Shown: piece by piece, positions 1-64,000 of the stretch
How positions within the stretch are numbered: the stretch's first letter is position 1
How the letters are laid out: every line of letters begins with the position of its first letter
DNA from: an uncultured Bacteriovorax sp.
Lineage (GTDB): Bacteria > Bdellovibrionota > UBA1018
Reading direction: 5' to 3'
DNA length: 64,000 bases
NCBI GenBank assembly: GCA_964508305.1
Contig: CAZDSX010000001.1
Span: forward strand, 43,388-107,387
Made by a program: the position numbers and the translations under genes
Notes under the pieces: generated by a model
Told to the model about the DNA's origin: nothing
Seen by the model: only the letters and a program-made list of their open reading frames with translations
Database searches by the model: none

Positions 1-1
1 C

Positions 2-646
2 GAGACGATCAAGGAGCCGGGCGCGCAGCTCGGGGCCGCGAGCCAGTCTCCCGTTGGAGTCCAGCAGGGCATGGGCGTCAAGGTTGGCGCCAGCCACAAG
101 ATTTTTGAGCAGGGCCCGGCCCGCATGACCTACAACCAGCTCGACCTCATGATTGAAGGCCCGGGTTTTTTCCCCGTCCAGATGCCCAATGGTGAAGTGG
201 GCTACACCCGCACCGGCGCATTCCATCGCGACGCACAGGGCAAGGTGGTCCTGACCAATGGAGCCAAGCTCCTTCCCGAGGTGACAGTGCCGACCAATGC
301 GGTGGGCATCACCGTCTCTCCGCAGGGAGAAGTGAAGGCGGCTCTCCCACAGAACCAGGAGGCGACCATTGGACAGGTCCAGCTCGTGACCTTCATCAAT
401 GAAGAAGGCTTGAGCGCCGCCGGCGACGGCATCTACAAGGCCACCCAGGGCAGCGGCGCCCCGCTCCAGGGCGTGCCCGGAGAAAATGGCCTGGGGATCG
501 TCACCCAGGGAGCCCTCGAAGGATCAAATGTGAACGTGGCCAACAGCATGGTGGACCTGATCTCCACCCAGCGGGCCTATGAGATGAACACCAAGGTGAT
601 GAGCGTTGCCGACCAGATGATGAGCGCAACGACCAACATCAAGTGA
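2..646 (+). CDS. flgG: flagellar basal-body distal rod protein FlgG (5' truncated at window edge)
   Basis: Open frame from window start. C-terminal region ...GQVQLVTFINEEGL...NVNVANSMVDLISTQRAYEMNTKVMSVADQMM is the conserved Flg rod C-terminal domain. Confidence 0.85.
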   Translation, partial: ETIKEPGAQLGAASQSPVGVQQGMGVKVGASHKIFEQGPARMTYNQLDLMIEGPGFFPVQMPNGEVGYTRTGAFHRDAQGKVVLTNGAKLLPEVTVPTNAVGITVSPQGEVKAALPQNQEATIGQVQLVTFINEEGLSAAGDGIYKATQGSGAPLQGVPGENGLGIVTQGALEGSNVNVANSMVDLISTQRAYEMNTKVMSVADQMMSATTNIK

Positions 647-1356
647 TGGGAGCAGGTGAGATGTTGAAGCGGGCTCTTTCAGTTTTCATGATCCTCTCGG
701 CAGCGTCGACTGCCGCGCGTGCAAGCGTTGCCGAGGCCATTCAGCGGTCCGTGTCCGAACGCCTCGGGGCAAACCGGGTGGAGATCCTGGGCGCGCCGAT
801 CCTCGCCTCCGGCCAGCCGCTGGATGACGCCGAGGCGGCCTCCGTCCTAGAAGAAAACGCTCGCGGCGAGGTCCGGGTGCTCGTGCGCGGCTGGAGGGGC
901 AAGGGAGCGGGACCGCGAGTAGCGTCCCAGGCCGAGTACCGCGTGAGGGTGGCCGCATGGGTGCTGGGGTGGGTCGCTGGACGGCGCGTGCTTCCCGGCG
1001 AGGCGCTCGTCGTGGATGCGCTCAAAGTGCAAGAAATCAACGTTGCAGAAGGACTTGCCCATGAATACCGGGGAATCCTCCTTGCGCCTACCGAGGACCT
1101 GAGCAGGCTTGAAGCGCGCCAGACCCTGATCGAGGGCGGATTCGTGACATCTGCCGCGGTCAGGAAGATTCCGGATCTCCGTCGGGGGGATGTGGTCCGA
1201 CTTGAGGTTATTTCGGGGGGCGTTCGCCTCAGCACTTCGGCGCTGGCGCTGGAGCCCGCCTCCACCCAGCAGCGAGTGAGGGTGCAAACCGTGAAGGCCA
1301 AGCGCGAGCTGGTGGGTACGCTCAAGGATGGCGGAATTGTCGAGGTGGTCCTGTGA
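643..1356 (+). CDS. flgA: flagellar basal body P-ring formation chaperone FlgA
   Basis: Signal peptide (MLKRALSVFMILSAASTAARA). C-terminal SAF-like motif (GDVVRLEVISGGVRLSTSALALEP...VRVQTVKAKRELVGTLKDGGIVEV). Sits between flgG and flgH; 4-nt overlap with flgG. Confidence 0.6.
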   Translation: MMGAGEMLKRALSVFMILSAASTAARASVAEAIQRSVSERLGANRVEILGAPILASGQPLDDAEAASVLEENARGEVRVLVRGWRGKGAGPRVASQAEYRVRVAAWVLGWVAGRRVLPGEALVVDALKVQEINVAEGLAHEYRGILLAPTEDLSRLEARQTLIEGGFVTSAAVRKIPDLRRGDVVRLEVISGGVRLSTSALALEPASTQQRVRVQTVKAKRELVGTLKDGGIVEVVL

Positions 1357-2279
1357 GCGCACGCATGATCCAGAAGGTCGCCGGCGCACTGGCCGTACTT
1401 TCGCTTCTCTCCACGTCAGGCTGTGCACAGCTCCTTGGGCAGCTGCGCCGCGACCTGGACGATGGTTACTATGCCGACGAGGAGCCTGTCCGCGGAGGGA
1501 TCCTTTCCGAATATGAGGACCTCCCGTCTTCTGGCCGTTCGCCGGCCTCCGGTCGGGATGCGCGCGGGGGTGGGGACGGCTGGGTCAACAGGATGAATCG
1601 CGAGACCAACCTGCGCGATCGGCAGAGGAGCTACGGGTATTCAACGGCAGCGCACGACGATGCAGAAGCCGATGAGGACGGACAGGGGGAGCGGTCGATC
1701 CCGCAGCAGCCGCGCCGCGTGACCAGGAGCGACTTCGTCGACGCATCCGAGGACGCCGGCTCGCTCTGGTCGACCAGCGGACAAACAAACTTCTTTTTCT
1801 CAAAGAATCGAACCCGTTCCCCCGGAGATCTCATCACGATCAATATCGAGGCGGACATGGTTCGCGATCTCGCTGCCGAGGTGAAGCGTGCACTCTCTCC
1901 GGATGAGCGCGATCACGAGCTCGCCCTCCTGGAAAAGCCCGCCGCGACCAAGCCTGGAGTCGAAGGGGCCAAGGCCGACGAGAAGAAGGATGAGATCAAG
2001 CAGAGCAAGGCCGCGCCGGACGCAGGGGGCGCCGCAACCTTTGCCCAGGTCGACCTCAAGGACGCAATCGGAGCCAAGGCCGGAGACACGTTCCTTGCCG
2101 AAGTGATCGAGCGCTTTCCGAATGGGAACTACAAGATTCGTGGAACCAAGCGCCTGCCGTTCCGCGGCGGGAGCAAGCTGATGACCCTGGTCGGGGTCGT
2201 GCGTGGAAATGACCTTTCGGATGACGACAAGGTGAACTCAGGGAGACTGTATGAATATCGTCTTGAAGTCGTTCGTTAA
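1353..2279 (+). CDS. flgH: flagellar L-ring lipoprotein FlgH (with long acidic insertion)
   Basis: Lipoprotein signal LSTSGC. Conserved FlgH core GSLWSTSGQTNFFFSKNRTRSPGDLITINIEAD and C-terminal LVGVVRGNDLSDDDKVNSGRLYEYRLE. Overlaps flgA stop. Confidence 0.8.
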   Translation: MSARMIQKVAGALAVLSLLSTSGCAQLLGQLRRDLDDGYYADEEPVRGGILSEYEDLPSSGRSPASGRDARGGGDGWVNRMNRETNLRDRQRSYGYSTAAHDDAEADEDGQGERSIPQQPRRVTRSDFVDASEDAGSLWSTSGQTNFFFSKNRTRSPGDLITINIEADMVRDLAAEVKRALSPDERDHELALLEKPAATKPGVEGAKADEKKDEIKQSKAAPDAGGAATFAQVDLKDAIGAKAGDTFLAEVIERFPNGNYKIRGTKRLPFRGGSKLMTLVGVVRGNDLSDDDKVNSGRLYEYRLEVVR

Positions 2280-3270
2280 GGCAGCGCTGCTCACCATGGC
2301 CCTCGTGTCCTCCGCCCAGGCTGCGAGGCTCAAGGACATTGCTGCCGTGAAGGGCGTGCGCGAGAATGTCCTGATCGGATATGGGGTGGTGGTTGGCCTC
2401 AAGGGCACGGGTGATTCCGGCACGGACGTGACCGGCCAGTCGCTTGCGAGGCTCTTCTCCAAGCTGGGGCTCGACGTGCAGGGAAGTGGCGGGATCAAAT
2501 CCAAGAATGCCGCCGCAGTCATCGTGACGGCGAAGCTTCCCCCGTTTGCGCGCACCGGAAACAAGATCGATGTGACAGTGAGCTCGATTGGAGATTCCTC
2601 AAGCCTAGAGGGCGGGGTCCTCCTCGTAACCCCGCTCAAGGCAGGAGACCAGAATGTCTACGCCGTGGCCCAGGGTCCGGTCAGCATTGGGGCGGTTGCG
2701 GATGGCTCTACCAAGAATTTTCCCACGGTCGGCCGTGTCGTCTCGGGAGCCTCGATCGAGAAGGATCTCGACTCAAACTTCTCCGGTAAAAAGAGCTTCA
2801 GGCTCTCGCTGCATAACCCGGACTTCACGACGGCCGCGCGCGTGGCCGTGACCATCAATGGCGAACTGGGCGGAAAGTTTGCAACCGCCCGCGACAGCGG
2901 AACGATTGATGTGGTGGTGCCCTTCAACTATGACGGCAACACGGTAGAGCTGCTGGCTGCCCTCGAAAACATGACGGTCAATGTGGATGGGCGGGCCAAG
3001 GTCGTGCTCAACGAGCGCACGGGCACCGTGGTGATGGGAGACAAGGTCACGCTTTCTCCTGTGGCGATTGCCCACGGCGAACTCTCCGTCGAAGTAAAGG
3101 GTGGCGACGGCAAGAAGTCCGAACGCCTCATGGAGCTCAAGGGCGGAGCCAGCGTCTCGGATCTCGTCAAGAGCCTCAACGCACTTGGAGTTCAGCCCAA
3201 GGACTTGACGGCAATTTTCCAGACCCTCCGGGAGACCGGCGCGCTTCAGGCAGATTTGGAGATCCTATGA
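2251..3270 (+). CDS. flgI: flagellar P-ring protein FlgI
   Basis: Signal peptide, then RLKDIAAVKGVRENVLIGYGVVVGLKGTGDS and further FlgI family motifs along the full length (339 aa). Confidence 0.9.
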   Translation: MNIVLKSFVKAALLTMALVSSAQAARLKDIAAVKGVRENVLIGYGVVVGLKGTGDSGTDVTGQSLARLFSKLGLDVQGSGGIKSKNAAAVIVTAKLPPFARTGNKIDVTVSSIGDSSSLEGGVLLVTPLKAGDQNVYAVAQGPVSIGAVADGSTKNFPTVGRVVSGASIEKDLDSNFSGKKSFRLSLHNPDFTTAARVAVTINGELGGKFATARDSGTIDVVVPFNYDGNTVELLAALENMTVNVDGRAKVVLNERTGTVVMGDKVTLSPVAIAHGELSVEVKGGDGKKSERLMELKGGASVSDLVKSLNALGVQPKDLTAIFQTLRETGALQADLEIL

Positions 3271-3520
3271 TCTTTTGGAAGGACTTTATTTTGGACGACA
3301 AGTTTGGCCCTCTGCTCAGTATTGCGGATGGCCAGGGTGAGGGGGATGTGGCGGCAGTCATGGAAGACGGTGGCGGCCAACATATCCAGGAAACAAGACA
3401 GGGAAGACAGCCTGCTAGGATGGTGGGTAACAACCTTCTTGAATCACCAAATGGCCCGACCTGCAGGGATGCGGGCGCCATGTCCCCCTCTTCACCCAGC
3501 ATTCACGGCGGGGTTGAGGC
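3271..3520. promoter_or_regulatory. atypically low-GC, apparently non-coding 250-bp spacer between flgI and flgJ-flgM-flgN-flgK-flgL (candidate late-flagellar promoter region)
   Basis: Both tool ORFs here have AT-rich third positions, unlike genuine genes in this window. The region sits in front of a co-directional block of late flagellar genes. Confidence 0.3.
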
Positions 3521-3883
3521 ATGAGCGCGCCCCCGGCAATGGGAATGCGAGCCACCCCGGTTCGCAGGGATCCTGGCGTGGACATGAGCCGGGTGGACCC
3601 CGAGACCCGCAAGGCGGCCGAGGGCATGGAGTCGATGTTCCTCGATTATTTGATGCAGACCATGCGCAAAACCGTCCCAAAGAGCGAGATGAGCCTCGAT
3701 AATAATGCGTCAGAAATCTATCAGGGGATGCTCGACAGCGAGTCGGCACAACGCGCCGCGCGAGCCGGAGGGGTCGGGCTCGCCGAGCAGATCGTTGCCT
3801 ATCTCCACCGAGGTCGATACACTCAAGAGAGAGCTGCTGCTCCGACGGCAGCTGAAGTAAAAGGTACAGGAGGTACCCCATGA
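3521..3883 (+). CDS. flgJ: flagellar rod-binding protein, FlgJ N-terminal-domain-only type (no muramidase domain)
   Basis: MESMFLDYLMQTMRKT...SEIYQGMLDSESAQRAARAGGVGLAEQIVAYL matches the Rod-binding/FlgJ N-domain family. Only 120 aa. Confidence 0.65.
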   Translation: MSAPPAMGMRATPVRRDPGVDMSRVDPETRKAAEGMESMFLDYLMQTMRKTVPKSEMSLDNNASEIYQGMLDSESAQRAARAGGVGLAEQIVAYLHRGRYTQERAAAPTAAEVKGTGGTP

Positions 3884-4209
3884 AGGTGAATTCCGCGACC
3901 ACTCAGTCGATCCAGAACAAGGATATTGCGGGGGCCTCTGGCGCAAAGCGCTCGGAGAAGTCCGGCGCCGCCGGCGCGGCCTCCAAGACCGGCACCGCCG
4001 CCATCGACTCTTCGGCGGTGAAGCCGGAGATCTCAAGCAAAGCGCGCGAATTTTCCCAGGCCAAGGAAGTGGCCTCCAAGTCGCCCGATGTGCGCGAAGA
4101 AAAGATCGCCGAGCTCAAGCGCCGGATCGCCGCCGGCACCTACCAGGTCAATGCGCAAGCATTGGCCGACAAGATGGTCGACGAACACGTGTCCTCCGGC
4201 ATCGGCTAA
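3880..4209 (+). CDS. flgM: anti-sigma-28 factor FlgM
   Basis: 109 aa, Ser/Ala/Lys-rich disordered N-terminus. C-terminal VREEKIAELKRRIAAGTYQVNAQALADKMV is the FlgM family signature. Overlaps flgJ stop. Confidence 0.7.
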   Translation: MKVNSATTQSIQNKDIAGASGAKRSEKSGAAGAASKTGTAAIDSSAVKPEISSKAREFSQAKEVASKSPDVREEKIAELKRRIAAGTYQVNAQALADKMVDEHVSSGIG

Positions 4210-4297
4210 GACCTCCGGGTCCGCGCCTTTGACTGGCAGGCCTCCATGAAGGAGGCCTGAGGGGCTCCAGAAAACTGCAATCAGGAGGATTGCACCG

Positions 4298-4810
4298 ATG
4301 GAGAACGTACTCACCGAACTGCATCAAAACCTACAGAAGATCCTGTCGCTGCATCGGCAGCTGCTCGACCTGCTTCGTCGCGAGAGGGATGCGCTGGTTG
4401 GCGCCGACGCGGCAGCGATCGAAGATCGCGCCATCGAAAAGCAGGGCGTGCTCGACCAGATTGCTTTTTACGACAATGAGCGCCGCAAGCTGCTCGCGAG
4501 CGTGGGCGCAACCGCCCGGGTGGCTTCCGAACAGCTCACGCTTTCGCGTGTGGCAATCATCGCCCAGGGAGTGCAGGTCAGGATGGGCGAACAGTTTCGC
4601 AGCGTCCAGCAGGCACTCTCCCATATCATCACCCGCATCGAAGAGCAGGGCGCCTACAACCGCGAGCTCGTCGAGCGGAGCCTTGAGACCCTTGCGCAGA
4701 TGAAACGAAACATCATCGGCGCAAGCGAGCCCTCTCCGGGAACCTATTCTGCCAACGGCCAGCGGAGCGCGCAGGCTCCGGGAGCCCGCCTGATTTCGAG
4801 GGAAGTCTAG
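4298..4810 (+). CDS. flgN: FlgN-family flagellar export chaperone (for FlgK/FlgL)
   Basis: 170 aa helical protein, LHRQLLDLLRRERDALVGADAAAIEDRAIEKQGVLDQI (FlgN-like). Immediately upstream of flgK (3-nt gap). Confidence 0.5.
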   Translation: MENVLTELHQNLQKILSLHRQLLDLLRRERDALVGADAAAIEDRAIEKQGVLDQIAFYDNERRKLLASVGATARVASEQLTLSRVAIIAQGVQVRMGEQFRSVQQALSHIITRIEEQGAYNRELVERSLETLAQMKRNIIGASEPSPGTYSANGQRSAQAPGARLISREV

Positions 4811-4813
4811 ACC

Positions 4814-6235
4814 ATGGCAATGACCGGCGTCATGCAGACTGGCCGCACAGGACTCTCGGCTGCACAGGCCGGGATCTCCAATGCGGGCCATAATATTGCA
4901 AACGCCAACACGGAAGGCTTCTCGCGCCAGCGCGTCCACCAGACGGCGGAAGTCGACCGCAGCACGTCGATGAGCAGGAATCTTGTGGGCGCGGGCGCGC
5001 GCGTTGCGGGCGTGGATCGGGTTAACGACCGATTCCTGGAAAAGCAGATTCGTGCAGCCAACCGGGACCTTGCGCAGGCCGAGGAAAAGGAAATTGTCCT
5101 GAAGCAGGCCGAAGACATCTTCAACGAGATGGGCGGAGACGGGCTCAACCGCATGATGTCACGTTTCTTCAATGAGTTTCGCAAGCTCGCCAATGAGCCC
5201 GAGAACGAATCGATTCGCCAGTCTGTTCGCGAGGCCTCGCAGGCGATGATCAATGACATGAGACGCCTGCGCAAGCAGGTCGACGATGTCAGGAGCCATG
5301 TCGATTCGCGCCTTGAGGGATATGTTCGAGAAGCCAACGCCCTCACCGACGAGATCAAGGACCTCAACATCCGGATCAAGTCGCTTGAAAATGGTGGCGG
5401 ATCCTCGAATGACCTGATGGACCAGCGCGACCTCGCGCTCAAGAAGCTCAGCTCGCTGGTGGATGTCACGATGTACACGGATAACTCCGGAGGTTACATC
5501 GTCGACCTCAAGGGCCTGGGTCCGCTTGTCACCGGCGGACAGTCCGAGCAGTTCTCTGTAGAGCGTACGCCCGCAAGCGAGTCGGGCAAGGGATCGAACT
5601 CAGTTGATATCTTTCTTGTAAACGCCACCTCCGGACCAGTCACTGGCCGCATCTCTGGAGGCCGCCTCGGGGCGCTCGTCGAGGCTCGAGACAAGACCAT
5701 CGGCACGATCACTCAGCGGCTCGATGACATTGCCTACGAGCTTTCCAGGGCGGTCAACGAGGTCCACTCCCAGGGCTTTACCCGCGACGGAGCCACGCAG
5801 GTGGAGTTCTTCAAGGCCCCCGTCGCACGAGAGGGAGCGGCCGAGCAGCTTGATCTGTCGGACGCCATCAAGGACTCGGTCCACAATATTGCGGCAGCCG
5901 CGGCGCCGGAGAGCCCGGGAGACAACCGCATCGCGCTTGCCCTCTCGGGAATCCAGGGGCTGCGCATGATGAATGACGGAAAGACCACCGTGGACGATTT
6001 CTATAATTCGATCGTTTCCGAGGTGGGTGTGGCGGCCAACCGAAACAAGTCGGAGCTGAGCCAGACCAAGGATGTGAACACGCAGCTTGGAAAAATTCGC
6101 GAGCATATCAGCGGAGTTTCGATCGACGAGGAGACCACCCGGCTCATGCAGTACCAGCACGCGTTTGATGCATCAGCCCGCGTGATCAGGGTGGCCGATG
6201 AGATGATGAGGACGATTCTTTCGCTCAAGGACTGA
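4814..6235 (+). CDS. flgK: flagellar hook-associated protein 1 FlgK
   Basis: N-terminus GLSAAQAGISNAGHNIANANTEGFSRQ and C-terminus TTRLMQYQHAFDASARVIRVADEMMRTIL. 473 aa. Confidence 0.9.
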   Translation: MAMTGVMQTGRTGLSAAQAGISNAGHNIANANTEGFSRQRVHQTAEVDRSTSMSRNLVGAGARVAGVDRVNDRFLEKQIRAANRDLAQAEEKEIVLKQAEDIFNEMGGDGLNRMMSRFFNEFRKLANEPENESIRQSVREASQAMINDMRRLRKQVDDVRSHVDSRLEGYVREANALTDEIKDLNIRIKSLENGGGSSNDLMDQRDLALKKLSSLVDVTMYTDNSGGYIVDLKGLGPLVTGGQSEQFSVERTPASESGKGSNSVDIFLVNATSGPVTGRISGGRLGALVEARDKTIGTITQRLDDIAYELSRAVNEVHSQGFTRDGATQVEFFKAPVAREGAAEQLDLSDAIKDSVHNIAAAAAPESPGDNRIALALSGIQGLRMMNDGKTTVDDFYNSIVSEVGVAANRNKSELSQTKDVNTQLGKIREHISGVSIDEETTRLMQYQHAFDASARVIRVADEMMRTILSLKD

Positions 6236-6255
6236 GTGAAAGTGAGGGGTAGATC

Positions 6256-7230
6256 GTGAGAGTGACTGAGAACATGAACTTCGACTTGTCCCGCGAGACG
6301 CTGTCGAAGTCGCGCTCGCGGATGGGGCAGCTGCAGGAAAAGGCAGCCAGCACCCGCCGCCTCAACGCGCCCTCCGACGACCCCGTGGGCGCATCCAAGG
6401 TGCTGGAGATCAGGACGGACAAAGTGAATGCGGATCAGTTCATCACCAACGCGAAGCTGGCTGAAAACTTCCTGAGCAACTCGGAGGCCGCGCTAGCCGA
6501 GCTTGGAGACATCCTGATCCGTGCCAAGGAAATTGCCATCGGCCAGAGCAGTGGCGCGAGCGCAAACCCCCAGACCCGGATCGCTGTGGCCGAAGAGGTC
6601 ACGCACCTTTACCAGCAGGCGGTGGCGGCGGCGAACCGCCGGATCGGGGATCGCTATCTTTTTGGTGGATACAAGACCACCCAGCCGCCGTTTGACCGCG
6701 ATGGCAACTACCGAGGAGACGACGGCCAGATGATGGTCGAGATCTCTCGTGAAGTGTTCCTTGGGATGAATGTGCCCGGGATCGACGCCTTCAACACCAA
6801 CCCGGCGGCCGCGCGGCAGGCCCTGCAGAGGGATGCGGGAGGGCCTACCGTGTCTGGTCGGGGTCCGGCTTCGACGGCGGCACCGGAGCAGGAAAACGTA
6901 AATCTTTTCGATGAGCTGCAAAGCCTGAGGATCGGCCTCCTTTCTGGGGATCAGTCCTCGATTCAGGGAACCCTGGAGCGCTTTGACGCGCTGCATGCCA
7001 AGGTGACCTCGGTCCGCTCCATGCTGGGCAGTCGGCTTCAGGGGGTATCAGGCGCCTCACAGTCCATGGAGCGACAGATCGTGACCGGCGCTGGCCTGAG
7101 CTCGTCGATCGAAGATGCCGACATGGCGCAAGTGATGAGCGATCTCGCCCGCGAGGAGACGATCTTCAGGGGTGCTTTGGCAAGCTCCCAGAAGCTAATC
7201 CAGCCGACATTATTGGACTTTCTGAAATAA
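6256..7230 (+). CDS. flgL: flagellar hook-associated protein 3 FlgL
   Basis: Flagellin-like N-terminus (RETLSKSRSRMGQLQEKAASTRRLNAPSDDPVGA) and C-terminus (MAQVMSDLAREETIFRGALASSQKLIQPTLLDFL). Confidence 0.85.
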   Translation: MRVTENMNFDLSRETLSKSRSRMGQLQEKAASTRRLNAPSDDPVGASKVLEIRTDKVNADQFITNAKLAENFLSNSEAALAELGDILIRAKEIAIGQSSGASANPQTRIAVAEEVTHLYQQAVAAANRRIGDRYLFGGYKTTQPPFDRDGNYRGDDGQMMVEISREVFLGMNVPGIDAFNTNPAAARQALQRDAGGPTVSGRGPASTAAPEQENVNLFDELQSLRIGLLSGDQSSIQGTLERFDALHAKVTSVRSMLGSRLQGVSGASQSMERQIVTGAGLSSSIEDADMAQVMSDLAREETIFRGALASSQKLIQPTLLDFLK

Positions 7231-7324
7231 CCAGAGGTTGCCAGCCCATCCGGATTGTTCTATACGGGCCTCAGGTAATGGACTGCCGACTGACCCGTCA
7301 GTGCCGTAGGGAGAACATGAAGTT

Positions 7325-7549
7325 ATGCTCGTTTTAACCCGGAAGTTGGGCGAAAGCATCGCCATCGACGACCACATCAAGATCGTCGTTGTTCAGATCA
7401 AGGGCAAGCAGGTGCGACTGGGAATCCAGGCGCCGCGCGAGACCAAGATCCACCGCGAAGAAGTTTATTCGGCCATTCGGGATCAAAACCAGGAGGCGGC
7501 CAAGGCGCCTGCCGCAGTGGTCAACGTCTCCAAGGCCCTAAAAGGCTAG
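7325..7549 (+). CDS. csrA: carbon storage regulator / translational repressor CsrA
   Basis: [48 protein letters not shown] matches the canonical CsrA fold sequence. RBS agggag upstream. Confidence 0.9.
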
Positions 7550-7639
7550 TTGGCAGGCGCAAAAAAGTACGATTCTATTGAGCAACGGCCGGGCAAGTTG
7601 GGCCCGGAGGCATGACTAGGATAGCCAAGGGGGCAGGGC

Positions 7640-8191
7640 ATGATCATTCAGACAGGACGTTTTGGTCAGCTGACGATTTCAAATGAGGATCTGATCCAGA
7701 TCCCGCAGGGGATCATGGGGTTTCCTAACCTCACCCGCTTCTGTCTCGTGGACCCTGCAGATGACACGCTCATTTTATGGCTGCAGTCGCTCGAAGACGC
7801 GCAGATTGCCTTCCCGGTTCTTGAGCCCAAGGTGTTCCGCCCTGAGTACGCCGCAAGACTGTCGGCAGCCGAGCTCCGCGAACTCAAGCTCGAGAACATC
7901 AACCAGTCGACGGTCTTCTCGATCCTCACCATCCCGGCCGATGTGACCCAGATGACGGCGAACCTCAAGGCTCCGCTTGTGATCAACCTCAAGGACCAGA
8001 TTGCGCGCCAGGTGGTTCTCCAGGAAAACGAGTACAGTGTGAAGCACCTGATGTTCAAGGAACTCAAGTCACACCTCGTGACGCTTGCGGCGGTCAACCA
8101 CGCAGCAGCGAGTGCGGACGAAAAGGCGAGTGCGCCGGTTTCGGTTCGCACCCTCACGCCTTCCAACAGCGTTCGTACGCTCCAGGCCTGA
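7640..8191 (+). CDS. fliW: flagellar assembly factor FliW (CsrA antagonist)
   Basis: MIIQTGRFGQLTISNEDLIQIPQGIMGFPNLTRFCLVDPADDT..ILWLQSLED matches the FliW family. Adjacent to csrA. Confidence 0.85.
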   Translation: MIIQTGRFGQLTISNEDLIQIPQGIMGFPNLTRFCLVDPADDTLILWLQSLEDAQIAFPVLEPKVFRPEYAARLSAAELRELKLENINQSTVFSILTIPADVTQMTANLKAPLVINLKDQIARQVVLQENEYSVKHLMFKELKSHLVTLAAVNHAAASADEKASAPVSVRTLTPSNSVRTLQA

Positions 8192-8197
8192 TCCGGG

Positions 8198-8899
8198 CTA
8201 TTGCCGGCGTCTTTGCGACTCCCTCGACATCTCGAGGTAGGAGAGCGCTTCTGCGTGATTCGGGCTCGATGACAGCACGGACTCCCACTCGATTTCTGCG
8301 TCGAGGATGTTGCCCTGGCTGTAGTGCAGCAGGCCCAGCTGGATCTTGGCGGGCAGGAAAGAGGGATTCTCGTTTTTTAGCTGTGTGAGCTCTTGGATGG
8401 CTCGGGTCACGAAGCCCTTGCGCGAGTAGGCCTTTGCCCGCCGAATGCGGATGTCGAGGGTGGTGGGATCAAGAGAAGCCGCCTTGGAGTACTCATCGAT
8501 GGCCTCATCGTAGCGGCGGTAGCGGAAATAAAGGTCCGCAAGCTCAAGGTGTTTCACCGCAAACTTGCGATCAATCACCGTTTCCACTCTTGAGAGAGGA
8601 TGTGCAACAGACTGGTTTGCCTGTTGGAATACGCCCTGTGCATCGTCATAGCGGCCGATGTCGTTGAGCAGGACGGAGAGGCAAATCGCCGCGTCAGTGT
8701 GCCGTGGGTCAAGTTGCAGTGCCTTCTTGAGCGAGGTGATGGTGGGCCCAAGTTTTCCCTGGAAGTAGTGGGAGACCCCAAGCAGATAATGTGCGTCGGC
8801 GCTGCCTGGCTCCTGCTGGGATCGCGCCAGGGCAAGAGCCTCGGCCTCCTGCCACTTTCTTTGGGAAAGCAGCGCCTGGATCCGTGCTTCACCGTTCAT
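8198..8899 (-). CDS. TPR-repeat protein
   Basis: Repeated TPR consensus (AxxxLGxxxYxxGxxxxAixxxxxALxLdP) throughout the 233 aa. Confidence 0.6.
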   Translation of the reverse strand: MNGEARIQALLSQRKWQEAEALALARSQQEPGSADAHYLLGVSHYFQGKLGPTITSLKKALQLDPRHTDAAICLSVLLNDIGRYDDAQGVFQQANQSVAHPLSRVETVIDRKFAVKHLELADLYFRYRRYDEAIDEYSKAASLDPTTLDIRIRRAKAYSRKGFVTRAIQELTQLKNENPSFLPAKIQLGLLHYSQGNILDAEIEWESVLSSSPNHAEALSYLEMSRESQRRRQ

Positions 8900-9540
8900 G
8901 GGCGGGCTCCACCGGCTGATTTTTCGAGGCTCTTTCGGGCCAGCGCTGCGGCACCCGTCCTCGGAAATCGCTCAACAAGCTTCGTCCACCTGGACCTCGC
9001 CGCCTGCACATGTCCCCGCTTGGCGTAGAAGTCGCCCACGCGGCGCTCCTTCTCGGCGAGTCGCCCTTCAAGTGCGTCAACGTCCGCGCGGGCCTCGGCC
9101 GAGAGGGCGTCGGCAGGAAAGCGGCGAAGGAACTCCCGGTAGGCCTGGATCGCGTTCTCTGCCGATGCAAGGTCTCTGGAGGTTTCTTCGGGAGTGTCCT
9201 TGAAGTAGCACTTCCCGATCCTGAACAGCGCATGTCCGATCTTTTCGTGCCTCGGATGCAGATCCCGAAAGGACTCGTAAACCGACGCGGCCTCGGGATA
9301 GGACTCTTGAAGGAAGTAGACGTCTCCCAGCATCAGCTGTGCATCGATTGCATATTTCGAGTACGAAAACTTATTCTTGATCTCGCGCAGCTTTTCAATC
9401 GCCAGGAGGTAGTGGTCATTGGCGACCTCTTCCTGCGCCTCCTTGAAAAGTGCGGCAGGGTCATCCTTCTGGGGCGCAGTTTCGGCACATCCGGCAAACA
9501 GAGCGGCAGCCGCCAGAGCCGCAATTAAAGTGATCTTCAT
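8896..9540 (-). CDS. TPR-repeat outer-membrane lipoprotein (BamD/YfiO-like)
   Basis: Lipoprotein signal MKITLIAALAAAALFAGC, then TPR helices and a BamD-like organisation. 4-nt overlaps with both neighbouring genes. Confidence 0.45.
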   Translation of the reverse strand: MKITLIAALAAAALFAGCAETAPQKDDPAALFKEAQEEVANDHYLLAIEKLREIKNKFSYSKYAIDAQLMLGDVYFLQESYPEAASVYESFRDLHPRHEKIGHALFRIGKCYFKDTPEETSRDLASAENAIQAYREFLRRFPADALSAEARADVDALEGRLAEKERRVGDFYAKRGHVQAARSRWTKLVERFPRTGAAALARKSLEKSAGGARP

Positions 9541-10280
9541 GGGTTTTGCTCCCTTGCTTCGGTTGGACCCGGATTCGCTGCCCCAGTCAAGGGCAAGACG
9601 TGAGCCGAAACGGTCCAGCCTTCGAGTTGCGGAGACACTCTCACGCGAACCCAGCCGGACGAAGTCTGTGCCGTGGTGATCCGGAGCTCGGCTCCGGGTT
9701 GAGCCTCACCCAGCAGCGGAAAGTCCTCGCCGGGTCCGCTGCGAACCTCCAGCTGCGCCACGGCGCGCGCGGGAGGCGAGGACAGCGACATCCCGTGCAC
9801 GACGGCAAGGGCAAGTGCCGCCCCAAGCAGAAGCAGGCAGGCCAAAAGCGAGCGTCGCCGGAGCGGGCCACGCCCGGGGCGTCTCCACAGGCGGAGTGCG
9901 ACCAGCAGCGAAAGTGTTGCGACCAGTGACTCCAGGGGAAAAAGCATGGGCCCATCACCCAGGCGCTCCAGTGGCGTGGACGCGCGCTCCAGCCCGCCGC
10001 CTCCGGTGCGCTCCTCGGCCTGGGTCCGCGCCATCGAGAGTGCGGGTGAGATCTGCTCGAGCGAGGCGCCGAGGGCTTTGGCTCGGAGCAAATGGGCAAG
10101 CGCCTCGCCAGGCTGCCCATTTTGGAGATAAATTGCGCCCACGGTGTAGTGATGCAGTGCGGCGCCCGCCCCGGGGTCCGAGGAGAGCAGCATTTCGAGT
10201 GCTTTCGAGGGGTTTCCGCCCTGCGCCAGGCGGGATGCTTCGCGCAGGCTCTCGGCATGGGTTGGCGGCATGCGCCCCAA
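9537..10280 (-). CDS. TPR-like / single-TM / SH3b-domain protein (true start probably Met4, about 10271)
   Basis: TPR-like N-terminus, hydrophobic segment LLACLLLLGAALALAVV, then C-terminal bacterial-SH3-like VAQLEVRSGPGEDFPLLGEAQPGAELRITTAQTSSGWVRVRV. Confidence 0.45.
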   Translation of the reverse strand: MGRMPPTHAESLREASRLAQGGNPSKALEMLLSSDPGAGAALHHYTVGAIYLQNGQPGEALAHLLRAKALGASLEQISPALSMARTQAEERTGGGGLERASTPLERLGDGPMLFPLESLVATLSLLVALRLWRRPGRGPLRRRSLLACLLLLGAALALAVVHGMSLSSPPARAVAQLEVRSGPGEDFPLLGEAQPGAELRITTAQTSSGWVRVRVSPQLEGWTVSAHVLPLTGAANPGPTEAREQNP

Positions 10281-10369
10281 ATTAGCGAGCCTTTAGCCCT
10301 CCTTGCAACAAAAATAAGCCGATGATATTCCATCGGAATTCCTTATTTCCTCAAGGGAGAAAGCACCCG

Positions 10370-11782
10370 ATGTCCACGCATCAGACCCATGCATCCCGGC
10401 TCGTGAGTTCCCCGCAGTTTGTCAGCGCTCGTGACCAGCTCATCGAGTTGGTCGGCCATGCAAGCAGCGCGATCACTGGTGTGCGCCCGGCCGAGTCGGC
10501 CGAACTGAAGAGCAGGTACCAGGAGCTTCTCTCGCAATTCCAAAAGGACCGGGGAAGGGAACTTTTCTTTCCGTACCTTGCCTCAGGCCTTGGGCGCGGG
10601 CCCTGGGTGGAGCTCGAAGACGGAAGCGTCAAGTACGACATGATTACGGGCATCGGCATCAGCTTTTTTGGCCACTCGCACCCGGAGCTGATGCGTGCAG
10701 CCATGGACTCGGTTTCGGCAGACATCTACCAGGGAAACCTCGAGCCAGGCATCGAAGTGGCGCAACTCCTTCGGGCGATTCTCTCCCGCGTGGAGGGATC
10801 CTCCCGGTTGCGCAAGGGCTGGGTGACGACTTGCGGCACAATGGCCAATGAGATCGCGCTCAAGATCATTCGCCAGAAAAAGTTTCCCGCCACCCGCATC
10901 ATTGCCTTCAACGACTGCTTTGCTGGCCGCTCCACGGCCATGCAGGAAGTGACTGACAACGCCAAGTACCGTGAAGGGCAGCCGACATATGGCGAAGTCA
11001 GCTATGTGCCCTTCTACGACCCCAAGCTCGGAGTCGAGCGATCGGTCGAGAATACCCTGGCCGCGCTTGAGTCCCACCTGGCGCGTGCTCCCGGAAAATA
11101 TGCGGGCCTCATGATCGAGCCCGTCCAGGGAGAGGGTGGCTTCAACTTCGCCCCGCGCGAGTATTATGTCCGGGTCTTCGAAGCCGCTCGCAAGGCGGGG
11201 CTCGCCATCTGGGCAGATGAGATCCAGTCTTTTGGGCGCACCGGGAGTTACTTTGCCTTCCAGACCTTTGATCTGGGCGAATATGTGGATGTGGCCACAG
11301 CAGCCAAGATGCTCCATGCCTCGGTCGTGTTGTTCACTGAGGAGTTCAACCCCAGGCCGGGATTGGTGGCTGGAACATTTACGGGCACCTCGTCGAGCCT
11401 CAGTGTGGCGCGGCGGATCGTTGAGCTCCTGGACCAGGGCTACCATGGCCCCGGCGGTCATGTGGCCCGACTCTCATCCCGGTTTGCGGCAAGAATCGAG
11501 GAAATGGCGCAGGGGTCCTGCAAGGGCCTGATCGGCGAGTGGCGAAACATCGGGGGGATGATCGCGCTCCAGCCACTTTCTGGAACCCTGGACGAGGTCA
11601 AGTCCGTGCTCATGAAGATGTACGAACTTGGAGTGGTGGCATTTTATTGCGGACATGGGCCCATACTGATCCGGATGCTGCCGCCGCTCGGGGCGATGAA
11701 CGAGGAACAGGTCGATGAGGTGTGCTCGATCATCGAGGCGGCAATTCTCGAAGTCTCGAAAAGCAGAAAGACAGGGAACTGA
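10370..11782 (+). CDS. class-III PLP-dependent aminotransferase (AstC analogue; N-terminus resembles lysine 6-aminotransferase family)
   Basis: GPW...GIGISFFGHSHPEL, MANEIALKI, EPVQGEGG, ADEIQSFGRTG (class III aminotransferase motifs including the PLP Lys region). RBS gggagaaag before ATG 10370. Confidence 0.75.
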   Translation: MSTHQTHASRLVSSPQFVSARDQLIELVGHASSAITGVRPAESAELKSRYQELLSQFQKDRGRELFFPYLASGLGRGPWVELEDGSVKYDMITGIGISFFGHSHPELMRAAMDSVSADIYQGNLEPGIEVAQLLRAILSRVEGSSRLRKGWVTTCGTMANEIALKIIRQKKFPATRIIAFNDCFAGRSTAMQEVTDNAKYREGQPTYGEVSYVPFYDPKLGVERSVENTLAALESHLARAPGKYAGLMIEPVQGEGGFNFAPREYYVRVFEAARKAGLAIWADEIQSFGRTGSYFAFQTFDLGEYVDVATAAKMLHASVVLFTEEFNPRPGLVAGTFTGTSSSLSVARRIVELLDQGYHGPGGHVARLSSRFAARIEEMAQGSCKGLIGEWRNIGGMIALQPLSGTLDEVKSVLMKMYELGVVAFYCGHGPILIRMLPPLGAMNEEQVDEVCSIIEAAILEVSKSRKTGN

Positions 11783-11784
11783 AC

Positions 11785-13275
11785 GTGCGCCAGCTCATTG
11801 AAGAGGCAAGGAAGATCATCTCGATCCCGTCCGTGACGGTGGACGGAAACGAAGAGCTTGCCAACTATGTTTCAACCCTGATGCGCGCCCGCGGCCTCAA
11901 GGTCCAGCTCCAGCAAGTGGGCCACTCGATCGACGGAGTTTCGAAGAGGCAGTTCAATGTCCTCGGTGTTTTTGGCGACCCACTGGTCGATAAAAAGACG
12001 CGCAAGGGGCTCCTCCTGCTCACCCATCTGGACACCGTCGGTCCCGGCAGACGCGAGAACTGGACGGAGACCGGTGGGGACGCCTTTGCGGCAGCCGTGA
12101 AAGACGGAAAAATTTATGGCCTGGGCTCGGTTGACGGGAAACTCGACTTCCTCGCCAAGCTCCGAGCCATCGAGAAGTTCCGGGAGCGGAAACTCAAGAT
12201 GCCGATCTACCTGGTCGGAAGCTGTGGAGCCGAGCTGGGAATGTTCGGCACGAAGTACCTGATCAAGTCCATGGCCCTCAATCCCCGGTTCGTGGCAGTG
12301 GGTGAGCCTTCGGAGCTCAAGGTCGTGTATGCGCACAAGTGTTACAGCATCTTTCGCGTGGCGATCGGCTATTCAAGGGTTTCAAAGGACGCCAAGGGTT
12401 TCAATCGGCGCGTTTTGCTAAAGGCCTTTGGACGTTCGGCCCACGGAGCCTATCCCGAGCAGGGGGTGAACGCGATCCTGCGCCTGCTCGAATTCATCCG
12501 CGTGGCGACGGAGGCTGGTTTTGACGTCAGGCTCACCCGTTGCTCCGGTGGCGACACCGTCAACAAGGTTCCAGACCAGGCGGAGGCCGAGTTTTTCGTG
12601 ACCTCCCACCAGCTGGAGGACTTCAAGCGCTTCTTCACCGACTATTGCCGGGACTCCGGGCTTTCGGATGCTTTCGTGGCGGAGTTCGGGGGGCTTGGAG
12701 AGAGTGGCGTCCAGTTTCTGCCCGAGCAGGTGTTCCAGGCGCTCTGTGATTCCGTCGGACTCTTTGGCCAGTTCTCGGCAGAGCTTGGCGCAGAGTCGGA
12801 TGAGACATTTGAGCCCCCGCATTCAACGATCAACTTTGGGCAGCTTCGTGAGAGGCCGAACGTCATGGAGCTTCTTTTTGACGTGCGCCTGCTCCCCGGC
12901 GTGTCGCCTGAACAGGTCGAGGCACGGATTATCGGAGCCTTTCAGCAGCTCTCGACGCACTACCCGGGCCTCAATCTCTCGGTTGTGAGGGAGAGGATGA
13001 ACCCCGGGCTGGGAATGGGCTGGGAGCACGAACTCATGCGGATTTGCAGGGCTGCAGTGGTTGAGTCCGGCCTTCACGACGGCGAAAGGGGTTTTGCAAA
13101 GATGGCCACATCTACCGAAGCGGCCCAGTACTTCCTTGCTGGATATGAAGCCATTGTCTTCGGCCCGGGCAGCTCACAGGGCAACAGCCACGGACCGAAT
13201 GAGTACAATTGGATTGAACAGCTTGAGAAGGCCACACGGTTCTACGAAAAGCTCATCGAGAAGACCTGCGTATGA
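11785..13275 (+). CDS. M20-family amidohydrolase (ArgE/DapE-like; candidate N-succinyl-amino-acid desuccinylase)
   Basis: GTG start 3 nt after the upstream stop. M20 motifs LTHLDTVGPG, GLGSVDGK, and a dimerisation domain with FGRSAHGAYPEQGVNAI. Confidence 0.7.
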   Translation: MRQLIEEARKIISIPSVTVDGNEELANYVSTLMRARGLKVQLQQVGHSIDGVSKRQFNVLGVFGDPLVDKKTRKGLLLLTHLDTVGPGRRENWTETGGDAFAAAVKDGKIYGLGSVDGKLDFLAKLRAIEKFRERKLKMPIYLVGSCGAELGMFGTKYLIKSMALNPRFVAVGEPSELKVVYAHKCYSIFRVAIGYSRVSKDAKGFNRRVLLKAFGRSAHGAYPEQGVNAILRLLEFIRVATEAGFDVRLTRCSGGDTVNKVPDQAEAEFFVTSHQLEDFKRFFTDYCRDSGLSDAFVAEFGGLGESGVQFLPEQVFQALCDSVGLFGQFSAELGAESDETFEPPHSTINFGQLRERPNVMELLFDVRLLPGVSPEQVEARIIGAFQQLSTHYPGLNLSVVRERMNPGLGMGWEHELMRICRAAVVESGLHDGERGFAKMATSTEAAQYFLAGYEAIVFGPGSSQGNSHGPNEYNWIEQLEKATRFYEKLIEKTCV

Positions 13276-14309
13276 TCCTTCTTAGGGAAGTCCAGGAGCG
13301 CGATCTGGGAGACTTGGAGCGCCTCGCGCAGGTCCCGGGATTCATCAACCTGCAGGGCGATCGAGATTTGTTGCGCGAAAAGATCAAGCGCTCCCGGGAC
13401 GCCTTCCTCGGCCGGGTGGATGATCCGAGCGAGCGAAAATTCATCTTCGTTGCCGAGGATCTCGAGCGTGGTGCGGTCGTGGGCACCTCGATGATTGCCT
13501 CCCAGCACGGAAGTCCGGAGTCGCCGCACTTTTATTTTCAGGTGGGGAATGAAAAGCGATTCTCCGAGTCCATTGGAACAGGCTTCATCCACGGAACGCT
13601 TGAGCTCAAGTTTGAGTCCGATGGTCCCTCCGAGCTTGGTGGGCTTGTGCTTGACCCGGAGTCCCGCAACCTCACGGCGCGCCTCGGGAGACAGATCTCT
13701 TTTGTGAGGTTCCTCTACCTTGCCCTGCATCGCGAGCAGTTCAAGGACCGGCTGATTGCGGAGCTCCTTCCGCCCCTCAATAAAAAGGGCCAGAGTCCGC
13801 TCTGGGAGGCAATCGGCCGGCGATTCACCAACATGGACTACTGGGAGGCCGACCAGCTTTGCCAGAAGGACAAGGAGTTCATTTTCTCGCTCTTTCCGTC
13901 AGGCAAGATCTACACGACGTTCCTGACCGCAGAGGCACGCAACGCGATCGGAAAAGTGGGCAAGGACACGGAGCCCGTGGTCCACATGCTCAAGAAGGTG
14001 GGGTTCAAGTACCTCCAGCAGGTGGACCCGTTTGACGGAGGTCCGCACCTCTGGTGCAACGTGGATGATTTGCTGCCCGTTGGAAAGCTCGCTAGAGCCG
14101 AGTATCGCGGCGCAAGTGCAGGAAGCGGTGAGTTTGCGCTCATCTGCGGAGAGCGGCAGTCTCCTGGTGAATTCAGGGCGATGTGCGTGCCCATCCATCA
14201 TGAAGGAGCCGCGGTGACGGTTGGAATCACCGAGCCAGAGGCCAAGACCATTGAGTCCGCCCTCGGGCTGCGCCCGGGCGAGCGTGTCGCCGTGATGCCG
14301 TTTTATTGA
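13272..14309 (+). CDS. astA: arginine/ornithine N-succinyltransferase AstA family
   Basis: MILLREVQERDLGDLERLAQ...GFINL, FIHGTLELKFESDGPSELGGLVLDP, YLQQVDPFDGGPHLWCNVDDL track the AstA family over the full length (345 aa). 4-nt overlap with the upstream gene. Confidence 0.85.
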   Translation: MILLREVQERDLGDLERLAQVPGFINLQGDRDLLREKIKRSRDAFLGRVDDPSERKFIFVAEDLERGAVVGTSMIASQHGSPESPHFYFQVGNEKRFSESIGTGFIHGTLELKFESDGPSELGGLVLDPESRNLTARLGRQISFVRFLYLALHREQFKDRLIAELLPPLNKKGQSPLWEAIGRRFTNMDYWEADQLCQKDKEFIFSLFPSGKIYTTFLTAEARNAIGKVGKDTEPVVHMLKKVGFKYLQQVDPFDGGPHLWCNVDDLLPVGKLARAEYRGASAGSGEFALICGERQSPGEFRAMCVPIHHEGAAVTVGITEPEAKTIESALGLRPGERVAVMPFY

Positions 14310-14318
14310 GGAGTCGCC

Positions 14319-15836
14319 ATGTTCAAGGGTGATTTTATTTCTGGTCGTTTCTCTCCCGTTCCTGCGCAGGGCCGAAGCGCCGAGTGGACGCTCAAGAGCC
14401 CCGCCGATTTTGGCGACGTGATCGGGGATGTGGCTTGTTCCTATGCATCGGTAGAGCGGGCCGTGGAGGCGGCACGCCTTGCCTTTCGCACCTGGCGAAG
14501 GACGCCCTTGTCCGAACGCATTAGTGCGCTCAAGAGGTACCAGGAGCAGATCAAGCTTCGCGAAGACCAGCTCATTCGGATCATCTCGCGAGAGGTGGGC
14601 AAGCCCCTCTGGGAGTCCCGGACGGAAGTGGCCTCCATGCTGGCCAAGGTCGATATCTCGATCCAAGACGGGCTGAAGCTCGTCTCGGACTATTCCATTG
14701 CGTCGATCATGGAAGGCACTGACGGTGTTTGTCGCTTCAGGCCACACGGAGTGATGGCCGTCATTGGCCCGTTCAACTTTCCCGGACACCTTCCCAATGG
14801 TCACATTGTTCCTGCGCTCCTGGGTGGGAATACGGTGGTCTTCAAGCCATCGGAGAAGACCCCAGGCACGGCGCAGGTCATGGCCGAAGCCTTCGAGGCC
14901 GCAGCTTTTCCCGAGGGGGTTTTCAACCTGGTGCAGGGCGAAAAGGAAGTGGGTCGCCGTCTCTGTGTGCATCCCGATGTTGCGGGCGTGCTTTTCACCG
15001 GCTCCTATGAGGTGGGCACCCGCATCAAGCAGGATACCCTGCTCCAGCACTGGAAGATCCTTGCGCTTGAGATGGGCGGAAAGAACGCCACGATCGTCCT
15101 CAAGGATGCCGATCTTGGGGTGGCGCTTCAGGAAACCCTGGTTTCAGCCTTTATCACGGCAGGCCAGCGTTGCAGCGCAACGAGCAGGGTGCTTGTGCAC
15201 GAATCCCTTCTTCCCGAGTTTCTGGAGAAGCTTCACGCCAGGGCAAAGGCGTTTGAAATAGGCCACTGGTCAGAGTCCGTATTCATGGGCCCGCTGATCG
15301 AACCAGCAGCCGTAGATCGCTATACGAAGTATCTGGGGATCGCAGCACGCGAGGGCTGTGAGATGGTCATGCGCGGGAAGGCTCTCGAGCTGCAGCGCCC
15401 GGGCAACTACGTTGCGCCCTCCATTGCGTGGGTGAAGAATCCCTCGATTGAGTCCACTCGCAAGAGCGTATTCCAGCAAAGCGAACTCTTTGCGCCCTGC
15501 CTTGCCGTCCTCGGATTCAGGGAGCTTGAGGAGGCCGTGGCGCAGGCCAACGAGACCCAGTTCGGGCTCGTTGCCAGCGTGTTCACGCGCGATCGCGCGG
15601 CATTCTTGGCCGCGCGCGAGGATCTTGAGATGGGTCTGGTCAACTGGAACAAGTCCACCGTCGGGGCCTCATCACGGCTTCCATTTGGTGGATTCAAGAA
15701 GAGTGGAAACCATTTTCCCACGGCAGTGGCCGCCAGCCAGTACTGTGCTGCGCCCGTGAGCTCACTTGAAGTGGTGGAGCCCAAGGCGCCCGCCCTGGTG
15801 GCGAAAGCCTATCCGGGGTTGAATTGGGATACCTAA
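14319..15836 (+). CDS. astD: N-succinylglutamate 5-semialdehyde dehydrogenase AstD
   Basis: RFRPHGVMAVIGPFNFPGHLPNGHIVPALLGGNTVVFKPSEKTP is near-identical to the AstD signature. ALDH catalytic region ILALEMGGKN...FITAGQRCSA. Confidence 0.9.
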   Translation: MFKGDFISGRFSPVPAQGRSAEWTLKSPADFGDVIGDVACSYASVERAVEAARLAFRTWRRTPLSERISALKRYQEQIKLREDQLIRIISREVGKPLWESRTEVASMLAKVDISIQDGLKLVSDYSIASIMEGTDGVCRFRPHGVMAVIGPFNFPGHLPNGHIVPALLGGNTVVFKPSEKTPGTAQVMAEAFEAAAFPEGVFNLVQGEKEVGRRLCVHPDVAGVLFTGSYEVGTRIKQDTLLQHWKILALEMGGKNATIVLKDADLGVALQETLVSAFITAGQRCSATSRVLVHESLLPEFLEKLHARAKAFEIGHWSESVFMGPLIEPAAVDRYTKYLGIAAREGCEMVMRGKALELQRPGNYVAPSIAWVKNPSIESTRKSVFQQSELFAPCLAVLGFRELEEAVAQANETQFGLVASVFTRDRAAFLAAREDLEMGLVNWNKSTVGASSRLPFGGFKKSGNHFPTAVAASQYCAAPVSSLEVVEPKAPALVAKAYPGLNWDT

Positions 15837-15845
15837 CAAACAGAA

Positions 15846-15880
15846 TGGGCGGATCGGTTTCCCGATCCGCCCATTCTTGA
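15846..15880. terminator. perfect 15-bp-stem hairpin between convergent astD and cspA (bidirectional terminator)
   Basis: aatgggcggatcgg-tttc-ccgatccgcccatt, followed on plus by cttgattac..ctttttatta. Confidence 0.5.
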
Positions 15881-15899
15881 TTACAAACCAAACTTTTTA

Positions 15900-16106
15900 T
15901 TAGTTGGCGCGCATCACGTTGGAAGCCTGAGGGCCCTTGGGGCCGTCAATGAGGTCGAAGTCGACCTTCTGGCCTTCCGCGAGGGTCTTGAACCCCTCTC
16001 CCTGAATCGCGGAATAGTGCACGAACACATCGCGATCCTGGCCGTCAGCCTGGATGAACCCGAAACCCTTGCTATCGTTGAACCACTTTACCAATCCAGT
16101 TGCCAT
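15900..16106 (-). CDS. cspA: cold-shock protein CspA family
   Basis: [64 protein letters not shown] (RNP1/RNP2 motifs). Roughly 100-nt 5' leader upstream (16107-16210). Confidence 0.9.
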
Positions 16107-16210
16107 TCAAGCACCCCCTGTAGAGAAAAACTGTCCCGAGCTTTCGCTTGCCTCGAGACGAATAAGCAACATGCACACAGGAGTAGCCGCGCCCCAGTGT
16201 TGCGTCAAAC

Positions 16211-16254
16211 AAAAAAACTGAGGCCCGCACTCTGTTTTTTTGAGTGCAGGCCTC
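16211..16254 (-). terminator. rho-independent terminator for the 16287..17642 minus-strand gene
   Basis: GAGGCCCGCACTC-tgtttttttg-GAGTGCAGGCCTC stem-loop. An A-run on the plus side gives a U-tract on the minus transcript. Confidence 0.55.
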
Positions 16255-16286
16255 GCGTTGATGTTGACATCTTTTGCTGGCGGGTG

Positions 16287-17642
16287 TCAGCGCCCGGCGA
16301 CCGGAATTGCCCCGCCCGTTCCGTACAGGAGACCGCCAGGGGCAAAGAACTGCTGGCTCTGCTGTGTGGGGGCCTGTTGCTGCATCTGCTGCATGATCTG
16401 CATCTGGGCCTGTGCAGCCTGCTGGTTGGCGACTTCAAGGATTCGCGTTGGCTGCGACACCGCAATCTGGCGCAGCTGGGTGCAGCGCTCGAATGATGCG
16501 CGATCCGACTTGTTGCATGCGCTCGCAAGATCCTTCTGCATGTCGCGATGGAAGGAGACGAAGTCGGGGTTCTGCATCAGCATCTGTTGGAGCACGGGCG
16601 CTGGAACGCCCTTGGCGACCTGTTCACGAGCGAACGCCGAAAGCTTGGCTGCCGTCAGGTTCCCGCGCATCTCGAACGCACCGAGCTGGGCGCGGCGGCG
16701 CATCGCATCCGACAGTTCGCCCGACTCGCCGAGCTCGGTGAGGATCTCCAGTGAGCGCTCGTTGGAGCTCACCGAGAGAGGGTTGGTCTCTGCAAGTCGG
16801 CGCGCAAGCTCCAGGCGGAGCTCGGCTGCCTTCTCTGCCGCCTTGGGGCTCGACTTATTGCGCTCAAGCCAGAACCTAATGTCTTCGTCCACCGCTTCAA
16901 GGTCCGAGCCCTTGAGGGAGGCAACCTTCTTCTTGAGGACCGCAAGCTGGCTGTCGGAGATGCTCTTGCGCAGGTCATCCGCCTCTACGTCATCGAGTTT
17001 GCCGCTGTCCACGAGTTGACGGATCGCAGAAAGCGCGCGGAGGTTGTTTTCCTCAGACCCGCGGCAGGTCTTGGCAATGTTCATCAGGCGCTCGAGGCGC
17101 TTTTCCTCGGCAAGCTGGCGCTCCCGAGCTTCCCTCGCGTCACGAGTCGCGACTGACTCGAACTTGAGGTCCGATCCAACCGAAGCCCTGCGCCAGACTG
17201 CAGGATCTTCGCTCTTGTCTTCCCAGGTAAAGCCAATGGAGACATCCCGGTCCTGCACCCCGATCGAGGTGCCGCCGACCATGCTGAGCCGTGAAAATAC
17301 CGACTCGTCTCCGAGGGCTGCCCCGGGGTGTGCCAGCTTCTGCTGGTTGATACAGCTCGCGAGCTGGTCAGAAGCCTGGATGCGGAAATCCTCGGTTCCG
17401 CCGTCTGACTGCCGGGAGGAGAAAATCACATGCGGGAGGCACTCGCGGTACATGAAGCCCACGAGGCCCACGCTGGTGCGGGTGTCGTTGACCTTGGCTC
17501 CCAGCTTCTGGAAGAGCGAGCTTGCCTCGGACCAGGACAGATCGCGAAGCTTCGGGGCCTGCGTGGTCTCTTCGCCTCGTGCGGTGATCGCCAGAAACAT
17601 GGCGCTCAGCATCAAAAACTTATGGCCGTGGGAGATCTTCAT
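16287..17642 (-). CDS. secreted hypothetical protein with coiled-coil region and Gln-rich C-terminus
   Basis: RBS aGGAAG before ATG 17642. Signal peptide MKISHGHKFLMLSAMFLAITARG. C-terminus QQAAQAQMQIMQQMQQQAPTQQSQQFFAPGG. High GC3. The N-terminal extension in the tool ORF is rejected. Confidence 0.5.
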   Translation of the reverse strand: MKISHGHKFLMLSAMFLAITARGEETTQAPKLRDLSWSEASSLFQKLGAKVNDTRTSVGLVGFMYRECLPHVIFSSRQSDGGTEDFRIQASDQLASCINQQKLAHPGAALGDESVFSRLSMVGGTSIGVQDRDVSIGFTWEDKSEDPAVWRRASVGSDLKFESVATRDAREARERQLAEEKRLERLMNIAKTCRGSEENNLRALSAIRQLVDSGKLDDVEADDLRKSISDSQLAVLKKKVASLKGSDLEAVDEDIRFWLERNKSSPKAAEKAAELRLELARRLAETNPLSVSSNERSLEILTELGESGELSDAMRRRAQLGAFEMRGNLTAAKLSAFAREQVAKGVPAPVLQQMLMQNPDFVSFHRDMQKDLASACNKSDRASFERCTQLRQIAVSQPTRILEVANQQAAQAQMQIMQQMQQQAPTQQSQQFFAPGGLLYGTGGAIPVAGR

Positions 17643-17817
17643 GGGTCTACCTCTTTCTTTCTCTCTGCCATGATGCAGAGCAACACCCGGGCCAATGCCG
17701 GCCGGAATTGCCCATTGGTAAGCGCCGCAAAACCTGATAAAAAACAGACACATAAACCGTGTCAGGTCAGACACAGGCCAGCCCCTTTTGGGTGCCGGTG
17801 TTGACGGGCTGGAGGCG

Positions 17818-17834
17818 TGTCGAAAGTTTCGACA
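17818..17834. promoter_or_regulatory. perfect palindrome TGTCGAAA-G-TTTCGACA 31 bp upstream of kdd start; candidate operator
   Basis: 8-1-8 inverted repeat seen directly. It lies in the divergent promoter region with a TTGACG -35-like hexamer at 17801 and a second IR GTGTC-N6-GACAC at 17759-17774. Confidence 0.35.
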
Positions 17835-17864
17835 GGGCCTTCGGTCGTTTTCCAGGAGCCAACC

Positions 17865-18908
17865 ATGTCCTTTCGACCCGCAGATGCCCTTGGTTTGCAG
17901 AGAGTGATCGAGCCGCGCGGCGTGGGAGCGCTCCCCCAGCAGGCCGAGCGCGTGGATCCTTCGCTCCCGATCGCCGAAGACGAGCTCCTCGTTGAGGTCG
18001 AAAGTCTCAACATCGACTCAGCAAGCTTCCATCAGCTCTCAAAGGCAGCCGAAGGCGACCCGGCCCGACTCGAAGAGTCGATCCGCGCCTTGGTGCGTTC
18101 GCGCGGAAAGCATCACAACCCGGTGACGGGCTCGGGCGGGATGCTCATCGGCACGGTCAAACAGGTTGGCCCGAAGTTTCCCGTCGATAAAAAGCCCGTC
18201 AGGCCGGGGGACCGGATTGCTTCACTGGTTTCGCTCTCGCTCACGCCGCTTGAGATTCGCAAGATCAAGAAGATCCACATGGGGATCGACCGAGTGGACA
18301 TCGAGGGACACGCCATCCTCTTTGCCTCGGGGCTTTTTGCGCGCCTCCCCTCGGACCTTCCCGAGACGGTGGCGCTTGCGGTGCTCGATGTGGCGGGCGC
18401 ACCGGCACAGGCCAGAAGGCTCGCGCGCGCCGGTGAGGTGGTGTTTGTCGTGGGGGGCGGTGGAAAGTCCGGGGTCCTTTGCCTGCATGAGGCCAAGAAA
18501 AAAGGGGCAATCACGATTGCCCTAGATTATTCGGACGCCGCTATTGCGCGCCTTCGCGGACTGTCTTTTGTCGACCATGTGATCCAGGGGGATGCCCGCA
18601 AGGCAGTGGAGGTCATGGAGCGAGTGCGAGCCATTACCGGAGGAAAGATGGCTGACGTGGTGATCAATGTCGCCAACATCCCCGAAACCGAAATGGCGTG
18701 CGTGCTTTCCGCACGCGATCGCGGTCTGGTCTATTTTTTCAGCATGGCCACGAGCTTCACCCGCGCGGCACTGGGTGCCGAGGGCGTAGGGGCGGACATT
18801 GAGCTTGTGATTGGCAACGGATACACGGCAGGTCACGCCGATCTGGCACTCCAGGTCCTTCGTGACAGCCCGGAACTCAAAAAACTTTTCACTGAGACAT
18901 ACTGTTAG
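17865..18908 (+). CDS. kdd: L-erythro-3,5-diaminohexanoate dehydrogenase
   Basis: RVIEPRGVGALPQ, ELLVEVESLNIDSASF, NPVTGSGGMLIG, IASLVSLSLTPL, LDVAGAPAQ, VYFFSMATSFTRAALGAEGVG, IGNGYT. This is colinear with characterised Kdd of lysine-fermenting anaerobes. AGGAG RBS before ATG 17865. Confidence 0.85.
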   Translation: MSFRPADALGLQRVIEPRGVGALPQQAERVDPSLPIAEDELLVEVESLNIDSASFHQLSKAAEGDPARLEESIRALVRSRGKHHNPVTGSGGMLIGTVKQVGPKFPVDKKPVRPGDRIASLVSLSLTPLEIRKIKKIHMGIDRVDIEGHAILFASGLFARLPSDLPETVALAVLDVAGAPAQARRLARAGEVVFVVGGGGKSGVLCLHEAKKKGAITIALDYSDAAIARLRGLSFVDHVIQGDARKAVEVMERVRAITGGKMADVVINVANIPETEMACVLSARDRGLVYFFSMATSFTRAALGAEGVGADIELVIGNGYTAGHADLALQVLRDSPELKKLFTETYC

Positions 18909-18924
18909 GAGCCGAGGCGACCCC

Positions 18925-20490
18925 ATGGCGCACTTGAACCTGGACTTCAAAAAAGTAGAACGCTGCCGGCAGCTCGCCCGAGAGATCTCGGCTCCCGTCG
19001 AGCAGATGATTGATCGACATTCGACCATTGCGATCGAGCGAGCGACGCTCCGCCTGATCGGCGTTGATGGTGCCGTCCAGCAGGCCCGCCAGGTGGTTCC
19101 CGAAGTGAACATCATCGTCGATGATCTTCAAAAGGCAGGCGCGCTATCGCGAGGGGTGCTCATTCCGTTCGTCAACGGCTTGATCCAAACTGGCCTTGGC
19201 GTGAAGGAGCTCGCAACGCAGGCTGCCTTGCGCAAGGTCAAGCTCTCGGAACTTCCGCCATCCCCGGAAGATGCAATCCGCAAGCGGGTCAAGGAGCTTT
19301 GCCGGCAGGCGGTGGAAGGACTGGATTCCGCCCGCAACCTCAGGGACCGGAATCGCGCGGATTGCGGGGACAGGTTTGATCCTTCCGGAAAGGGCGGCCC
19401 GATTCTCTATGTGATCGTGGCCACTGGAAACATCTACGATGACGTGATCCAGGCCAAGGCCGCGGCACAGGCGGGTGCCGACGCAATCGCGGTCATCAGA
19501 AGCACGGCACAGTCTCTTCTTGATTATGTCCCCCATGGAGCCACGACCGAGGGGTTTGGCGGGACTTACGCCACGCAGGAAAATTTTAGGATCATGCGAG
19601 CTGCCCTGGATGAGGAGGGAAAGCGGCTGGGGCGCTATATCCGACTCACCAACTACTGCTCCGGGCTTTGCATGCCTGAGATTGCGGCACTGGGGGCGAT
19701 CGAAAGGCTCGACTTCCTGCTTAATGACGCGATGTACGGGATCTTGTTTCGTGACATCAACATGAAGCGAACGCTGATCGACCAGCATTTCTCGCGCAAG
19801 ATCATTGCCCGCTCACGGATCGTGATCCATACGGGGGAGGACAACTATCTCACCACGGCAGACGCAACTGAAAATGGCCATCAAGTCCTGGCCTCCCAGT
19901 TCATCAACGAGCGTTTTGCGAGCCACGCCGGGATGTCCGAAGACCTGATGGGTCTTGGTCACGCCCAGGAGATGAACCCTGAACACCCCAATGTGTTCCT
20001 GCTCGAGATTGCCCGAGCCCAGATGACCCGCGATATTTTCCCGCGCTCTCCCATCAAGTTCATGCCGCCCACGCGCCACAAAAGCGGAGACATCTTCTAC
20101 AGCCATCTGATGGATGCGATGTTCAACTTTGTGGGGGTCTTGACCGGGCAAACCATCCAATTACTTGGGATGGCGACTGAGGCGATGCACACTCCGCTCC
20201 TTCAAGACAGGTGGATGAGCATCAAGAACGCCAAGTACATCTTTAACGGGGCCAAGGACCTGGGCGTGGACATCACGTTCAACCCGGGAGGTCTGATCGA
20301 TTCGTGGGCAACCAAGGTGCTCGACGACGCGCTTGCGCATCTCGAGATGATCCACGCCAAAGGGATGTTCCGCGCCATCCAGGAAAAGGCCTTTGCCGAG
20401 GTCAGCCGCCGCGAAGAGGGCGGCAAGGGGCACGACGGTGTGTTCCTGCGAGCGCAGGGCTACCTGAACCCCTTCTTTGAAATCCTTTAA
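18925..20490 (+). CDS. kamD: lysine 5,6-aminomutase alpha subunit
   Basis: LNLDF, SGPLLYVIVATGNIYDDV, AAAQAGADAIAVIRSTAQSLLDYVPHGATTEGFGGTYATQENFRIMR, YIRLTNYCSGLCMPEIAALGAIERLD, GEDNYLTTADA, LGHAQEMNPE are KamD-family blocks. RBS taggag before ATG 18925. The upstream extension in the tool ORF is rejected. Confidence 0.9.
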   Translation: MAHLNLDFKKVERCRQLAREISAPVEQMIDRHSTIAIERATLRLIGVDGAVQQARQVVPEVNIIVDDLQKAGALSRGVLIPFVNGLIQTGLGVKELATQAALRKVKLSELPPSPEDAIRKRVKELCRQAVEGLDSARNLRDRNRADCGDRFDPSGKGGPILYVIVATGNIYDDVIQAKAAAQAGADAIAVIRSTAQSLLDYVPHGATTEGFGGTYATQENFRIMRAALDEEGKRLGRYIRLTNYCSGLCMPEIAALGAIERLDFLLNDAMYGILFRDINMKRTLIDQHFSRKIIARSRIVIHTGEDNYLTTADATENGHQVLASQFINERFASHAGMSEDLMGLGHAQEMNPEHPNVFLLEIARAQMTRDIFPRSPIKFMPPTRHKSGDIFYSHLMDAMFNFVGVLTGQTIQLLGMATEAMHTPLLQDRWMSIKNAKYIFNGAKDLGVDITFNPGGLIDSWATKVLDDALAHLEMIHAKGMFRAIQEKAFAEVSRREEGGKGHDGVFLRAQGYLNPFFEIL

Positions 20491-20514
20491 GACGATCCGG
20501 CCAGGAGAGAAGAC

Positions 20515-21387
20515 ATGTCCTCGAAAGCAGCAGTGGTCGACCTGAAGAAGCTCAAGCCCTATGGCGACATCATGGGGGATGGAACCATCCAGATCTCCTT
20601 TACCTTGCCGGTTGAGCCTTCACCCGAGGCCCGCGAGGCCGCCATCCAGTTGTGTGAAAAGATGGGGCTGGACCAGATCAAGGTTGCCACGATGGAGAAG
20701 GCTGCCGAGGGGTTCGCGCTCTTTGTGGTCTATGCCAATGTCCGCCACACCGTGGACTTTACCAAGATCCATGTCGTCAAGGTCGACGCCCAAAAGCGTT
20801 CACGCGAGGAGATTGATGAGATCATCGCAACCCAGATTGGACGAAAGCTCGTCGTCATGGGGGCCTGCACCGGGTATGACGCCCACACCGTGGGCATCGA
20901 TGCCATCATGAACATGAAGGGCTTTGCCGGGGACTACGGGCTGGAGCGCTACCAGTGGATCGACGCCCGAAACCTGGGCGCGCAGGTATTGAATGATGAG
21001 CTCCTGAAAAGGGCGGTTGCAGAAGGGGCGGATGCGATCCTGGTTTCCAAGGTGGTGACCCAGCACAACATCCACATGCGCGACATGAAGGATCTCATGA
21101 ACCGTGCAAGGCAAATGGGCCTGCTCGAGAAGATCATCTTCGTTGCCGGTGGCCCTCGCGTCACTCATCCTCTCGCACTGGAGTGTGGGTTTGATGCGGG
21201 CTTTGGAGTGGGAACCAAGCCCTCGGACGTTGCCAGTTATATTGTCGAGGAATTCATCAAGAGGATGTCCGCCCAGAAGCAGCCCGCCCCCGCTCCACAA
21301 GCGCCAAGGGCAAAACCAAAGGCCCGCGGAAAGCCGAGTCCGAAGCCCAAGGGCACTTCGCGTGCGGGCTTGCGCAAACGCCGCTAA
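20515..21387 (+). CDS. kamE: lysine 5,6-aminomutase beta subunit (B12- and PLP-binding) with an extra ~45-aa basic Pro/Lys/Arg-rich C-terminal tail
   Basis: KLKPYGDIMGDG.IQISFTLPV, B12 DxHxxG motif GACTGYDAHTVGIDAIMNMKGFAG (with the PLP Lys), ILVSKVVTQHN, IFVAGGPRV. Tail QKQPAPAPQAPRAKPKARGKPSPKPKGTSRAGLRKRR. Confidence 0.9.
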   Translation: MSSKAAVVDLKKLKPYGDIMGDGTIQISFTLPVEPSPEAREAAIQLCEKMGLDQIKVATMEKAAEGFALFVVYANVRHTVDFTKIHVVKVDAQKRSREEIDEIIATQIGRKLVVMGACTGYDAHTVGIDAIMNMKGFAGDYGLERYQWIDARNLGAQVLNDELLKRAVAEGADAILVSKVVTQHNIHMRDMKDLMNRARQMGLLEKIIFVAGGPRVTHPLALECGFDAGFGVGTKPSDVASYIVEEFIKRMSAQKQPAPAPQAPRAKPKARGKPSPKPKGTSRAGLRKRR

Positions 21388-21409
21388 GGCATGAGAATCG
21401 GGCACAAGC

Positions 21410-22339
21410 GTGATGAAAAAATCCTCTCCCCAGCCAAAAGCCAAGCCGAATAAAAAGACCGCCACACCGTCACACCTGCTCGTCGGTCGTGGGCAGGAGT
21501 CCGCCTCGGTTCGCGCCTGCCTTGAGGCAGGTCGCAACGTGCTCCTGGAGGGGCCTGTCGGAGTGGGAAAAACCCAGCTCGCCCTGTCCATTTGTGAGGG
21601 GGCAGGACGCAAGGTTTTTCGCGTCGATGGAGACGGAAGGTTCACGGAGCAAAAGCTCTCGGGCTGGTTTGATCCGCCACTTGTCATTAAATTTGGTTAC
21701 TCCGCCAAATCCTTCGTTGCGGGCCCTCTCGTGGAGGCGATGATAGAGGGAGGGATTCTCTTTATCAACGAGCTCAACCGCCTCCCGGAAGGCGTACAAA
21801 ACGTGCTTCTTCCGGCAATCGACGAGCGTCGAATCGTGGTCCCACGCCTGGGACAGGTGGTGGCTGCCGATGGCTTTGCCGTTGTTGCAACACAGAACCC
21901 GAAGGAGTTCGTTGCCACCTCTCACCTGAGCGAGGCGATCTTGGATCGCTTTGAGCTCGTCGTTCTGGATTACCAGAGCGAGGAAGAAGAGCGAAAGATC
22001 GTCTCCCGCACGGTATCGGATGCAGTTTTGGTGGAGGCCTCTGTGAGGCTTGCCCGGATCACCCGCAATCATCCACGCGTCAAGCGTGGTGCTTCAGTTC
22101 GCGCAGCCCAGGCTGTAGCTGAGATCGCCCAGGCCTTGCTCGCGGGACGAGGCTCAGTCCCAAGCCGCCGCGAAGCATTTGTGGCCGCCGCACTCATTGC
22201 CCTTCCCACGCGTATCGAGATTGAACGGGATGCAGACTCCACGCAGTCGCACGCAGCCGAGGTCTCTTCCTTGGTTGAGTCCTGCGCCGAATCGGCAATG
22301 TCGGGCGAGGAGATGGTCGCCTCAAAAAAAAAGACCTGA
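21410..22339 (+). CDS. MoxR-family AAA+ ATPase
   Basis: Walker A LLEGPVGVGKTQLA, Walker B ILFINELNR, ATQNP...LSEAILDRF sensor/arginine-finger region typical of MoxR/RavA-like ATPases. 309 aa. Confidence 0.8.
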   Translation: MMKKSSPQPKAKPNKKTATPSHLLVGRGQESASVRACLEAGRNVLLEGPVGVGKTQLALSICEGAGRKVFRVDGDGRFTEQKLSGWFDPPLVIKFGYSAKSFVAGPLVEAMIEGGILFINELNRLPEGVQNVLLPAIDERRIVVPRLGQVVAADGFAVVATQNPKEFVATSHLSEAILDRFELVVLDYQSEEEERKIVSRTVSDAVLVEASVRLARITRNHPRVKRGASVRAAQAVAEIAQALLAGRGSVPSRREAFVAAALIALPTRIEIERDADSTQSHAAEVSSLVESCAESAMSGEEMVASKKKT

Positions 22340-22437
22340 CTGAGCGCCAACAGGGGGCGGAGCAGGCGCAGCCCTTCAAGCGAGCGGAGATCCAGTTCTC
22401 ACCCCCGGAAGAGTCCGGGGGGCTTCTTGATCCCGGA

Positions 22438-23307
22438 ATGGAAGCTGACGACGGGGAGATGCTCGATGCGGGAGTGTCGAGCGCCTGGGATGTGGCCACG
22501 CGCTACCATGAATTCAAGGCCAAGCCATCGCTGAAGAAGGTGGCCCACCATCTCCGCGAGATCTCCACGGAGGCGATTCTTGAAAAGGCGCGCTCGGTGT
22601 TGGGGTCCGTCGTGCATCCGACCAAGGTGGATCTTTCACCCTGGGACAGCGTGCCCGCCTCGGCCGAGGGTGTCGAGCTTGAGCTTGATGAGACCACTGA
22701 AGGTGCGCCTGGAATCTTGCGTGGGGACGTGGTGTCGGCAAGCCAGCTGATCATGGAGTACCGCACTCGAAGGGTCCAGCCAGTGATCATCGCGGTAGAT
22801 ACGAGCCTGTCGATGACTGGAGAAAAGCTTGCGCTCACCGCCGTGGCATTAGCCGTTGTTCTGCTGCAGTTTCCCGAGGACCCCATCGGGATCGTTGCCT
22901 TTGAAAACCGCCCCCAGGTGCTCAAGCTCCCCAGTGAACGGATCAGCGTGCGGGAGCTGATGGCGAGGTTCCTCGATGTGCCGGCTCAGGGTTACACGCA
23001 CCTTGAGTCAGGGATTCAGGAGGCCCTCCGCCTGGTGGGTGAGACCGAGGCCCGAGGTGGAGGACGCCCACCGGCAGTGCTGCTGCTCACGGACGGAAAA
23101 TACACGGCCGGTCGAGACCCGGCTTATCTTGCACCGAGGTTCAGGCAGCTCAATGTCATGAAGATGGGACCCGAAAAGTCGAGTTTACCACTCTGCCGCG
23201 ATCTGGCGCATCGCGGTGGGGGCAGCCTCAGAGAGGTCGCCGAGCTCGAATCCCTGCCAGCGGCAATGTACGGCGTCGTGAAGGATCTGCTTCGCGGCAG
23301 GCGATGA
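22438..23307 (+). CDS. von Willebrand factor A (VWA) domain protein, partner of the MoxR ATPase
   Basis: MIDAS motif IIAVDTSLSMTGEK. ...VLLLTDGKYTAGRDP. The frame is open upstream back into the moxR 3' end. Confidence 0.75.
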   Translation: MEADDGEMLDAGVSSAWDVATRYHEFKAKPSLKKVAHHLREISTEAILEKARSVLGSVVHPTKVDLSPWDSVPASAEGVELELDETTEGAPGILRGDVVSASQLIMEYRTRRVQPVIIAVDTSLSMTGEKLALTAVALAVVLLQFPEDPIGIVAFENRPQVLKLPSERISVRELMARFLDVPAQGYTHLESGIQEALRLVGETEARGGGRPPAVLLLTDGKYTAGRDPAYLAPRFRQLNVMKMGPEKSSLPLCRDLAHRGGGSLREVAELESLPAAMYGVVKDLLRGRR

Positions 23308-23359
23308 GGTTCTTTTTTTGGTTGAGCCAACCCGCCATTGGAGTATCTTCGGCCCACCT

Positions 23360-23557
23360 ATGCGCAAAGACTATAAAATGCAGGGAAAGCTCGTGAAGAT
23401 CTCCATCGAAGTGGAAGAGCAGGTCGCCACTGTGCTTGCCGAGATGGAGAAGTTTTCCAAGCTGACGCAGTCCGAGCTCGGCAACACGGCGCTCAAGCGC
23501 TTCATCACCCATCATAAGGACTTCCTGCCCCCCGGCTACAAGGCCAAGAGCCAGTAA
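23360..23557 (+). CDS. small hypothetical protein (about 65 aa, possibly ribbon-helix-helix-like)
   Basis: High GC3. MRKDYKMQGKLVKISIEVEEQVATVLAEMEKFSKLTQSELGNTALKRFI. Convergent with the downstream lipoprotein gene. Confidence 0.35.
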   Translation: MRKDYKMQGKLVKISIEVEEQVATVLAEMEKFSKLTQSELGNTALKRFITHHKDFLPPGYKAKSQ

Positions 23558-23558
23558 G

Positions 23559-24116
23559 TCACTCCTGGGCGGCGCGATCCACGAGAACGAGGTGGATGCT
23601 GACCAGGGCGTCCTGGATCACGCTCGTCGACTTTCCCGAAACGGATGCAGTCTCGGTCACCAGGATCGAGGACTTGTCAGCGGTTTCCCAGGCGAAATCC
23701 CAAGTGTCATTGGAGAGCTGCTTTTCGAGCCTCTCCTGGGTCATCTGAACGCGCATCAGCAGGCGCAGTTTTCGGAGCGTCTTGCCCGGATGGTCCTCGG
23801 GAAGGGTAATGCGAATCGTGCCCTCACGGCGCAGGGATTGGATCTGTTCCGAGGACACGCGCAGCTGGAGATCCGAGCCGGAGGACTCCAGTTCCTGGCT
23901 GAGAAGCTCGTCGTCCGGAATCCAGCGAACCTCGATGGGTGTCCCTTCCACGTCGGCACGCACGCGCTGGACGGCCTGGGGCGAGGGCGAAGATGCCGGA
24001 ACCACGCGCTGGGGCTCACCGCTTCGAAGCACGCTCTTGTGGACGCTGGGAGCGATCGGGGTGCAGCCTGTGGCGGCAAGCAGGAGGATTCCGGTGATCT
24101 GGCGCGCATGCTTCAT
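23559..24116 (-). CDS. hypothetical lipoprotein
   Basis: Start at MKHARQITGILLLAATGC (lipobox). No recognisable family. Confidence 0.45.
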   Translation of the reverse strand: MKHARQITGILLLAATGCTPIAPSVHKSVLRSGEPQRVVPASSPSPQAVQRVRADVEGTPIEVRWIPDDELLSQELESSGSDLQLRVSSEQIQSLRREGTIRITLPEDHPGKTLRKLRLLMRVQMTQERLEKQLSNDTWDFAWETADKSSILVTETASVSGKSTSVIQDALVSIHLVLVDRAAQE

Positions 24117-24227
24117 AAGGACCGCATTATCCAAGGCCCATGCCATCGGACGATCGATCCCAAGCCCGTCAAATGACGAGCGAAGCCCCCAACCCATCCG
24201 CGAATGCGGTGTTGTGGCCGTGGGCGG

Positions 24228-24250
24228 GTGTAAAAAAGTTTTACACCCTC
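24228..24250 (-). terminator. stem-loop downstream of the ETF/FeS-oxidoreductase operon
   Basis: GGGTGTAAAA-aag-TTTTACACCC perfect 10-bp stem, 10 nt past the stop at 24261. Confidence 0.4.
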
Positions 24251-24260
24251 GTGTGAATCC

Positions 24261-26234
24261 TCAGGTGGCCTGGTCCATCAGTTCGGCGATGTCCATGACC
24301 TTGACCTTGTCGAGCATCTCTTTGCTCTTCACGCCGTCAGTCATCATGGTCATGCAGAACGGGCACGAAGAGGCAACGATCCCTGCGTGGGTCTCGAGGG
24401 CTTGCTCGGTGCGCGTGATGTTGATGCGCTTCCCGATGTGCTCTTCCATGAACATGCGGCCCCCGCCGGCGCCGCAGCACATCCCGGAATCCCGGTTTTG
24501 TTTCATCTCCACCAGTCGCGCAGAGGGAATGGACTCAATCACGGTGCGCGGCTGCTCGTAGACGTTATTCCAGCGTCCCAGATAGCAGCTGTCATGGAAG
24601 GTGATCGACTCATCGACCCCCTTGGTGGGCTTGAGCTTTCCGTCCTTGATCAGCGAGGCAATGAACTGGGAGTGGTGGAATACTTCGTAGGTTCCGCCAA
24701 AATCCTTGTACTCGTTCTTGATCGTGTTGAAGCAATGCGGACAGGCAGTGACGATCTTCTTGATGCCATGGCGATTGAGCGTCTCGATGTTGGCTTGTGC
24801 GAGCGTCTGGTAGAGGTATTCGTTTCCGATGCGGCGAGCCGGATCGCCCGTGCACTGTTCTTCGTTGCCCAGGATTGCAAAGCGGATCCCGGCCTTCTTG
24901 AGGAGAGACACAAAGGAGCGAAGCACCTTCTTGTTGCGGTCATCGAATGAGCCCGCGCAGCCCACCCAGAGCAGGACATCAATCTCGGGGCTTTCGGCCA
25001 TGGTGGGTACCGAAAGACCCTCGGACCACTTGTCGCGATCGGCAGAGCTGAATGCCCAGGGGGTGGCGTTTGTTTCGAGATTCTTGAAGATGGTTCCGAT
25101 GCCGTCGGGCATCTTTGACTCCATCATCACAAGATTGCGGCGGATGTCGAAGATCTTGTCGGTCTGCTCGATGAAGACAGGACATGCGATCTCGCAGGCG
25201 CGGCAGCTGGTGCAGGCCCAGATGACGTCTTCGGTGATGTCCTTTCCGATCAGCGGCTTGAGCTCATCGGTCTTGCCGGCAAGGATGGCGTCCTTGTTCT
25301 CGTAAAGGTTGTGCTTGATGTCGAGGACCAGGAGCTTGGGGCTAAGCGGTTTCTGGGTGTTCCAAGCAGGACAGAGATCCTGGCAGCGCCCGCATTCGGT
25401 GCAGGCGTAGGTGTCGAGCGTGTCCTTCCAGCCGAGGTCCGTGATTTTTGCGGCGCCATATTGCGTGACACTCTCGTCCGCAAAATTGATCGGGCGCATG
25501 GCCTTCTCGCGAGTGAGCTGGCGCAGGAAAGTGTTGGGCCCTGCCGCAATGATATGCAGGTGTTTGGAGTGCGGGATGTAGGCAGCAAAGCCAAGCACAA
25601 ACAACATGTGCACCCACTTGAAGGCGGTGGCCATGGCCGCATTGCCCTCTGCGCTCAGCCCAAACCCGAGGAATGCATCCGCCAGATGCCGTGAAAAGAT
25701 GAAGTGCTCGGCATGGCCTGCCGCAGTGCTCAGGATCTGGAACCCGTTCATGCACAGGATCGAGATCATGAGCGAACCCGTGAATGTGAGCACGATGTTG
25801 GCGTCGCGCGATTGCCCGAGGCCTTCTGGCCGGATCACCAGGCGCCGGTAAAAGGCTCCACCCACGGCAAAAAGGATGGCTACCGTGAAGAAGTCCTGGA
25901 CCGAGATGAGCGGACCGTAGACGGGACCGAGGAACTCGAAGCTCCAGCTCGTGTTGAGCGTGGAGGCGAACTGTTCAAGGGTTCCAATCGTGATGATGAG
26001 AAAGCCCCAAAAGATGATCGTGTGGAGGATCCCGATCCCCTTCTTGCGCAGAACCGCCTTCTGCCCAAGGACGTGGATTGCCGTGTCGATGATGCGGGCG
26101 GGGATGTCGGTCAGGCGATTGCGGACGGGGCCCTTCTGGGCCTTGAGCATCTCAAAGAGGATCTTGAAGCGAAGCCCCGAGTAACCAAAAGCCGCACCAG
26201 CCACCAACAAAAAGGCGAACGTTTGCCATGTCAT
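24261..26234 (-). CDS. membrane-bound FeS oxidoreductase of the ETF:(mena)quinone oxidoreductase type (NarI-like b-type TM domain + 2x[4Fe-4S] + two CCG cysteine-rich domains)
   Basis: N-terminal TM helices, CTECGRCQDLCP and CTSCRACEIACP ferredoxin motifs, and C-terminal HdrD/GlpC-like CCG domains (CPHCFN..., MCCGAGGG). 657 aa. Located next to etfAB. Confidence 0.8.
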   Translation of the reverse strand: MTWQTFAFLLVAGAAFGYSGLRFKILFEMLKAQKGPVRNRLTDIPARIIDTAIHVLGQKAVLRKKGIGILHTIIFWGFLIITIGTLEQFASTLNTSWSFEFLGPVYGPLISVQDFFTVAILFAVGGAFYRRLVIRPEGLGQSRDANIVLTFTGSLMISILCMNGFQILSTAAGHAEHFIFSRHLADAFLGFGLSAEGNAAMATAFKWVHMLFVLGFAAYIPHSKHLHIIAAGPNTFLRQLTREKAMRPINFADESVTQYGAAKITDLGWKDTLDTYACTECGRCQDLCPAWNTQKPLSPKLLVLDIKHNLYENKDAILAGKTDELKPLIGKDITEDVIWACTSCRACEIACPVFIEQTDKIFDIRRNLVMMESKMPDGIGTIFKNLETNATPWAFSSADRDKWSEGLSVPTMAESPEIDVLLWVGCAGSFDDRNKKVLRSFVSLLKKAGIRFAILGNEEQCTGDPARRIGNEYLYQTLAQANIETLNRHGIKKIVTACPHCFNTIKNEYKDFGGTYEVFHHSQFIASLIKDGKLKPTKGVDESITFHDSCYLGRWNNVYEQPRTVIESIPSARLVEMKQNRDSGMCCGAGGGRMFMEEHIGKRINITRTEQALETHAGIVASSCPFCMTMMTDGVKSKEMLDKVKVMDIAELMDQAT

Positions 26235-26325
26235 AGAGTGCCTAACAGTTTAAGCGCGCGGCCTATCTGCAGCAACCGAGAACGGCAAAGGATGGCTTGA
26301 GGCCAGAAAATTGGCGCTCGAGAGA

Positions 26326-27294
26326 TCAGTGCTCCTTGAGCTTCTTGAACTCGTCTTTCAGAAGCGGCGCCACGGCAAACAGGTCTCCCACGATCCCGTA
26401 GTCGGCCACCTGGAAGATGGGCGCCTCGGGGTCGGTGTTGATGGCCACGATCACCTTGGAGGTGCGCATGCCGGCCAAGTGCTGGATGGCTCCGCTGATC
26501 CCGCAGGCGATGTAGAGATTGGGGGAAACGACCTTGCCGGTCTGGCCCACCTGGTCGCGGTGCGGGCGGAAGCCTGCGTCCACGGCTGCGCGGGAGGCGC
26601 CGACGGCTGCGCCGATCGTATCAGCCACTTCTTCGAGGATCTTGAAGTTATCGGCGTTCTTGAGCGAGCGACCGCCCGAGATCACGGTTCCTGCCTCGGT
26701 CACATCCGGACGTCCGGCCTGGCCCTGGACCACTTCGGTCACTTGGGTCGTCACGCCGGAGAGCGACACTGCCACGGTCTGGACGGCAGCTGACTTGGAG
26801 GTGTCCGCCTTGGGCATGCCCAGGGCGTTTGCGCGAACGGTCGCAAGCTTTGGGCCCGCGCCCAGGAATTCCACTTCGACCGTGGCCTTGCCCGCATAAA
26901 CCGGGCGGCGGGCCACGATCCCGTTTCCTTCAAACTTGAGGCTGATGCAGTCGGTGGCAAGCCCCGCGCCGAGACGGGCTGCGACCTTCGGCATGAAGTC
27001 ACGGCCGGTCGGTGAGTGGGCGGCCAGGATCACGTCGGGCGAAAGCGCCTTTGCGACCTGCACCACGACCTGGCTGTAGGCCTCGGCCGTGTAGAACTTC
27101 AGGCCCGCATCGTTTGCGACGTGGACCTGGGCGGCACCATAGTGTCCAAGTTCGGCAGCAAGGCCCTGGATGCCTTCTCCGAGGAGGAGGACATGGGTTT
27201 CGTTGCCTGCGGCGCTTGAGGCGCCGACGAGTTCAAACGAAGTCTTCTTGAGCTTGGAATCGCGCTGTTCGGCGATGACGAGTACTTTTGCCAT
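26326..27294 (-). CDS. etfA: electron transfer flavoprotein alpha subunit
   Basis: [10 protein letters not shown]..., FAD-binding C-terminal region [34 protein letters not shown]. Confidence 0.9.
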
Positions 27295-27296
27295 GA

Positions 27297-28070
27297 TTAG
27301 AGCACCTTTGCTTCTTCGTGGAGGAGGCGAGCGAGTTCCTTGGCCTGTGCAGCCGGCTCACCGGCCAGCTTCTTTCCTGCCTGCTTGGGCGGCGGGAGCT
27401 GGAAGTTCTTGTAGCGGATCTTCTGGTCCGCGTCGGTCACGCCGAGGTCGGATTCCTTGAGGACCTTCACTTCCTTCTTCTTGGCCTTCATGATGTTGGG
27501 AAGGCTTGCGTAGCGCGGTTCGTTCATTCCCTTTTGGGCTGCGATGAGCGCAGGAAGCGGAGTGGTGACGATTTCGAAGGCACCGCCTTCGACTTCGCGC
27601 TTGCACTTGAGCGAGGCCGCTCCGTACTCGACATTGAGCACGACGGTGACATACGGCAGCCCTGCAAATTCGGCCACAAGCTGGCTCACTTGCGCGGAAC
27701 CATCGTCGATGGCCTCCTTGCCCGTGAACACGATATCAACCTTGGGCTCCTTCTTGAGTGCCGCAGCCAGCGCCTTGGCCGAGCGATAGTTGTCCGCACC
27801 TTCGGCAGCATCGACATGGATTGCGTTGTCTGCTCCCATGGCGAGCGCCGTGCGGAGGGTGTCTACCACGCGAACCGGACCAGCCGAGATCACGGTGACC
27901 GTGCTGCCTGGATTCTTGTCGCGAAGGCGGAGTGCCTCTTCGACTGCGAACTCATCATAGGGCGACATGATCCACTTGATTCCCGTGGTGTCGATGCCGG
28001 TGTTGTCGCCGTTGAGCTTGATCTTGGTCTCGGTGTCCGGAACCTGCTTGATGCAGACGTAGATGTTCAT
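27297..28070 (-). CDS. etfB: electron transfer flavoprotein beta subunit
   Basis: MNIYVCIKQVPDT...IKW.MSPYDEFAVEEALRL..VTVIS.GP matches canonical EtfB. Confidence 0.9.
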   Translation of the reverse strand: MNIYVCIKQVPDTETKIKLNGDNTGIDTTGIKWIMSPYDEFAVEEALRLRDKNPGSTVTVISAGPVRVVDTLRTALAMGADNAIHVDAAEGADNYRSAKALAAALKKEPKVDIVFTGKEAIDDGSAQVSQLVAEFAGLPYVTVVLNVEYGAASLKCKREVEGGAFEIVTTPLPALIAAQKGMNEPRYASLPNIMKAKKKEVKVLKESDLGVTDADQKIRYKNFQLPPPKQAGKKLAGEPAAQAKELARLLHEEAKVL

Positions 28071-28082
28071 AAGTGGCCCTAT

Positions 28083-29249
28083 TTATAGCGATGCGCTCAA
28101 GATCTCTGCAACCTGTTTTAGGACCGCCACGTCGCTGCAAAGCGTGAAGCGGACAAAACCTTCACCGCCACGGCCAAAGCCGGTTCCTGGCGTGCTCACG
28201 ATCCCCTTGGTGCGAATCAGGTTGAGGACGAAATCCTCGGACTTGAGCCCTGCGGCAAGCTTGCACCAGACGTAAAAAGTTGCCTCAGGCGTCCGACAGG
28301 AGAGGCCCGCCTTGCGGAGCGCGGGGACCAGGATATCCCGACGCTTTTGGTAAATTGCTCGAAGCTCCGTGCAGAAGGGCTCGTAGTGATCGAGGGCTTC
28401 GATGCCCGCCTCCTGGCAGGCGTTGAAGATCCCGGAATCGATGTTGGTCTTGACCTTGGCCAGGCCCTCTATGACGCGAGCATTGCCCGCGACAAAGCCC
28501 ACGCGCCAGCCCGTCATATTGAAGGTTTTGGATAGGCTGTGGAACTCCACGCCCACGTCCTTGGCACCAGGCACCTCCAGGAAGGAGCACTGGGCCTTTC
28601 CGTCGAAAAACAGCTCCGAGTAGGCATTGTCGTGGCAGACGATGATCTCGTGCTTTTTGGCAAACGAGACGACTTCCTTGAAGAACTCCCGTGTTGCAAC
28701 CGCCCCGGTGGGGTTGTTCGGGTAGTTCAGGAACAGGAGCCTGACCTTGGGGCCCGTCTTCACGAGTCGTTCGAGATCTGCAAAGTCCGGCAGGAAGCCG
28801 TTCTCCTCCTTGAGGAGGAAGGGGAGCGGGATCCCATCTGCAAAGAGGGTGGCCGAGTTGTAGACGGGATAGCCCGGGTCGGGAACCAGGGCGGCCTCCC
28901 CCGGGTTCACGAACGCAAGCGGGATGTGGGCGATGCCCTCCTTGGACCCGATGAGTGCCAGGACCTCGGTGTCAGCGTTCAGTCCGACGCCGAAGCGCTT
29001 TTCCATGAAGCGAGCGGAGGCCCTCCTGAATTCCGACATCCCCCAGTAGGACGGGTACTGGTGGTTCTCGGGGTTTCGCGCGGCCTGTTCAAGCCTCTTG
29101 ATGATGAACTCCGGGGTGGGGAGATCCGGATCGCCGATTCCAAGGGCGACCAGCTTTCGTCCCTTCTTGATCTCCTCCTGCTTGATCTGGTCAATGCGGG
29201 CAAAGAGGTAGGGGGGCAGCTGCTTGAGCCTGTGGGTCATTTCAAACAT
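28083..29249 (-). CDS. dapL: LL-diaminopimelate aminotransferase, DapL type (class I aminotransferase)
   Basis: LPPYLFARIDQIKQEEIKKGRKLVALGIGDPDLPTPEFII...NHQYPSY.GMSEFR, SLSKTFNMTGWRVG (PLP Lys). Lies in a dapA-dapB context. Confidence 0.75.
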   Translation of the reverse strand: MFEMTHRLKQLPPYLFARIDQIKQEEIKKGRKLVALGIGDPDLPTPEFIIKRLEQAARNPENHQYPSYWGMSEFRRASARFMEKRFGVGLNADTEVLALIGSKEGIAHIPLAFVNPGEAALVPDPGYPVYNSATLFADGIPLPFLLKEENGFLPDFADLERLVKTGPKVRLLFLNYPNNPTGAVATREFFKEVVSFAKKHEIIVCHDNAYSELFFDGKAQCSFLEVPGAKDVGVEFHSLSKTFNMTGWRVGFVAGNARVIEGLAKVKTNIDSGIFNACQEAGIEALDHYEPFCTELRAIYQKRRDILVPALRKAGLSCRTPEATFYVWCKLAAGLKSEDFVLNLIRTKGIVSTPGTGFGRGGEGFVRFTLCSDVAVLKQVAEILSASL

Positions 29250-29977
29250 GAGAGTTTCTCCTCAAAAAAATCATCCAGGGTGAGCCATCCCGCGCCCGTG
29301 GGCTCGGACTTTTGCTTCTTGCCCAGCCAGAGGGCGGTCTCAAGAGCCCCTCGAGCAAAGATTTCGCGCGACTGCGCGTGGTGCTCGAGCGTGACGCGCT
29401 CGCCATGTCCATGGAACTCCACGCGGTGATCGCCGATCACCTCACCCGCACGGATGCTGTGGATCCGCTCGCTGGAGAGGCCCGAGGTGGCAGCGGCCAG
29501 GGTGATGGCCGTCCCGCTCGGGGAATCCTTTTTATGGATGTGATGGGTTTCCACCATCAATGGGCGGAAGCCCGAGGCCGAGAGGATCGGGGAGATGAAC
29601 TCCAGGGCCTTCCTCAGGGCCAGCACTCCGGTGGAGAAATTCGATGCCTGCAGCACCCGGGTTCGTCGGGCAACCGAGTCGAGCTCCGCCTTCTCCTGGG
29701 CCGAGTGTCCGGTCGTTCCAATCACGAGTGCAGGAAGCAGGCGCGAAGATGGTGCGCTTGCCAGTGCTCGGGTCAGCCTGGCAGTACCCTTGGGAAGCGA
29801 AAAATCCACCCACACATCGGCAGCAAGTGCATCCTCCCATTCCGAGTCATCCGACAGGGAGTGAAGGCTTGCGATGAGCTCCGAGCTTGCGGCGAACTCC
29901 CCTGCAATGAGGTGCGCGAGCGCCCGGCCCATCTTGCCGCGCGATCCGATGATGGCAATCCGCAGGCGCGCAGCCAT
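29237..29977 (-). CDS. dapB: 4-hydroxy-tetrahydrodipicolinate reductase
   Basis: IAIIGSRGKMGRA (NAD(P) binding). ETHHIHKKDSPSGTAI is the DapB signature. Confidence 0.85.
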   Translation of the reverse strand: MAARLRIAIIGSRGKMGRALAHLIAGEFAASSELIASLHSLSDDSEWEDALAADVWVDFSLPKGTARLTRALASAPSSRLLPALVIGTTGHSAQEKAELDSVARRTRVLQASNFSTGVLALRKALEFISPILSASGFRPLMVETHHIHKKDSPSGTAITLAAATSGLSSERIHSIRAGEVIGDHRVEFHGHGERVTLEHHAQSREIFARGALETALWLGKKQKSEPTGAGWLTLDDFFEEKLSCLK

Positions 29978-30898
29978 TTAGAGGGTTCCTCCGCCAGCCC
30001 GAAGCCCGCAGCGCAGGAGGCTTGCTTCGAGCCTCTTCTGGTTGTCGCTCGAGAGGGCCACGAGGGGAGCGCGAACCGTCGATGTGCAAAGAGCGGTGGA
30101 AGGCGATTCGCCCACGAATGCAAGCGATGCCTTGATGGGAACCGGATTGGACTCGATGAAAAGATCCCGAAAAAGGGGATAGAAGCGCTGGTGGAGCTCG
30201 AACGCCTCCCGGTTTTTTCCCTCTTCAAAAAGACGCTGGATGCGGACCATGGCCCGTGGAAAGAGGTTGCTTGCAACCGAGACCACGCCCACGGCGCCGG
30301 CAGCAAGAAGGGGAAGAAAGGTGGCATCATCGCCAGAGAAGATCTCAAGCGAATGTCCTGCCACCTGGAACTGGTCGATATATTCGGAGGCAAGCCCGAC
30401 GTTGCCCGTGGCTTCCTTGAACCAGCGGATGCGCGGGTGTGCCGCAAGCTTGGCCGCGGTTTCAGGAGGCAGGCTCACGCCCGTTCTTCCCGGGACATTA
30501 TAGAGCATCACGGGACAGCTCACTGAGTCGGCCACCTGGATGAAGTGTGAATAAAGTCCGGCAGCAGAGGGCTTGTTGTAATACGGAGTGACGATCAGGA
30601 CGCCATCCGCCCCGGCCTGTGAGGCCCAGCTCGAGAGCGAAACGGTGTCCGGAGTCGAGTTGCTTCCCGTGCCTGCGATCACTCGCGTGCCGGTGCCCCG
30701 GCAGGTGCGGATGGACTCCGAGATGAGGGTCTTTTTCTCCTCGGTCGAAAGAGTGGGACTCTCTCCCGTGGTCCCGCACGGGATGACGGCTGATACACCG
30801 GCAGCAATCTGGTCCTTGATCAGTCGGTCAAAGGCCGCCAGATCCAGCGATCCGTCGGCGTGGAAGGGGGTCACGAGTGCAGTGATGATGCCTTTCAT
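29978..30898 (-). CDS. dapA: 4-hydroxy-tetrahydrodipicolinate synthase
   Basis: MKGIITALVTPF...GVSAVIPCGTTGESPTLS, YNVPGRTG. Start ATG 30898 overlaps the lysA stop (ATGA). The long upstream extension in the tool ORF is rejected. Confidence 0.9.
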   Translation of the reverse strand: MKGIITALVTPFHADGSLDLAAFDRLIKDQIAAGVSAVIPCGTTGESPTLSTEEKKTLISESIRTCRGTGTRVIAGTGSNSTPDTVSLSSWASQAGADGVLIVTPYYNKPSAAGLYSHFIQVADSVSCPVMLYNVPGRTGVSLPPETAAKLAAHPRIRWFKEATGNVGLASEYIDQFQVAGHSLEIFSGDDATFLPLLAAGAVGVVSVASNLFPRAMVRIQRLFEEGKNREAFELHQRFYPLFRDLFIESNPVPIKASLAFVGESPSTALCTSTVRAPLVALSSDNQKRLEASLLRCGLRAGGGTL

Positions 30899-32196
30899 GG
30901 GCGCTCCCCTCGTAGCAGATCCGAGAGCTGCTCGCGATCCCGGATCACGCGGGCGCGCTTGCCGGAGACCAGGATCTCGGCCGGCCTGGTTCGCGTATTG
31001 TAGTTGCTTGCCATGCTCATCCCATATGCGCCGGCGCTCATGAATGCGACCAGATCCCCCGAACAGAGGCCCGTCGAAAGCGGGCGGTCCGAGCCAAAGC
31101 AGTCTCCGCTCTCGCAAACCGGACCCACGACGTCGGTTGGCTTTTTTCGGCCACGCGACTGGGATTGCTCGACAGGGAGAATGTCGTGGTAGCTGCCGTA
31201 GAGCGCCGGACGCATGAGGTCGTTCATTCCCGCATCCAAGATCAGGAAGTCCTTGCTCGGGCGAGGCTTTCGAAAGAGGACCTGCGAAACGAGGATCCCC
31301 GAGTTGCCGCTCAACACTCGACCCGGCTCAAGCAGGATGCGAAGGCGGTTCTTGAACGGAGAGCTGTTGCCGAAGGCGCGGACCACTTCCCTGCAGTAGT
31401 CGGAGATCCGGGGCGGCTTCTCATCCTTATACTGGATTCCGACGCCTCCACCCAGGTCGGCAAACTCAAGCGGCCTTCCGATGGTCGATTCCACATTGAG
31501 GATCTCGCGGCCCAGCATCGAAAAAGCCTCCTTGAGGGGCTTGAGCGAAGTGAGCTGGCTTCCGATGTGGATGCTCATTCCGCAAAGCTTGACGTTGGGA
31601 AGCGAAGGGAGCAGGGCCACGGCCTCGCGAACCTCCTGGGCATTGAGGCCAAACTTGTTCCGCTTGAGACCCGGGCTGTTCTACGGGTGGGTCTTGGCGT
31701 CGATCTTGGGGTTGAACCGGAGCGCCACTCGCGCCGGAGGGCGTCCGGTGGCCCTGGTCACGGCATCGATCATGATGAGTTCCTGCACGGACTCCACGTG
31801 GAAGGAGGTGATGCCCGGGCGTCGCCCAACATTATAATGAAGGCCCGCACTGATCTCCTCGGGGGTCTTTCCGACGCCTGAAAACACGACGCGATCTCCG
31901 GGGATCCCGGCAATCCTTGCGCGCTCAAGCTCTCCGCCCGATACCAAGTCTGCGCCGGAACCGAGCTTGCCCATCATCTTGACGATGGCGATGTTGGAGT
32001 TTGCCTTGAGCGCGTAGCAAATGGTCAGGTCCCGGATCGACGATAGCCCCGAGGCAAGGGCGCGATACCGGGTTTCGAAAGCCGTGGCGCTGTAGATGTA
32101 AAGCGGCGTCCCGTGCTCGCGGGCCAGTCGGTCCACCGGCATGCCGTCGGCGTGAAGGACGCCCTTGATGTACTTGAACTGAGGATGGTCGCTCAT
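30895..32196 (-). pseudogene. lysA: diaminopimelate decarboxylase lysA interrupted by one in-frame TAG (minus-strand codon 31683..31681) at the conserved Tyr of the HP-Y-ISTG motif; otherwise intact
   Basis: N-terminal part (YALKANSN, ...KIDAKTHP) and C-terminal part (NSPGLKRNKFGLN...EPGR..CESGD.F) are in the same frame, separated only by TAG where homologues have TAY. Confidence 0.6.
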
Positions 32197-32345
32197 GGTG
32201 CTCCTTGGGTGCTCCGTGGGGACGGTGAGGGTTCGGGTGAGAGTTCGGCTGCCGAGGGAACCGGCGGAAGCGGGGGCCCCTTGACCCCGCAGCCGGAGAT
32301 CAGCGCAGTAGCCAGCAACAGACAGGGAAGCAGGATTTTCAACAT
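32193..32345 (-). CDS. lptM: small Pro-rich lipoprotein LptM (YifL) family
   Basis: MLKILLPCLLLATALISGCGVKGPPLPPVP matches the LptM hallmark (signal + GCGxKGPLxxPP). GAGG RBS. Stop overlaps the lysA ATG (ATGA). Synteny with lysA/dapF is typical. Confidence 0.55.
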   Translation of the reverse strand: MLKILLPCLLLATALISGCGVKGPPLPPVPSAAELSPEPSPSPRSTQGAP

Positions 32346-32355
32346 GAATGCCTCA

Positions 32356-33429
32356 TTAAAACCTGAGATCAAGGCCAAGGCTGACTTGGTCCACGCCCAG
32401 ATCCGTGCGTAGGTACCACTGAGGTCCGACCTGGAGCGTGGCTCCCACGCCGAGGGCCACTTGGATTGAACCCAGGACGGATGCTGCCGCAGAGGCGGAA
32501 GGCTCGGTCCCCGACTTCGTCACCACAACGGGCTTGATCAGCCCACCGTAGGCAAAAAGCCCGAAGCTCTCGCTGTAAAGCCAGTTGTACCGACCCGTCA
32601 CGATGAGCGGTAGAAGGGTGTAGGAGTCGCCCGAGATGTCCGAGTAGTCGAGGATCTTCGAAACCAGCAGCGAGATGTCGAGCGACAGGCTGTCCTGGAG
32701 GCGTTTGTCAGAAAAGTAGATGGGGTGGGACAGGGTCCTTGAATAGCGGGGGCCGGCTGCGGCCACGTAAAACGCACCAGACTCGAACTTGGGGAGACGT
32801 AGAAACGCAGTGTGGATGCCCACGGAGTCGGTCTCGGGCAGGTAGTTGGGGGTTTCTTCGTAGGCAAGCACCTTGAGTTCCCGCTCTTCGGCTTCGGTCA
32901 GCGATTGAGCCGTTTGATCCTCGGCAGGTGGAGGTGCACCAGGCTGGCTGACGTCCAGGGGAGAGGGTTCGGGGCCACCTTTCCCGAGGGATGCTTTTTC
33001 GGCGGCTACTTGCTGGTCGAGTTCCTCGAGTGACAAGTCACGGATCTTGAGGATTCCCCGGAAGGCCCCCCCGATCTCTGGCTTGAAAAAGTCGTCATAG
33101 CTTCGGACACGCTGGGCGGCAAAGCGCGAGCCCCCGTCTGAGAGTCCCTGTGGTTCGAAGATCTTGATCACCCGGAGAGCAATCAGCGGACGAGGGCCAT
33201 CCTTGAGGAGGATCAGCTGCCGGTCTCTGGGAGCCTCCTGGGGCGAAGTGAACTGGAGGACCGCTCCGCTCGTGCTCTTCTTTTCAATTGTGAGATCAAG
33301 CGCACGAATCTCGATATCCGGGAGCTTCTCGTCATTGGCCCGAGCCGCGGGTCCGACCACCGAGAGGAGCAGGGTGCAAATTAATGCTTGAACCCGCAGG
33401 CGAATTGGAAGGAAGTGGGCCTTGTCCAT
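32356..33429 (-). CDS. hypothetical outer-membrane (beta-barrel-like) protein
   Basis: Signal peptide MDKAHFLPIRLRVQALICTLLLSVVGPAARA, alternating-hydrophobic C-terminus ending LGLDLRF (terminal Phe). Confidence 0.45.
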   Translation of the reverse strand: MDKAHFLPIRLRVQALICTLLLSVVGPAARANDEKLPDIEIRALDLTIEKKSTSGAVLQFTSPQEAPRDRQLILLKDGPRPLIALRVIKIFEPQGLSDGGSRFAAQRVRSYDDFFKPEIGGAFRGILKIRDLSLEELDQQVAAEKASLGKGGPEPSPLDVSQPGAPPPAEDQTAQSLTEAEERELKVLAYEETPNYLPETDSVGIHTAFLRLPKFESGAFYVAAAGPRYSRTLSHPIYFSDKRLQDSLSLDISLLVSKILDYSDISGDSYTLLPLIVTGRYNWLYSESFGLFAYGGLIKPVVVTKSGTEPSASAAASVLGSIQVALGVGATLQVGPQWYLRTDLGVDQVSLGLDLRF

Positions 33430-34375
33430 GGTCCCCCACAGTGTAAACCGCAAGCGTCCGGAATGTCTCAGCAAACTCCTTGCTTTGGCGCTCCTGCTCG
33501 TCATCCCGTTGGCGGTTGGGGCCGAGGAGCCGCCCACTCCGCCGGCGGGGGTGGACCTGGTGATCCTGAGATCGCGGTGGATGCGATCCCCACGTGATCC
33601 TGTGCTCTCGGATCAGCTGGCACAGCAGCTGTTCATGGAGGGGCGAAGGGAGGAGGCCTGCCGAATCCTGCTGGGAGCGCACGCCTATGCCAAGACACGC
33701 GCCGATCGGGAAATGCTGGCGTCCCGGGTCCGGGTCCTCTCGCGCTCATTCCTTTCTGCCGATGTTGCAAAGTCCTTCCAGTCGGGACTCAACGCGCTCA
33801 GCCTGGGGCGACTGCCGGCCGCGGGGGAGCGCCTCACACAGGTGCTCTCTTTGGAGCCCGGTCATGCCGATGCCCTGGTTCGTCGCGGTCAGGTTCGTTG
33901 GCTCTTGGGAAATGCAGACGGAGCTTTTGAGGATTTTAGCCAGGCATTTGGGGTCAATCCCTTTGCTCCGGAGATTCAGGCGTGGGTGGGGGTGGCTCAG
34001 TTTCGAAGAGGTGAGCGCGCGCAGGGATTCATCCAGATGCAGGCGGCCCTTCGGTCAGTCAGTCCTGAACAAAGGCGCGCTCATTTTTGGAGGGTTGCCC
34101 AGGCGGTTCTCCAGTGGGAGTCCGGACATCGAGGGCTTGCCCTCGAAAAGTTGTACGAGCTCGCCCGGGAGAGGCCGGGAGCACCATGGCTCTGGGAGTA
34201 TCTCCTCCGGGAGGGGGGCGAGCCTCGGCCCGCGGCGCTTGCCCGGGTGCTGCTCCGGACCCGACCTGAGCGAAGCGTGGACCTGGACGGCCCCAGCGGT
34301 TTGCGGCTTGAGTATTGGGACCCCGAACTCGTAAGAGAGAGGCTTTCGGCAATAAATCCAGTAGATAGCCGCTAA
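33428..34375 (+). CDS. secreted TPR-repeat protein
   Basis: Signal peptide MVPHSVNRKRPECLSKLLALALLLVIPLAVGA, then TPR-like helices. Confidence 0.5.
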   Translation: MVPHSVNRKRPECLSKLLALALLLVIPLAVGAEEPPTPPAGVDLVILRSRWMRSPRDPVLSDQLAQQLFMEGRREEACRILLGAHAYAKTRADREMLASRVRVLSRSFLSADVAKSFQSGLNALSLGRLPAAGERLTQVLSLEPGHADALVRRGQVRWLLGNADGAFEDFSQAFGVNPFAPEIQAWVGVAQFRRGERAQGFIQMQAALRSVSPEQRRAHFWRVAQAVLQWESGHRGLALEKLYELARERPGAPWLWEYLLREGGEPRPAALARVLLRTRPERSVDLDGPSGLRLEYWDPELVRERLSAINPVDSR

Positions 34376-34487
34376 TTGAGCAAAAATGACGCCCCGCAAA
34401 ATCCGGTGTTGACTCAAAAACACCCCGCCTTGCTTGACGGGATGCGGCCAATCAACCTAAGACCGTGCCTCAGTTTAGGGGGGGGAT

Positions 34488-35150
34488 GTGTTCAGCCAGA
34501 AGATCTTTATCGCTATTGCCGGGAACATCGGTACGGGCAAGACCACGTTGACCCAGATGCTGTCGCGTCGTTTTGGTTGGACCCCGCACTTTGAGTGCGT
34601 AGCCGAAAATCCGTATCTTGCGGATTTCTATAAGGACATGAACCGTTGGTCCTTTCCTCTCCAGGTATTCTTCCTGAACCATCGGTTCAGCGCACACCAG
34701 CAGGTGACCGAAGGTACCGACAGCGCAATCCAGGATCGCAGCATCTACGAAGATGCCAACATCTTTGCCCGAAACCTTTACGAACAGGGCCAGATGGAGG
34801 AGCGGGATTATCGAAACTACCTCCAGCTCTACCAGACGATGGCGAGCTTCCTTACGCCCCCTGATCTGGTGATCTACCTCAAAAAGTCGCTCCCCAAGCT
34901 GAAGGAGCGGATCGCCATGCGGGGTCGGGATTATGAGAAGGAAATCCCGGACGAATATCTGATTAATCTAAACCGGTACTATGACGACTGGATGCTGAAG
35001 TACGATCAGGGCAAGAAGCTTGTGATCCCCAGCGATGACTTGGATTTTCTTCATAATCCCAAGCACTTTGATCAGGTCTGTTCCATGGTCCTGAGTGCGC
35101 TGGATCAGAGGGATCTGTTCCTGGAGTCCCAGCCGAGCATCCTCGCCTAA
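34488..35150 (+). CDS. deoxynucleoside kinase (dAK/dGK/dCK family)
   Basis: P-loop IAIAGNIGTGKTTL, ENPYL..FY, FLNHRF, QDRSIYED match the deoxynucleoside kinase family. Confidence 0.8.
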   Translation: MFSQKIFIAIAGNIGTGKTTLTQMLSRRFGWTPHFECVAENPYLADFYKDMNRWSFPLQVFFLNHRFSAHQQVTEGTDSAIQDRSIYEDANIFARNLYEQGQMEERDYRNYLQLYQTMASFLTPPDLVIYLKKSLPKLKERIAMRGRDYEKEIPDEYLINLNRYYDDWMLKYDQGKKLVIPSDDLDFLHNPKHFDQVCSMVLSALDQRDLFLESQPSILA

Positions 35151-35228
35151 AGCGGTTTCGGGCCTTTCCAGAAGGTTCTGCTCAAGTTTTAGACGCTCCT
35201 CACCGTTAAGTGGTGTGAGGAGCCATCT

Positions 35229-35975
35229 ATGGGCGCACGCTTTCATTCTAAAAAACTCGCTTCCACTCTCGGTCTCTGGGCAGCCGTGCTGATTGCTACG
35301 GGGGGCCTCCAGGCCTGCTCCATGGGCCAGACCGCAGGCGAGGACGATTCCATCGAGCTTGCCGGCGGACCCGACGGTGAGGAGGTCGCAGAGACCGACG
35401 CCGCACCTGCCGAGACGGCGGAGCTCGCCGCTCAACCCGAGGTCAGCACGGAGGCTTCGGTCGAAAAGCCCGAGGAGCTCGCCGCGGCACCGGCCCCGGT
35501 GATCGAGGAGCCCAAGGTGGCCTCGGTTTCGCCAGCTCCTGCGCCGGCACTCTCCCAGCCGTCTGAACCGGCCGTGGGTGGCGAGAGCTACACGGTTCGC
35601 TCGGGCGACACGCTCATGAAGATTGCTTTTGAAAGCTATGGCGACCTGTTTGCGTGGAAGAAAATCTTCCAGGCCAACAGCAGCACCCTTCAGGACCCAA
35701 ATGTCCTTGTGGCTGGAACCACGCTTGTTCTTCCAAAGCTGGAAGGCCGCGCGCCCGCATCCATTCCCGAGGGCTCGGAGAAGTACAAGGTCAAGCAGGG
35801 CGACACTCTGGGCAGCATTGCCGGAAAAGTTTATGGCGAGAAGTCCATGTGGAAGCGCCTCTGGGAACAGAACAAGGCGTGGATCAAGAATCCAAACAAG
35901 ATTTTTGCCGGCTTCTATGTCTATTACTCGCTCAGCGAAGAGGACAAGGCGCGCGCCCCTGCCTCCGCAAAGTAA
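35229..35975 (+). CDS. LysM-domain lipoprotein (two LysM repeats)
   Basis: Lipobox GGLQAC, acidic/Ala-Pro linker, LysM 1 YTVRSGDTLMKIAFESYGD...W.KIFQAN, LysM 2 YKVKQGDTLGSIAGKVYGEKSMWKRLWEQN. Confidence 0.75.
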   Translation: MGARFHSKKLASTLGLWAAVLIATGGLQACSMGQTAGEDDSIELAGGPDGEEVAETDAAPAETAELAAQPEVSTEASVEKPEELAAAPAPVIEEPKVASVSPAPAPALSQPSEPAVGGESYTVRSGDTLMKIAFESYGDLFAWKKIFQANSSTLQDPNVLVAGTTLVLPKLEGRAPASIPEGSEKYKVKQGDTLGSIAGKVYGEKSMWKRLWEQNKAWIKNPNKIFAGFYVYYSLSEEDKARAPASAK

Positions 35976-35992
35976 CGGGAAGCACGGATCAA

Positions 35993-36039
35993 ATAAAAAA
36001 GCCGGTGCGGGAGTCCGCACCGGCTTTCTCATTTTTCGG
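35993..36039. terminator. bidirectional rho-independent terminator between convergent genes
   Basis: aaaaaa-GCCGGTGCGG-gagt-CCGCACCGGC-tttctcattttt. Confidence 0.55.
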
Positions 36040-36053
36040 AATCAAACGGCGGC

Positions 36054-36644
36054 TTAGTTGCCGTGCTTGAAGGAAGTCAGTTCCAGCGTCAGCTCGCCGA
36101 TCTGGGTGGCCATGATCTGCTTGAGTGCGCCGTCCATGACGGTGTCGGCGGGGTTCGCCCAGATCTCGATCTTGGAGACCTGTGCCGTCTTGGCAACGAT
36201 GTGGACCGCGGCGAAAGTTCCTGCCGGGACGGTCACATCACCGTAATCCTGGGAGATGACTTCGAGCTTGTCGTTGGGGACCTGAACTTCCTTGCCGTCC
36301 TGGATCATCTTGATGATGCGGCCATCCACGCGGCTCATCTGGACGTCCACGATCTGCTTCTGGAACTTCAGGTCGATTTCCTGGTGGAGCCAGATGGTGT
36401 CGCCTTCTTCGCGATCCACGAACTTGGTCATTGCGCCGAACTTCCCGAGGAAGCCCATGCTGACCTGGTATTCCATGCGGTCGCCCACCTTCCAGTTGAT
36501 CAGGTTGAGCGGAGCAACCTGCGTGAGTGCGACGAGGTCCTGCGTGCCGAGCGACGGGATTTCGGCGTGTGCGGTGGTGCCAGCTCCGACGGCTGCGGCA
36601 AGCGACAGTCCGAGGGCGAGCTTGAGAGAGTTGATTGGGTTCAT
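36054..36644 (-). CDS. secreted hypothetical protein
   Basis: RBS aGGAAAGG before ATG 36644. Signal peptide MNPINSLKLALGLSLAAAVGAGTTAHA. The N-terminal extension in the tool ORF is rejected. Confidence 0.5.
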   Translation of the reverse strand: MNPINSLKLALGLSLAAAVGAGTTAHAEIPSLGTQDLVALTQVAPLNLINWKVGDRMEYQVSMGFLGKFGAMTKFVDREEGDTIWLHQEIDLKFQKQIVDVQMSRVDGRIIKMIQDGKEVQVPNDKLEVISQDYGDVTVPAGTFAAVHIVAKTAQVSKIEIWANPADTVMDGALKQIMATQIGELTLELTSFKHGN

Positions 36645-36705
36645 GTTGAGTTCCTTTCCTCTTGGTAAGTCGTGATCCCGTAAGCTACCCTCGGGAAAAT
36701 CCAGA

Positions 36706-37425
36706 ATGCAATCCACCCAGCGACAAAAATCCGTCATGACGCGCGTGCTTCCGGTGTTGGTCCTTTTGCTTGGGACTTCTTGTGTTCGCGTTCCGTTGGG
36801 CCCGCCGGCCGGCCAGGGCCCGGTCTCCATCCGGCTGACCTCGGGCTGGCTGCCCGCGGAGCTGCGGGTGGCTGTTCCGGGCGCGCTTCCTCGGCGGGAT
36901 CTGGCGGTCGAGGCGGGGATTCGAGCACAGGCACTTCGACTCGCTGAGGCGCGCCCGGGAAGTGTAAAACTTTTTGTAGCGCAGGATGACGCGCCACAGC
37001 CCGTCTACCTCCAAGAGGGCGGGGTGTGGTGGTTCAGTATCCAGGCGCTCAAGCTGGTCCAGTTCGAAAATGAGTTCGCAGCCCTGATTGCCGCGGCGCT
37101 GTCTCTTGCCGAGAGCCCCGCTGGAGGAGCGGTGGATTCCGGGAACGAAGCGGAGAATCCCTGGAAGCCCGTGACGCGACTCATGGTCAGGAAACTCTAT
37201 CAGTCGGGCTATGATCCGCGCGGCGTGCCGAGTCTCTGGCGTCGTTGGGGCGTCGTGGTGAGGCAGGGCTTCAGGGCGACTCCCAAGCAGTTGGCGTGGT
37301 CGACCCTCGCTCTTGAGCTCGAAGAGGAGGCCCATGCTGAAATCGCCAAACTTCCGCCGCTCATGAATCCAGTTGTCCGCACGCCAGAGTTTGCGAAGAT
37401 CGAAAAGAGGCTTCAAAAACTGTGA
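36706..37425 (+). CDS. hypothetical lipoprotein (co-operonic with amgK-murU)
   Basis: Signal/lipobox VLVLLLGTSC. 4-nt overlap with the downstream kinase gene. Confidence 0.45.
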   Translation: MQSTQRQKSVMTRVLPVLVLLLGTSCVRVPLGPPAGQGPVSIRLTSGWLPAELRVAVPGALPRRDLAVEAGIRAQALRLAEARPGSVKLFVAQDDAPQPVYLQEGGVWWFSIQALKLVQFENEFAALIAAALSLAESPAGGAVDSGNEAENPWKPVTRLMVRKLYQSGYDPRGVPSLWRRWGVVVRQGFRATPKQLAWSTLALELEEEAHAEIAKLPPLMNPVVRTPEFAKIEKRLQKL

Positions 37426-38504
37426 TTTCAGACCATCTGGGAGAGGTCAGGCACGCCATGGAACTGATCAATGAGAGCACCAAGGATGTCGCCGCCTGGG
37501 TTTCCGGGTCCCGTACGCTGGAATCCGTCGAGAAGATTCCCGGTGATGCGAGTGCGCGCAAGTATTATCGCGTCCGCTTCAGGTCGCCGCTTGCCGTGGA
37601 CGGCGCCCTTTCCTGCATCGTCATGAAGACGGATCCGTTTGTTGACCAGGGCCTCGAGCTGCCCTTCCTCGTGGTTCGCGACCACCTTGAGCGCTCCGGT
37701 GTGCGTGTCCCGAGAACCTATGATGTCGACTCGGCCCGTGGCTTTGTGCTTCTGGAGGACCTCGGGGACACGACTCTCCTCCGGAGGCTCCAAGAGGTTT
37801 CCTCCCCCGAGGTCGAGCGCCATTCTTATGAGCGAGTGATCGATACGCTGGTTCAGCTGCACGTCAAGGCCGGCCCGGAGGGTGCACAAAGACAGCTTGA
37901 GGCCTTCCGCCTTCGCTTCGACCTTGAGAAGCTCATGTGGGAGATCAACTTCACGATCGAGCACTTTTATGAATTGCACCTCAAGCGGCGCATTTCTCCC
38001 GAACACAAGCAGCTCATGGTCGACGGTTTCACCGAGATCTGCACCCGCCTCGCGGCAGAGCCAACCGTCCTTACCCATCGTGATTTCCACAGCCGCAATG
38101 TGATGCTCACCCCTGGGCCGGGTGGAGACGAATATGTCATGATTGATTTCCAGGATGCGCGCATGGGCCCGGCGCAATACGACCTCGCCTCCCTGCTCAA
38201 GGACAGCTACTACCAGCTCGAAGAGGCACAGATCCAGCGACTGGCGGACTACTATGTCGCCCGCTTTGAGGCGGTTTCGAGTCGCCGCATCCAACGCGAC
38301 GCCTTCATGGAAATTTTTGATCTCATGGCCGTCCAGCGCAACTTCAAGGCGATCGGCAGCTTTGCGTCATTCCTGAATCGTCGCGGTGACGCCACCTACC
38401 TCAAGTACATCGGCAACACTTTTGAAAACATTCGAAGGACGCTGCTGAAGTATCCGAAGTATTCGCAGCTTCGGGAGGTCCTGTTCCATTACTACTATTT
38501 CTAA
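37422..38504 (+). CDS. amgK: aminoglycoside-phosphotransferase-fold sugar kinase, probable anomeric MurNAc/GlcNAc kinase AmgK
   Basis: APH/ChoK fold motifs (ARKYYRV, HRDFHSRNVM, IDFQDARMGP). Immediately followed by a nucleotidyltransferase (MurU-like) and a convergent anmK. Confidence 0.65.
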   Translation: MISDHLGEVRHAMELINESTKDVAAWVSGSRTLESVEKIPGDASARKYYRVRFRSPLAVDGALSCIVMKTDPFVDQGLELPFLVVRDHLERSGVRVPRTYDVDSARGFVLLEDLGDTTLLRRLQEVSSPEVERHSYERVIDTLVQLHVKAGPEGAQRQLEAFRLRFDLEKLMWEINFTIEHFYELHLKRRISPEHKQLMVDGFTEICTRLAAEPTVLTHRDFHSRNVMLTPGPGGDEYVMIDFQDARMGPAQYDLASLLKDSYYQLEEAQIQRLADYYVARFEAVSSRRIQRDAFMEIFDLMAVQRNFKAIGSFASFLNRRGDATYLKYIGNTFENIRRTLLKYPKYSQLREVLFHYYYF

Positions 38505-38511
38505 GCCGCTC

Positions 38512-39519
38512 GTGACGCGTGCCATGCTCATGGCTGCCGGCCTGGGCACCAGGCTGAGGCCCTTTTCTGAGCATGTTGCCAAGCCGTTGATTCCGGTCCT
38601 GGGGGTCCCTTGCGCGCAATTTGCAGTCGACTCGCTGGTGGCCTCGGGCGTGACCCGGATCGTGGCCAATGTGCACCATCTGTCAGCCCCCACTCGGGAA
38701 GGGCTTCAGGAGCTCGATCTCGGCGGGGCAAGCCTTGTGGTCAGCGATGAGAGCAAGCGGCTCCTGGGAAGTGGAGGCGGAATTGCCAAGGCGCTGGGTG
38801 AACTGGCGCCGGGTCCCTTCTTCATCACCAATGCCGATGTGATGTGTTCGATCGACTGGTCGGCACTGGCCCGAACGCACGCGCGCCTCAGGTCAATGTG
38901 GAATGTGGGGATCACGCTTGCCGTGATGCCCATCCCGCCCGATGCCGAGGAGCCCTATCGGGCCCTTGAGATCGATGCGGACTTTGAAAGGATCGTTGGA
39001 TTGGGCGAGAAGTCACGGACGGGCTGGATGTACATCGGCTGTGCGGTCGTGGAGCCCGAACTGTTCGTTGGTCTGTCTTCGGAGGAGCCGTTTGAGTTCG
39101 TACCCAGGGTCCTTGAGCCTGCCATTGCCTCCGGAAGAGCGGGAGTCCATCGTTTTGATGGCCGTTGGCTGGACATGGGGTCTCCTGGCTCCTGGTGGAG
39201 AGCCCACCTGAAGCTGCTGGATGAGCTTGAGACGGGAACGCTTCCGGCAGCATGGCGCGAGCGGATCGAGCGAAGCTCAAGGCGAGTCGCCTCCCGGTGC
39301 TGGGTCTCGCGAAGGGTGCGGCTTTGGTCGGACGCATCCGGCTGGCGCGCCCCATTTTTTTGGGACCCTCAATCGACCGGAGCCCACCGTGGCGGCCTTT
39401 CTCGGGAGGTCGGACCCTCGACCATCCTCTACGGTGACCTTCCGCAATCAGCCGAAGGCTCCGGGATCGGTGCCTATGGCATATGGTCACCTCAGGACCT
39501 CAAGCTCAGTCCCGGATGA
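38512..39519 (+). CDS. murU: sugar-1-phosphate nucleotidyltransferase, probable MurNAc-alpha-1-P uridylyltransferase MurU (with ~100-aa C-terminal extension)
   Basis: N-terminal AMLMAAGLGTRLRPFSEHVAKPLIPV glycosyltransferase-A nucleotidyltransferase motif. Paired with the AmgK-like kinase. Confidence 0.65.
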   Translation: MTRAMLMAAGLGTRLRPFSEHVAKPLIPVLGVPCAQFAVDSLVASGVTRIVANVHHLSAPTREGLQELDLGGASLVVSDESKRLLGSGGGIAKALGELAPGPFFITNADVMCSIDWSALARTHARLRSMWNVGITLAVMPIPPDAEEPYRALEIDADFERIVGLGEKSRTGWMYIGCAVVEPELFVGLSSEEPFEFVPRVLEPAIASGRAGVHRFDGRWLDMGSPGSWWRAHLKLLDELETGTLPAAWRERIERSSRRVASRCWVSRRVRLWSDASGWRAPFFWDPQSTGAHRGGLSREVGPSTILYGDLPQSAEGSGIGAYGIWSPQDLKLSPG

Positions 39520-40693
39520 TCGCGCGAAGGGACGCCACGGCCTTTTGCCAGTTTTTTCCGGGTGTGATCTTGGCTCCTGGTGCGTCGGTGCCGGCGCCCG
39601 TCCAGGGGCCTCCCGCGGAAAGCCCTTGAAGGGCCCTCAATCCCAGGAAGGCAAATGCGCACGACTCCATCTTTGTGGGGTCAATCCCGATATCGCGGGT
39701 GCTGCGCACAGGCACCTGCCAACCCATCAGGGAGAGCTCAATGGAGATGCACTCAAGAAGTGCCGGATTGAGTGCGCCACCGCCGCAGAAATAGATCGTC
39801 GAGAGTGGAAGTCCCGGGGAGAGGATGAAGCGAACATAATCCCGGGCGATGCTCCGGGCCGTTGCCACCGTGGCCGAGGCCAGTGCGTCCTCCAATGAGA
39901 GCCCCCTCACAACTCCCAGGACGGATGATTCTGGAAACTCGTCCCTGCCAGTCGACTTCGGCGGTTTGCGGGAAAAAAAGGCATTTGAAAGCAACCTCTC
40001 AATGGCGCGCTCATCCGGCGTGCCGCGGAGGCTGAGCCTGCCGCCCACATCGAAGGACTTCGCGCCACCGGTTCGATCGCGCATGATCGAGTCCATCCAG
40101 AAGTTTGCGGGGCCCGTATCCCAGGCCAGCGGGCCCTTGGTCTTGCCGATATATGTGAGGTTGCTCACTCCTCCCAGGTTGTGGAACGCCACTCCATCAC
40201 CCTTTTGGGCTGAACTGCGACCGATGAGGCGTGCAAGCTCCGCATGGAAGGCCGGAACGAGCGGGGCTCCCTGCCCGCCAGCGCAGAGGTCTCCCCAGCG
40301 AAAATCCGAAATCACGCTGATGCCCGTAGCAAGCGCGATCGACGCCGGTTCGCCCAGTTGCAGGGTGGACTTCGGTGGAAAGTGAGCAAGGGTCTGCCCG
40401 TGGTTGGCAATCCACATCGGGCGCTGCCGCGGATGGCGCGCAAGGAGCTTCCGGCAGCTTGCCCCATACCAATCGCCCAGGTCTCGGTGGAGACCCAGCC
40501 ACTCGCGAATGGGAGCCCTGACCCCGGCCTCCTGGAGGGAAAGCACGCGATCACGGAGCGGGCGCGGGTAGGGGAGCGACTCGCTCCAGAGCACCCGGAA
40601 GTCCTTGCCGGAGAATTGAACGCAACTTGCGTCGAGACCGTCGCAAGAGGTGCCAGTCATCACGCCAAGGATCGTGGTTCTCGATGGTATCAT
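39506..40693 (-). CDS. anmK: anhydro-N-acetylmuramic acid kinase
   Basis: MIPSRTTILGVMTGTSCDGLDAS (AnmK N-terminal signature) and full-length family similarity. Start ATG 40693. Confidence 0.85.
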   Translation of the reverse strand: MIPSRTTILGVMTGTSCDGLDASCVQFSGKDFRVLWSESLPYPRPLRDRVLSLQEAGVRAPIREWLGLHRDLGDWYGASCRKLLARHPRQRPMWIANHGQTLAHFPPKSTLQLGEPASIALATGISVISDFRWGDLCAGGQGAPLVPAFHAELARLIGRSSAQKGDGVAFHNLGGVSNLTYIGKTKGPLAWDTGPANFWMDSIMRDRTGGAKSFDVGGRLSLRGTPDERAIERLLSNAFFSRKPPKSTGRDEFPESSVLGVVRGLSLEDALASATVATARSIARDYVRFILSPGLPLSTIYFCGGGALNPALLECISIELSLMGWQVPVRSTRDIGIDPTKMESCAFAFLGLRALQGLSAGGPWTGAGTDAPGAKITPGKNWQKAVASLRAIIRD

Positions 40694-40866
40694 TTCTTTT
40701 GTACCTGAATCACACCTTCGGGGCAGACGCCCACGCAACGAAGGTGCTCATCGCAAAGATCCGGGTCCACCACGAAAACCGGCGCTGCCGGGATGATGGC
40801 ATGGGATGGACACTCGTCGAGGCAGGCACCACAGCGAGTGCAGCCATTGAGGATGATTGCCGCCAT
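40690..40866 (-). CDS. small 2x[4Fe-4S]-type ferredoxin (58 aa), not in the supplied ORF track
   Basis: Translated by hand: MAAIILNGCTRCGACLDECPSHAIIPAAPVFVVDPDLCDEHLRCVGVCPEGVIQVQKK. CxxCxxCxxxCP motif plus a second Cys cluster. Its TGA overlaps the anmK ATG (ATGA). Confidence 0.5.
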   Translation of the reverse strand: MAAIILNGCTRCGACLDECPSHAIIPAAPVFVVDPDLCDEHLRCVGVCPEGVIQVQKK

Positions 40867-40947
40867 GCAAAAATAGTAGCTTGCCGCTCCCTATTCGGCC
40901 AGCGCCACTCGTTGACAAGCTTCGAGCGTACCGGCGAATCTATCGGC

Positions 40948-41655
40948 ATGCGACTCATCCAGGCACCACGAGAGCTCCTTCTGGCATCGGCAAGCCTCTT
41001 TGCTCTGGTGCCCCTTTCAGTCGTGACGGCGGGAGTGTTTTCGACGCACGTTTGGTGGGACCTTCCCGTCGGAGAACTTCGATGGGTGGGGTGGATCATC
41101 CTCATTCTGATTGCACCGCTCTCCTGGCGCCTCATGATGGGCCGCCGCGGCGCCTTCGAGAGCCTGGTCGTCGTCATTGGCCTGCTCTGTCTTTTCCTCG
41201 GGGTGCGCGCCCTTGCCATGAGGGGCACCCTGCAGGGTGTCTGGACTTTGACGCTCACGGGGCTGTGCGTGTCGCTGTTGGCGTGGATTCGGCGTGAGCT
41301 TGCTGCACCCTACTTCGACCCACGCATGGGATGGTTTGCAGGATTGCCGCCCGCCATGGTTCCGGTGGAGGCACGTTGGTTGGATCTGGACTCGACGCTG
41401 TCGGTGGCGCGGCTCGGCCCCACAGGAGTATTCGTTTTTTCTTCCCACGGCGCGCCTCCCTCTGGGCAGGTTGGAGAATTGGAGCTCTCGTTTCGGGAGC
41501 GAAAAGTTCGCCTGACCGGGAGCGTTGTGAGACAATTCAGCCATCCCGGAGCAGGTTGGGGGGCGGGAGTCAGGTTTGGCCCCCTGGCGCCGGATGCCAA
41601 GAAGGACTTTGGAGACTTTCTCAATGCGATTCGAGCCGAAGGGCACATTAGCTGA
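40948..41655 (+). CDS. integral membrane protein with C-terminal PilZ-like domain (tentative)
   Basis: Start at MRLIQAPREL. Four predicted TM helices, C-terminal beta-rich domain with RRELAAP...DLDSTLS weakly resembling PilZ motifs. The upstream TTG-initiated extension is rejected. Confidence 0.35.
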   Translation: MRLIQAPRELLLASASLFALVPLSVVTAGVFSTHVWWDLPVGELRWVGWIILILIAPLSWRLMMGRRGAFESLVVVIGLLCLFLGVRALAMRGTLQGVWTLTLTGLCVSLLAWIRRELAAPYFDPRMGWFAGLPPAMVPVEARWLDLDSTLSVARLGPTGVFVFSSHGAPPSGQVGELELSFRERKVRLTGSVVRQFSHPGAGWGAGVRFGPLAPDAKKDFGDFLNAIRAEGHIS

Positions 41656-42121
41656 AGTTCGAGGGATCGTCGCGGTGGCGATGGCGGTGGCGTTGACCGC
41701 GATCGCGGGCTGCAGTTCCTCGCGGCGCACGGCCGACGACCCGAAGGCCTTTCTCCAGGATTACATCTCCCAAAGTTTTGCTGTGAACCAGGTCAGGGAC
41801 CGTGACGTGCTGATCCGCTACCTCACGGGCGCCGCCAAAACGCGCCTTGCCGCCTGGAGTGATGAGCAGTTCGTCGAGGCCTTCATCAACAGCAAGCGAC
41901 AGTTCGTGAAGCTCGCGTTCTCGGAAGTGAAGACGCAGAATCCGAGGGAAGTGGCCATCACCTACGAGCTCACCTACCTTGACCAGAGCAAGGGCCACGA
42001 TGCCAAGGTAACCCACAAGAAGTTCGCACAGCTGGTGCGCTCGGACGAGAAGTGGCTCATCTCCGAGGTCAGGAACCTCAAGGAACTCATCGAATACAAG
42101 AACGAGATGTCGCTGCCTTAA
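41624..42121 (+). CDS. hypothetical lipoprotein
   Basis: MRFEPKGTLAEVRGIVAVAMAVALTAIAGC lipobox. Confidence 0.4.
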   Translation: MRFEPKGTLAEVRGIVAVAMAVALTAIAGCSSSRRTADDPKAFLQDYISQSFAVNQVRDRDVLIRYLTGAAKTRLAAWSDEQFVEAFINSKRQFVKLAFSEVKTQNPREVAITYELTYLDQSKGHDAKVTHKKFAQLVRSDEKWLISEVRNLKELIEYKNEMSLP

Positions 42122-42525
42122 AAGGGCGCCGTCCCATAGTCTGGGGTCGTGGGAATCGTGTTCCGGATACTGACGCTGCTCCAGTTCACGCCGGAAACTC
42201 CGGTGTCGTAGTTCTGGTTCCCGCGCGAGGACTTGAGCGTGGCGTTGAAGCTTGAGCTATCGTACTCCGCCCGGATTTTGAGGGGACTCTCCGCCGGGGC
42301 AGAAAGGGATTCGAGGCGCAGGATGTCGTTTTGTCCGGCGCGACGGTAGATTTTGGCCGTCCCGGTGACCTCCTTGCCCGAGGTTATGGTGAAGAAGATG
42401 CCCGTGCGGACGACGGATCCCGTCGGAGGGCTTTCCAGCAGGTAGGGGTTTGCGCCAAGCCCAATCCCTCCGCAGGACGAGTGTGTCAGCAGAGACACGC
42501 AGCTTAAAAGCCAGGTGATCGCCAT
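42118..42525 (-). CDS. hypothetical secreted/lipoprotein
   Basis: MAITWLLSCVSLLTHSSCGG signal sequence. Convergent 4-nt overlap with the upstream gene. Confidence 0.35.
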   Translation of the reverse strand: MAITWLLSCVSLLTHSSCGGIGLGANPYLLESPPTGSVVRTGIFFTITSGKEVTGTAKIYRRAGQNDILRLESLSAPAESPLKIRAEYDSSSFNATLKSSRGNQNYDTGVSGVNWSSVSIRNTIPTTPDYGTAPF

Positions 42526-42637
42526 GAGGGCAGGGTTTGCGCGGCGCTTGGAAGCTGTTCTTGGCATGGGTGTCAAAAGTCCCTCAATCAATCATTCCAT
42601 AGTGCCGATACGCTTTCAAGAAAGGGACTTTCCTCCA

Positions 42638-43291
42638 ATGGATGACTCTTCACTACCGGAACTCCCGGTCCTGCTTGAGGCACAGTCGGTGACTGACTTG
42701 AGTCCTGCGGCGCAAGGGGCGATGTTCCTTGATGAGTCGGCGATCGCCATCAATGCGAGCAAGCTTGCGGCACTTGAGGGGATGGCCGGGCTCTTGGGTC
42801 GTGATCTGTCCTACCAGGACTTCATGAGGGAGATCCTCCTTGTCTTCCTCAAGGCCATCAAGTGCGAGGCAGGATCCCTGTTCGAAGCAGAACCGGATGG
42901 AAAGGTGCTTTTTTTCAGGGCGGTCGCCGGCCAGAGCTCCGACCAGCTGGACAGCATCCGGATTCCTGCGGGCAAGGGGATCGTGGGCCACGTGCATGAA
43001 AGTCGCCAGATCACCCATGTCGCGGACTGCAGCAAGGACGATCGATTCCTGAAAACCGTGGGGGATGCCGTGGGCTTCCAGACCCGCAACCTCATTGCGG
43101 CACCCATTGTCATCCGCGGCCGCGTTTTCGGCGTGGTCGAGGTGATCAATAGAATGGGTGAGGGTGGCTTCACGAGCGAGGACATCGAGCTCATCGGATA
43201 TCTTTGCGATGCGGCCTCCAAGTTCATCGAGGCCAGGCTGGTGATGAACTGGGTTGCAACCCTGGGCGTTCCTGAACAAAAGGCGGCCTGA
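42638..43291 (+). CDS. GAF-domain protein (stand-alone), translationally coupled to pilT
   Basis: Start MDDSSLPEL (42638). GAF core FEAEPDGKVLFFRAVAGQ...IPAGKGIVGHV...DCSKDDRF...NLIAAPIVIRGRVFGVVEVINR. Its TGA overlaps the pilT ATG (TGATG). Confidence 0.65.
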   Translation: MDDSSLPELPVLLEAQSVTDLSPAAQGAMFLDESAIAINASKLAALEGMAGLLGRDLSYQDFMREILLVFLKAIKCEAGSLFEAEPDGKVLFFRAVAGQSSDQLDSIRIPAGKGIVGHVHESRQITHVADCSKDDRFLKTVGDAVGFQTRNLIAAPIVIRGRVFGVVEVINRMGEGGFTSEDIELIGYLCDAASKFIEARLVMNWVATLGVPEQKAA

Positions 43292-44406
43292 TGTCCTCTC
43301 CTGCGCGTCTGCCTCCCGCTTCGCGGTCCATGCAGATCGACATCCACTACCTGGTCGAAGCGCTGGTTCGTTTCAGCGCCTCGGACCTGCATCTCAAGGT
43401 GGGGCGACCGCCCATTTTCCGGATCAACGGAAAACTCGTGCCCGCCAAGATGCCTCCACTGGACTCCGAGACCGTGGAGCGGATCGTGGTGGGACTTCTT
43501 ACCAAGCGACAACAGCAGGAGCTTGAATCCAAGCTTCAGGTGGATCTGTCCTTCAGGATCGGGGATCTGGGGCGCTTCAGGTGCAATGTCTACCAGCAGC
43601 GAAACACGCTATCCGCCGCAATTCGCATGATTCCGGTCCAAATTCCGCGGTTTGAGTCACTTGGGGTTCCTCCAGTGCTCAAGGAACTCGCGCAGCGGTC
43701 CCATGGACTCATCTTGGTGACCGGAGCCACGGGTGCGGGAAAGTCTACGACGCTTGCCGCCCTTGTGAACTACCTCAATGAGACGCAGCCCATCCACATC
43801 CTCACGATTGAGGATCCGATTGAGTTTGTTTATCGCGACCAGAAGGCTTCCGTCACGCAGCGTGAAGTGGGGACTGATACGATGTCCCTTCACGAGGCCC
43901 TGCACGCGGGGCTCAGGCAGGATCCCGACGTGGTTGTGCTGGGCGAAATGCGAGATTACGAGACCATGAAGGTGGCCATGACTGCAGCGGAGACCGGGCA
44001 CTTGGTTCTCTCGACGCTGCACACGGTGGATGCCCGAGGTACGGTCGAGCGCATCTTGGATATGGTTCCGTCTGGAGCACAAAACCAGATGAGGCTCCAG
44101 CTGGCGTCTTCCTTGGTTGCCGTGGTTTCGCAGCAGCTCGTTCCCCGGGCGGACCGAAAGGGTCGGGCACTCGCCGCAGAGGTTTTGGTCAACTCCCCGG
44201 CCATCGAGAACCTGATTGCCAACAACCAGGTGGATCGAATCGCCGAACTCATCGCGTCATCAACGGACTATTACCAGATGCAGACGATGAACCAGGCCCT
44301 ATTAAAGCTGACCGAGTCGGGAGTCATCACTGCCGCTGATGCCATCAAGGCCTCCTCGCATCCGGGTGAGCTTACCCAGCTTCTTTCAGGCATTGTGCGA
44401 GAGTAG
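43291..44406 (+). CDS. pilT: type IV pilus retraction ATPase PilT/PilU family
   Basis: GLILVTGATGAGKSTTLAALVNYLN (Walker A), ILTIEDPIEF, VVVLGEMRDYETM (Walker B/Asp box), His box LVLSTLHT. Confidence 0.9.
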   Translation: MSSPARLPPASRSMQIDIHYLVEALVRFSASDLHLKVGRPPIFRINGKLVPAKMPPLDSETVERIVVGLLTKRQQQELESKLQVDLSFRIGDLGRFRCNVYQQRNTLSAAIRMIPVQIPRFESLGVPPVLKELAQRSHGLILVTGATGAGKSTTLAALVNYLNETQPIHILTIEDPIEFVYRDQKASVTQREVGTDTMSLHEALHAGLRQDPDVVVLGEMRDYETMKVAMTAAETGHLVLSTLHTVDARGTVERILDMVPSGAQNQMRLQLASSLVAVVSQQLVPRADRKGRALAAEVLVNSPAIENLIANNQVDRIAELIASSTDYYQMQTMNQALLKLTESGVITAADAIKASSHPGELTQLLSGIVRE

Positions 44407-44433
44407 TCGGATCGGTTAGCCTTGAAGGCCATC

Positions 44434-45228
44434 ATGGCGTTCTTGTTGCTCTGGCTGCTGGCGGCGATGCCAGGCCTCCTCTTCGCGAGCGGGATCCTCT
44501 GCTCCATTTTACTGATCTGGTTTCAGCCATCGGGCGCAGTGCCGGCTTCGCTCCTTGCGACGGCCGTGGCAGCAGCATTTTGGGTCTGGATCCTCCCATC
44601 GGTACTTTATCGCCGCCTGCTTGCGAGCCTGCCCCTGGTGGAGGACGAGGCACTGGGGCGCAGCTGGGCCCGGGCCTTTGATGGAATGCCTGACCCGGGA
44701 GTTGAGCCGGGACTTCGGCTCATTCAGGAGGCAACTCCCTTCCTTCTGGTTCTCAAGGCGCCCTTTCGGCCCCCTCTTCTGGTGGTTTCCTCGGGCTGGC
44801 TTTTTGTCTTTGGAGAGGATGCATTCCGCGCCGCATGCCGGCGCTCGGTGACGCGGATGCAGTCCGACGGTTTGGAGCTTTGGACTTGTGGCGCAGTGTT
44901 GGTCAGGGCCCTGCAAGTGGGCTTGTCGAGTGCCTTTGCCTCCCTGGTTCTGTCTCCTGCATCGGAGCGCTCGGGCAGGCTGCGGCTTTCTCCATGGCGC
45001 ATGGCCCTCAGCCTTCCTGTGCTGGCGTGGATCGCCTGGATTCGGGCAGTGCTCCGACTGGAGCCCCTGCCAGCCTCGCATGGCCCTGGAGAGTCCGCCT
45101 CGGTCGACTGGCCGGGCAGGGGAGCGCCCGGCTTTGCGGTGCTCCATCAACTCTTGTCCCTCGACGCAATTCCGGCCGATCGGCACGGCCAAAGATCCAT
45201 CTTGTCCTGGATTCCGGGGCATTGGTAA
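44434..45228 (+). CDS. hypothetical integral membrane protein
   Basis: Multiple hydrophobic helices. Start at ATG 44434 or TTG 44422. Confidence 0.4.
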   Translation: MAFLLLWLLAAMPGLLFASGILCSILLIWFQPSGAVPASLLATAVAAAFWVWILPSVLYRRLLASLPLVEDEALGRSWARAFDGMPDPGVEPGLRLIQEATPFLLVLKAPFRPPLLVVSSGWLFVFGEDAFRAACRRSVTRMQSDGLELWTCGAVLVRALQVGLSSAFASLVLSPASERSGRLRLSPWRMALSLPVLAWIAWIRAVLRLEPLPASHGPGESASVDWPGRGAPGFAVLHQLLSLDAIPADRHGQRSILSWIPGHW

Positions 45229-45266
45229 TCCACTTCGGACGATAGAAGACCCAAAAGGAGCGGAAC

Positions 45267-45518
45267 GTGAAAGCAAACCTTCCCAAGCTCGACTTCACCA
45301 CTTTTGTCCTGTCTGTCTCTTCTGCGGCATTTGGATCCCTGACAGGCGAGGCCGGCATCCCGGTGGATCTGGAGCTTGCAAGGCAGAACATCGACCTGCT
45401 CGAGATGCTGCAGGAGAAGACGCAGGGAAATCTTTCACCCGAAGAGTCCGGTCTTTTGCAGCAGCTCCTTTTTCAAGTTCGCATGAAGTACGTTGAGTCA
45501 TTGGGAGAAGTGAAATGA
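45267..45518 (+). CDS. small hypothetical protein co-operonic with degP (GTG start)
   Basis: 83 aa, high GC3, 4-nt overlap with degP start. Confidence 0.4.
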   Translation: MKANLPKLDFTTFVLSVSSAAFGSLTGEAGIPVDLELARQNIDLLEMLQEKTQGNLSPEESGLLQQLLFQVRMKYVESLGEVK

Positions 45519-47011
45519 GATTCCTTCCGCGCTGCGCTTTGTTCATGCTCGTGCCGATTGCCTCGGCTGTCCCCGCCTTGTCGGCGGCGCCAGAGAGCAA
45601 TGTCTATGTCCAACTTGCCAAGAAAGCCGTGCCCTCGGTGGTCAATATCTCCACCCTTACGGTCGTCAAGCAGCCGGCCTATGGAGGGAATGAGGGCGAT
45701 CCCTTCCGCCGATTCTTTGAGGATTATTTCCGCTTCCATGGCGGGATGCCGGGGGGGCCGCAGGGGCCGCAGGGGAATGACCCGGAAGAGGCGCCGGCAC
45801 CCCAGTTTCCAGGGGGAAAGGCGCCCAAGGCGATGTCGCTGGGAACGGGCTTTATCATTGATTCCTCGGGTCTCATCCTCACCAACAACCATGTGGTAGC
45901 CGGCGCGGATGAGATCAAGATCAGCTTCACCGAGGAGGCCGACGAAAAGCCGACGGATGGTGAGGTAGTCGGGCGCGATGCAGAGCTCGATGTGGCGCTG
46001 ATCCGCGTGAAGACCAAGCGTGAGATGAGGCCACTTGAGTTCGGCGACTCGGATGCACTGGAGGTGGGTGAGTACGTCGCCGCCGTCGGTAATCCCTTTG
46101 GACAGGGCCACTCCGTGACCCACGGAATCATCTCCGCCAAGGACCGCGCTGCCCCCGAGTTCCCGCTTGCCAAATACCTGCAGACCGACGCCCCCATCAA
46201 CCCGGGCAATTCCGGAGGGCCGCTGCTGAACCTCAAGGGTGAGGTCATCGGAATCAACAACGCGATTGACCAGCGCGCCCAGGGAATCGGCTTTGCCATC
46301 CCGATCAACGCAGTGAAGTCGATCCTGCCCCAGCTCAAGGCCAAGGGGAGCGTGACCCGCGGATACATCGGCGTGTTGGTCAACCCCCTCACCCCGGAGG
46401 TTTCAAAGCAGATCGGCGCGGCACAGGATCTTGTGGCCCCCTTTGTCACGCACGTCTATCCCGGGGATCCGGCCGACAAGGCTGGCATCAAGCCTTATGA
46501 CGTGATCCTTGAGTTCAACGGCAAGCGCATCAAGTCCTTCAGCGACCTGATCTCGGCAGTCACGCTCGTCCCGGTTGGAAAGAGTGCAGAGGTCAAGCTC
46601 ATCCGTTCGGGGAAGGAAAAGCTCGTCTCGATTACAGTGAGCGAGCGACCGGGGGCGCGAGCAGAGCGCAAGCGAGAGAAGCAACAGAAGAAGGAAAAGA
46701 AGCCCGATGCACCGGTCGAAACCGGGATGCAGCTTGAGGAGCTCAGTGAGCCCGCGGCTCGCGATCTGGGCATCCCGCGCGGGATGAAAGGTGCGCTGGT
46801 TTCGACCGTGGCTTACGGCGGACCGGCCGACCAGGCTGGACTCATGCGAGGCGACCTCATTGTCGAAGTGGATCGAAAGGCAGTCCGATCCGTGGGTGAG
46901 TTTTTCGAGGTCGTGCGAGCCAAGAAGTCCTACCTGCTTCGCGTCAGGCGGCTCGATCCGCAAGGCCGCGACTCGTTTGCGGTCGTCGTGCTGGATCTCA
47001 AGGCCCAATAA
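45515..47011 (+). CDS. degP: periplasmic serine endoprotease DegP/DegQ (HtrA family, two PDZ domains)
   Basis: Signal peptide. Trypsin-like GTGFIIDSSGLILTNNHVV (His), D, GNSGGPL (Ser). Two PDZ regions GALVSTVAYGGPADQAGLMRGDLIVEVD. Confidence 0.9.
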   Translation: MRFLPRCALFMLVPIASAVPALSAAPESNVYVQLAKKAVPSVVNISTLTVVKQPAYGGNEGDPFRRFFEDYFRFHGGMPGGPQGPQGNDPEEAPAPQFPGGKAPKAMSLGTGFIIDSSGLILTNNHVVAGADEIKISFTEEADEKPTDGEVVGRDAELDVALIRVKTKREMRPLEFGDSDALEVGEYVAAVGNPFGQGHSVTHGIISAKDRAAPEFPLAKYLQTDAPINPGNSGGPLLNLKGEVIGINNAIDQRAQGIGFAIPINAVKSILPQLKAKGSVTRGYIGVLVNPLTPEVSKQIGAAQDLVAPFVTHVYPGDPADKAGIKPYDVILEFNGKRIKSFSDLISAVTLVPVGKSAEVKLIRSGKEKLVSITVSERPGARAERKREKQQKKEKKPDAPVETGMQLEELSEPAARDLGIPRGMKGALVSTVAYGGPADQAGLMRGDLIVEVDRKAVRSVGEFFEVVRAKKSYLLRVRRLDPQGRDSFAVVVLDLKAQ

Positions 47012-47076
47012 AGCCGGGCCTGGCCCGCTTGACGGCCCTCGATTTGCTCCCATCTTGAAGAACGAGGGAGCTGCAT

Positions 47077-49641
47077 ATGAGTCGAGAGTACAGCACGCAG
47101 GGTCAGCAAGTTCTTCAGGCATCACAAGCACTTGCCATTCGGCTCGAGCATTCGGAGCTGGTGCCTGAACACCTGCTCCTGGCCATGCTCCAAGCAGGCG
47201 GGTTTGTATCGGATTGGCTTCAGGCGGCGGGGGTGAAGCATGTCCCGCTCCGGGAGCGGCTCACGGCCTGGCTTGCTCGACAGCCCAAGGTGTCGGGTGG
47301 CTCAGGTGAGCTTCACACCTCCGGGCTCTTGCAAAGACTACTTGTCCTCTCTGAGGATGAGGCCAGGGAGCTGGGAGATGCCCGCCTGGCTCCAGAGCAC
47401 TGGGTGCTCGGGCTGCTTCATCGTACTTTTTCGAACTCCGAGGGGGGCCGTGCCCTCTCAGATGCGGGCGCCAAGCGAGAGCAGCTCCTGTCGATGCTGG
47501 TCCAGCGGCGCGCTTCGGGCGCCTCCGTGCAGGCCGATGGAGAGAAGACGGCAATCGACGCCTATTGCCAGGACCTCACCCGTCGCGCGCGAGACCAGAA
47601 GCTCGATCCCGTAATCGGTCGCGATGAAGAGATCCGTCGCGTGGTGCAGGTGCTCTCGCGTCGAACCAAGAATAATCCCGTGCTCATCGGGGAGCCCGGT
47701 GTCGGTAAGACGGCCATCGCAGAGGGACTCGCACTCCGCATGGTGGCGGGAGACGTGCCGGAGTCCCTGAAGGACAAGCGCCTGCTCTCGCTGGATCTTG
47801 GAGCCTTGATTGCCGGGGCAAAGTTCAGGGGCGAGTTTGAGGAAAGGCTCAAGAAGTTGCTGGCGGAAGTCACCCGCTCCGAGGGCCAGGTGATCCTCTT
47901 CATCGACGAGCTCCATACCCTGGTGGGTGCAGGAAAAGCCGAGGGAGCAATGGACGCGTCCAACATGCTCAAGCCCGCCCTGGCGCGCGGGGAGCTCAGG
48001 TGCATCGGCGCGACCACCCTGGACGAGTATCGAGAGCATATCGAAAAGGACGCCGCCCTTGAGCGCAGGTTCCAGCCCGTGTTCGTCGGCCAGCCGTCAG
48101 TGGAAGACACCATCAGCATCCTCCGCGGTCTTCGAGAACGCTACGAGCTGCATCATGGTGTCCAAATCCGTGATTCAGCGCTTGTGTCGGCCGCCGTTCT
48201 TTCGGAGCGCTACATTGCCGACCGATTCCTGCCCGACAAGGCCATCGACCTGATGGACGAGGCTTCGGCCCGCCTCAGGACCCAGATGGAGTCACGGCCC
48301 GAGAAGCTTGATCTGCTCGAGCGCAGGATTCTTCGTCTCGAGGTGGAGCGGCAGGCCCTTCGCAAGGAGGGAGATGACGCGTCCGTGCGAAGGCTCAATC
48401 AGGTGGAAGAGGAACTCTCGCGCGAACGCGAGGAGGCTCGCGCGCTGCGTGCGAGATGGGAGCGTGAAAAGGGAGAGGCCGAATCGGTCCAATCCCTCAA
48501 GGCACAAATTGAGGCGATTCGCCTCGAGAGCGAGCGTGCCGAGCGCGAAGGAAACCTCGAGCGCGCCGCCGAGCTCAGGTATGGAAAACTTCTCTCGGTA
48601 AAAAAAGAGCTCGACTCTAAGTCCAGCACACCGTCAGCCGCGGCGGGTGCATTGCTCCGCCAGGAGGTGACCGAGGAGGACATCGCCGAAGTCGTGAGTC
48701 GCTGGACGGGTGTGCCGGTCAGTCGCCTCCAGGAAAGCGAACAGCAGAAGCTCCTCAAGATGGAGGAGCGGCTCGCCGAGCGGGTGGTCGGACAGGGTGC
48801 AGCCCTCAAGGCCGTGGCCAGCGCCGTGAGGCGCTCCCGTGCCGGGCTCCAGGAGTCCAACCGGCCCATCGGGTCATTTTTGTTCCTGGGACCAACAGGT
48901 GTTGGCAAGACCGAAACTGCCAAGGCTCTGGCCGAGTTCCTCTTTGACGACGAGCGGGCCATGGTTCGGATCGACATGAGTGAGTACATGGAGCAGCACT
49001 CCGTTGCACGCCTCATTGGTGCCCCTCCCGGGTATGTGGGACACGAGCAGGGCGGCATTTTGACCGAGGCCGTACGGAGGAGGCCTTATTCGGTGATCCT
49101 GCTGGATGAGGTCGAAAAAGCGCATCCTGATGTATTCAACGTCTTCCTTCAGGTGCTGGATGACGGGCGAATCACGGACGGACAGGGAAGGACGGTCAAT
49201 TTTTCCAATACCATCGTGATCCTGACCTCGAACATCGGGAGCCACCTGATCCTCGAGGAAAGGGATCCAGCCAAGAGGGATCGTGGAATCCAGGAGCTCC
49301 TGCGAAAGCAGTTCAGGCCTGAGTTCCTGAATCGCATTGATGAAACGGTCACCTTTTCGCACCTCGAGCAGGCGCAGATGTCGGCCATCACGAGAAAACT
49401 GCTCTCCCAGCTGAACGCAAGGCTCAAGGACCGTGGCCTCAGTGTCGAACTGACGCCCAGGGCCGAAGCGTGGCTCTCGGAGAAGGGCTTCGATCGAGAC
49501 TTCGGGGCGCGGCCGCTCAAGCGGGTCTTCCAGCAGGAGGTGCAGGACCGGCTTGCCACGGCCCTGCTCGGGGGTGGGCTCAAGCCCGGGCTGCCCGTGA
49601 AGGTGGACCTGCGCGATGGCGTCATTGCCCTGGGGCAGTGA
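47077..49641 (+). CDS. clpB: ATP-dependent chaperone ClpB
   Basis: Clp N-domain, NBD1 [10 protein letters not shown], coiled-coil middle domain, NBD2 [18 protein letters not shown]. 854 aa. Confidence 0.95.
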
Positions 49642-49714
49642 GTGTAAAGACCTGCCGTCTTGACGAGGAGGCTCGCGCCCGGGTAGCTTGGGTGCCAGCT
49701 AGCACTCGTAGGGT

Positions 49715-49789
49715 TGGGGCGTCGGCAAGTGGTAAGCTAGCGGATTTTGATTCCGCCATTCGAAGGTTCGAATCCTTCCGCCCCAACCA
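49715..49789 (+). tRNA. tRNA-Gln (anticodon TTG)
   Basis: Cloverleaf folded by hand: acceptor TGGGGCG/CGCCCCA, anticodon stem GCGGA/TCCGC with loop TTTTGAT, T-arm GAAGG-TTCGAAT-CCTTC, encoded CCA. Closely resembles E. coli tRNA-Gln. Confidence 0.85.
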
Positions 49790-49796
49790 ACTTCAA

Positions 49797-50129
49797 TCAG
49801 TTTTGTGACTTCCGCCGCAGGATTGGCGCCACGGGCGCCAAGCTTCGAGGCGCGACATCGGCTTGGGTGACGGGAGCGGTGCTCCGCACGGATCGCGGCC
49901 TGTTTTCAGCAGCCTCCGCGGCATCCGGGGTCAGCGGGGCCCGACGCTCTTCGGCCCAGGACTCGCGGTGATTCATCATTGGAACATGGGCATCCCAGCA
50001 GGAAACGGAGCAAAAGCTGAGGCCCGTTCGCTTCCGGTTGCAGGTGGAAACGTTGCAGACCCAATAGACGCCGCCCAGGGCGATGGGCTTCTTGCAGATA
50101 TTGCATTTCTTCCAGGGAGCGAGGCTCAC
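49797..50129 (-). CDS. small Cys-rich (zinc-ribbon-like) hypothetical protein
   Basis: WKKCNICKKPIALGGVYWVCNVSTCNRKRTGLSFCSVSCWDAH. 4-nt overlap with the upstream lipocalin gene. Confidence 0.4.
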   Translation of the reverse strand: MSLAPWKKCNICKKPIALGGVYWVCNVSTCNRKRTGLSFCSVSCWDAHVPMMNHRESWAEERRAPLTPDAAEAAENRPRSVRSTAPVTQADVAPRSLAPVAPILRRKSQN

Positions 50130-50680
50130 CGAATCGGCACCCTCTGGATCAGGTTGGTGTCATAGCCCTGTTCGGCGAGGCGGGCATAGATGCCGCTCCA
50201 GGTGTCTTCGGGCAGGGTCTTTCCACGGGCCATGATCCACACATAGTCGCGCGATGGATAACCGATGACAGTGTAGGAGCCGTCGGCGGCAAGGTCGATC
50301 ACGAGGTAGGGCAGCTTGAGGGGAATGAAGCCCAAAAACTTCATGGCGACCTTCCACTCCGAGTTGATGCCGGGATTTTGGATGATTCCGGTGAAGTGGT
50401 TGACCTCGCGCTCCCCGTCGAAGGAGTCCTTGTTGCACGAAAAGGTGATGGCGATCTCACCGTTTGGCTTGAGGGCATACTGTTCAAGTGCGTTGTGGCA
50501 GCCCTTTTCCGTTCCAGTTGGAATGTTGGCCAGCACATTCCAGTCCCCCATGAAGGACTCCAGTGCAACCTTGGGGACGGTTCGAAGTGGGGGGTGGCTT
50601 GAGCCACCCATGCCCATCAAGGCCAGGCCGACGACAGCCAGTGTAAAAACGGACACGCTCACCATGGGGGAATTCTTCAT
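50126..50680 (-). CDS. bacterial lipocalin-family protein
   Basis: Signal peptide. FMGDWNVLANIP...GEIAITFSC...YVWIMARG pattern (lipocalin SCR1-like GxW). Start ATG 50680. Confidence 0.55.
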   Translation of the reverse strand: MKNSPMVSVSVFTLAVVGLALMGMGGSSHPPLRTVPKVALESFMGDWNVLANIPTGTEKGCHNALEQYALKPNGEIAITFSCNKDSFDGEREVNHFTGIIQNPGINSEWKVAMKFLGFIPLKLPYLVIDLAADGSYTVIGYPSRDYVWIMARGKTLPEDTWSGIYARLAEQGYDTNLIQRVPIR

Positions 50681-50766
50681 GCACAAAGGATACTTCCACT
50701 TGGGGTTGAACCCAAGCAATCCCGCATTGCCTGCATGCTGCACCTCACCTAAGATTCAGGAATCCC

Positions 50767-52335
50767 ATGCGCCTGGCCATCATCGACCTAGGAACGAACT
50801 CAGTCCGCTTTGACGTCCACCAGCTGGGCCCGGGGCGCCAGTCGAGGCTCCTGCACCGCGAGAAGCTCATGGTCAGGCTCGGCCAGGGGGTCTTCCTCGA
50901 CGGGAAGCTGGATGCCGAAGCGCAGCGCCGTACCCTCCATGCATTCGAGAGCTTTTCCCACACCTGCACGGAACTGGGCGTGGACCGGACGGTCGCCTTC
51001 GGAACGAGCGCCCTGCGTGAGGCCTCCGACGGTGGGCGGCTCCTGGAGCAGATCAAGGAGCAGTCCGGAATCGAGGTCCGTGTCATTTCGGGAGCCGAGG
51101 AGGCGCGCTGGATTGCACGCGGGATCCTTGCCCATGAAAGCGGGACGAACGGAAAGTTTGCACTCATTGATATCGGCGGCGGCAGCACGGAGATTTCCAT
51201 CTGTCGTGGGAGCCAGGTGCTGCATTCCGAAAGCTTTCCGCTCGGGACGGCAAGGCTCCAGCAGGTTTTCCTCAAGGCCAGCCCTCCAGCCGCCAAGCCC
51301 GGGGAGCGGGACCCGGTGGATGCACTTCGGGTGTACCTGCGTTCAGTCCTCCTGCCCAAGATGATCGCCGAGGAGTGGCCCAAGGTGGATCGGGTGATTG
51401 GATCCAGCGGTACGATCAAGGCCCTCGAAAAGCTCATCGAAAAAGACAACGGACTTGGCGATGGGCCCAAGAAAAAGAAGAAGGCAAAAAAGTCCAAGGC
51501 AGCAAAGCTCACCCGCGATGCGCTCAAGGACATGGTCGAGGACATGTCCGGGATGAACACGGCCCAGCTGCTGGGCATGCCCGGGATGGAGTCCAAGCGA
51601 GTGGACATGATCCTTGCCGGGGGCGTGCTGTTTGAGGAGTGCCTTCGTGCAGTAGGTGCGAAGCGATTCAGTTTCACCCCATACGCCCTTCGAGATGGAA
51701 TTCTTGAAGAGGAGATGCAGCTTTTCCTTGCCCGAAAGGACTCCCACATCTCCGCCCATCTGGGCGACCTTGAGGCGAGGGCGCGCAAGCTTGGTTGCCA
51801 GGAGGCGCATTTCAAGAAGGTGGCCGATATTGCCAGCTTCCTCTTCGACAAGCTGCGCGGCCTCCACAAGCTGGGCGCCGGCTGGAAGGTTTACCTTACG
51901 GCCGCGGCGATCCTCCATGATACGGGCGAGGCGATCAATCCAAGTCGACATGGTGAGCATGCCTATTACGTCATCCGGAACGCCGATTTTCCATCGCTTG
52001 AGAAGTGGGAAATAGAGTTCCTTGCCCTGCTTGCCCGGTGGCACTCCGGCGGCAAGGTCGATCCAAAGGCCTTGCAGGCACTCAAGGGCCATGTCGATCG
52101 TCGAGTGTTCCTTTCGCTGCTGGCCCTGCTTCGCGTGGCCGACGCCCTGGATCGCGGCCATCGCGGTGGGGTCCTGCTCAAGGATGTTCGCGTGGCTCGC
52201 CAGCAGGTGACCCTGATCCTTGACCCCAGGGGATCGAGCGATCTGGAGATGCTCCGGGTGGAACAAAAGCGGGACCTGTTCGAGGAAACCTTCGGAAGAA
52301 GGCTTGTGGCCGAGCGGGGTCGGCGGCGGCGCTAG
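50767..52335 (+). CDS. ppx: exopolyphosphatase / guanosine pentaphosphate phosphohydrolase (Ppx/GppA) with C-terminal HD domain
   Basis: MRLAIIDLGTNSVRFDV, IDIGGGSTE, ASKHD actin-like fold. C-terminal HD region ILHDTGEAINPSRHGEHAYYVI. Confidence 0.85.
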   Translation: MRLAIIDLGTNSVRFDVHQLGPGRQSRLLHREKLMVRLGQGVFLDGKLDAEAQRRTLHAFESFSHTCTELGVDRTVAFGTSALREASDGGRLLEQIKEQSGIEVRVISGAEEARWIARGILAHESGTNGKFALIDIGGGSTEISICRGSQVLHSESFPLGTARLQQVFLKASPPAAKPGERDPVDALRVYLRSVLLPKMIAEEWPKVDRVIGSSGTIKALEKLIEKDNGLGDGPKKKKKAKKSKAAKLTRDALKDMVEDMSGMNTAQLLGMPGMESKRVDMILAGGVLFEECLRAVGAKRFSFTPYALRDGILEEEMQLFLARKDSHISAHLGDLEARARKLGCQEAHFKKVADIASFLFDKLRGLHKLGAGWKVYLTAAAILHDTGEAINPSRHGEHAYYVIRNADFPSLEKWEIEFLALLARWHSGGKVDPKALQALKGHVDRRVFLSLLALLRVADALDRGHRGGVLLKDVRVARQQVTLILDPRGSSDLEMLRVEQKRDLFEETFGRRLVAERGRRRR

Positions 52336-52826
52336 GGTTTCTGGATCACTTCGATCGAGAGCGGCTCCAGCGGATCATCTGAAGTCGAGGCGCTGCCCGG
52401 GAACTCAAGCCCGACGATGGCACCCTTGGAGATTTCCATCCGCTTTCCGGTGCAGATGCCGACCAAAAGGGGGATCCAGTCCCCGTGCGAGCAGGCGATG
52501 GTCATTTCGGCTTCCGACGCCACCCAGGCTTCGAGCCATTCCAGCACCCGCGTACCCAGTGCGCCCGGGGATTCTCCGTCGCGCTGTTCCTCGAGGCCCG
52601 GATCCACGCGGAGCCTTGCGCCGGTGGCAAGGGCGAGCGGTTCCAGGGTCTCCCGACATCGGACTCGGGGGCTGGTGAGCACCTCCCCCGGCATGGGGAG
52701 GCCTGAGCGGACAAACCAGTCTCGCACACGAAGCGCCTGCTCGCGGCCCTTTTCGGTCAGGCCATTATCCTGCGCTCGGTCGCTCACATCGCGATGGGCG
52801 TGACGTACGAGGTAGAGGCGCCTCAT
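52332..52826 (-). CDS. histidine-phosphatase-superfamily protein, SixA-like phosphohistidine phosphatase
   Basis: LYLVRHAHRD (RHG catalytic motif), GLTEKGREQA, CSHGD. Overlaps the ppk1 stop by 4 nt. Confidence 0.65.
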   Translation of the reverse strand: MRRLYLVRHAHRDVSDRAQDNGLTEKGREQALRVRDWFVRSGLPMPGEVLTSPRVRCRETLEPLALATGARLRVDPGLEEQRDGESPGALGTRVLEWLEAWVASEAEMTIACSHGDWIPLLVGICTGKRMEISKGAIVGLEFPGSASTSDDPLEPLSIEVIQKP

Positions 52827-54901
52827 TCGAGAGGTGTTCCCTTGTAGTGGTTGTGGGCAAGCTCCGCGAAGATAAACTGTGAGCGCACGGCGTTTTTCTG
52901 TGACCTGACGGAGACCTTCTTCCAGGTTCCCTGGGGCGTCAATTCGCGGGCCTTGGTCGTATCCTGGAGGTAGGTGGGGATCAGCACCTCTGTGAGGTAT
53001 CGATACAGCAGTGGGTGGACCACGGGAAAAGCGATCTCCAAGCGCGAGAAAAAATTGCGGGGCATCCAGTCCGCACTGGAGAGGTAAAGGGCCCGACCAT
53101 TCTCGAAGTAGTAAAGTCGCGAGTGTTCCAGGAAGCGATCCACGACGCTGATCACCCGGATGTTTTCGCTCAGTCCCTTGACTCCCGGGACCAGGGAGCA
53201 GGCACCACGGACGATGAGGTCGACACGAACGCCAGCCATGGAGGCATGGTAGAGATTCTCGATCACGGCATCGTCCACCAGCGCATTGACCTTCGCCACG
53301 ATCCTTGCGGGCTTGCCCTCCTTTGCCGCCTGGGTTTCGGCCTTGATGTGGGAGAGCAGGCGTCGATGGAGCTGGGTGGGCGCCGAGACCAGGAGCTTGA
53401 AGCTCGTGGGAATCTGTCCCGTGCTCACTCCGTCAAAGAAAAGCTTGGCATCCTGCCCGATCTCCTGGCTTGCAGTGAGGATGGCAAGGTCCGTGTACTG
53501 GCGGGCCGTTGCGGAGTTGTAGTTGCCGGTCGAAAGGTGAGTGTAATAGCGCACTCCATCGGGCTCGTTGCGCGTGACGAGCGCCACTTTGGCGTGGAGC
53601 TTGAGCTTCCCAAAACCGAAGGCCACTTCAACGCCGGCTGAGCGGAGTTCCTCGGCAAGCCTGAGGTTGTTGAGCTCGTCGAATCTGGCGCGAAGCTCGA
53701 TGGCGACCCGGATCTTCTTGGTGGAGGAGGCTTTCTTGAGTGCCGCCAGCACCGGTGAAACTGCGTCCATGCGGTAGACGGTCAGGTCGATGGCGGCGAC
53801 CAGCGGGTCATCGCAGGAGGCCTGGATCCAGGCAATGAAGCATTCAAAGCCATCATAGGGATGGTGGAGGAGGAAGTCGTGCTTCTGGAGCTCCTCAAAA
53901 ACGCCCTGCTTTTCACGCAGGAAGCCCGGGATGAATGGCTGGATGGGCTTGTGCTTGAGTGAGTGCTTTTCGACAAGCTCCTCTGGGGCCTGGTTGAAAA
54001 GGGTCCAAAGCCCGTGGAGGCAGAGCGTTCCGGGAGCCAGGAAGATTTGCGAGGGCGCCAGCCTGAAGTGCCCGAGGCTCCTCTGCAGGATCTGCTCGGA
54101 GAGGCTTCCGAGATATTGGATCCTCACGACGCGACCGCGGTCTCGGGTGCTGAGGCTTGAGCGGACGACGTCCGGGATGGTCTCGGGGTCTTCTTCGTCA
54201 AGGTCGAGTGAAAAATCTCCGTCACGCGTGAGTCGAACAATGGCAGGTTCGCCTTCGAGACCCAGTGCGGGCCCGAGATGGGTCATGAGGAGGTCGTCCA
54301 GGAAATAAAGCCGTGAGTCACGGAAGAAGACCGAAGGCGTGGATCGCGGAACCTTGAAGAAGATGGAGCTGGGAAAAATCACGCCAAGCTGGAAATTCTC
54401 GAGGGCTGCAAACTTGGCCATCGAGAAGCCTTCGGGAGGCGAGAGGTGGGGGAGCACCAGCTCACGAAAAACCACGGCTCCCGACTCATGGGCGGGCTCG
54501 CCGGGACGTGCCTGGCGGATGATCTGGATGCCCAGGGTCTCGAGCTCACCCGAGAGCATGTCCAGCGCCTCTCCCTGTTTTGCGCCGAACTTTGAAATCG
54601 TTTCGAGGAGCGAGGCCCTGATCCTGGAGAGGTGCCGATGCTGAGTGGCCTCGGCGTCGCGCCTGACCTGGGCTGCGATCGACCGGGTGAGCGAGGCCAG
54701 TCGGATCATGAAAAACTCATCCAAGTTTGATGCTGAGATGGCCAGGAACTTGGCCCGCTCTAAAAGGGGGTTGGTCCCCTGGCGCGCCTCGGCGAGGACG
54801 CGCTCGTTGAACTGCATCCAGCTTAGGTCGCGATGGATCAGGGGGGTTTCCGGAGCTGCCAGCAGCGAGGGCAGCGTGGGGAGGAATCGAACCTGCTGCA
54901 T
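52823..54901 (-). CDS. ppk1: polyphosphate kinase 1
   Basis: N-terminus RDLSWMQFNERVLAEA.....LERAKFLAISASNLDEFFMIR, PLD-like C-terminal domains. 692 aa. Confidence 0.95.
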   Translation of the reverse strand: MQQVRFLPTLPSLLAAPETPLIHRDLSWMQFNERVLAEARQGTNPLLERAKFLAISASNLDEFFMIRLASLTRSIAAQVRRDAEATQHRHLSRIRASLLETISKFGAKQGEALDMLSGELETLGIQIIRQARPGEPAHESGAVVFRELVLPHLSPPEGFSMAKFAALENFQLGVIFPSSIFFKVPRSTPSVFFRDSRLYFLDDLLMTHLGPALGLEGEPAIVRLTRDGDFSLDLDEEDPETIPDVVRSSLSTRDRGRVVRIQYLGSLSEQILQRSLGHFRLAPSQIFLAPGTLCLHGLWTLFNQAPEELVEKHSLKHKPIQPFIPGFLREKQGVFEELQKHDFLLHHPYDGFECFIAWIQASCDDPLVAAIDLTVYRMDAVSPVLAALKKASSTKKIRVAIELRARFDELNNLRLAEELRSAGVEVAFGFGKLKLHAKVALVTRNEPDGVRYYTHLSTGNYNSATARQYTDLAILTASQEIGQDAKLFFDGVSTGQIPTSFKLLVSAPTQLHRRLLSHIKAETQAAKEGKPARIVAKVNALVDDAVIENLYHASMAGVRVDLIVRGACSLVPGVKGLSENIRVISVVDRFLEHSRLYYFENGRALYLSSADWMPRNFFSRLEIAFPVVHPLLYRYLTEVLIPTYLQDTTKARELTPQGTWKKVSVRSQKNAVRSQFIFAELAHNHYKGTPLE

Positions 54902-54907
54902 GGAGGA

Positions 54908-55648
54908 TCAGGTTCCAGCCGCTGGCTTGGGAGGCTTGTAGTAGACTTCCTGGTGGATGGAATCCTTGGCCACGCCCCGCTCGGCAAGCAGGCGCTTGAC
55001 CTCATCGATCATTGCGCCATTTCCGCACAGGAAGTACTGGGTCTGGGTCCAGGGATAATCCGCCCCGAGGGACCGGAGGTAATCCGTCACCCGACCCTTG
55101 AAGCCCTTCCAGTCTCCCTTGGGGCGTGAGACGGCGGTGACAAACTTCATGGAGGGAACGGGAAGCCGCTTGAGCTCCTCCTCGTAGAGCACCTCGTCTT
55201 CATCCCCGACACCGAGCAGGCAGGTGGTGCTTGCGGGCGGCGCAGAGAGGAATGCCTGGGAGAGCATCATGGAGCGGAACGGCGCAATCCCCGTCCCGGT
55301 GGAAATGAAGCAGGCGTGTTGTCCGGGGCCGGCCTCGTAGGTGAAGTCGCCATAAGGGGCAAGTCCGCGGAACGTGTCGCCGGGCCTGAGGCTGTAAAGG
55401 TAGTTGGTGCCCGGTCCACCTGAGACGAGCTTGATGCAAAGCTCGACGGGGTTGGCCTCCGGAGCGGATGCAATGGAGTAGGCCCTGCGGAGGTCACGCC
55501 CATTGGGTCCCGCGCCAGGGATCACACAGCTCACGAACTGGCCCGCCTTGAACTCAAAGCGCGGTTCAGTGGTGAAGCCCAGCTCAAAGACTGTGGGAGT
55601 GAGTTGTTTGAAGCTTTTGACGACGCAACGGTATTCCTGTGCAGCCAT
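54908..55648 (-). CDS. FAD/NAD(P)-binding oxidoreductase (ferredoxin-NADP reductase-like, no FeS domain)
   Basis: RAYSIAS (FAD RxYS motif), GTGIAPFRSM (NAD(P) GTGxAP). 246 aa. Confidence 0.65.
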   Translation of the reverse strand: MAAQEYRCVVKSFKQLTPTVFELGFTTEPRFEFKAGQFVSCVIPGAGPNGRDLRRAYSIASAPEANPVELCIKLVSGGPGTNYLYSLRPGDTFRGLAPYGDFTYEAGPGQHACFISTGTGIAPFRSMMLSQAFLSAPPASTTCLLGVGDEDEVLYEEELKRLPVPSMKFVTAVSRPKGDWKGFKGRVTDYLRSLGADYPWTQTQYFLCGNGAMIDEVKRLLAERGVAKDSIHQEVYYKPPKPAAGT

Positions 55649-55689
55649 GCCAAGGGTTTACCCCAACTTGGAGGGGGCCGCTCGCGGAA

Positions 55690-57321
55690 TTATTGGACAA
55701 TCAGTGTGTTGGCGGGGCTCGGCTGACTTGCGGCGCCCTGCGACAGGGATCGAACGCGCCAAAAATAGGTTCCGACCTCGGGGGTGGGAATCGCGAGGAA
55801 GTTTTCTCGGAGCTTCTTGGTCAGGATGGTCCTTCCAAAGCCCTCGTCGGTAGCCACCTCAAGCTGATAGAACTCGGTAAAGTGGGTCTTTTGCCAGGTG
55901 AAAAGGACGCTGGCCGGAGTCCCGGTTGATGCCGGCTTGGAGGACACCGAGGCGCCATTGGCCGGGAGCACGAGTTGCGGGGGAAGGAAGACGAACTGGA
56001 AGGAGTCGGTCTTTGAGGAGGCCACGAACCCTGATTTCAGGCTGGCAAAGATTCGGTAATAAATCCTGCCGTTGTAAACCTTGTTCTTGTTGAAGGTGTA
56101 CTGCGGCTCGTCGACTACGCGTTCGAGCAAGGGTTTTAGCGCCTGGGGTTCGCGGTAGATCTTTACGGTGTACTGCTTGGCCGCCGCATAGGGCTTCCAT
56201 CTCAGGGTGACCCCGCCGAAGTCCTTGATCAGCTTGTCCTTGATCCGGTTGTCCTGGATCTCGCTGCCGGCAACCAGCGGAGGCAGGGTGTCGATTCCCT
56301 CGAAGTCAGGCCTTAGCCTGAAGCGGGATCGACGAACGGTCTCCTTGACCTCTGGATCATAGAGTTCGATCTCGTAGTCGCCAGGCCGTTTAAGAAGGGC
56401 CGTTGCCTGTGCAACCCCTCCCTGCGCACTGACCTCCTGTTCGAGCACCTCGTCCTTGTCTCCATCGGCTTCGATGAGGCTGAGCCGGAGTTTGAGGCGT
56501 GCCGTGGGGGTTGAGGTCTTCCAGGCGAGCTTGATCTCGCGCTCGGGCAGGGGTGCCTTTGGAGCCAGTGCCAGTACTTCTCCGGCAGAAGGCATGAGAT
56601 CGGATACTCCAACCGGCAGGGCCTTGGCCACGGTGGGTGGAGGCTGTGGAGGTGCCGGGGCGGCAATCGGTACGGCAGGAATGGATGTGTTGCCTCCGCC
56701 CATGGCCAGTGGCACGGCCGAGACCGGGAGGTCGATCTTGGTGGGCACGGCTGGCGCTTCCTCAACGATGGGAGTGGACTTGCTTTCACCAAATGAAGTC
56801 TTTTTTCCGGTTGAAGTCGTGACGACGATCTTCTGGCCCTGTGCCTCACCGCTCACTGCGCCGGCAACCAGCTGAACGTTGGCCTGGCGTGTGATCCCGC
56901 CGAGCGAAAGTCCCGCATCGAAGGCAAGCTTCACCATCGTGCTGGGTCCGAGCTCGATACGTCCACCCTCCTTGAGGGTGATGACCGCCTTGACCTCCGG
57001 GCCCGTCACGATCGTATCCTGGTTGAAGAGCACGGCCCCCTGGTCGATGTTTTGGAACTCTGACTGGCTGGCCTTTTGGCGGCGGATCCGGCCCGAGCTC
57101 GTGGTCAGGACGCCAACCTCGACTGCAGAGCCGCTATCCTGCATTCCAAACACATATTTTCGGATCAGCGGAAAATCCGTCACATACACGTAGAGGGAGG
57201 CAGAGAAGATCCCCGCAAAAAGCACGAGTAGAAAAATCTCCCACAGCTTGAACCGGAAGCCATCGGCTTCGTCCTGTGCGGCAATCGGCTGTGTTTGGGC
57301 GGGTGCAGTGGTCTGGCTCAT
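55690..57321 (-). CDS. membrane-anchored FecR-domain protein with extended beta-rich C-terminal region
   Basis: One TM helix (LWEIFLLVLFAGIFSASLYVYV), then FecR-like segment (GAVLFNQDTIVTGPEVKAVITLKEGGRIELGPSTMVKL). Confidence 0.4.
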   Translation of the reverse strand: MSQTTAPAQTQPIAAQDEADGFRFKLWEIFLLVLFAGIFSASLYVYVTDFPLIRKYVFGMQDSGSAVEVGVLTTSSGRIRRQKASQSEFQNIDQGAVLFNQDTIVTGPEVKAVITLKEGGRIELGPSTMVKLAFDAGLSLGGITRQANVQLVAGAVSGEAQGQKIVVTTSTGKKTSFGESKSTPIVEEAPAVPTKIDLPVSAVPLAMGGGNTSIPAVPIAAPAPPQPPPTVAKALPVGVSDLMPSAGEVLALAPKAPLPEREIKLAWKTSTPTARLKLRLSLIEADGDKDEVLEQEVSAQGGVAQATALLKRPGDYEIELYDPEVKETVRRSRFRLRPDFEGIDTLPPLVAGSEIQDNRIKDKLIKDFGGVTLRWKPYAAAKQYTVKIYREPQALKPLLERVVDEPQYTFNKNKVYNGRIYYRIFASLKSGFVASSKTDSFQFVFLPPQLVLPANGASVSSKPASTGTPASVLFTWQKTHFTEFYQLEVATDEGFGRTILTKKLRENFLAIPTPEVGTYFWRVRSLSQGAASQPSPANTLIVQ

Positions 57322-59198
57322 TTGATCAACGCAACGGCGAGGGTGACGTCATCGTCGAGGTCCTTGCCCTTGTTGTGCTCCAGAAATTCCTTCATTAGAT
57401 TTTCGAGGACATTGCCGGGTCCGCCGCCCACTGACGACTCCACGTTCTTTCGAACGCGTTTTTTTCCGAACATCTCGCCCTCGAGGTTTTTCCCCTCTGT
57501 CAGCCCATCCGTGTACATGAAAAGCAGGTCGCCCGGTGCGACATCGATCGACTTTTCCTGGTAGGGCTCCACATCGCGCGCTTCGCCCACGCGCTGCCCA
57601 TCGGCGGTGAGGCTGTTGAGTTTGTAGGTTCCCGGGGAGGTGACCTTGAAGAGCCAGGGCGGGTTGTGTCCGGCGCTTGCGTAAGTGAGTTTGCGCTCGG
57701 TGAAGTCGATCACGGCGGCAAAAAAAGTCATCATGATCTGGCCTGATGCGGCCTCGTTGACCACGCGGTTGGTGAATGACAGCATCGCACCCGGAGAAAA
57801 GGTGAAGTCCGGATCCTCCTGGGCAAGCTTGTGCATCACGCTGAAACAGCTCCGTGCGGAAGCCGTGATCAGTGCGCTGGGCATGCCGTGGCCGGTGGCG
57901 TCGGCGATGAGCAGGACCATCTTGTCACCCACCTCGAAGAAGCCCCACCAGTCGCCACCGCACTGCGAAGCCGATTGGTAATGGCTCTGGATCAGGATTC
58001 GGTCGGTTTCGTGGCGTTTGGCGGGAAAGAGCGTCTGTTGAACGGTGGAGGCGATGGCGAGCTCATTCTCGAGGTGGACCTTCTTCATGCTCTCTTCGAT
58101 CAGCTCGCTGATCTTCCGAGACATCACATTGAATGAGGCTCCCAGTGCGCCAATCTCATCCTTGGAGCGGGACTTGAGCTCCAGGTCAAACTTCCCGGCC
58201 GCCACCTGCCGGGTGGCCTGGTAAAGGGCAAAGAGCGGCGCAGTGAGCGTCTTCGCGAAGAGCAGGGCAAAAATCACGGCGCCGGTGATGCACATGAGGC
58301 CGAGCAGGATGAATTTCTCGGTCAACGTGTAGGTGGCGCTCATGGCGTTTCGCCAGTCAGTGCGGGAAGTCACGACCAGCTGGAGGTCCGTGCGGAAGAA
58401 GCTCGCCAGGAACTTGGAGCTCGCGTCCTCGAACTCCCCGGCGCCGACAGCTGTCGGACTCTGGATCGCCTTGAGGAAGATGGGATCCTTTGCAAGGTTT
58501 GCCGCCGAAAACAGGACCGTGGAGTCCGAGTCGTGAAGCACGAACCCGTCGCGGTTTGCGATGCTCACGCGGGATCCCTTGATTTCTTTTCCGAACCCCG
58601 CCAGCGAGATGTAGCCGATCGCAACCGGGATGGTGTCAGCCTGGGCGTTGTAGCCAAGGTCGGCGCGGATGATGGCCAGCAGGGGGTTTCGGCCGGCCTT
58701 GGACAGATTGACGAAGTAATAGGAGTCCTTGGTGAGGGCTGGCTGGATGATCTTCCACCAATCAGGGGAGATCTTCATGTCGGCTTCCGTGAACTCTGCG
58801 GCAGCAAGCTTGGACTCGAGCGGAAAGTTCCGGACCGGCTGGTAGGTCCTCTCGGGTCCGGCGAGCTTGCCCACTTCCGTCAAAAGGATGTCGGACTGGT
58901 TGTCGAGCACCGACTGGATTGCACGGGTATCGGCCGCCGAGAGCTCGCGCGCCGGATCGAACGAGGCGAGGATGAGCTGGAGCGTGGAGAGGCCGCGGGC
59001 ACTCAGGTTCACGAACTCACGGCCGGCCAGCACGTTTTCGGTGCCCTGCGACTGATAGGTGTAGGCTCGCTTGTCCTCGGTGAGCATCACGATGGTCGAA
59101 CCAGTGAGGAATCCGATCACCACGAGGAGGAGCGTGACTACGCTCAGCAGCAGCTTGGTCCCCAGCGAGAAGGAGATTCTAAATTGCTGTTGCTCCAT
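57318..59198 (-). CDS. membrane-bound HAMP-domain PP2C/SpoIIE-family serine phosphatase (RsbU-like)
   Basis: Start MEQQQFRIS (RBS aagg). TM + periplasmic sensor region + second TM. HAMP AAGKFDLELKSRSKDEIGALGASFNVMSRKISEL. PP2C region GGDWWGFFEVGDKMVLLIADATGHGMPSALI...MYTDGLTE. Confidence 0.8.
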   Translation of the reverse strand: MEQQQFRISFSLGTKLLLSVVTLLLVVIGFLTGSTIVMLTEDKRAYTYQSQGTENVLAGREFVNLSARGLSTLQLILASFDPARELSAADTRAIQSVLDNQSDILLTEVGKLAGPERTYQPVRNFPLESKLAAAEFTEADMKISPDWWKIIQPALTKDSYYFVNLSKAGRNPLLAIIRADLGYNAQADTIPVAIGYISLAGFGKEIKGSRVSIANRDGFVLHDSDSTVLFSAANLAKDPIFLKAIQSPTAVGAGEFEDASSKFLASFFRTDLQLVVTSRTDWRNAMSATYTLTEKFILLGLMCITGAVIFALLFAKTLTAPLFALYQATRQVAAGKFDLELKSRSKDEIGALGASFNVMSRKISELIEESMKKVHLENELAIASTVQQTLFPAKRHETDRILIQSHYQSASQCGGDWWGFFEVGDKMVLLIADATGHGMPSALITASARSCFSVMHKLAQEDPDFTFSPGAMLSFTNRVVNEAASGQIMMTFFAAVIDFTERKLTYASAGHNPPWLFKVTSPGTYKLNSLTADGQRVGEARDVEPYQEKSIDVAPGDLLFMYTDGLTEGKNLEGEMFGKKRVRKNVESSVGGGPGNVLENLMKEFLEHNKGKDLDDDVTLAVALIK

Positions 59199-59290
59199 CC
59201 TTATATTGTCCCTAAAATTTCGCATAACACAATCCCGGGTTTGCGCCCGGTCCATCATTTTCCGTACGTCAAAATGCCGAGGTAATCACC

Positions 59291-59755
59291 GTGGTCAATG
59301 TCATCAAGGAACAAAAGGGCAACATCGTCTCCGTCAGGATGGTGGGGTCGATTGAAGAAACGGTGGAATTTGAGAACCTGGTCGGCCCGGTGTCCGGTGA
59401 GGTCCATGTCAACTGCAAGGAGATCCCGCGCATCAACTCGGTCGGCGTGAAGGGCTGGATCAAGTATTTCCAGTCTCTTTCGGCCAAGGGCGTGAAGCTT
59501 CGATTCGTCGAGTGTTCGACTGCGATCGTCGAGCAGATCAACCTCATCTCCAACTTCGTGTGCGGCGGCTCTGTCGACTCCATCTACGTTCCGTTTTCCT
59601 GCACGGGCTGCAAGGGTGAGTTCATTGGCCTCTTCAAGACCGAGGACCTAAAGAAGCTCAACTATGCGATCCCCGACCTGAAGTGCGGAAAGTGCGGCGG
59701 CAAGGCCGTGTTTGATGACATCCCCGAGGAGTATTTTGGATTCCTCAACCGTTGA
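59291..59755 (+). CDS. STAS-domain anti-sigma-factor antagonist fused to a C-terminal Cys4 zinc-ribbon
   Basis: GTG start with GAGGT RBS. STAS phospho-Ser motif VNCKEIPRINSVGVKGWIKYFQSL. C-terminal CTGC...CGKC ribbon. Confidence 0.6.
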   Translation: MVNVIKEQKGNIVSVRMVGSIEETVEFENLVGPVSGEVHVNCKEIPRINSVGVKGWIKYFQSLSAKGVKLRFVECSTAIVEQINLISNFVCGGSVDSIYVPFSCTGCKGEFIGLFKTEDLKKLNYAIPDLKCGKCGGKAVFDDIPEEYFGFLNR

Positions 59756-59807
59756 GTTTCATTGAACCCAGCCGGGCGAAGCGATCCCGTAAAGAGGACG
59801 GCCAAGA

Positions 59808-60782
59808 TTGGCTAAAACCTTAGTTCTCATCTCAGAGCAGGCCACTGATGCCCAGTTTGCCTCGCAGGTCGCGACCGAGGCGGGCCTCGCACTTCGCACG
59901 GTCAAGACCGCGCGCGATGGCGTTGGCCTGATCGAGTCGGAGGACGGCTGCGTGGTGATGCTGGATGCTTCAACAGCCGAGCAGTACGCTGCGTTTGAGA
60001 GCGAGGTCCAGGCGCGCATCGGGCTATTCTCATCCAAACTCAACGCCAACCTGATCCACTACCTGAGTTCCAAGGATATTTACGAGGTCCCTTACCTCAT
60101 CCAGAGCCCGCTTTTTGGCAGCTACGTGCACCGGAACTTCCAGCAGGACGCCCGGGTCGGGCACCACTACGGAAGGATCATCAAGGCAACCATCGGCGAC
60201 CGGGCGTTCGGCACGCAGTCGCTCGTTCGTGCGGGCACGAAGATCCAGAATATCAAGCTCCAGAAGACCTCCCAGAAGCAGGATGCCGTGGAGGCGGTGC
60301 GCGGATATCTGCTCGCACTCAAGTTCCAAAGCCGCATGGCCACCGTTGTCGCCAACGCAGTGGACGAGCTCCTGATGAATGCCATGTTCGATGCGCCGGT
60401 CGACCAGATGGGAAGGCATGTTCTCGACAGCACTTCGCGGGCGACCAGCATGATGCTCGATGGCCAGCGTGCCGTTGAACTCCATGTGGCCTATGACGGC
60501 GAATATGTGGCACTCACGGCAGTGGATCTTTTTGGGAGCCTCAACAAGGCAAAGCTCCTGGCCGCCATTTCCAAGATCTACACCGATGAGGAGTACAAGG
60601 TGCGCACTTCGGTGGCTGGTGCCGGCATCGGACTCGCCAGTGTTTTTCACTCAGGTGGAAGCTTCTTCTTTGCAAGCGAGCAGGGCTCGCGGACCGAGGT
60701 TACTGTTTTTTTCCGGCGCTGTGACAGCTATCGTGAGTTCAAGAGCCAGTTTAGGTTCCTCTCGACCCAATTCTATTTCTAG
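59808..60782 (+). CDS. receiver-like N-domain fused to GHKL (RsbW/SpoIIAB-type) serine-kinase/anti-sigma-like domain
   Basis: N-terminal LVLISEQATD...VVMLDAST (REC-like). C-terminal N-box-like ATVVANAVDELLMNAMFDAP and G2-box-like AGAGIGLASVF. Confidence 0.45.
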   Translation: MAKTLVLISEQATDAQFASQVATEAGLALRTVKTARDGVGLIESEDGCVVMLDASTAEQYAAFESEVQARIGLFSSKLNANLIHYLSSKDIYEVPYLIQSPLFGSYVHRNFQQDARVGHHYGRIIKATIGDRAFGTQSLVRAGTKIQNIKLQKTSQKQDAVEAVRGYLLALKFQSRMATVVANAVDELLMNAMFDAPVDQMGRHVLDSTSRATSMMLDGQRAVELHVAYDGEYVALTAVDLFGSLNKAKLLAAISKIYTDEEYKVRTSVAGAGIGLASVFHSGGSFFFASEQGSRTEVTVFFRRCDSYREFKSQFRFLSTQFYF

Positions 60783-60791
60783 GAAGACCCC

Positions 60792-61424
60792 GTGAAGACC
60801 CGCTTTGTCCTCGCCTCGAGTTCACCGCGAAGAATCGAGCTTCTCAGGGGAGCTGGAATCCAGGCCGTTTCGATCTCCCCGGACTGTGATGAGACCCCGG
60901 AGGCGGGTGAGGCGCCGCGGGCGCTTGTTCGGAGGCTGGCGAGGGCCAAGGCGGAGTCGGTTGCAAACAGCCTGTCCCCTCCGGCCGGCGAGCGGGTGCT
61001 GGTGATTGCGGCGGACACCATTGTCGTGGAGCCGGCAAAAAAGCGGATCCTTGGAAAGCCGTCGGGCAGGGGCGAGGCACTTGCCATGCTTTCGCTGATC
61101 TGCGGGCGGACCCATGAGGTACTCACTGGTTACTGCGTGGTTGAGCTTCGCGGGCGGGAGCGCAAGGGAGCCCGCAAGCGTGTGACCGGCGTGGTGAGTA
61201 CCCGGGTCTCGATGCTGTCCCTCACTCGGCGCCAGATGCTTGATTACATTTCAACAGGAGAGCCCATGGACAAGGCCGGAGCCTATGCCGCCCAGGGTCT
61301 CGGGATGAACTTCATCTCTTCCATTCGTGGGAGCTACACCAATGTGGTGGGGCTTCCGATGTCCCAGCTGATGGAAACCCTGTCCAAACAGTTTGGGGCC
61401 AGCCTCCGGATGAAGAATAAATGA
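60792..61424 (+). CDS. maf: Maf-like nucleoside triphosphate pyrophosphatase (septum formation protein)
   Basis: FVLASSSPRRIELL...ADTIVV...ILGKP, MDKAGAYAAQG matches the Maf family. Confidence 0.85.
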   Translation: MKTRFVLASSSPRRIELLRGAGIQAVSISPDCDETPEAGEAPRALVRRLARAKAESVANSLSPPAGERVLVIAADTIVVEPAKKRILGKPSGRGEALAMLSLICGRTHEVLTGYCVVELRGRERKGARKRVTGVVSTRVSMLSLTRRQMLDYISTGEPMDKAGAYAAQGLGMNFISSIRGSYTNVVGLPMSQLMETLSKQFGASLRMKNK

Positions 61425-62071
61425 TCGAGCGCTACCGTGAGATCAGCTCGGCTGTCCTTGCGGGTTCCGCAAGACTGGTTGCTGTCAGCAAGGGCCAGCC
61501 GTTCGAAAAAATAGCCGAGCTTTACCGGGCCGGACAGCGAGACTTCGGCGAAAACTATGTCCAGGAGCTCTCCGAAAAGGCCTCGCTGGCACGAGAGGCG
61601 GGATTCACGGAAATTCGATGGCACTTCCTGGGCCATCTGCAGACCAACAAAGTCAAGCAGCTGCTCCCCCTGGTCTTCATGATCCACTCGGTGGACTCCA
61701 GTCGGCTTGCCGAGGAGATCTCCAGGCGCGCGGTATTGGCCGGAGCGCACTGTCCCGTCCTGATTGAAGTCAATGTTGACGGTGAGGACACCAAGTCAGG
61801 CGTGGAAGCCGGGGAGCTGGGGCAATTTTTGTCGGGTCTTGCGGGTCTTCCCGGAATCGAGGTTCGCGGCCTCATGTGCATCCCTTCGAGGGAGGGGGGC
61901 CTAACGGGTGCCGCATTTCGAAGGCTTCGCGCGCTGCGCGATGAGCACCGATCCCGGCTCGGACCCGGGGAGCTTTCCATGGGAATGAGTGAGGACTACC
62001 CCGTTGCCCTTCGCGAGGGCACGACCTGGGTGCGCGTGGGAACTGCTCTTTTTGGTCCCAGAAATCACTGA
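61421..62071 (+). CDS. yggS: YggS-family PLP homeostasis protein
   Basis: LVAVSKGQP (PLP Lys), IRWHFLGHLQTNKVK, ELSMGMSEDY match YggS/PROSC. Confidence 0.85.
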   Translation: MIERYREISSAVLAGSARLVAVSKGQPFEKIAELYRAGQRDFGENYVQELSEKASLAREAGFTEIRWHFLGHLQTNKVKQLLPLVFMIHSVDSSRLAEEISRRAVLAGAHCPVLIEVNVDGEDTKSGVEAGELGQFLSGLAGLPGIEVRGLMCIPSREGGLTGAAFRRLRALRDEHRSRLGPGELSMGMSEDYPVALREGTTWVRVGTALFGPRNH

Positions 62072-62094
62072 TTTTATGCTAGCCCTGTGGTCGG

Positions 62095-62171
<77 letters not shown>

Positions 62172-62235
62172 CTTCCTTGGGTTGAGGTAGCTCAAACACC
62201 CCCAGCCCCAAAACCCCAGCACGGAGAACCAGCGC

Positions 62236-63783
62236 ATGGCGTCGCCCAAGTTCAAGTCCCTCTTCAAGAAAAAGAACCTCGACCAGGTGATTGCCGAGGC
62301 ATCGGATCCCCAGATCGCCGAAGGCGGTCACGGACTTAAGCGAAGCCTGAATGCATTCAACCTCACCATGCTGGGTGTGGGTGGGATCATTGGAGCCGGT
62401 ATCTTTTCGCTTACGGGAGCGGCTGCGGCCAATTATGCAGGCCCAGGAATTGTCTTTAGTTTTGTGATCGGAGGGATCCTTTGCGCCCTGGCAGGCGTCT
62501 GCTATGCCGAGATGGCAGCAATGGTTCCCGTTTCGGGATCCGCCTATGCCTACTCTTACGCCACCATGGGTGAGCTCATTGCCTGGATCATCGGCTGGGA
62601 TTTGGTGCTGGAGTACGCATTTGGTGCAGTGACCGTTTCGGCTTCGTGGTCGGGATATGTTTATTCGCTGCTCCACAAGACACTCGGAATCAATTTTCCA
62701 GACTGGGCGATCCGCCTGACCAAGGGTCCCTGGGAGCAGGTGGTGTTGAATGACGGATCCAGTGCCTTCGGCATCTGGAACCTTCCGGCAACCGTCGTTT
62801 CGCTTATCGTAATGGGTGTCCTTGTGCGCGGCATCCGGGAGAGCGCGCTGGTCAACAACATCATCGTCGTGATCAAGGTCAGTATCATCCTGTCATTCAT
62901 TGGCCTGGGCTGGGCTGTGATCAATAATGCCAACTGGATTGCCGATGCGACTGCAAATGGAATGATGCAGCTCATCCCCCAGGCCAAGGAGCTGGTCCGC
63001 GACGGGCGTACTTTCATGGCCTATGGGCTTCCAGGCGTACTGACGGGAGCAGGGGTGGTGTTCTTCGCATACATTGGATTCGATGCCGTCTCGACGACGG
63101 CACAGGAGTGCAAAAATCCGCAGCGTGACCTTCCGATCGGGATCCTTGCCTCGCTCGTGATCTGCACGGTCCTCTATATCCTGATGGCGCTAGTGCTCAC
63201 GGGAGTGGTGCCTTACGCCGAGCTGGGCGTGCCCGATCCGGTTGCTGTCGGGATCGATCGCATTGTCGCCCTTCGCGGCTGGTCGGTTGAGGCACAGAAG
63301 ACCTTCACATTTCTCGTAAAAGTGGGCGCCATTTCGGGCCTCACCTCGGTGATCCTTGTCCTCATGATGGGACAGACCCGCATTTTCTACTCCATGTCCC
63401 ACGACGGACTGCTTCCGTGGTTCCACAAGGTGCACAAGCAGTTTGGGACTCCCCATGTTGCCACGGTGGTTACGGGCATCTTCGTGGCGCTCTGCGGAGG
63501 GCTGATGCCCATGAGCCTCGTGGGTGAGCTCGTGTCGATCGGCACACTGCTGGCCTTCGTGCTGGTGTGCATCGGGGTGCCGATCCTCCGTGTGACCCAT
63601 CCCAATGCCAAGCGTCCGTTCAAGGTGATCGGTGCTTGGCCCGTGGGGCTGGCCGGCGCAGGGGCCTGCCTTTGGGTCATGTCGGGGCTTCCCCTGGATA
63701 CCTGGATTCGAATGATCGTGTGGCTGATGATCGGGTTCGTGGTCTATTTCGCCTACGGCCGAAAGCACAGCAAGATCCAGTGA
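62236..63783 (+). CDS. APC-superfamily amino-acid permease (cationic amino-acid transporter-like)
   Basis: About 12 TM helices. FNLTMLGVGGIIGAGIFSLTG, AEMAAMVPVSGSAYAYSYATMGELIAW, YIGFDAVSTTAQECKNPQRDLPIGI are conserved APC blocks. Confidence 0.85.
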   Translation: MASPKFKSLFKKKNLDQVIAEASDPQIAEGGHGLKRSLNAFNLTMLGVGGIIGAGIFSLTGAAAANYAGPGIVFSFVIGGILCALAGVCYAEMAAMVPVSGSAYAYSYATMGELIAWIIGWDLVLEYAFGAVTVSASWSGYVYSLLHKTLGINFPDWAIRLTKGPWEQVVLNDGSSAFGIWNLPATVVSLIVMGVLVRGIRESALVNNIIVVIKVSIILSFIGLGWAVINNANWIADATANGMMQLIPQAKELVRDGRTFMAYGLPGVLTGAGVVFFAYIGFDAVSTTAQECKNPQRDLPIGILASLVICTVLYILMALVLTGVVPYAELGVPDPVAVGIDRIVALRGWSVEAQKTFTFLVKVGAISGLTSVILVLMMGQTRIFYSMSHDGLLPWFHKVHKQFGTPHVATVVTGIFVALCGGLMPMSLVGELVSIGTLLAFVLVCIGVPILRVTHPNAKRPFKVIGAWPVGLAGAGACLWVMSGLPLDTWIRMIVWLMIGFVVYFAYGRKHSKIQ

Positions 63784-63789
63784 GGACTC

Positions 63790-64000
63790 TCAGTTCCTGC
63801 GCATCAGCAGTGAGCTGTCGCCATAGCTGAGAAAGCGGTAGTTGCCGACAAGGGCGTGGTCATACACCTCCCGCCAGCGGGATCCCATCCATGCGGCCAC
63901 GAGCAGGATCAGTGAACTTCCGGGCTGATGGAAGTTGGTGATCAGCCAGTCGGCTGTCTTGAAGGAATAGCCGGGTACGATCATCAGCCGACTCCGAGAG
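63790..64000 (-). CDS. queA: S-adenosylmethionine:tRNA ribosyltransferase-isomerase QueA, C-terminal part (gene runs off the window)
   Basis: ...MIVPGYSFKTADWLITNFHQPGSSLILLVAA...YRFLSYGDS is the QueA C-terminal signature. The frame is open to the window end. Confidence 0.7.
   Translation of the reverse strand, partial: SRSRLMIVPGYSFKTADWLITNFHQPGSSLILLVAAWMGSRWREVYDHALVGNYRFLSYGDSSLLMRRN

Follow-up and report, generated by a model that had tools for sequence, protein, structure and literature searches.

Three genes were found between positions 57318 and 60782 of the window (the whole 64,000-nucleotide stretch that was analysed): an open reading frame on the minus strand at 57318-59258 (646 aa), followed on the plus strand by frames at 59291-59755 (154 aa) and 59808-60782 (324 aa), limits that agreed with those of a first-pass annotation. 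These three are not chance open reading frames; the locus holds real, conserved genes of a phosphorylation-driven partner-switching module, present here in a lineage-specific version. Established directly for this module were its gene content, folds, motifs and genetic linkage. The domain calls of the first-pass annotation (a membrane HAMP-PP2C protein, a STAS protein extended by a Cys4 ribbon, and a third protein combining receiver-like and RsbW-like GHKL domains) were borne out by Pfam, AF2 modelling, Foldseek and motif analysis.

The minus-strand gene encodes a sensor phosphatase (57318..59198). Its true start is probably the ATG at 59198 (MEQQQF..., 626 aa) and not 59258, to which the reading frame extends, as judged from an alignment of the intergenic DNA and from homologue lengths of 624-633 aa. 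Hydrophobic segments at residues ~33-60 and 311-335, corresponding to TM1 and TM2, enclose an extracytoplasmic stretch of about 250 aa for which no Pfam match was found; they are followed by a HAMP domain (residues 333-384, 58107-58262; Pfam E = 4.8e-11) and a SpoIIE/PP2C domain (residues 445-643, 57330-57926; Pfam E = 6.6e-38). The metal-binding motifs GGDWW, DATGHG, YTDG and DDDVT were invariant across 46 phosphatase orthologues. The domain is confidently assigned to the SpoIIE family and is predicted to be catalytically intact. The NCBIfam SiaA model gave a partial match (6.8e-24; 84 bits against a cut-off of 700), and the nearest PDB sequences were Rv1364c, RssB, SiaA (6k4e) and SpoIIE. 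The HAMP-PP2C arrangement had been described as atypical, a view that does not hold, as SiaA of P. aeruginosa is built in the same way.

Next on the minus strand lies a gene for a FecR-like single-pass membrane protein (55690..57321), the first 4 nt of which are shared with the end of the phosphatase frame. The protein has ~23 cytoplasmic residues before its one transmembrane segment (residues ~24-50), too few to fit an N-terminal anti-sigma domain, then a weak FecR match (Pfam PF04773; E = 0.0023, 18.8 bits and so short of the cut-off of 24; weak in an orthologue too), a proline-rich linker and a beta-rich C-terminus of ~300 aa. No Pfam match was found for the C-terminus, and no relative of the protein among PDB sequences. 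Among the GTDB loci, 42 had both the phosphatase and the FecR-like gene, 15 had neither, 3 had the FecR-like gene alone and none had the PP2C gene alone; PP2C adjoins in 42 of 60 loci, and about 25% of loci are without an adjacent PP2C. The pair was also retained in the rearranged loci L157, L165, L144 and L148. Since it shares the gains, losses and moves of the phosphatase gene, the FecR-like gene is no bystander; on this pattern its product is likely to be a fourth component of the module, and likely a co-sensor of the PP2C phosphatase.

A ferredoxin-NADP-reductase-type flavoprotein (54908..55648, minus strand; Pfam FAD_binding_6 and NAD_binding_1) is encoded beyond the FecR-like gene. Its gene was upstream in 42 of 55 loci, was immediately adjacent in L011, L050, L053, L062, L066 and L073-L076, and stays beside the STAS-ZnR gene even in loci without PP2C and FecR-like genes; its membership of the module is uncertain. 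The first-pass annotation had placed the three genes downstream in a long co-directional string with ppk1 and a sixA-like gene. The phosphatase gene does lie in that string, on the minus strand, but as its first gene and not downstream, and the other two genes are divergent, on the plus strand. The window's ppk1 and a permease were recorded from the family census only; ppk1 and sixA, named as neighbours, were absent from every related locus and were rejected as module members.

The first plus-strand gene (59291..59755) encodes a switch protein of 154 aa, here termed STAS-ZnR, comprising a STAS core (residues 1 to ~92), a Cys4 zinc ribbon (C104xxC107...C132xxC135, 59600-59695) that replaces the usual C-terminal strand and helix of STAS, and a conserved acidic-aromatic tail (FDDIPEEYFGFL, 59711-59746). 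The Pfam STAS model was sub-threshold on the window protein itself (E = 0.018, 15.2 bits against a cut-off of 22.6) and matched 33 of 39 orthologues. Aligned with RsbV, the family profile (E = 0.014) placed Ser50 (codon 59438-59440) on the RsbV phospho-serine, and an AF2 model (pLDDT 88) was matched by Foldseek to SpoIIAA/RsbV (TM 0.64-0.71); a PDB sequence search with the protein gave nothing usable. Ser50 and Cys104, 107, 132 and 135 were invariant; the four cysteines are retained throughout the family, and Ser50 was invariant also in 41 diverse members, among them relatives with E-values as weak as 2e-16. Ser50 is preceded by Asn, where the usual residue is Asp. The protein can thus be described as a STAS-fold antagonist with a predicted phosphorylatable serine at the N-terminus of helix 2, which agrees with the earlier expectation of a serine of the phosphorylatable type. 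The same annotation had called the fusion of STAS with a zinc ribbon unusual, and no description of such a fusion was found in the literature searched.

The second plus-strand gene (59808..60782) encodes a protein of 324 aa, read from AF2, Foldseek and motifs as a receiver-like domain joined to a GHKL domain resembling serine kinases and anti-sigma factors. The first-pass annotation had let these calls depend on domain searches; the protein's own sequence had no match in Pfam, NCBIfam or PDB sequences, and both assignments came only from structure prediction and family-level evidence. Foldseek with the AF2 model (pLDDT 87.7, from a shallow input of 43 sequences 56-87% identical) gave LvrC (9qih) as the top match (2.4e-7, 323 aligned columns), with SpoIIAB (TM 0.68-0.74), SiaB and UsfX among the others. 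In the Bergerat domain (residues ~145-324) an N box (AVDELLMNAMFDAP, 60357-60398), a G1 box (AVDLFGSL, 60519-60542) and a G2 box (AGAGIGLA, 60615-60638) were 95-100% conserved across 79 diverse members of the kinase family, as were the putative catalytic Glu187, the Mg-binding Asn191, the G1 Asp240 and the G2 glycines. These boxes were in register with SpoIIAB/RsbW by hhalign, which was informative only when a diverse alignment (A3) was compared with small alignments of the templates; the shallow close-family profile (A1) gave no useful result when set against CheY or SpoIIAB as single sequences. HATPase_c_2 was matched by 14 and HATPase_c by 12 of the 79 diverse relatives, weakly (best about 3e-5). 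Together, the AF2 model, the Foldseek matches, the three boxes and the weak HATPase matches in distant relatives identify the protein, by fold and motifs, as a predicted RsbW/SpoIIAB-type GHKL kinase.

The kinase family comprises 2255 clusters at 50% identity, for which there is no Pfam or NCBIfam model, and a cluster look-up of 10 distant relatives gave a single organism name, a Bdellovibrionales bacterium. A homologue search with A3 recovered the close relatives again and no others. Against the PDB, the N-terminal domain of A3 matched only de novo designed Rossmann-like proteins and its C-terminal domain matched VanS, weakly; A1 matched one dehydrogenase, judged to be a chance match. A weak Mab-21 nucleotidyltransferase match, seen in 22 of the 43 close members and at its best 0.0049, short of the cut-off, was rejected as an identity for the protein, because the fold search gives a Bergerat fold and not a nucleotidyltransferase fold. 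Four longer family members (P0379, P0380, P0274 and P0259) had no Pfam domain in their extensions; by eye, the extension of P0379 and P0380 resembles a second receiver-like domain.

The N-terminal domain of the 324-aa protein (residues 1-130) shows in the AF2 model the secondary structure order b1-a1...b5-a5 over residues 4-129, a CheY-like (βα)5 fold. By hhalign, Asp53 (codon 59964-59966) was placed on CheY Asp57 and Ser87 on Thr87 (E = 2.7e-4, probability 42%). Asp53 was present in 100% of the close clade and 72% of the family as a whole, being lost in 28%; the position of the CheY Asp12-Asp13 pair is taken by Ser9 (92%) and a variable residue, and that of Lys109 by Arg109 (86%). Pfam Response_reg (PF00072) was found in 0 of 43 close members (E<=1) and in 0 of 79 diverse members (E<=0.01). 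By sequence, then, the receiver is degenerate, the putative acceptor Asp being kept and the acidic pair and Lys replaced, and the receiver call made earlier stands for the fold and Asp53, with the proviso of this degeneracy. The fold, the aligned Asp53 and Ser87 and the invariance of Asp53 in the close clade are what one would look for if an unlinked histidine kinase phosphorylated Asp53, in the manner of LvrB and the canonical receiver of LvrC, which is phosphorylated on Asp53 (PMC13269768); the module would then integrate a two-component signal with the PP2C signal. We regard such a hybrid as unlikely, given the replaced acidic pair and Lys109, the uniform absence of Response_reg from close and diverse members, the relatives that have lost Asp53, and the finding of no histidine kinase among the conserved neighbours.

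The STAS-ZnR and kinase genes are divergent from the phosphatase gene across a control region of 92 bp (59199..59290). This carries a conserved motif (ATTGTCCCTAAAAT, 59205-59218) that includes TAAAAT, a -10-like hexamer, and a GAGGT Shine-Dalgarno sequence 7 nt ahead of the STAS GTG. The window has a single copy of the motif, where 0.08 would be expected, and 48 related loci have one copy each, lying 40-100 nt upstream of the STAS-ZnR start in 47 of the 48, including loci without PP2C. A sigma-70-type promoter scan of 52.0-62.4 kb returned nothing, and Rfam gave no match besides tRNA. On the other side, the pair is immediately upstream of maf (60792-61424, plus strand; Pfam Maf, 8.1e-57) and yggS (61421-62071, plus strand; Pfam Ala_racemase_N, 7.1e-20), after which comes a tRNA-Arg (62095-62171). 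As maf begins 9 nt past the kinase stop and overlaps yggS by 4 nt, all four being on the same strand, STAS-ZnR, kinase, maf and yggS probably form one operon. Maf followed the kinase in 63 of 66 loci and YggS in 61 of 66, and both also follow where the kinase is just 30-40% identical (L125, L130 and L148).

Synteny was assessed over about 160 related loci. The STAS gene was present in 80 loci of GTDB species-representative genomes (best tblastn E = 1e-85), a few genomes supplying two loci each, and the kinase gene lay directly after the STAS-ZnR gene in 72 of 75 evaluable loci. The named genomes with related loci were all Bdellovibrionota metagenome-assembled genomes, several of them from class UBA1018. 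Median identity was 69% for STAS-ZnR, the highest of the locus, 56% for the kinase and 48.5% for the PP2C protein. The same four genes recurred in other orders and orientations in L157, L165, L079 and L084, which speaks for functional and not merely historical linkage. Paralogous copies had mixed neighbours (M16 peptidase, MreB, MetH, Usp, Lon and a sigma-54 activator), and this heterogeneity indicates no single output.

Partner switching is the best reading of these data, based on the invariant Ser, the near-invariant ATP boxes and the invariant PP2C motifs, and we consider it probable that the locus encodes a four-protein partner-switching phospho-module specific to the Bdellovibrionota. It is conceivable that the 324-aa protein is instead an ATP-binding scaffold or pseudokinase, with STAS-ZnR acting free of phosphorylation (in the manner of MlaB, RsbS or nucleotide-binding STAS proteins) and the PP2C acting elsewhere; the weak HATPase matches, the Asn before Ser50 and the quarter or so of loci without an adjacent PP2C would agree with this. 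However, Ser50 is invariant family-wide, Glu187, Asn191, Asp240 and the G2 glycines are conserved at the levels given above, and the HAMP-PP2C gene has been re-associated with the STAS-ZnR and kinase pair in several independent gene orders, and a non-catalytic system of this kind is considered very improbable.

The triad of a PP2C, a STAS protein with a helix-2 phospho-serine and a Bergerat serine kinase is that of the Bacillus SpoIIE-SpoIIAA-SpoIIAB and RsbU-RsbV-RsbW systems. In contrast to these, the present module has no linked sigma factor and its genes lie in two divergent units, the STAS C-terminus is a Cys4 ribbon and tail, the kinase has an N-terminal receiver-like domain, and the phosphatase, a HAMP sensor in the membrane, has a FecR-like partner. 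The SiaA-SiaB-SiaC-SiaD system of Pseudomonas aeruginosa, which has a non-sigma output through a small switch protein, shares the phosphatase layout (periplasmic domain, HAMP, PP2C), and the kinase domain resembles SiaB structurally; SiaC, however, is no zinc-ribbon STAS, the Sia system is without a FecR-like partner and a receiver-like domain, and no diguanylate cyclase gene lies beside the present module in the Pfam-annotated part of the window. Receiver domains and RsbW-like kinases occur together in the partner switches HsbR-HsbA(-HsbD/FlgM) of Pseudomonas, SypE-SypA of Vibrio fischeri and CrsR-CrsA of Shewanella; there the receiver, which is canonical, the PP2C and the kinase are fused in a single cytoplasmic protein, and for Hsb and Syp the output is the STAS protein itself, which binds non-sigma targets. 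The present module differs in its PP2C, which forms a membrane sensor of its own, in its degenerate receiver and in the zinc ribbon of its STAS protein.

The closest structural relative of the 324-aa protein, LvrC of Leptospira interrogans (PDB 9qih), has the same order of receiver and RsbW-like Bergerat domain in one chain; it is a Rec-Bergerat anti-sigma-like response regulator, proposed to be an anti-sigma factor (PMC13269768). LvrC differs in having a canonical receiver, the one here being degenerate and no kinase being linked; sequence similarity is undetectable, and no adjacent STAS or PP2C is described for LvrC. This resemblance, together with the structural matches to SpoIIAB and UsfX and the likewise unlinked sigma partner of LvrC, makes it possible, though on balance doubtful, that the 324-aa protein is an LvrC-type receiver-regulated anti-sigma factor holding a distant sigma factor, with STAS-ZnR a mere antagonist and the ribbon a structural stand-in for the lost STAS C-terminus. 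Against this, searches for a sigma-70-family gene found none in the window (E<=10; queries RpoE, SigF and FliA) and none among 2044 ORFs of 165 related loci, within 8-10 kb, in agreement with the earlier statement that no sigma factor gene is nearby. In addition, it is the STAS protein and not the kinase that is most constrained and that carries a conserved extra domain and tail, and the receiver is without the canonical phosphorylation residues and has no linked histidine kinase. The absence of a nearby sigma gene is compatible with a distal one.

A non-sigma output is plausible. No GGDEF/diguanylate cyclase was found among window genes at 49.8-52.8 and 54.9-62.1 kb, nor among Pfam-annotated neighbours in related loci. 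PilZ proteins adjoin paralogues in L083 and probably L155, which is a hint only. By analogy with SypA, HsbA and SiaC, we favour STAS-ZnR as the output arm, given the lack of a linked sigma gene, the extra domain of STAS-ZnR and its conservation, the strongest among the proteins of the locus.

In the partner-switching mechanism proposed, the FecR-like envelope protein and the periplasmic-HAMP-PP2C phosphatase, translationally coupled on the minus strand, would form the input arm, and the STAS protein with its Cys4 ribbon and tail would form the switch arm on the plus strand with the degenerate-receiver/Bergerat kinase. Ser50 phosphorylation, zinc binding and all protein contacts of the module are inferred. 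The kinase would phosphorylate Ser50 of the STAS protein with ATP. An envelope signal, sensed by the periplasmic domain and the FecR-like partner and relayed through HAMP, would activate the PP2C, which would strip the phosphate from STAS-ZnR; the unphosphorylated protein would then bind the kinase and, through its ribbon and tail, another partner. Candidates for the target of STAS-ZnR are RNA polymerase, nucleic acid, or some factor of division or growth tied to the adjacent maf and yggS. It is suggested, speculatively and as a proposal that may well fail, that STAS-ZnR is a new partner-switch output, its ribbon and FDDxPEEYFxFL tail binding a highly conserved non-sigma target when Ser50 is unphosphorylated and so coupling an envelope signal to growth or septation.

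Partner switches are a general means by which bacteria let the phosphorylation state of a protein decide what it binds, and each new output widens the known range of such control. The module is the conserved form of this switch in an uncultured class of Bdellovibrionota, departing from described systems by its STAS zinc ribbon, its unmodelled kinase family and its apparent FecR-like co-sensor. If the proposed output is true, an envelope signal read by the FecR-like/HAMP-PP2C pair would govern growth or septation in a predatory lineage of Bdellovibrionota (some relatives of which are magnetotactic), and the degenerate-receiver kinases would be a large paralogous family feeding such switches. 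Binding of STAS-ZnR to a non-sigma target would offer a way into the coupling between envelope signals and growth or division in these predators; otherwise, the analysis still provides domain assignments for two families of 'hypothetical protein'.

The three open reading frames that the first-pass annotation had placed at 57318-60782 were present with exactly those limits, and encode a PP2C phosphatase (57318-59258, minus strand, 646 amino acids in its longest form), a STAS protein with a C-terminal Cys4 zinc ribbon (STAS-ZnR; 59291-59755, plus strand, 154 amino acids) and a protein with a receiver-like and a GHKL domain (hereafter the kinase; 59808-60782, plus strand, 324 amino acids). The module had been described as lying downstream in a co-directional string; a string with the FecR-like, flavoprotein, ppk1 and sixA-like genes does exist, but the phosphatase is its first gene and lies on the opposite strand to, and divergent from, the STAS-ZnR and kinase genes. 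The genes of this minus-strand string are tightly packed: the FecR-like gene (57321-55690) begins within the last 4 nt of the phosphatase gene and is followed by genes for a ferredoxin-NADP-reductase-type flavoprotein (55648-54908), PPK1 (54901-52823) and a SixA-like histidine phosphatase (52826-52332). The maf gene (60792-61424, plus strand) begins 9 nt after the kinase gene and is overlapped by 4 nt by yggS (61421-62071), after which a tRNA-Arg is located (62095-62171).

Directly after the minus-strand genes of the module, in this genome only, is a polyphosphate cluster (50767-54901; Ppx/GppA, SixA-like and PPK1); no related locus contained ppk1 or sixA. Elsewhere in the window, an Orn/Arg/DAP-family PLP-dependent decarboxylase gene, probably lysA, occupies two adjoining minus-strand reading frames (30895-31620 and 31681-32196) separated by approximately 60 nt, a split which reflects either an internal stop/frameshift or an assembly error. 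A 110 amino acid cysteine-rich protein (49797-50129, minus strand; CNIC...CNVSTC...CSVSC) with no Pfam match adjoins a lipocalin-like lipoprotein and a tRNA-Gln.

The membrane HAMP-PP2C architecture proposed for the phosphatase was confirmed with Pfam, which identified HAMP (residues 333-384, 4.8e-11) and SpoIIE/PP2C (residues 445-643, 6.6e-38) domains, while approximately 250 extracytoplasmic residues, to which no Pfam family was matched, lie between two hydrophobic segments. This layout had been termed atypical, but it is already known, as the same membrane HAMP-PP2C arrangement is found in SiaA. SiaA was also the nearest NCBIfam model (a partial match of 6.8e-24, far under the model cut-off), and the nearest solved sequences were Rv1364c, RssB, SiaA (6k4e) and SpoIIE. 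The enzyme is predicted from its sequence to be active because the four PP2C metal-binding motifs (GGDWW, DATGHG, YTDG and DDDVT) are invariant in 46 orthologues. Alignment of the orthologous divergent intergenic DNA identified a conserved start at ATG 59198 (MEQQQF...), giving a protein of 626 amino acids in agreement with called orthologues of 624-633 amino acids; the longest reading frame, from 59258, thus over-extends by 20 codons.

The STAS-ZnR sequence itself scored below the cut-off for Pfam STAS (0.018), while 33 of 39 orthologues matched the family (best 1.9e-5). The family profile matched RsbV of B. subtilis (6m36_B, 0.014), aligning PRINSVGV with SYMDSTGL and thereby placing Ser50 on the phospho-serine. 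An AF2 model (pLDDT 88.1) was superposed on SpoIIAA, RsbV and other antagonists with TM scores of 0.64-0.71 and an rmsd of 2.2-3.1 Å. The modelled STAS core extends to about residue 92, beyond which ribbon strands at 97-104 and 110-116 replace the usual last strand and helix. Ser50, Cys104, Cys107, Cys132 and Cys135 were invariant in the 39 orthologues and persisted across 41 diverse members with E values as weak as 2e-16, the spacing of the second cysteine pair varying slightly; the C-terminal tail FDDxPEEYFxFL is likewise conserved. The STAS protein with a Cys4 ribbon named in the first-pass annotation was upheld, and no description of such a fusion was found in the literature searched. Two further residues, Cys75 (59513-59515) and Cys91 (59561-59563), are invariant in the close clade only and not in distant members, and may constitute an additional metal or redox site; with a conserved flavoprotein as neighbour, a redox link is conceivable.

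Domain searches, by which it had been proposed that the receiver and GHKL reading of the third protein be judged, returned no match in Pfam, NCBIfam or PDB sequences for the kinase's own sequence; support came instead from structure, fold search, the wider family and motifs. An AF2 model built on a 43-sequence alignment (pLDDT 87.7, pTM 0.87) comprised a (βα)5 domain (residues 4-129) and an α/β sandwich (approximately 145 to 324), the sole disordered stretch (260-272) being where the ATP lid would lie. The best Foldseek match was LvrC of Leptospira (9qih, 2.4e-7), followed by LvrB; SpoIIAB (TM 0.68-0.74, target-normalised), pyruvate dehydrogenase kinases, SiaB and UsfX were also matched. LvrC itself combines a receiver with an RsbW-like Bergerat domain (PMC13269768). 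An exhaustive profile search gave 2255 cluster representatives at E<=1e-3, mostly of 310-330 amino acids and matched over their full length. Among 79 diverse members, HATPase_c_2 was matched in 14 and HATPase_c in 12, and the ATP-binding motifs of the Bergerat fold were almost universally retained: Asp186 and Glu187 (78/79 each) and Asn191 (77/79) of the N box, Asp240 and Gly243 (79/79 each) of the G1 box, and Gly273 (75/79) and Gly275 (78/79) of the G2 box. All three boxes were in register with SpoIIAB/RsbW (hhalign, E 0.0086).

Comparison of the N-terminal domain with five canonical receivers using hhalign (E 2.7e-4, probability 42%) aligned Asp53 with Asp57 and Ser87 with Thr87 of CheY. However, Ser9 (92%) and a variable residue stand in for the acidic pair, Arg (86%) stands in for Lys109, and Response_reg was matched by none of the 43 close and 79 diverse members scanned; the domain is therefore a degenerate, possibly pseudo-, receiver. 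The GHKL half of the earlier reading stands, as does a receiver-like domain, though a degenerate one. Two family members, P0379 (606 amino acids) and P0380 (554 amino acids), carry an N-terminal extension of approximately 230-285 amino acids with no Pfam match, which by eye resembles a second receiver-like domain.

When one genome per GTDB species was searched, 80 STAS-ZnR loci were identified, all of which, bar a few evident mislabels, were from metagenome-assembled genomes labelled Bdellovibrionota, Oligoflexia, Bacteriovoracaceae or similar. These include UBA1018, CAIRTR01, JAMPXJ01 and the magnetotactic FG-1 and FG-2, which have been placed in class UBA1018, proposed as 'Bdellonasia' (2026; PMC13200544). 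Among evaluable loci, for which denominators differ by gene, the kinase was immediately downstream of STAS-ZnR in 72/75, Maf downstream in 63/66 and YggS in 61/66, while the flavoprotein was upstream in 42/55. Among metagenome loci with more distant kinases (26-50% identity), most retain STAS-ZnR ahead of the kinase gene. Relative to the window protein, median identity was highest for STAS-ZnR (69%), followed by the flavoprotein (59%), the kinase (56%), Maf and YggS (50%), PP2C (48.5%) and the FecR-like protein (32%).

The FecR-like gene had been listed as a mere neighbour in the string, but it very probably belongs to the module: PP2C and FecR-like genes were both upstream of STAS-ZnR in 42/60 loci, neither in 15 and FecR-like without PP2C in 3, while PP2C without FecR-like was never observed (0/60). 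Moreover, rearranged loci were identified with the arrangements STAS(-) FecR(-) PP2C(+) kinase(+) (L157), STAS(+) kinase(+) FecR(-) PP2C(+) (L165), STAS(+) PP2C(+) (L079) and STAS(+) kinase(+) PP2C(-) (L084); the complete phosphatases of the first three are all HAMP-SpoIIE, and at L084 the contig ends within the phosphatase gene. This re-association in independent orders and orientations provides the best support for joint function of the four proteins, and for counting the FecR-like protein as a component of the module and not a bystander.

Second STAS-ZnR copies were observed at L044, L054, L072 and L079 (in the same genomes as L029, L030, L037 and L009); at L044 and L054 the kinase is upstream rather than downstream, and the pair lies within a conserved Usp-containing neighbourhood. 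Kinase paralogues were also found as three tandem copies beside a 619 amino acid PilZ protein (L083, 5114-8316), after a sigma-54 activator without any receiver domain (L151, 6640-8711) and after Lon protease (L153, 2021-5557), while at L155 (6982-7401) a STAS-ZnR is preceded by a small protein whose PilZ-like motif was recognised by eye.

Within the 92-bp divergent intergenic region (59199-59290) lies ATTGTCCCTAAAAT (59205-59218), corresponding to a conserved element, ATTGTCNCTAAAAT, with the 14-nt consensus ATT[GT]TCNCTAA[AC]AT. This element has a single occurrence in the window (0.08 expected) and a single one in each of 48 related loci; in 47 of the latter it is positioned 40-100 nt ahead of the STAS-ZnR start, also at loci without an adjacent phosphatase. 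The element contains a -10-like hexamer (TAAAAT), lies inside a CATTGT-N19-ACAATG inverted repeat in close orthologues, and is accompanied by a GAGGT Shine-Dalgarno sequence 7 nt before the STAS-ZnR GTG start. Judged from these features, the region is probably the promoter or operator of a STAS-ZnR/kinase/maf/yggS unit.

The earlier statement that no sigma factor gene is nearby was borne out: phmmer searches with RpoE, SigF and FliA, which detect one another as a positive control, found no sigma-70-type gene in the window (E<=10), and the 2044 ORFs of 165 related loci likewise gave no meaningful match. Since no sigma gene is linked, and STAS-ZnR is the most constrained protein with a conserved extra domain and tail, an output through STAS-ZnR is tentatively favoured, as in SypA, HsbA and SiaC, systems in which output is through the switch protein. 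The alternative, in which the kinase serves as anti-sigma factor to a sigma factor encoded elsewhere, as proposed for LvrC, its closest structural match, is considered somewhat less likely. FlgM, which the HsbA partner switch of Pseudomonas is known to target, is also encoded here (3880-4209, 8.3e-20), but within a flagellar cluster (71-8191; rod protein, FlgI, FlgM, FlgN, FlgK and FliW) at a distance of 55 kb, and is uninformative on linkage. The conserved position of maf and yggS directly downstream invites speculation that the module is tied to the control of growth or division, based only on the persistence of this synteny down to approximately 30-40% kinase identity.

Intact PP2C motifs, an invariant STAS serine at the canonical position and a Bergerat domain whose nucleotide-binding boxes are intact were found together, robustly coupled genetically to a FecR-like membrane protein. 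Following the SpoIIAA/AB and RsbV/W paradigm, the kinase would phosphorylate Ser50 of STAS-ZnR, the PP2C phosphatase, controlled through HAMP by its periplasmic domain and the FecR-like partner, would remove this phosphate, and the phosphorylation state would set which partner STAS-ZnR binds. The first-pass domain reading was essentially right, and the module is a lineage-specific version of a known type of partner switch, two of whose protein families are without a curated model; the module would be of wider interest if the zinc-ribbon STAS protein proved to have a non-sigma target.
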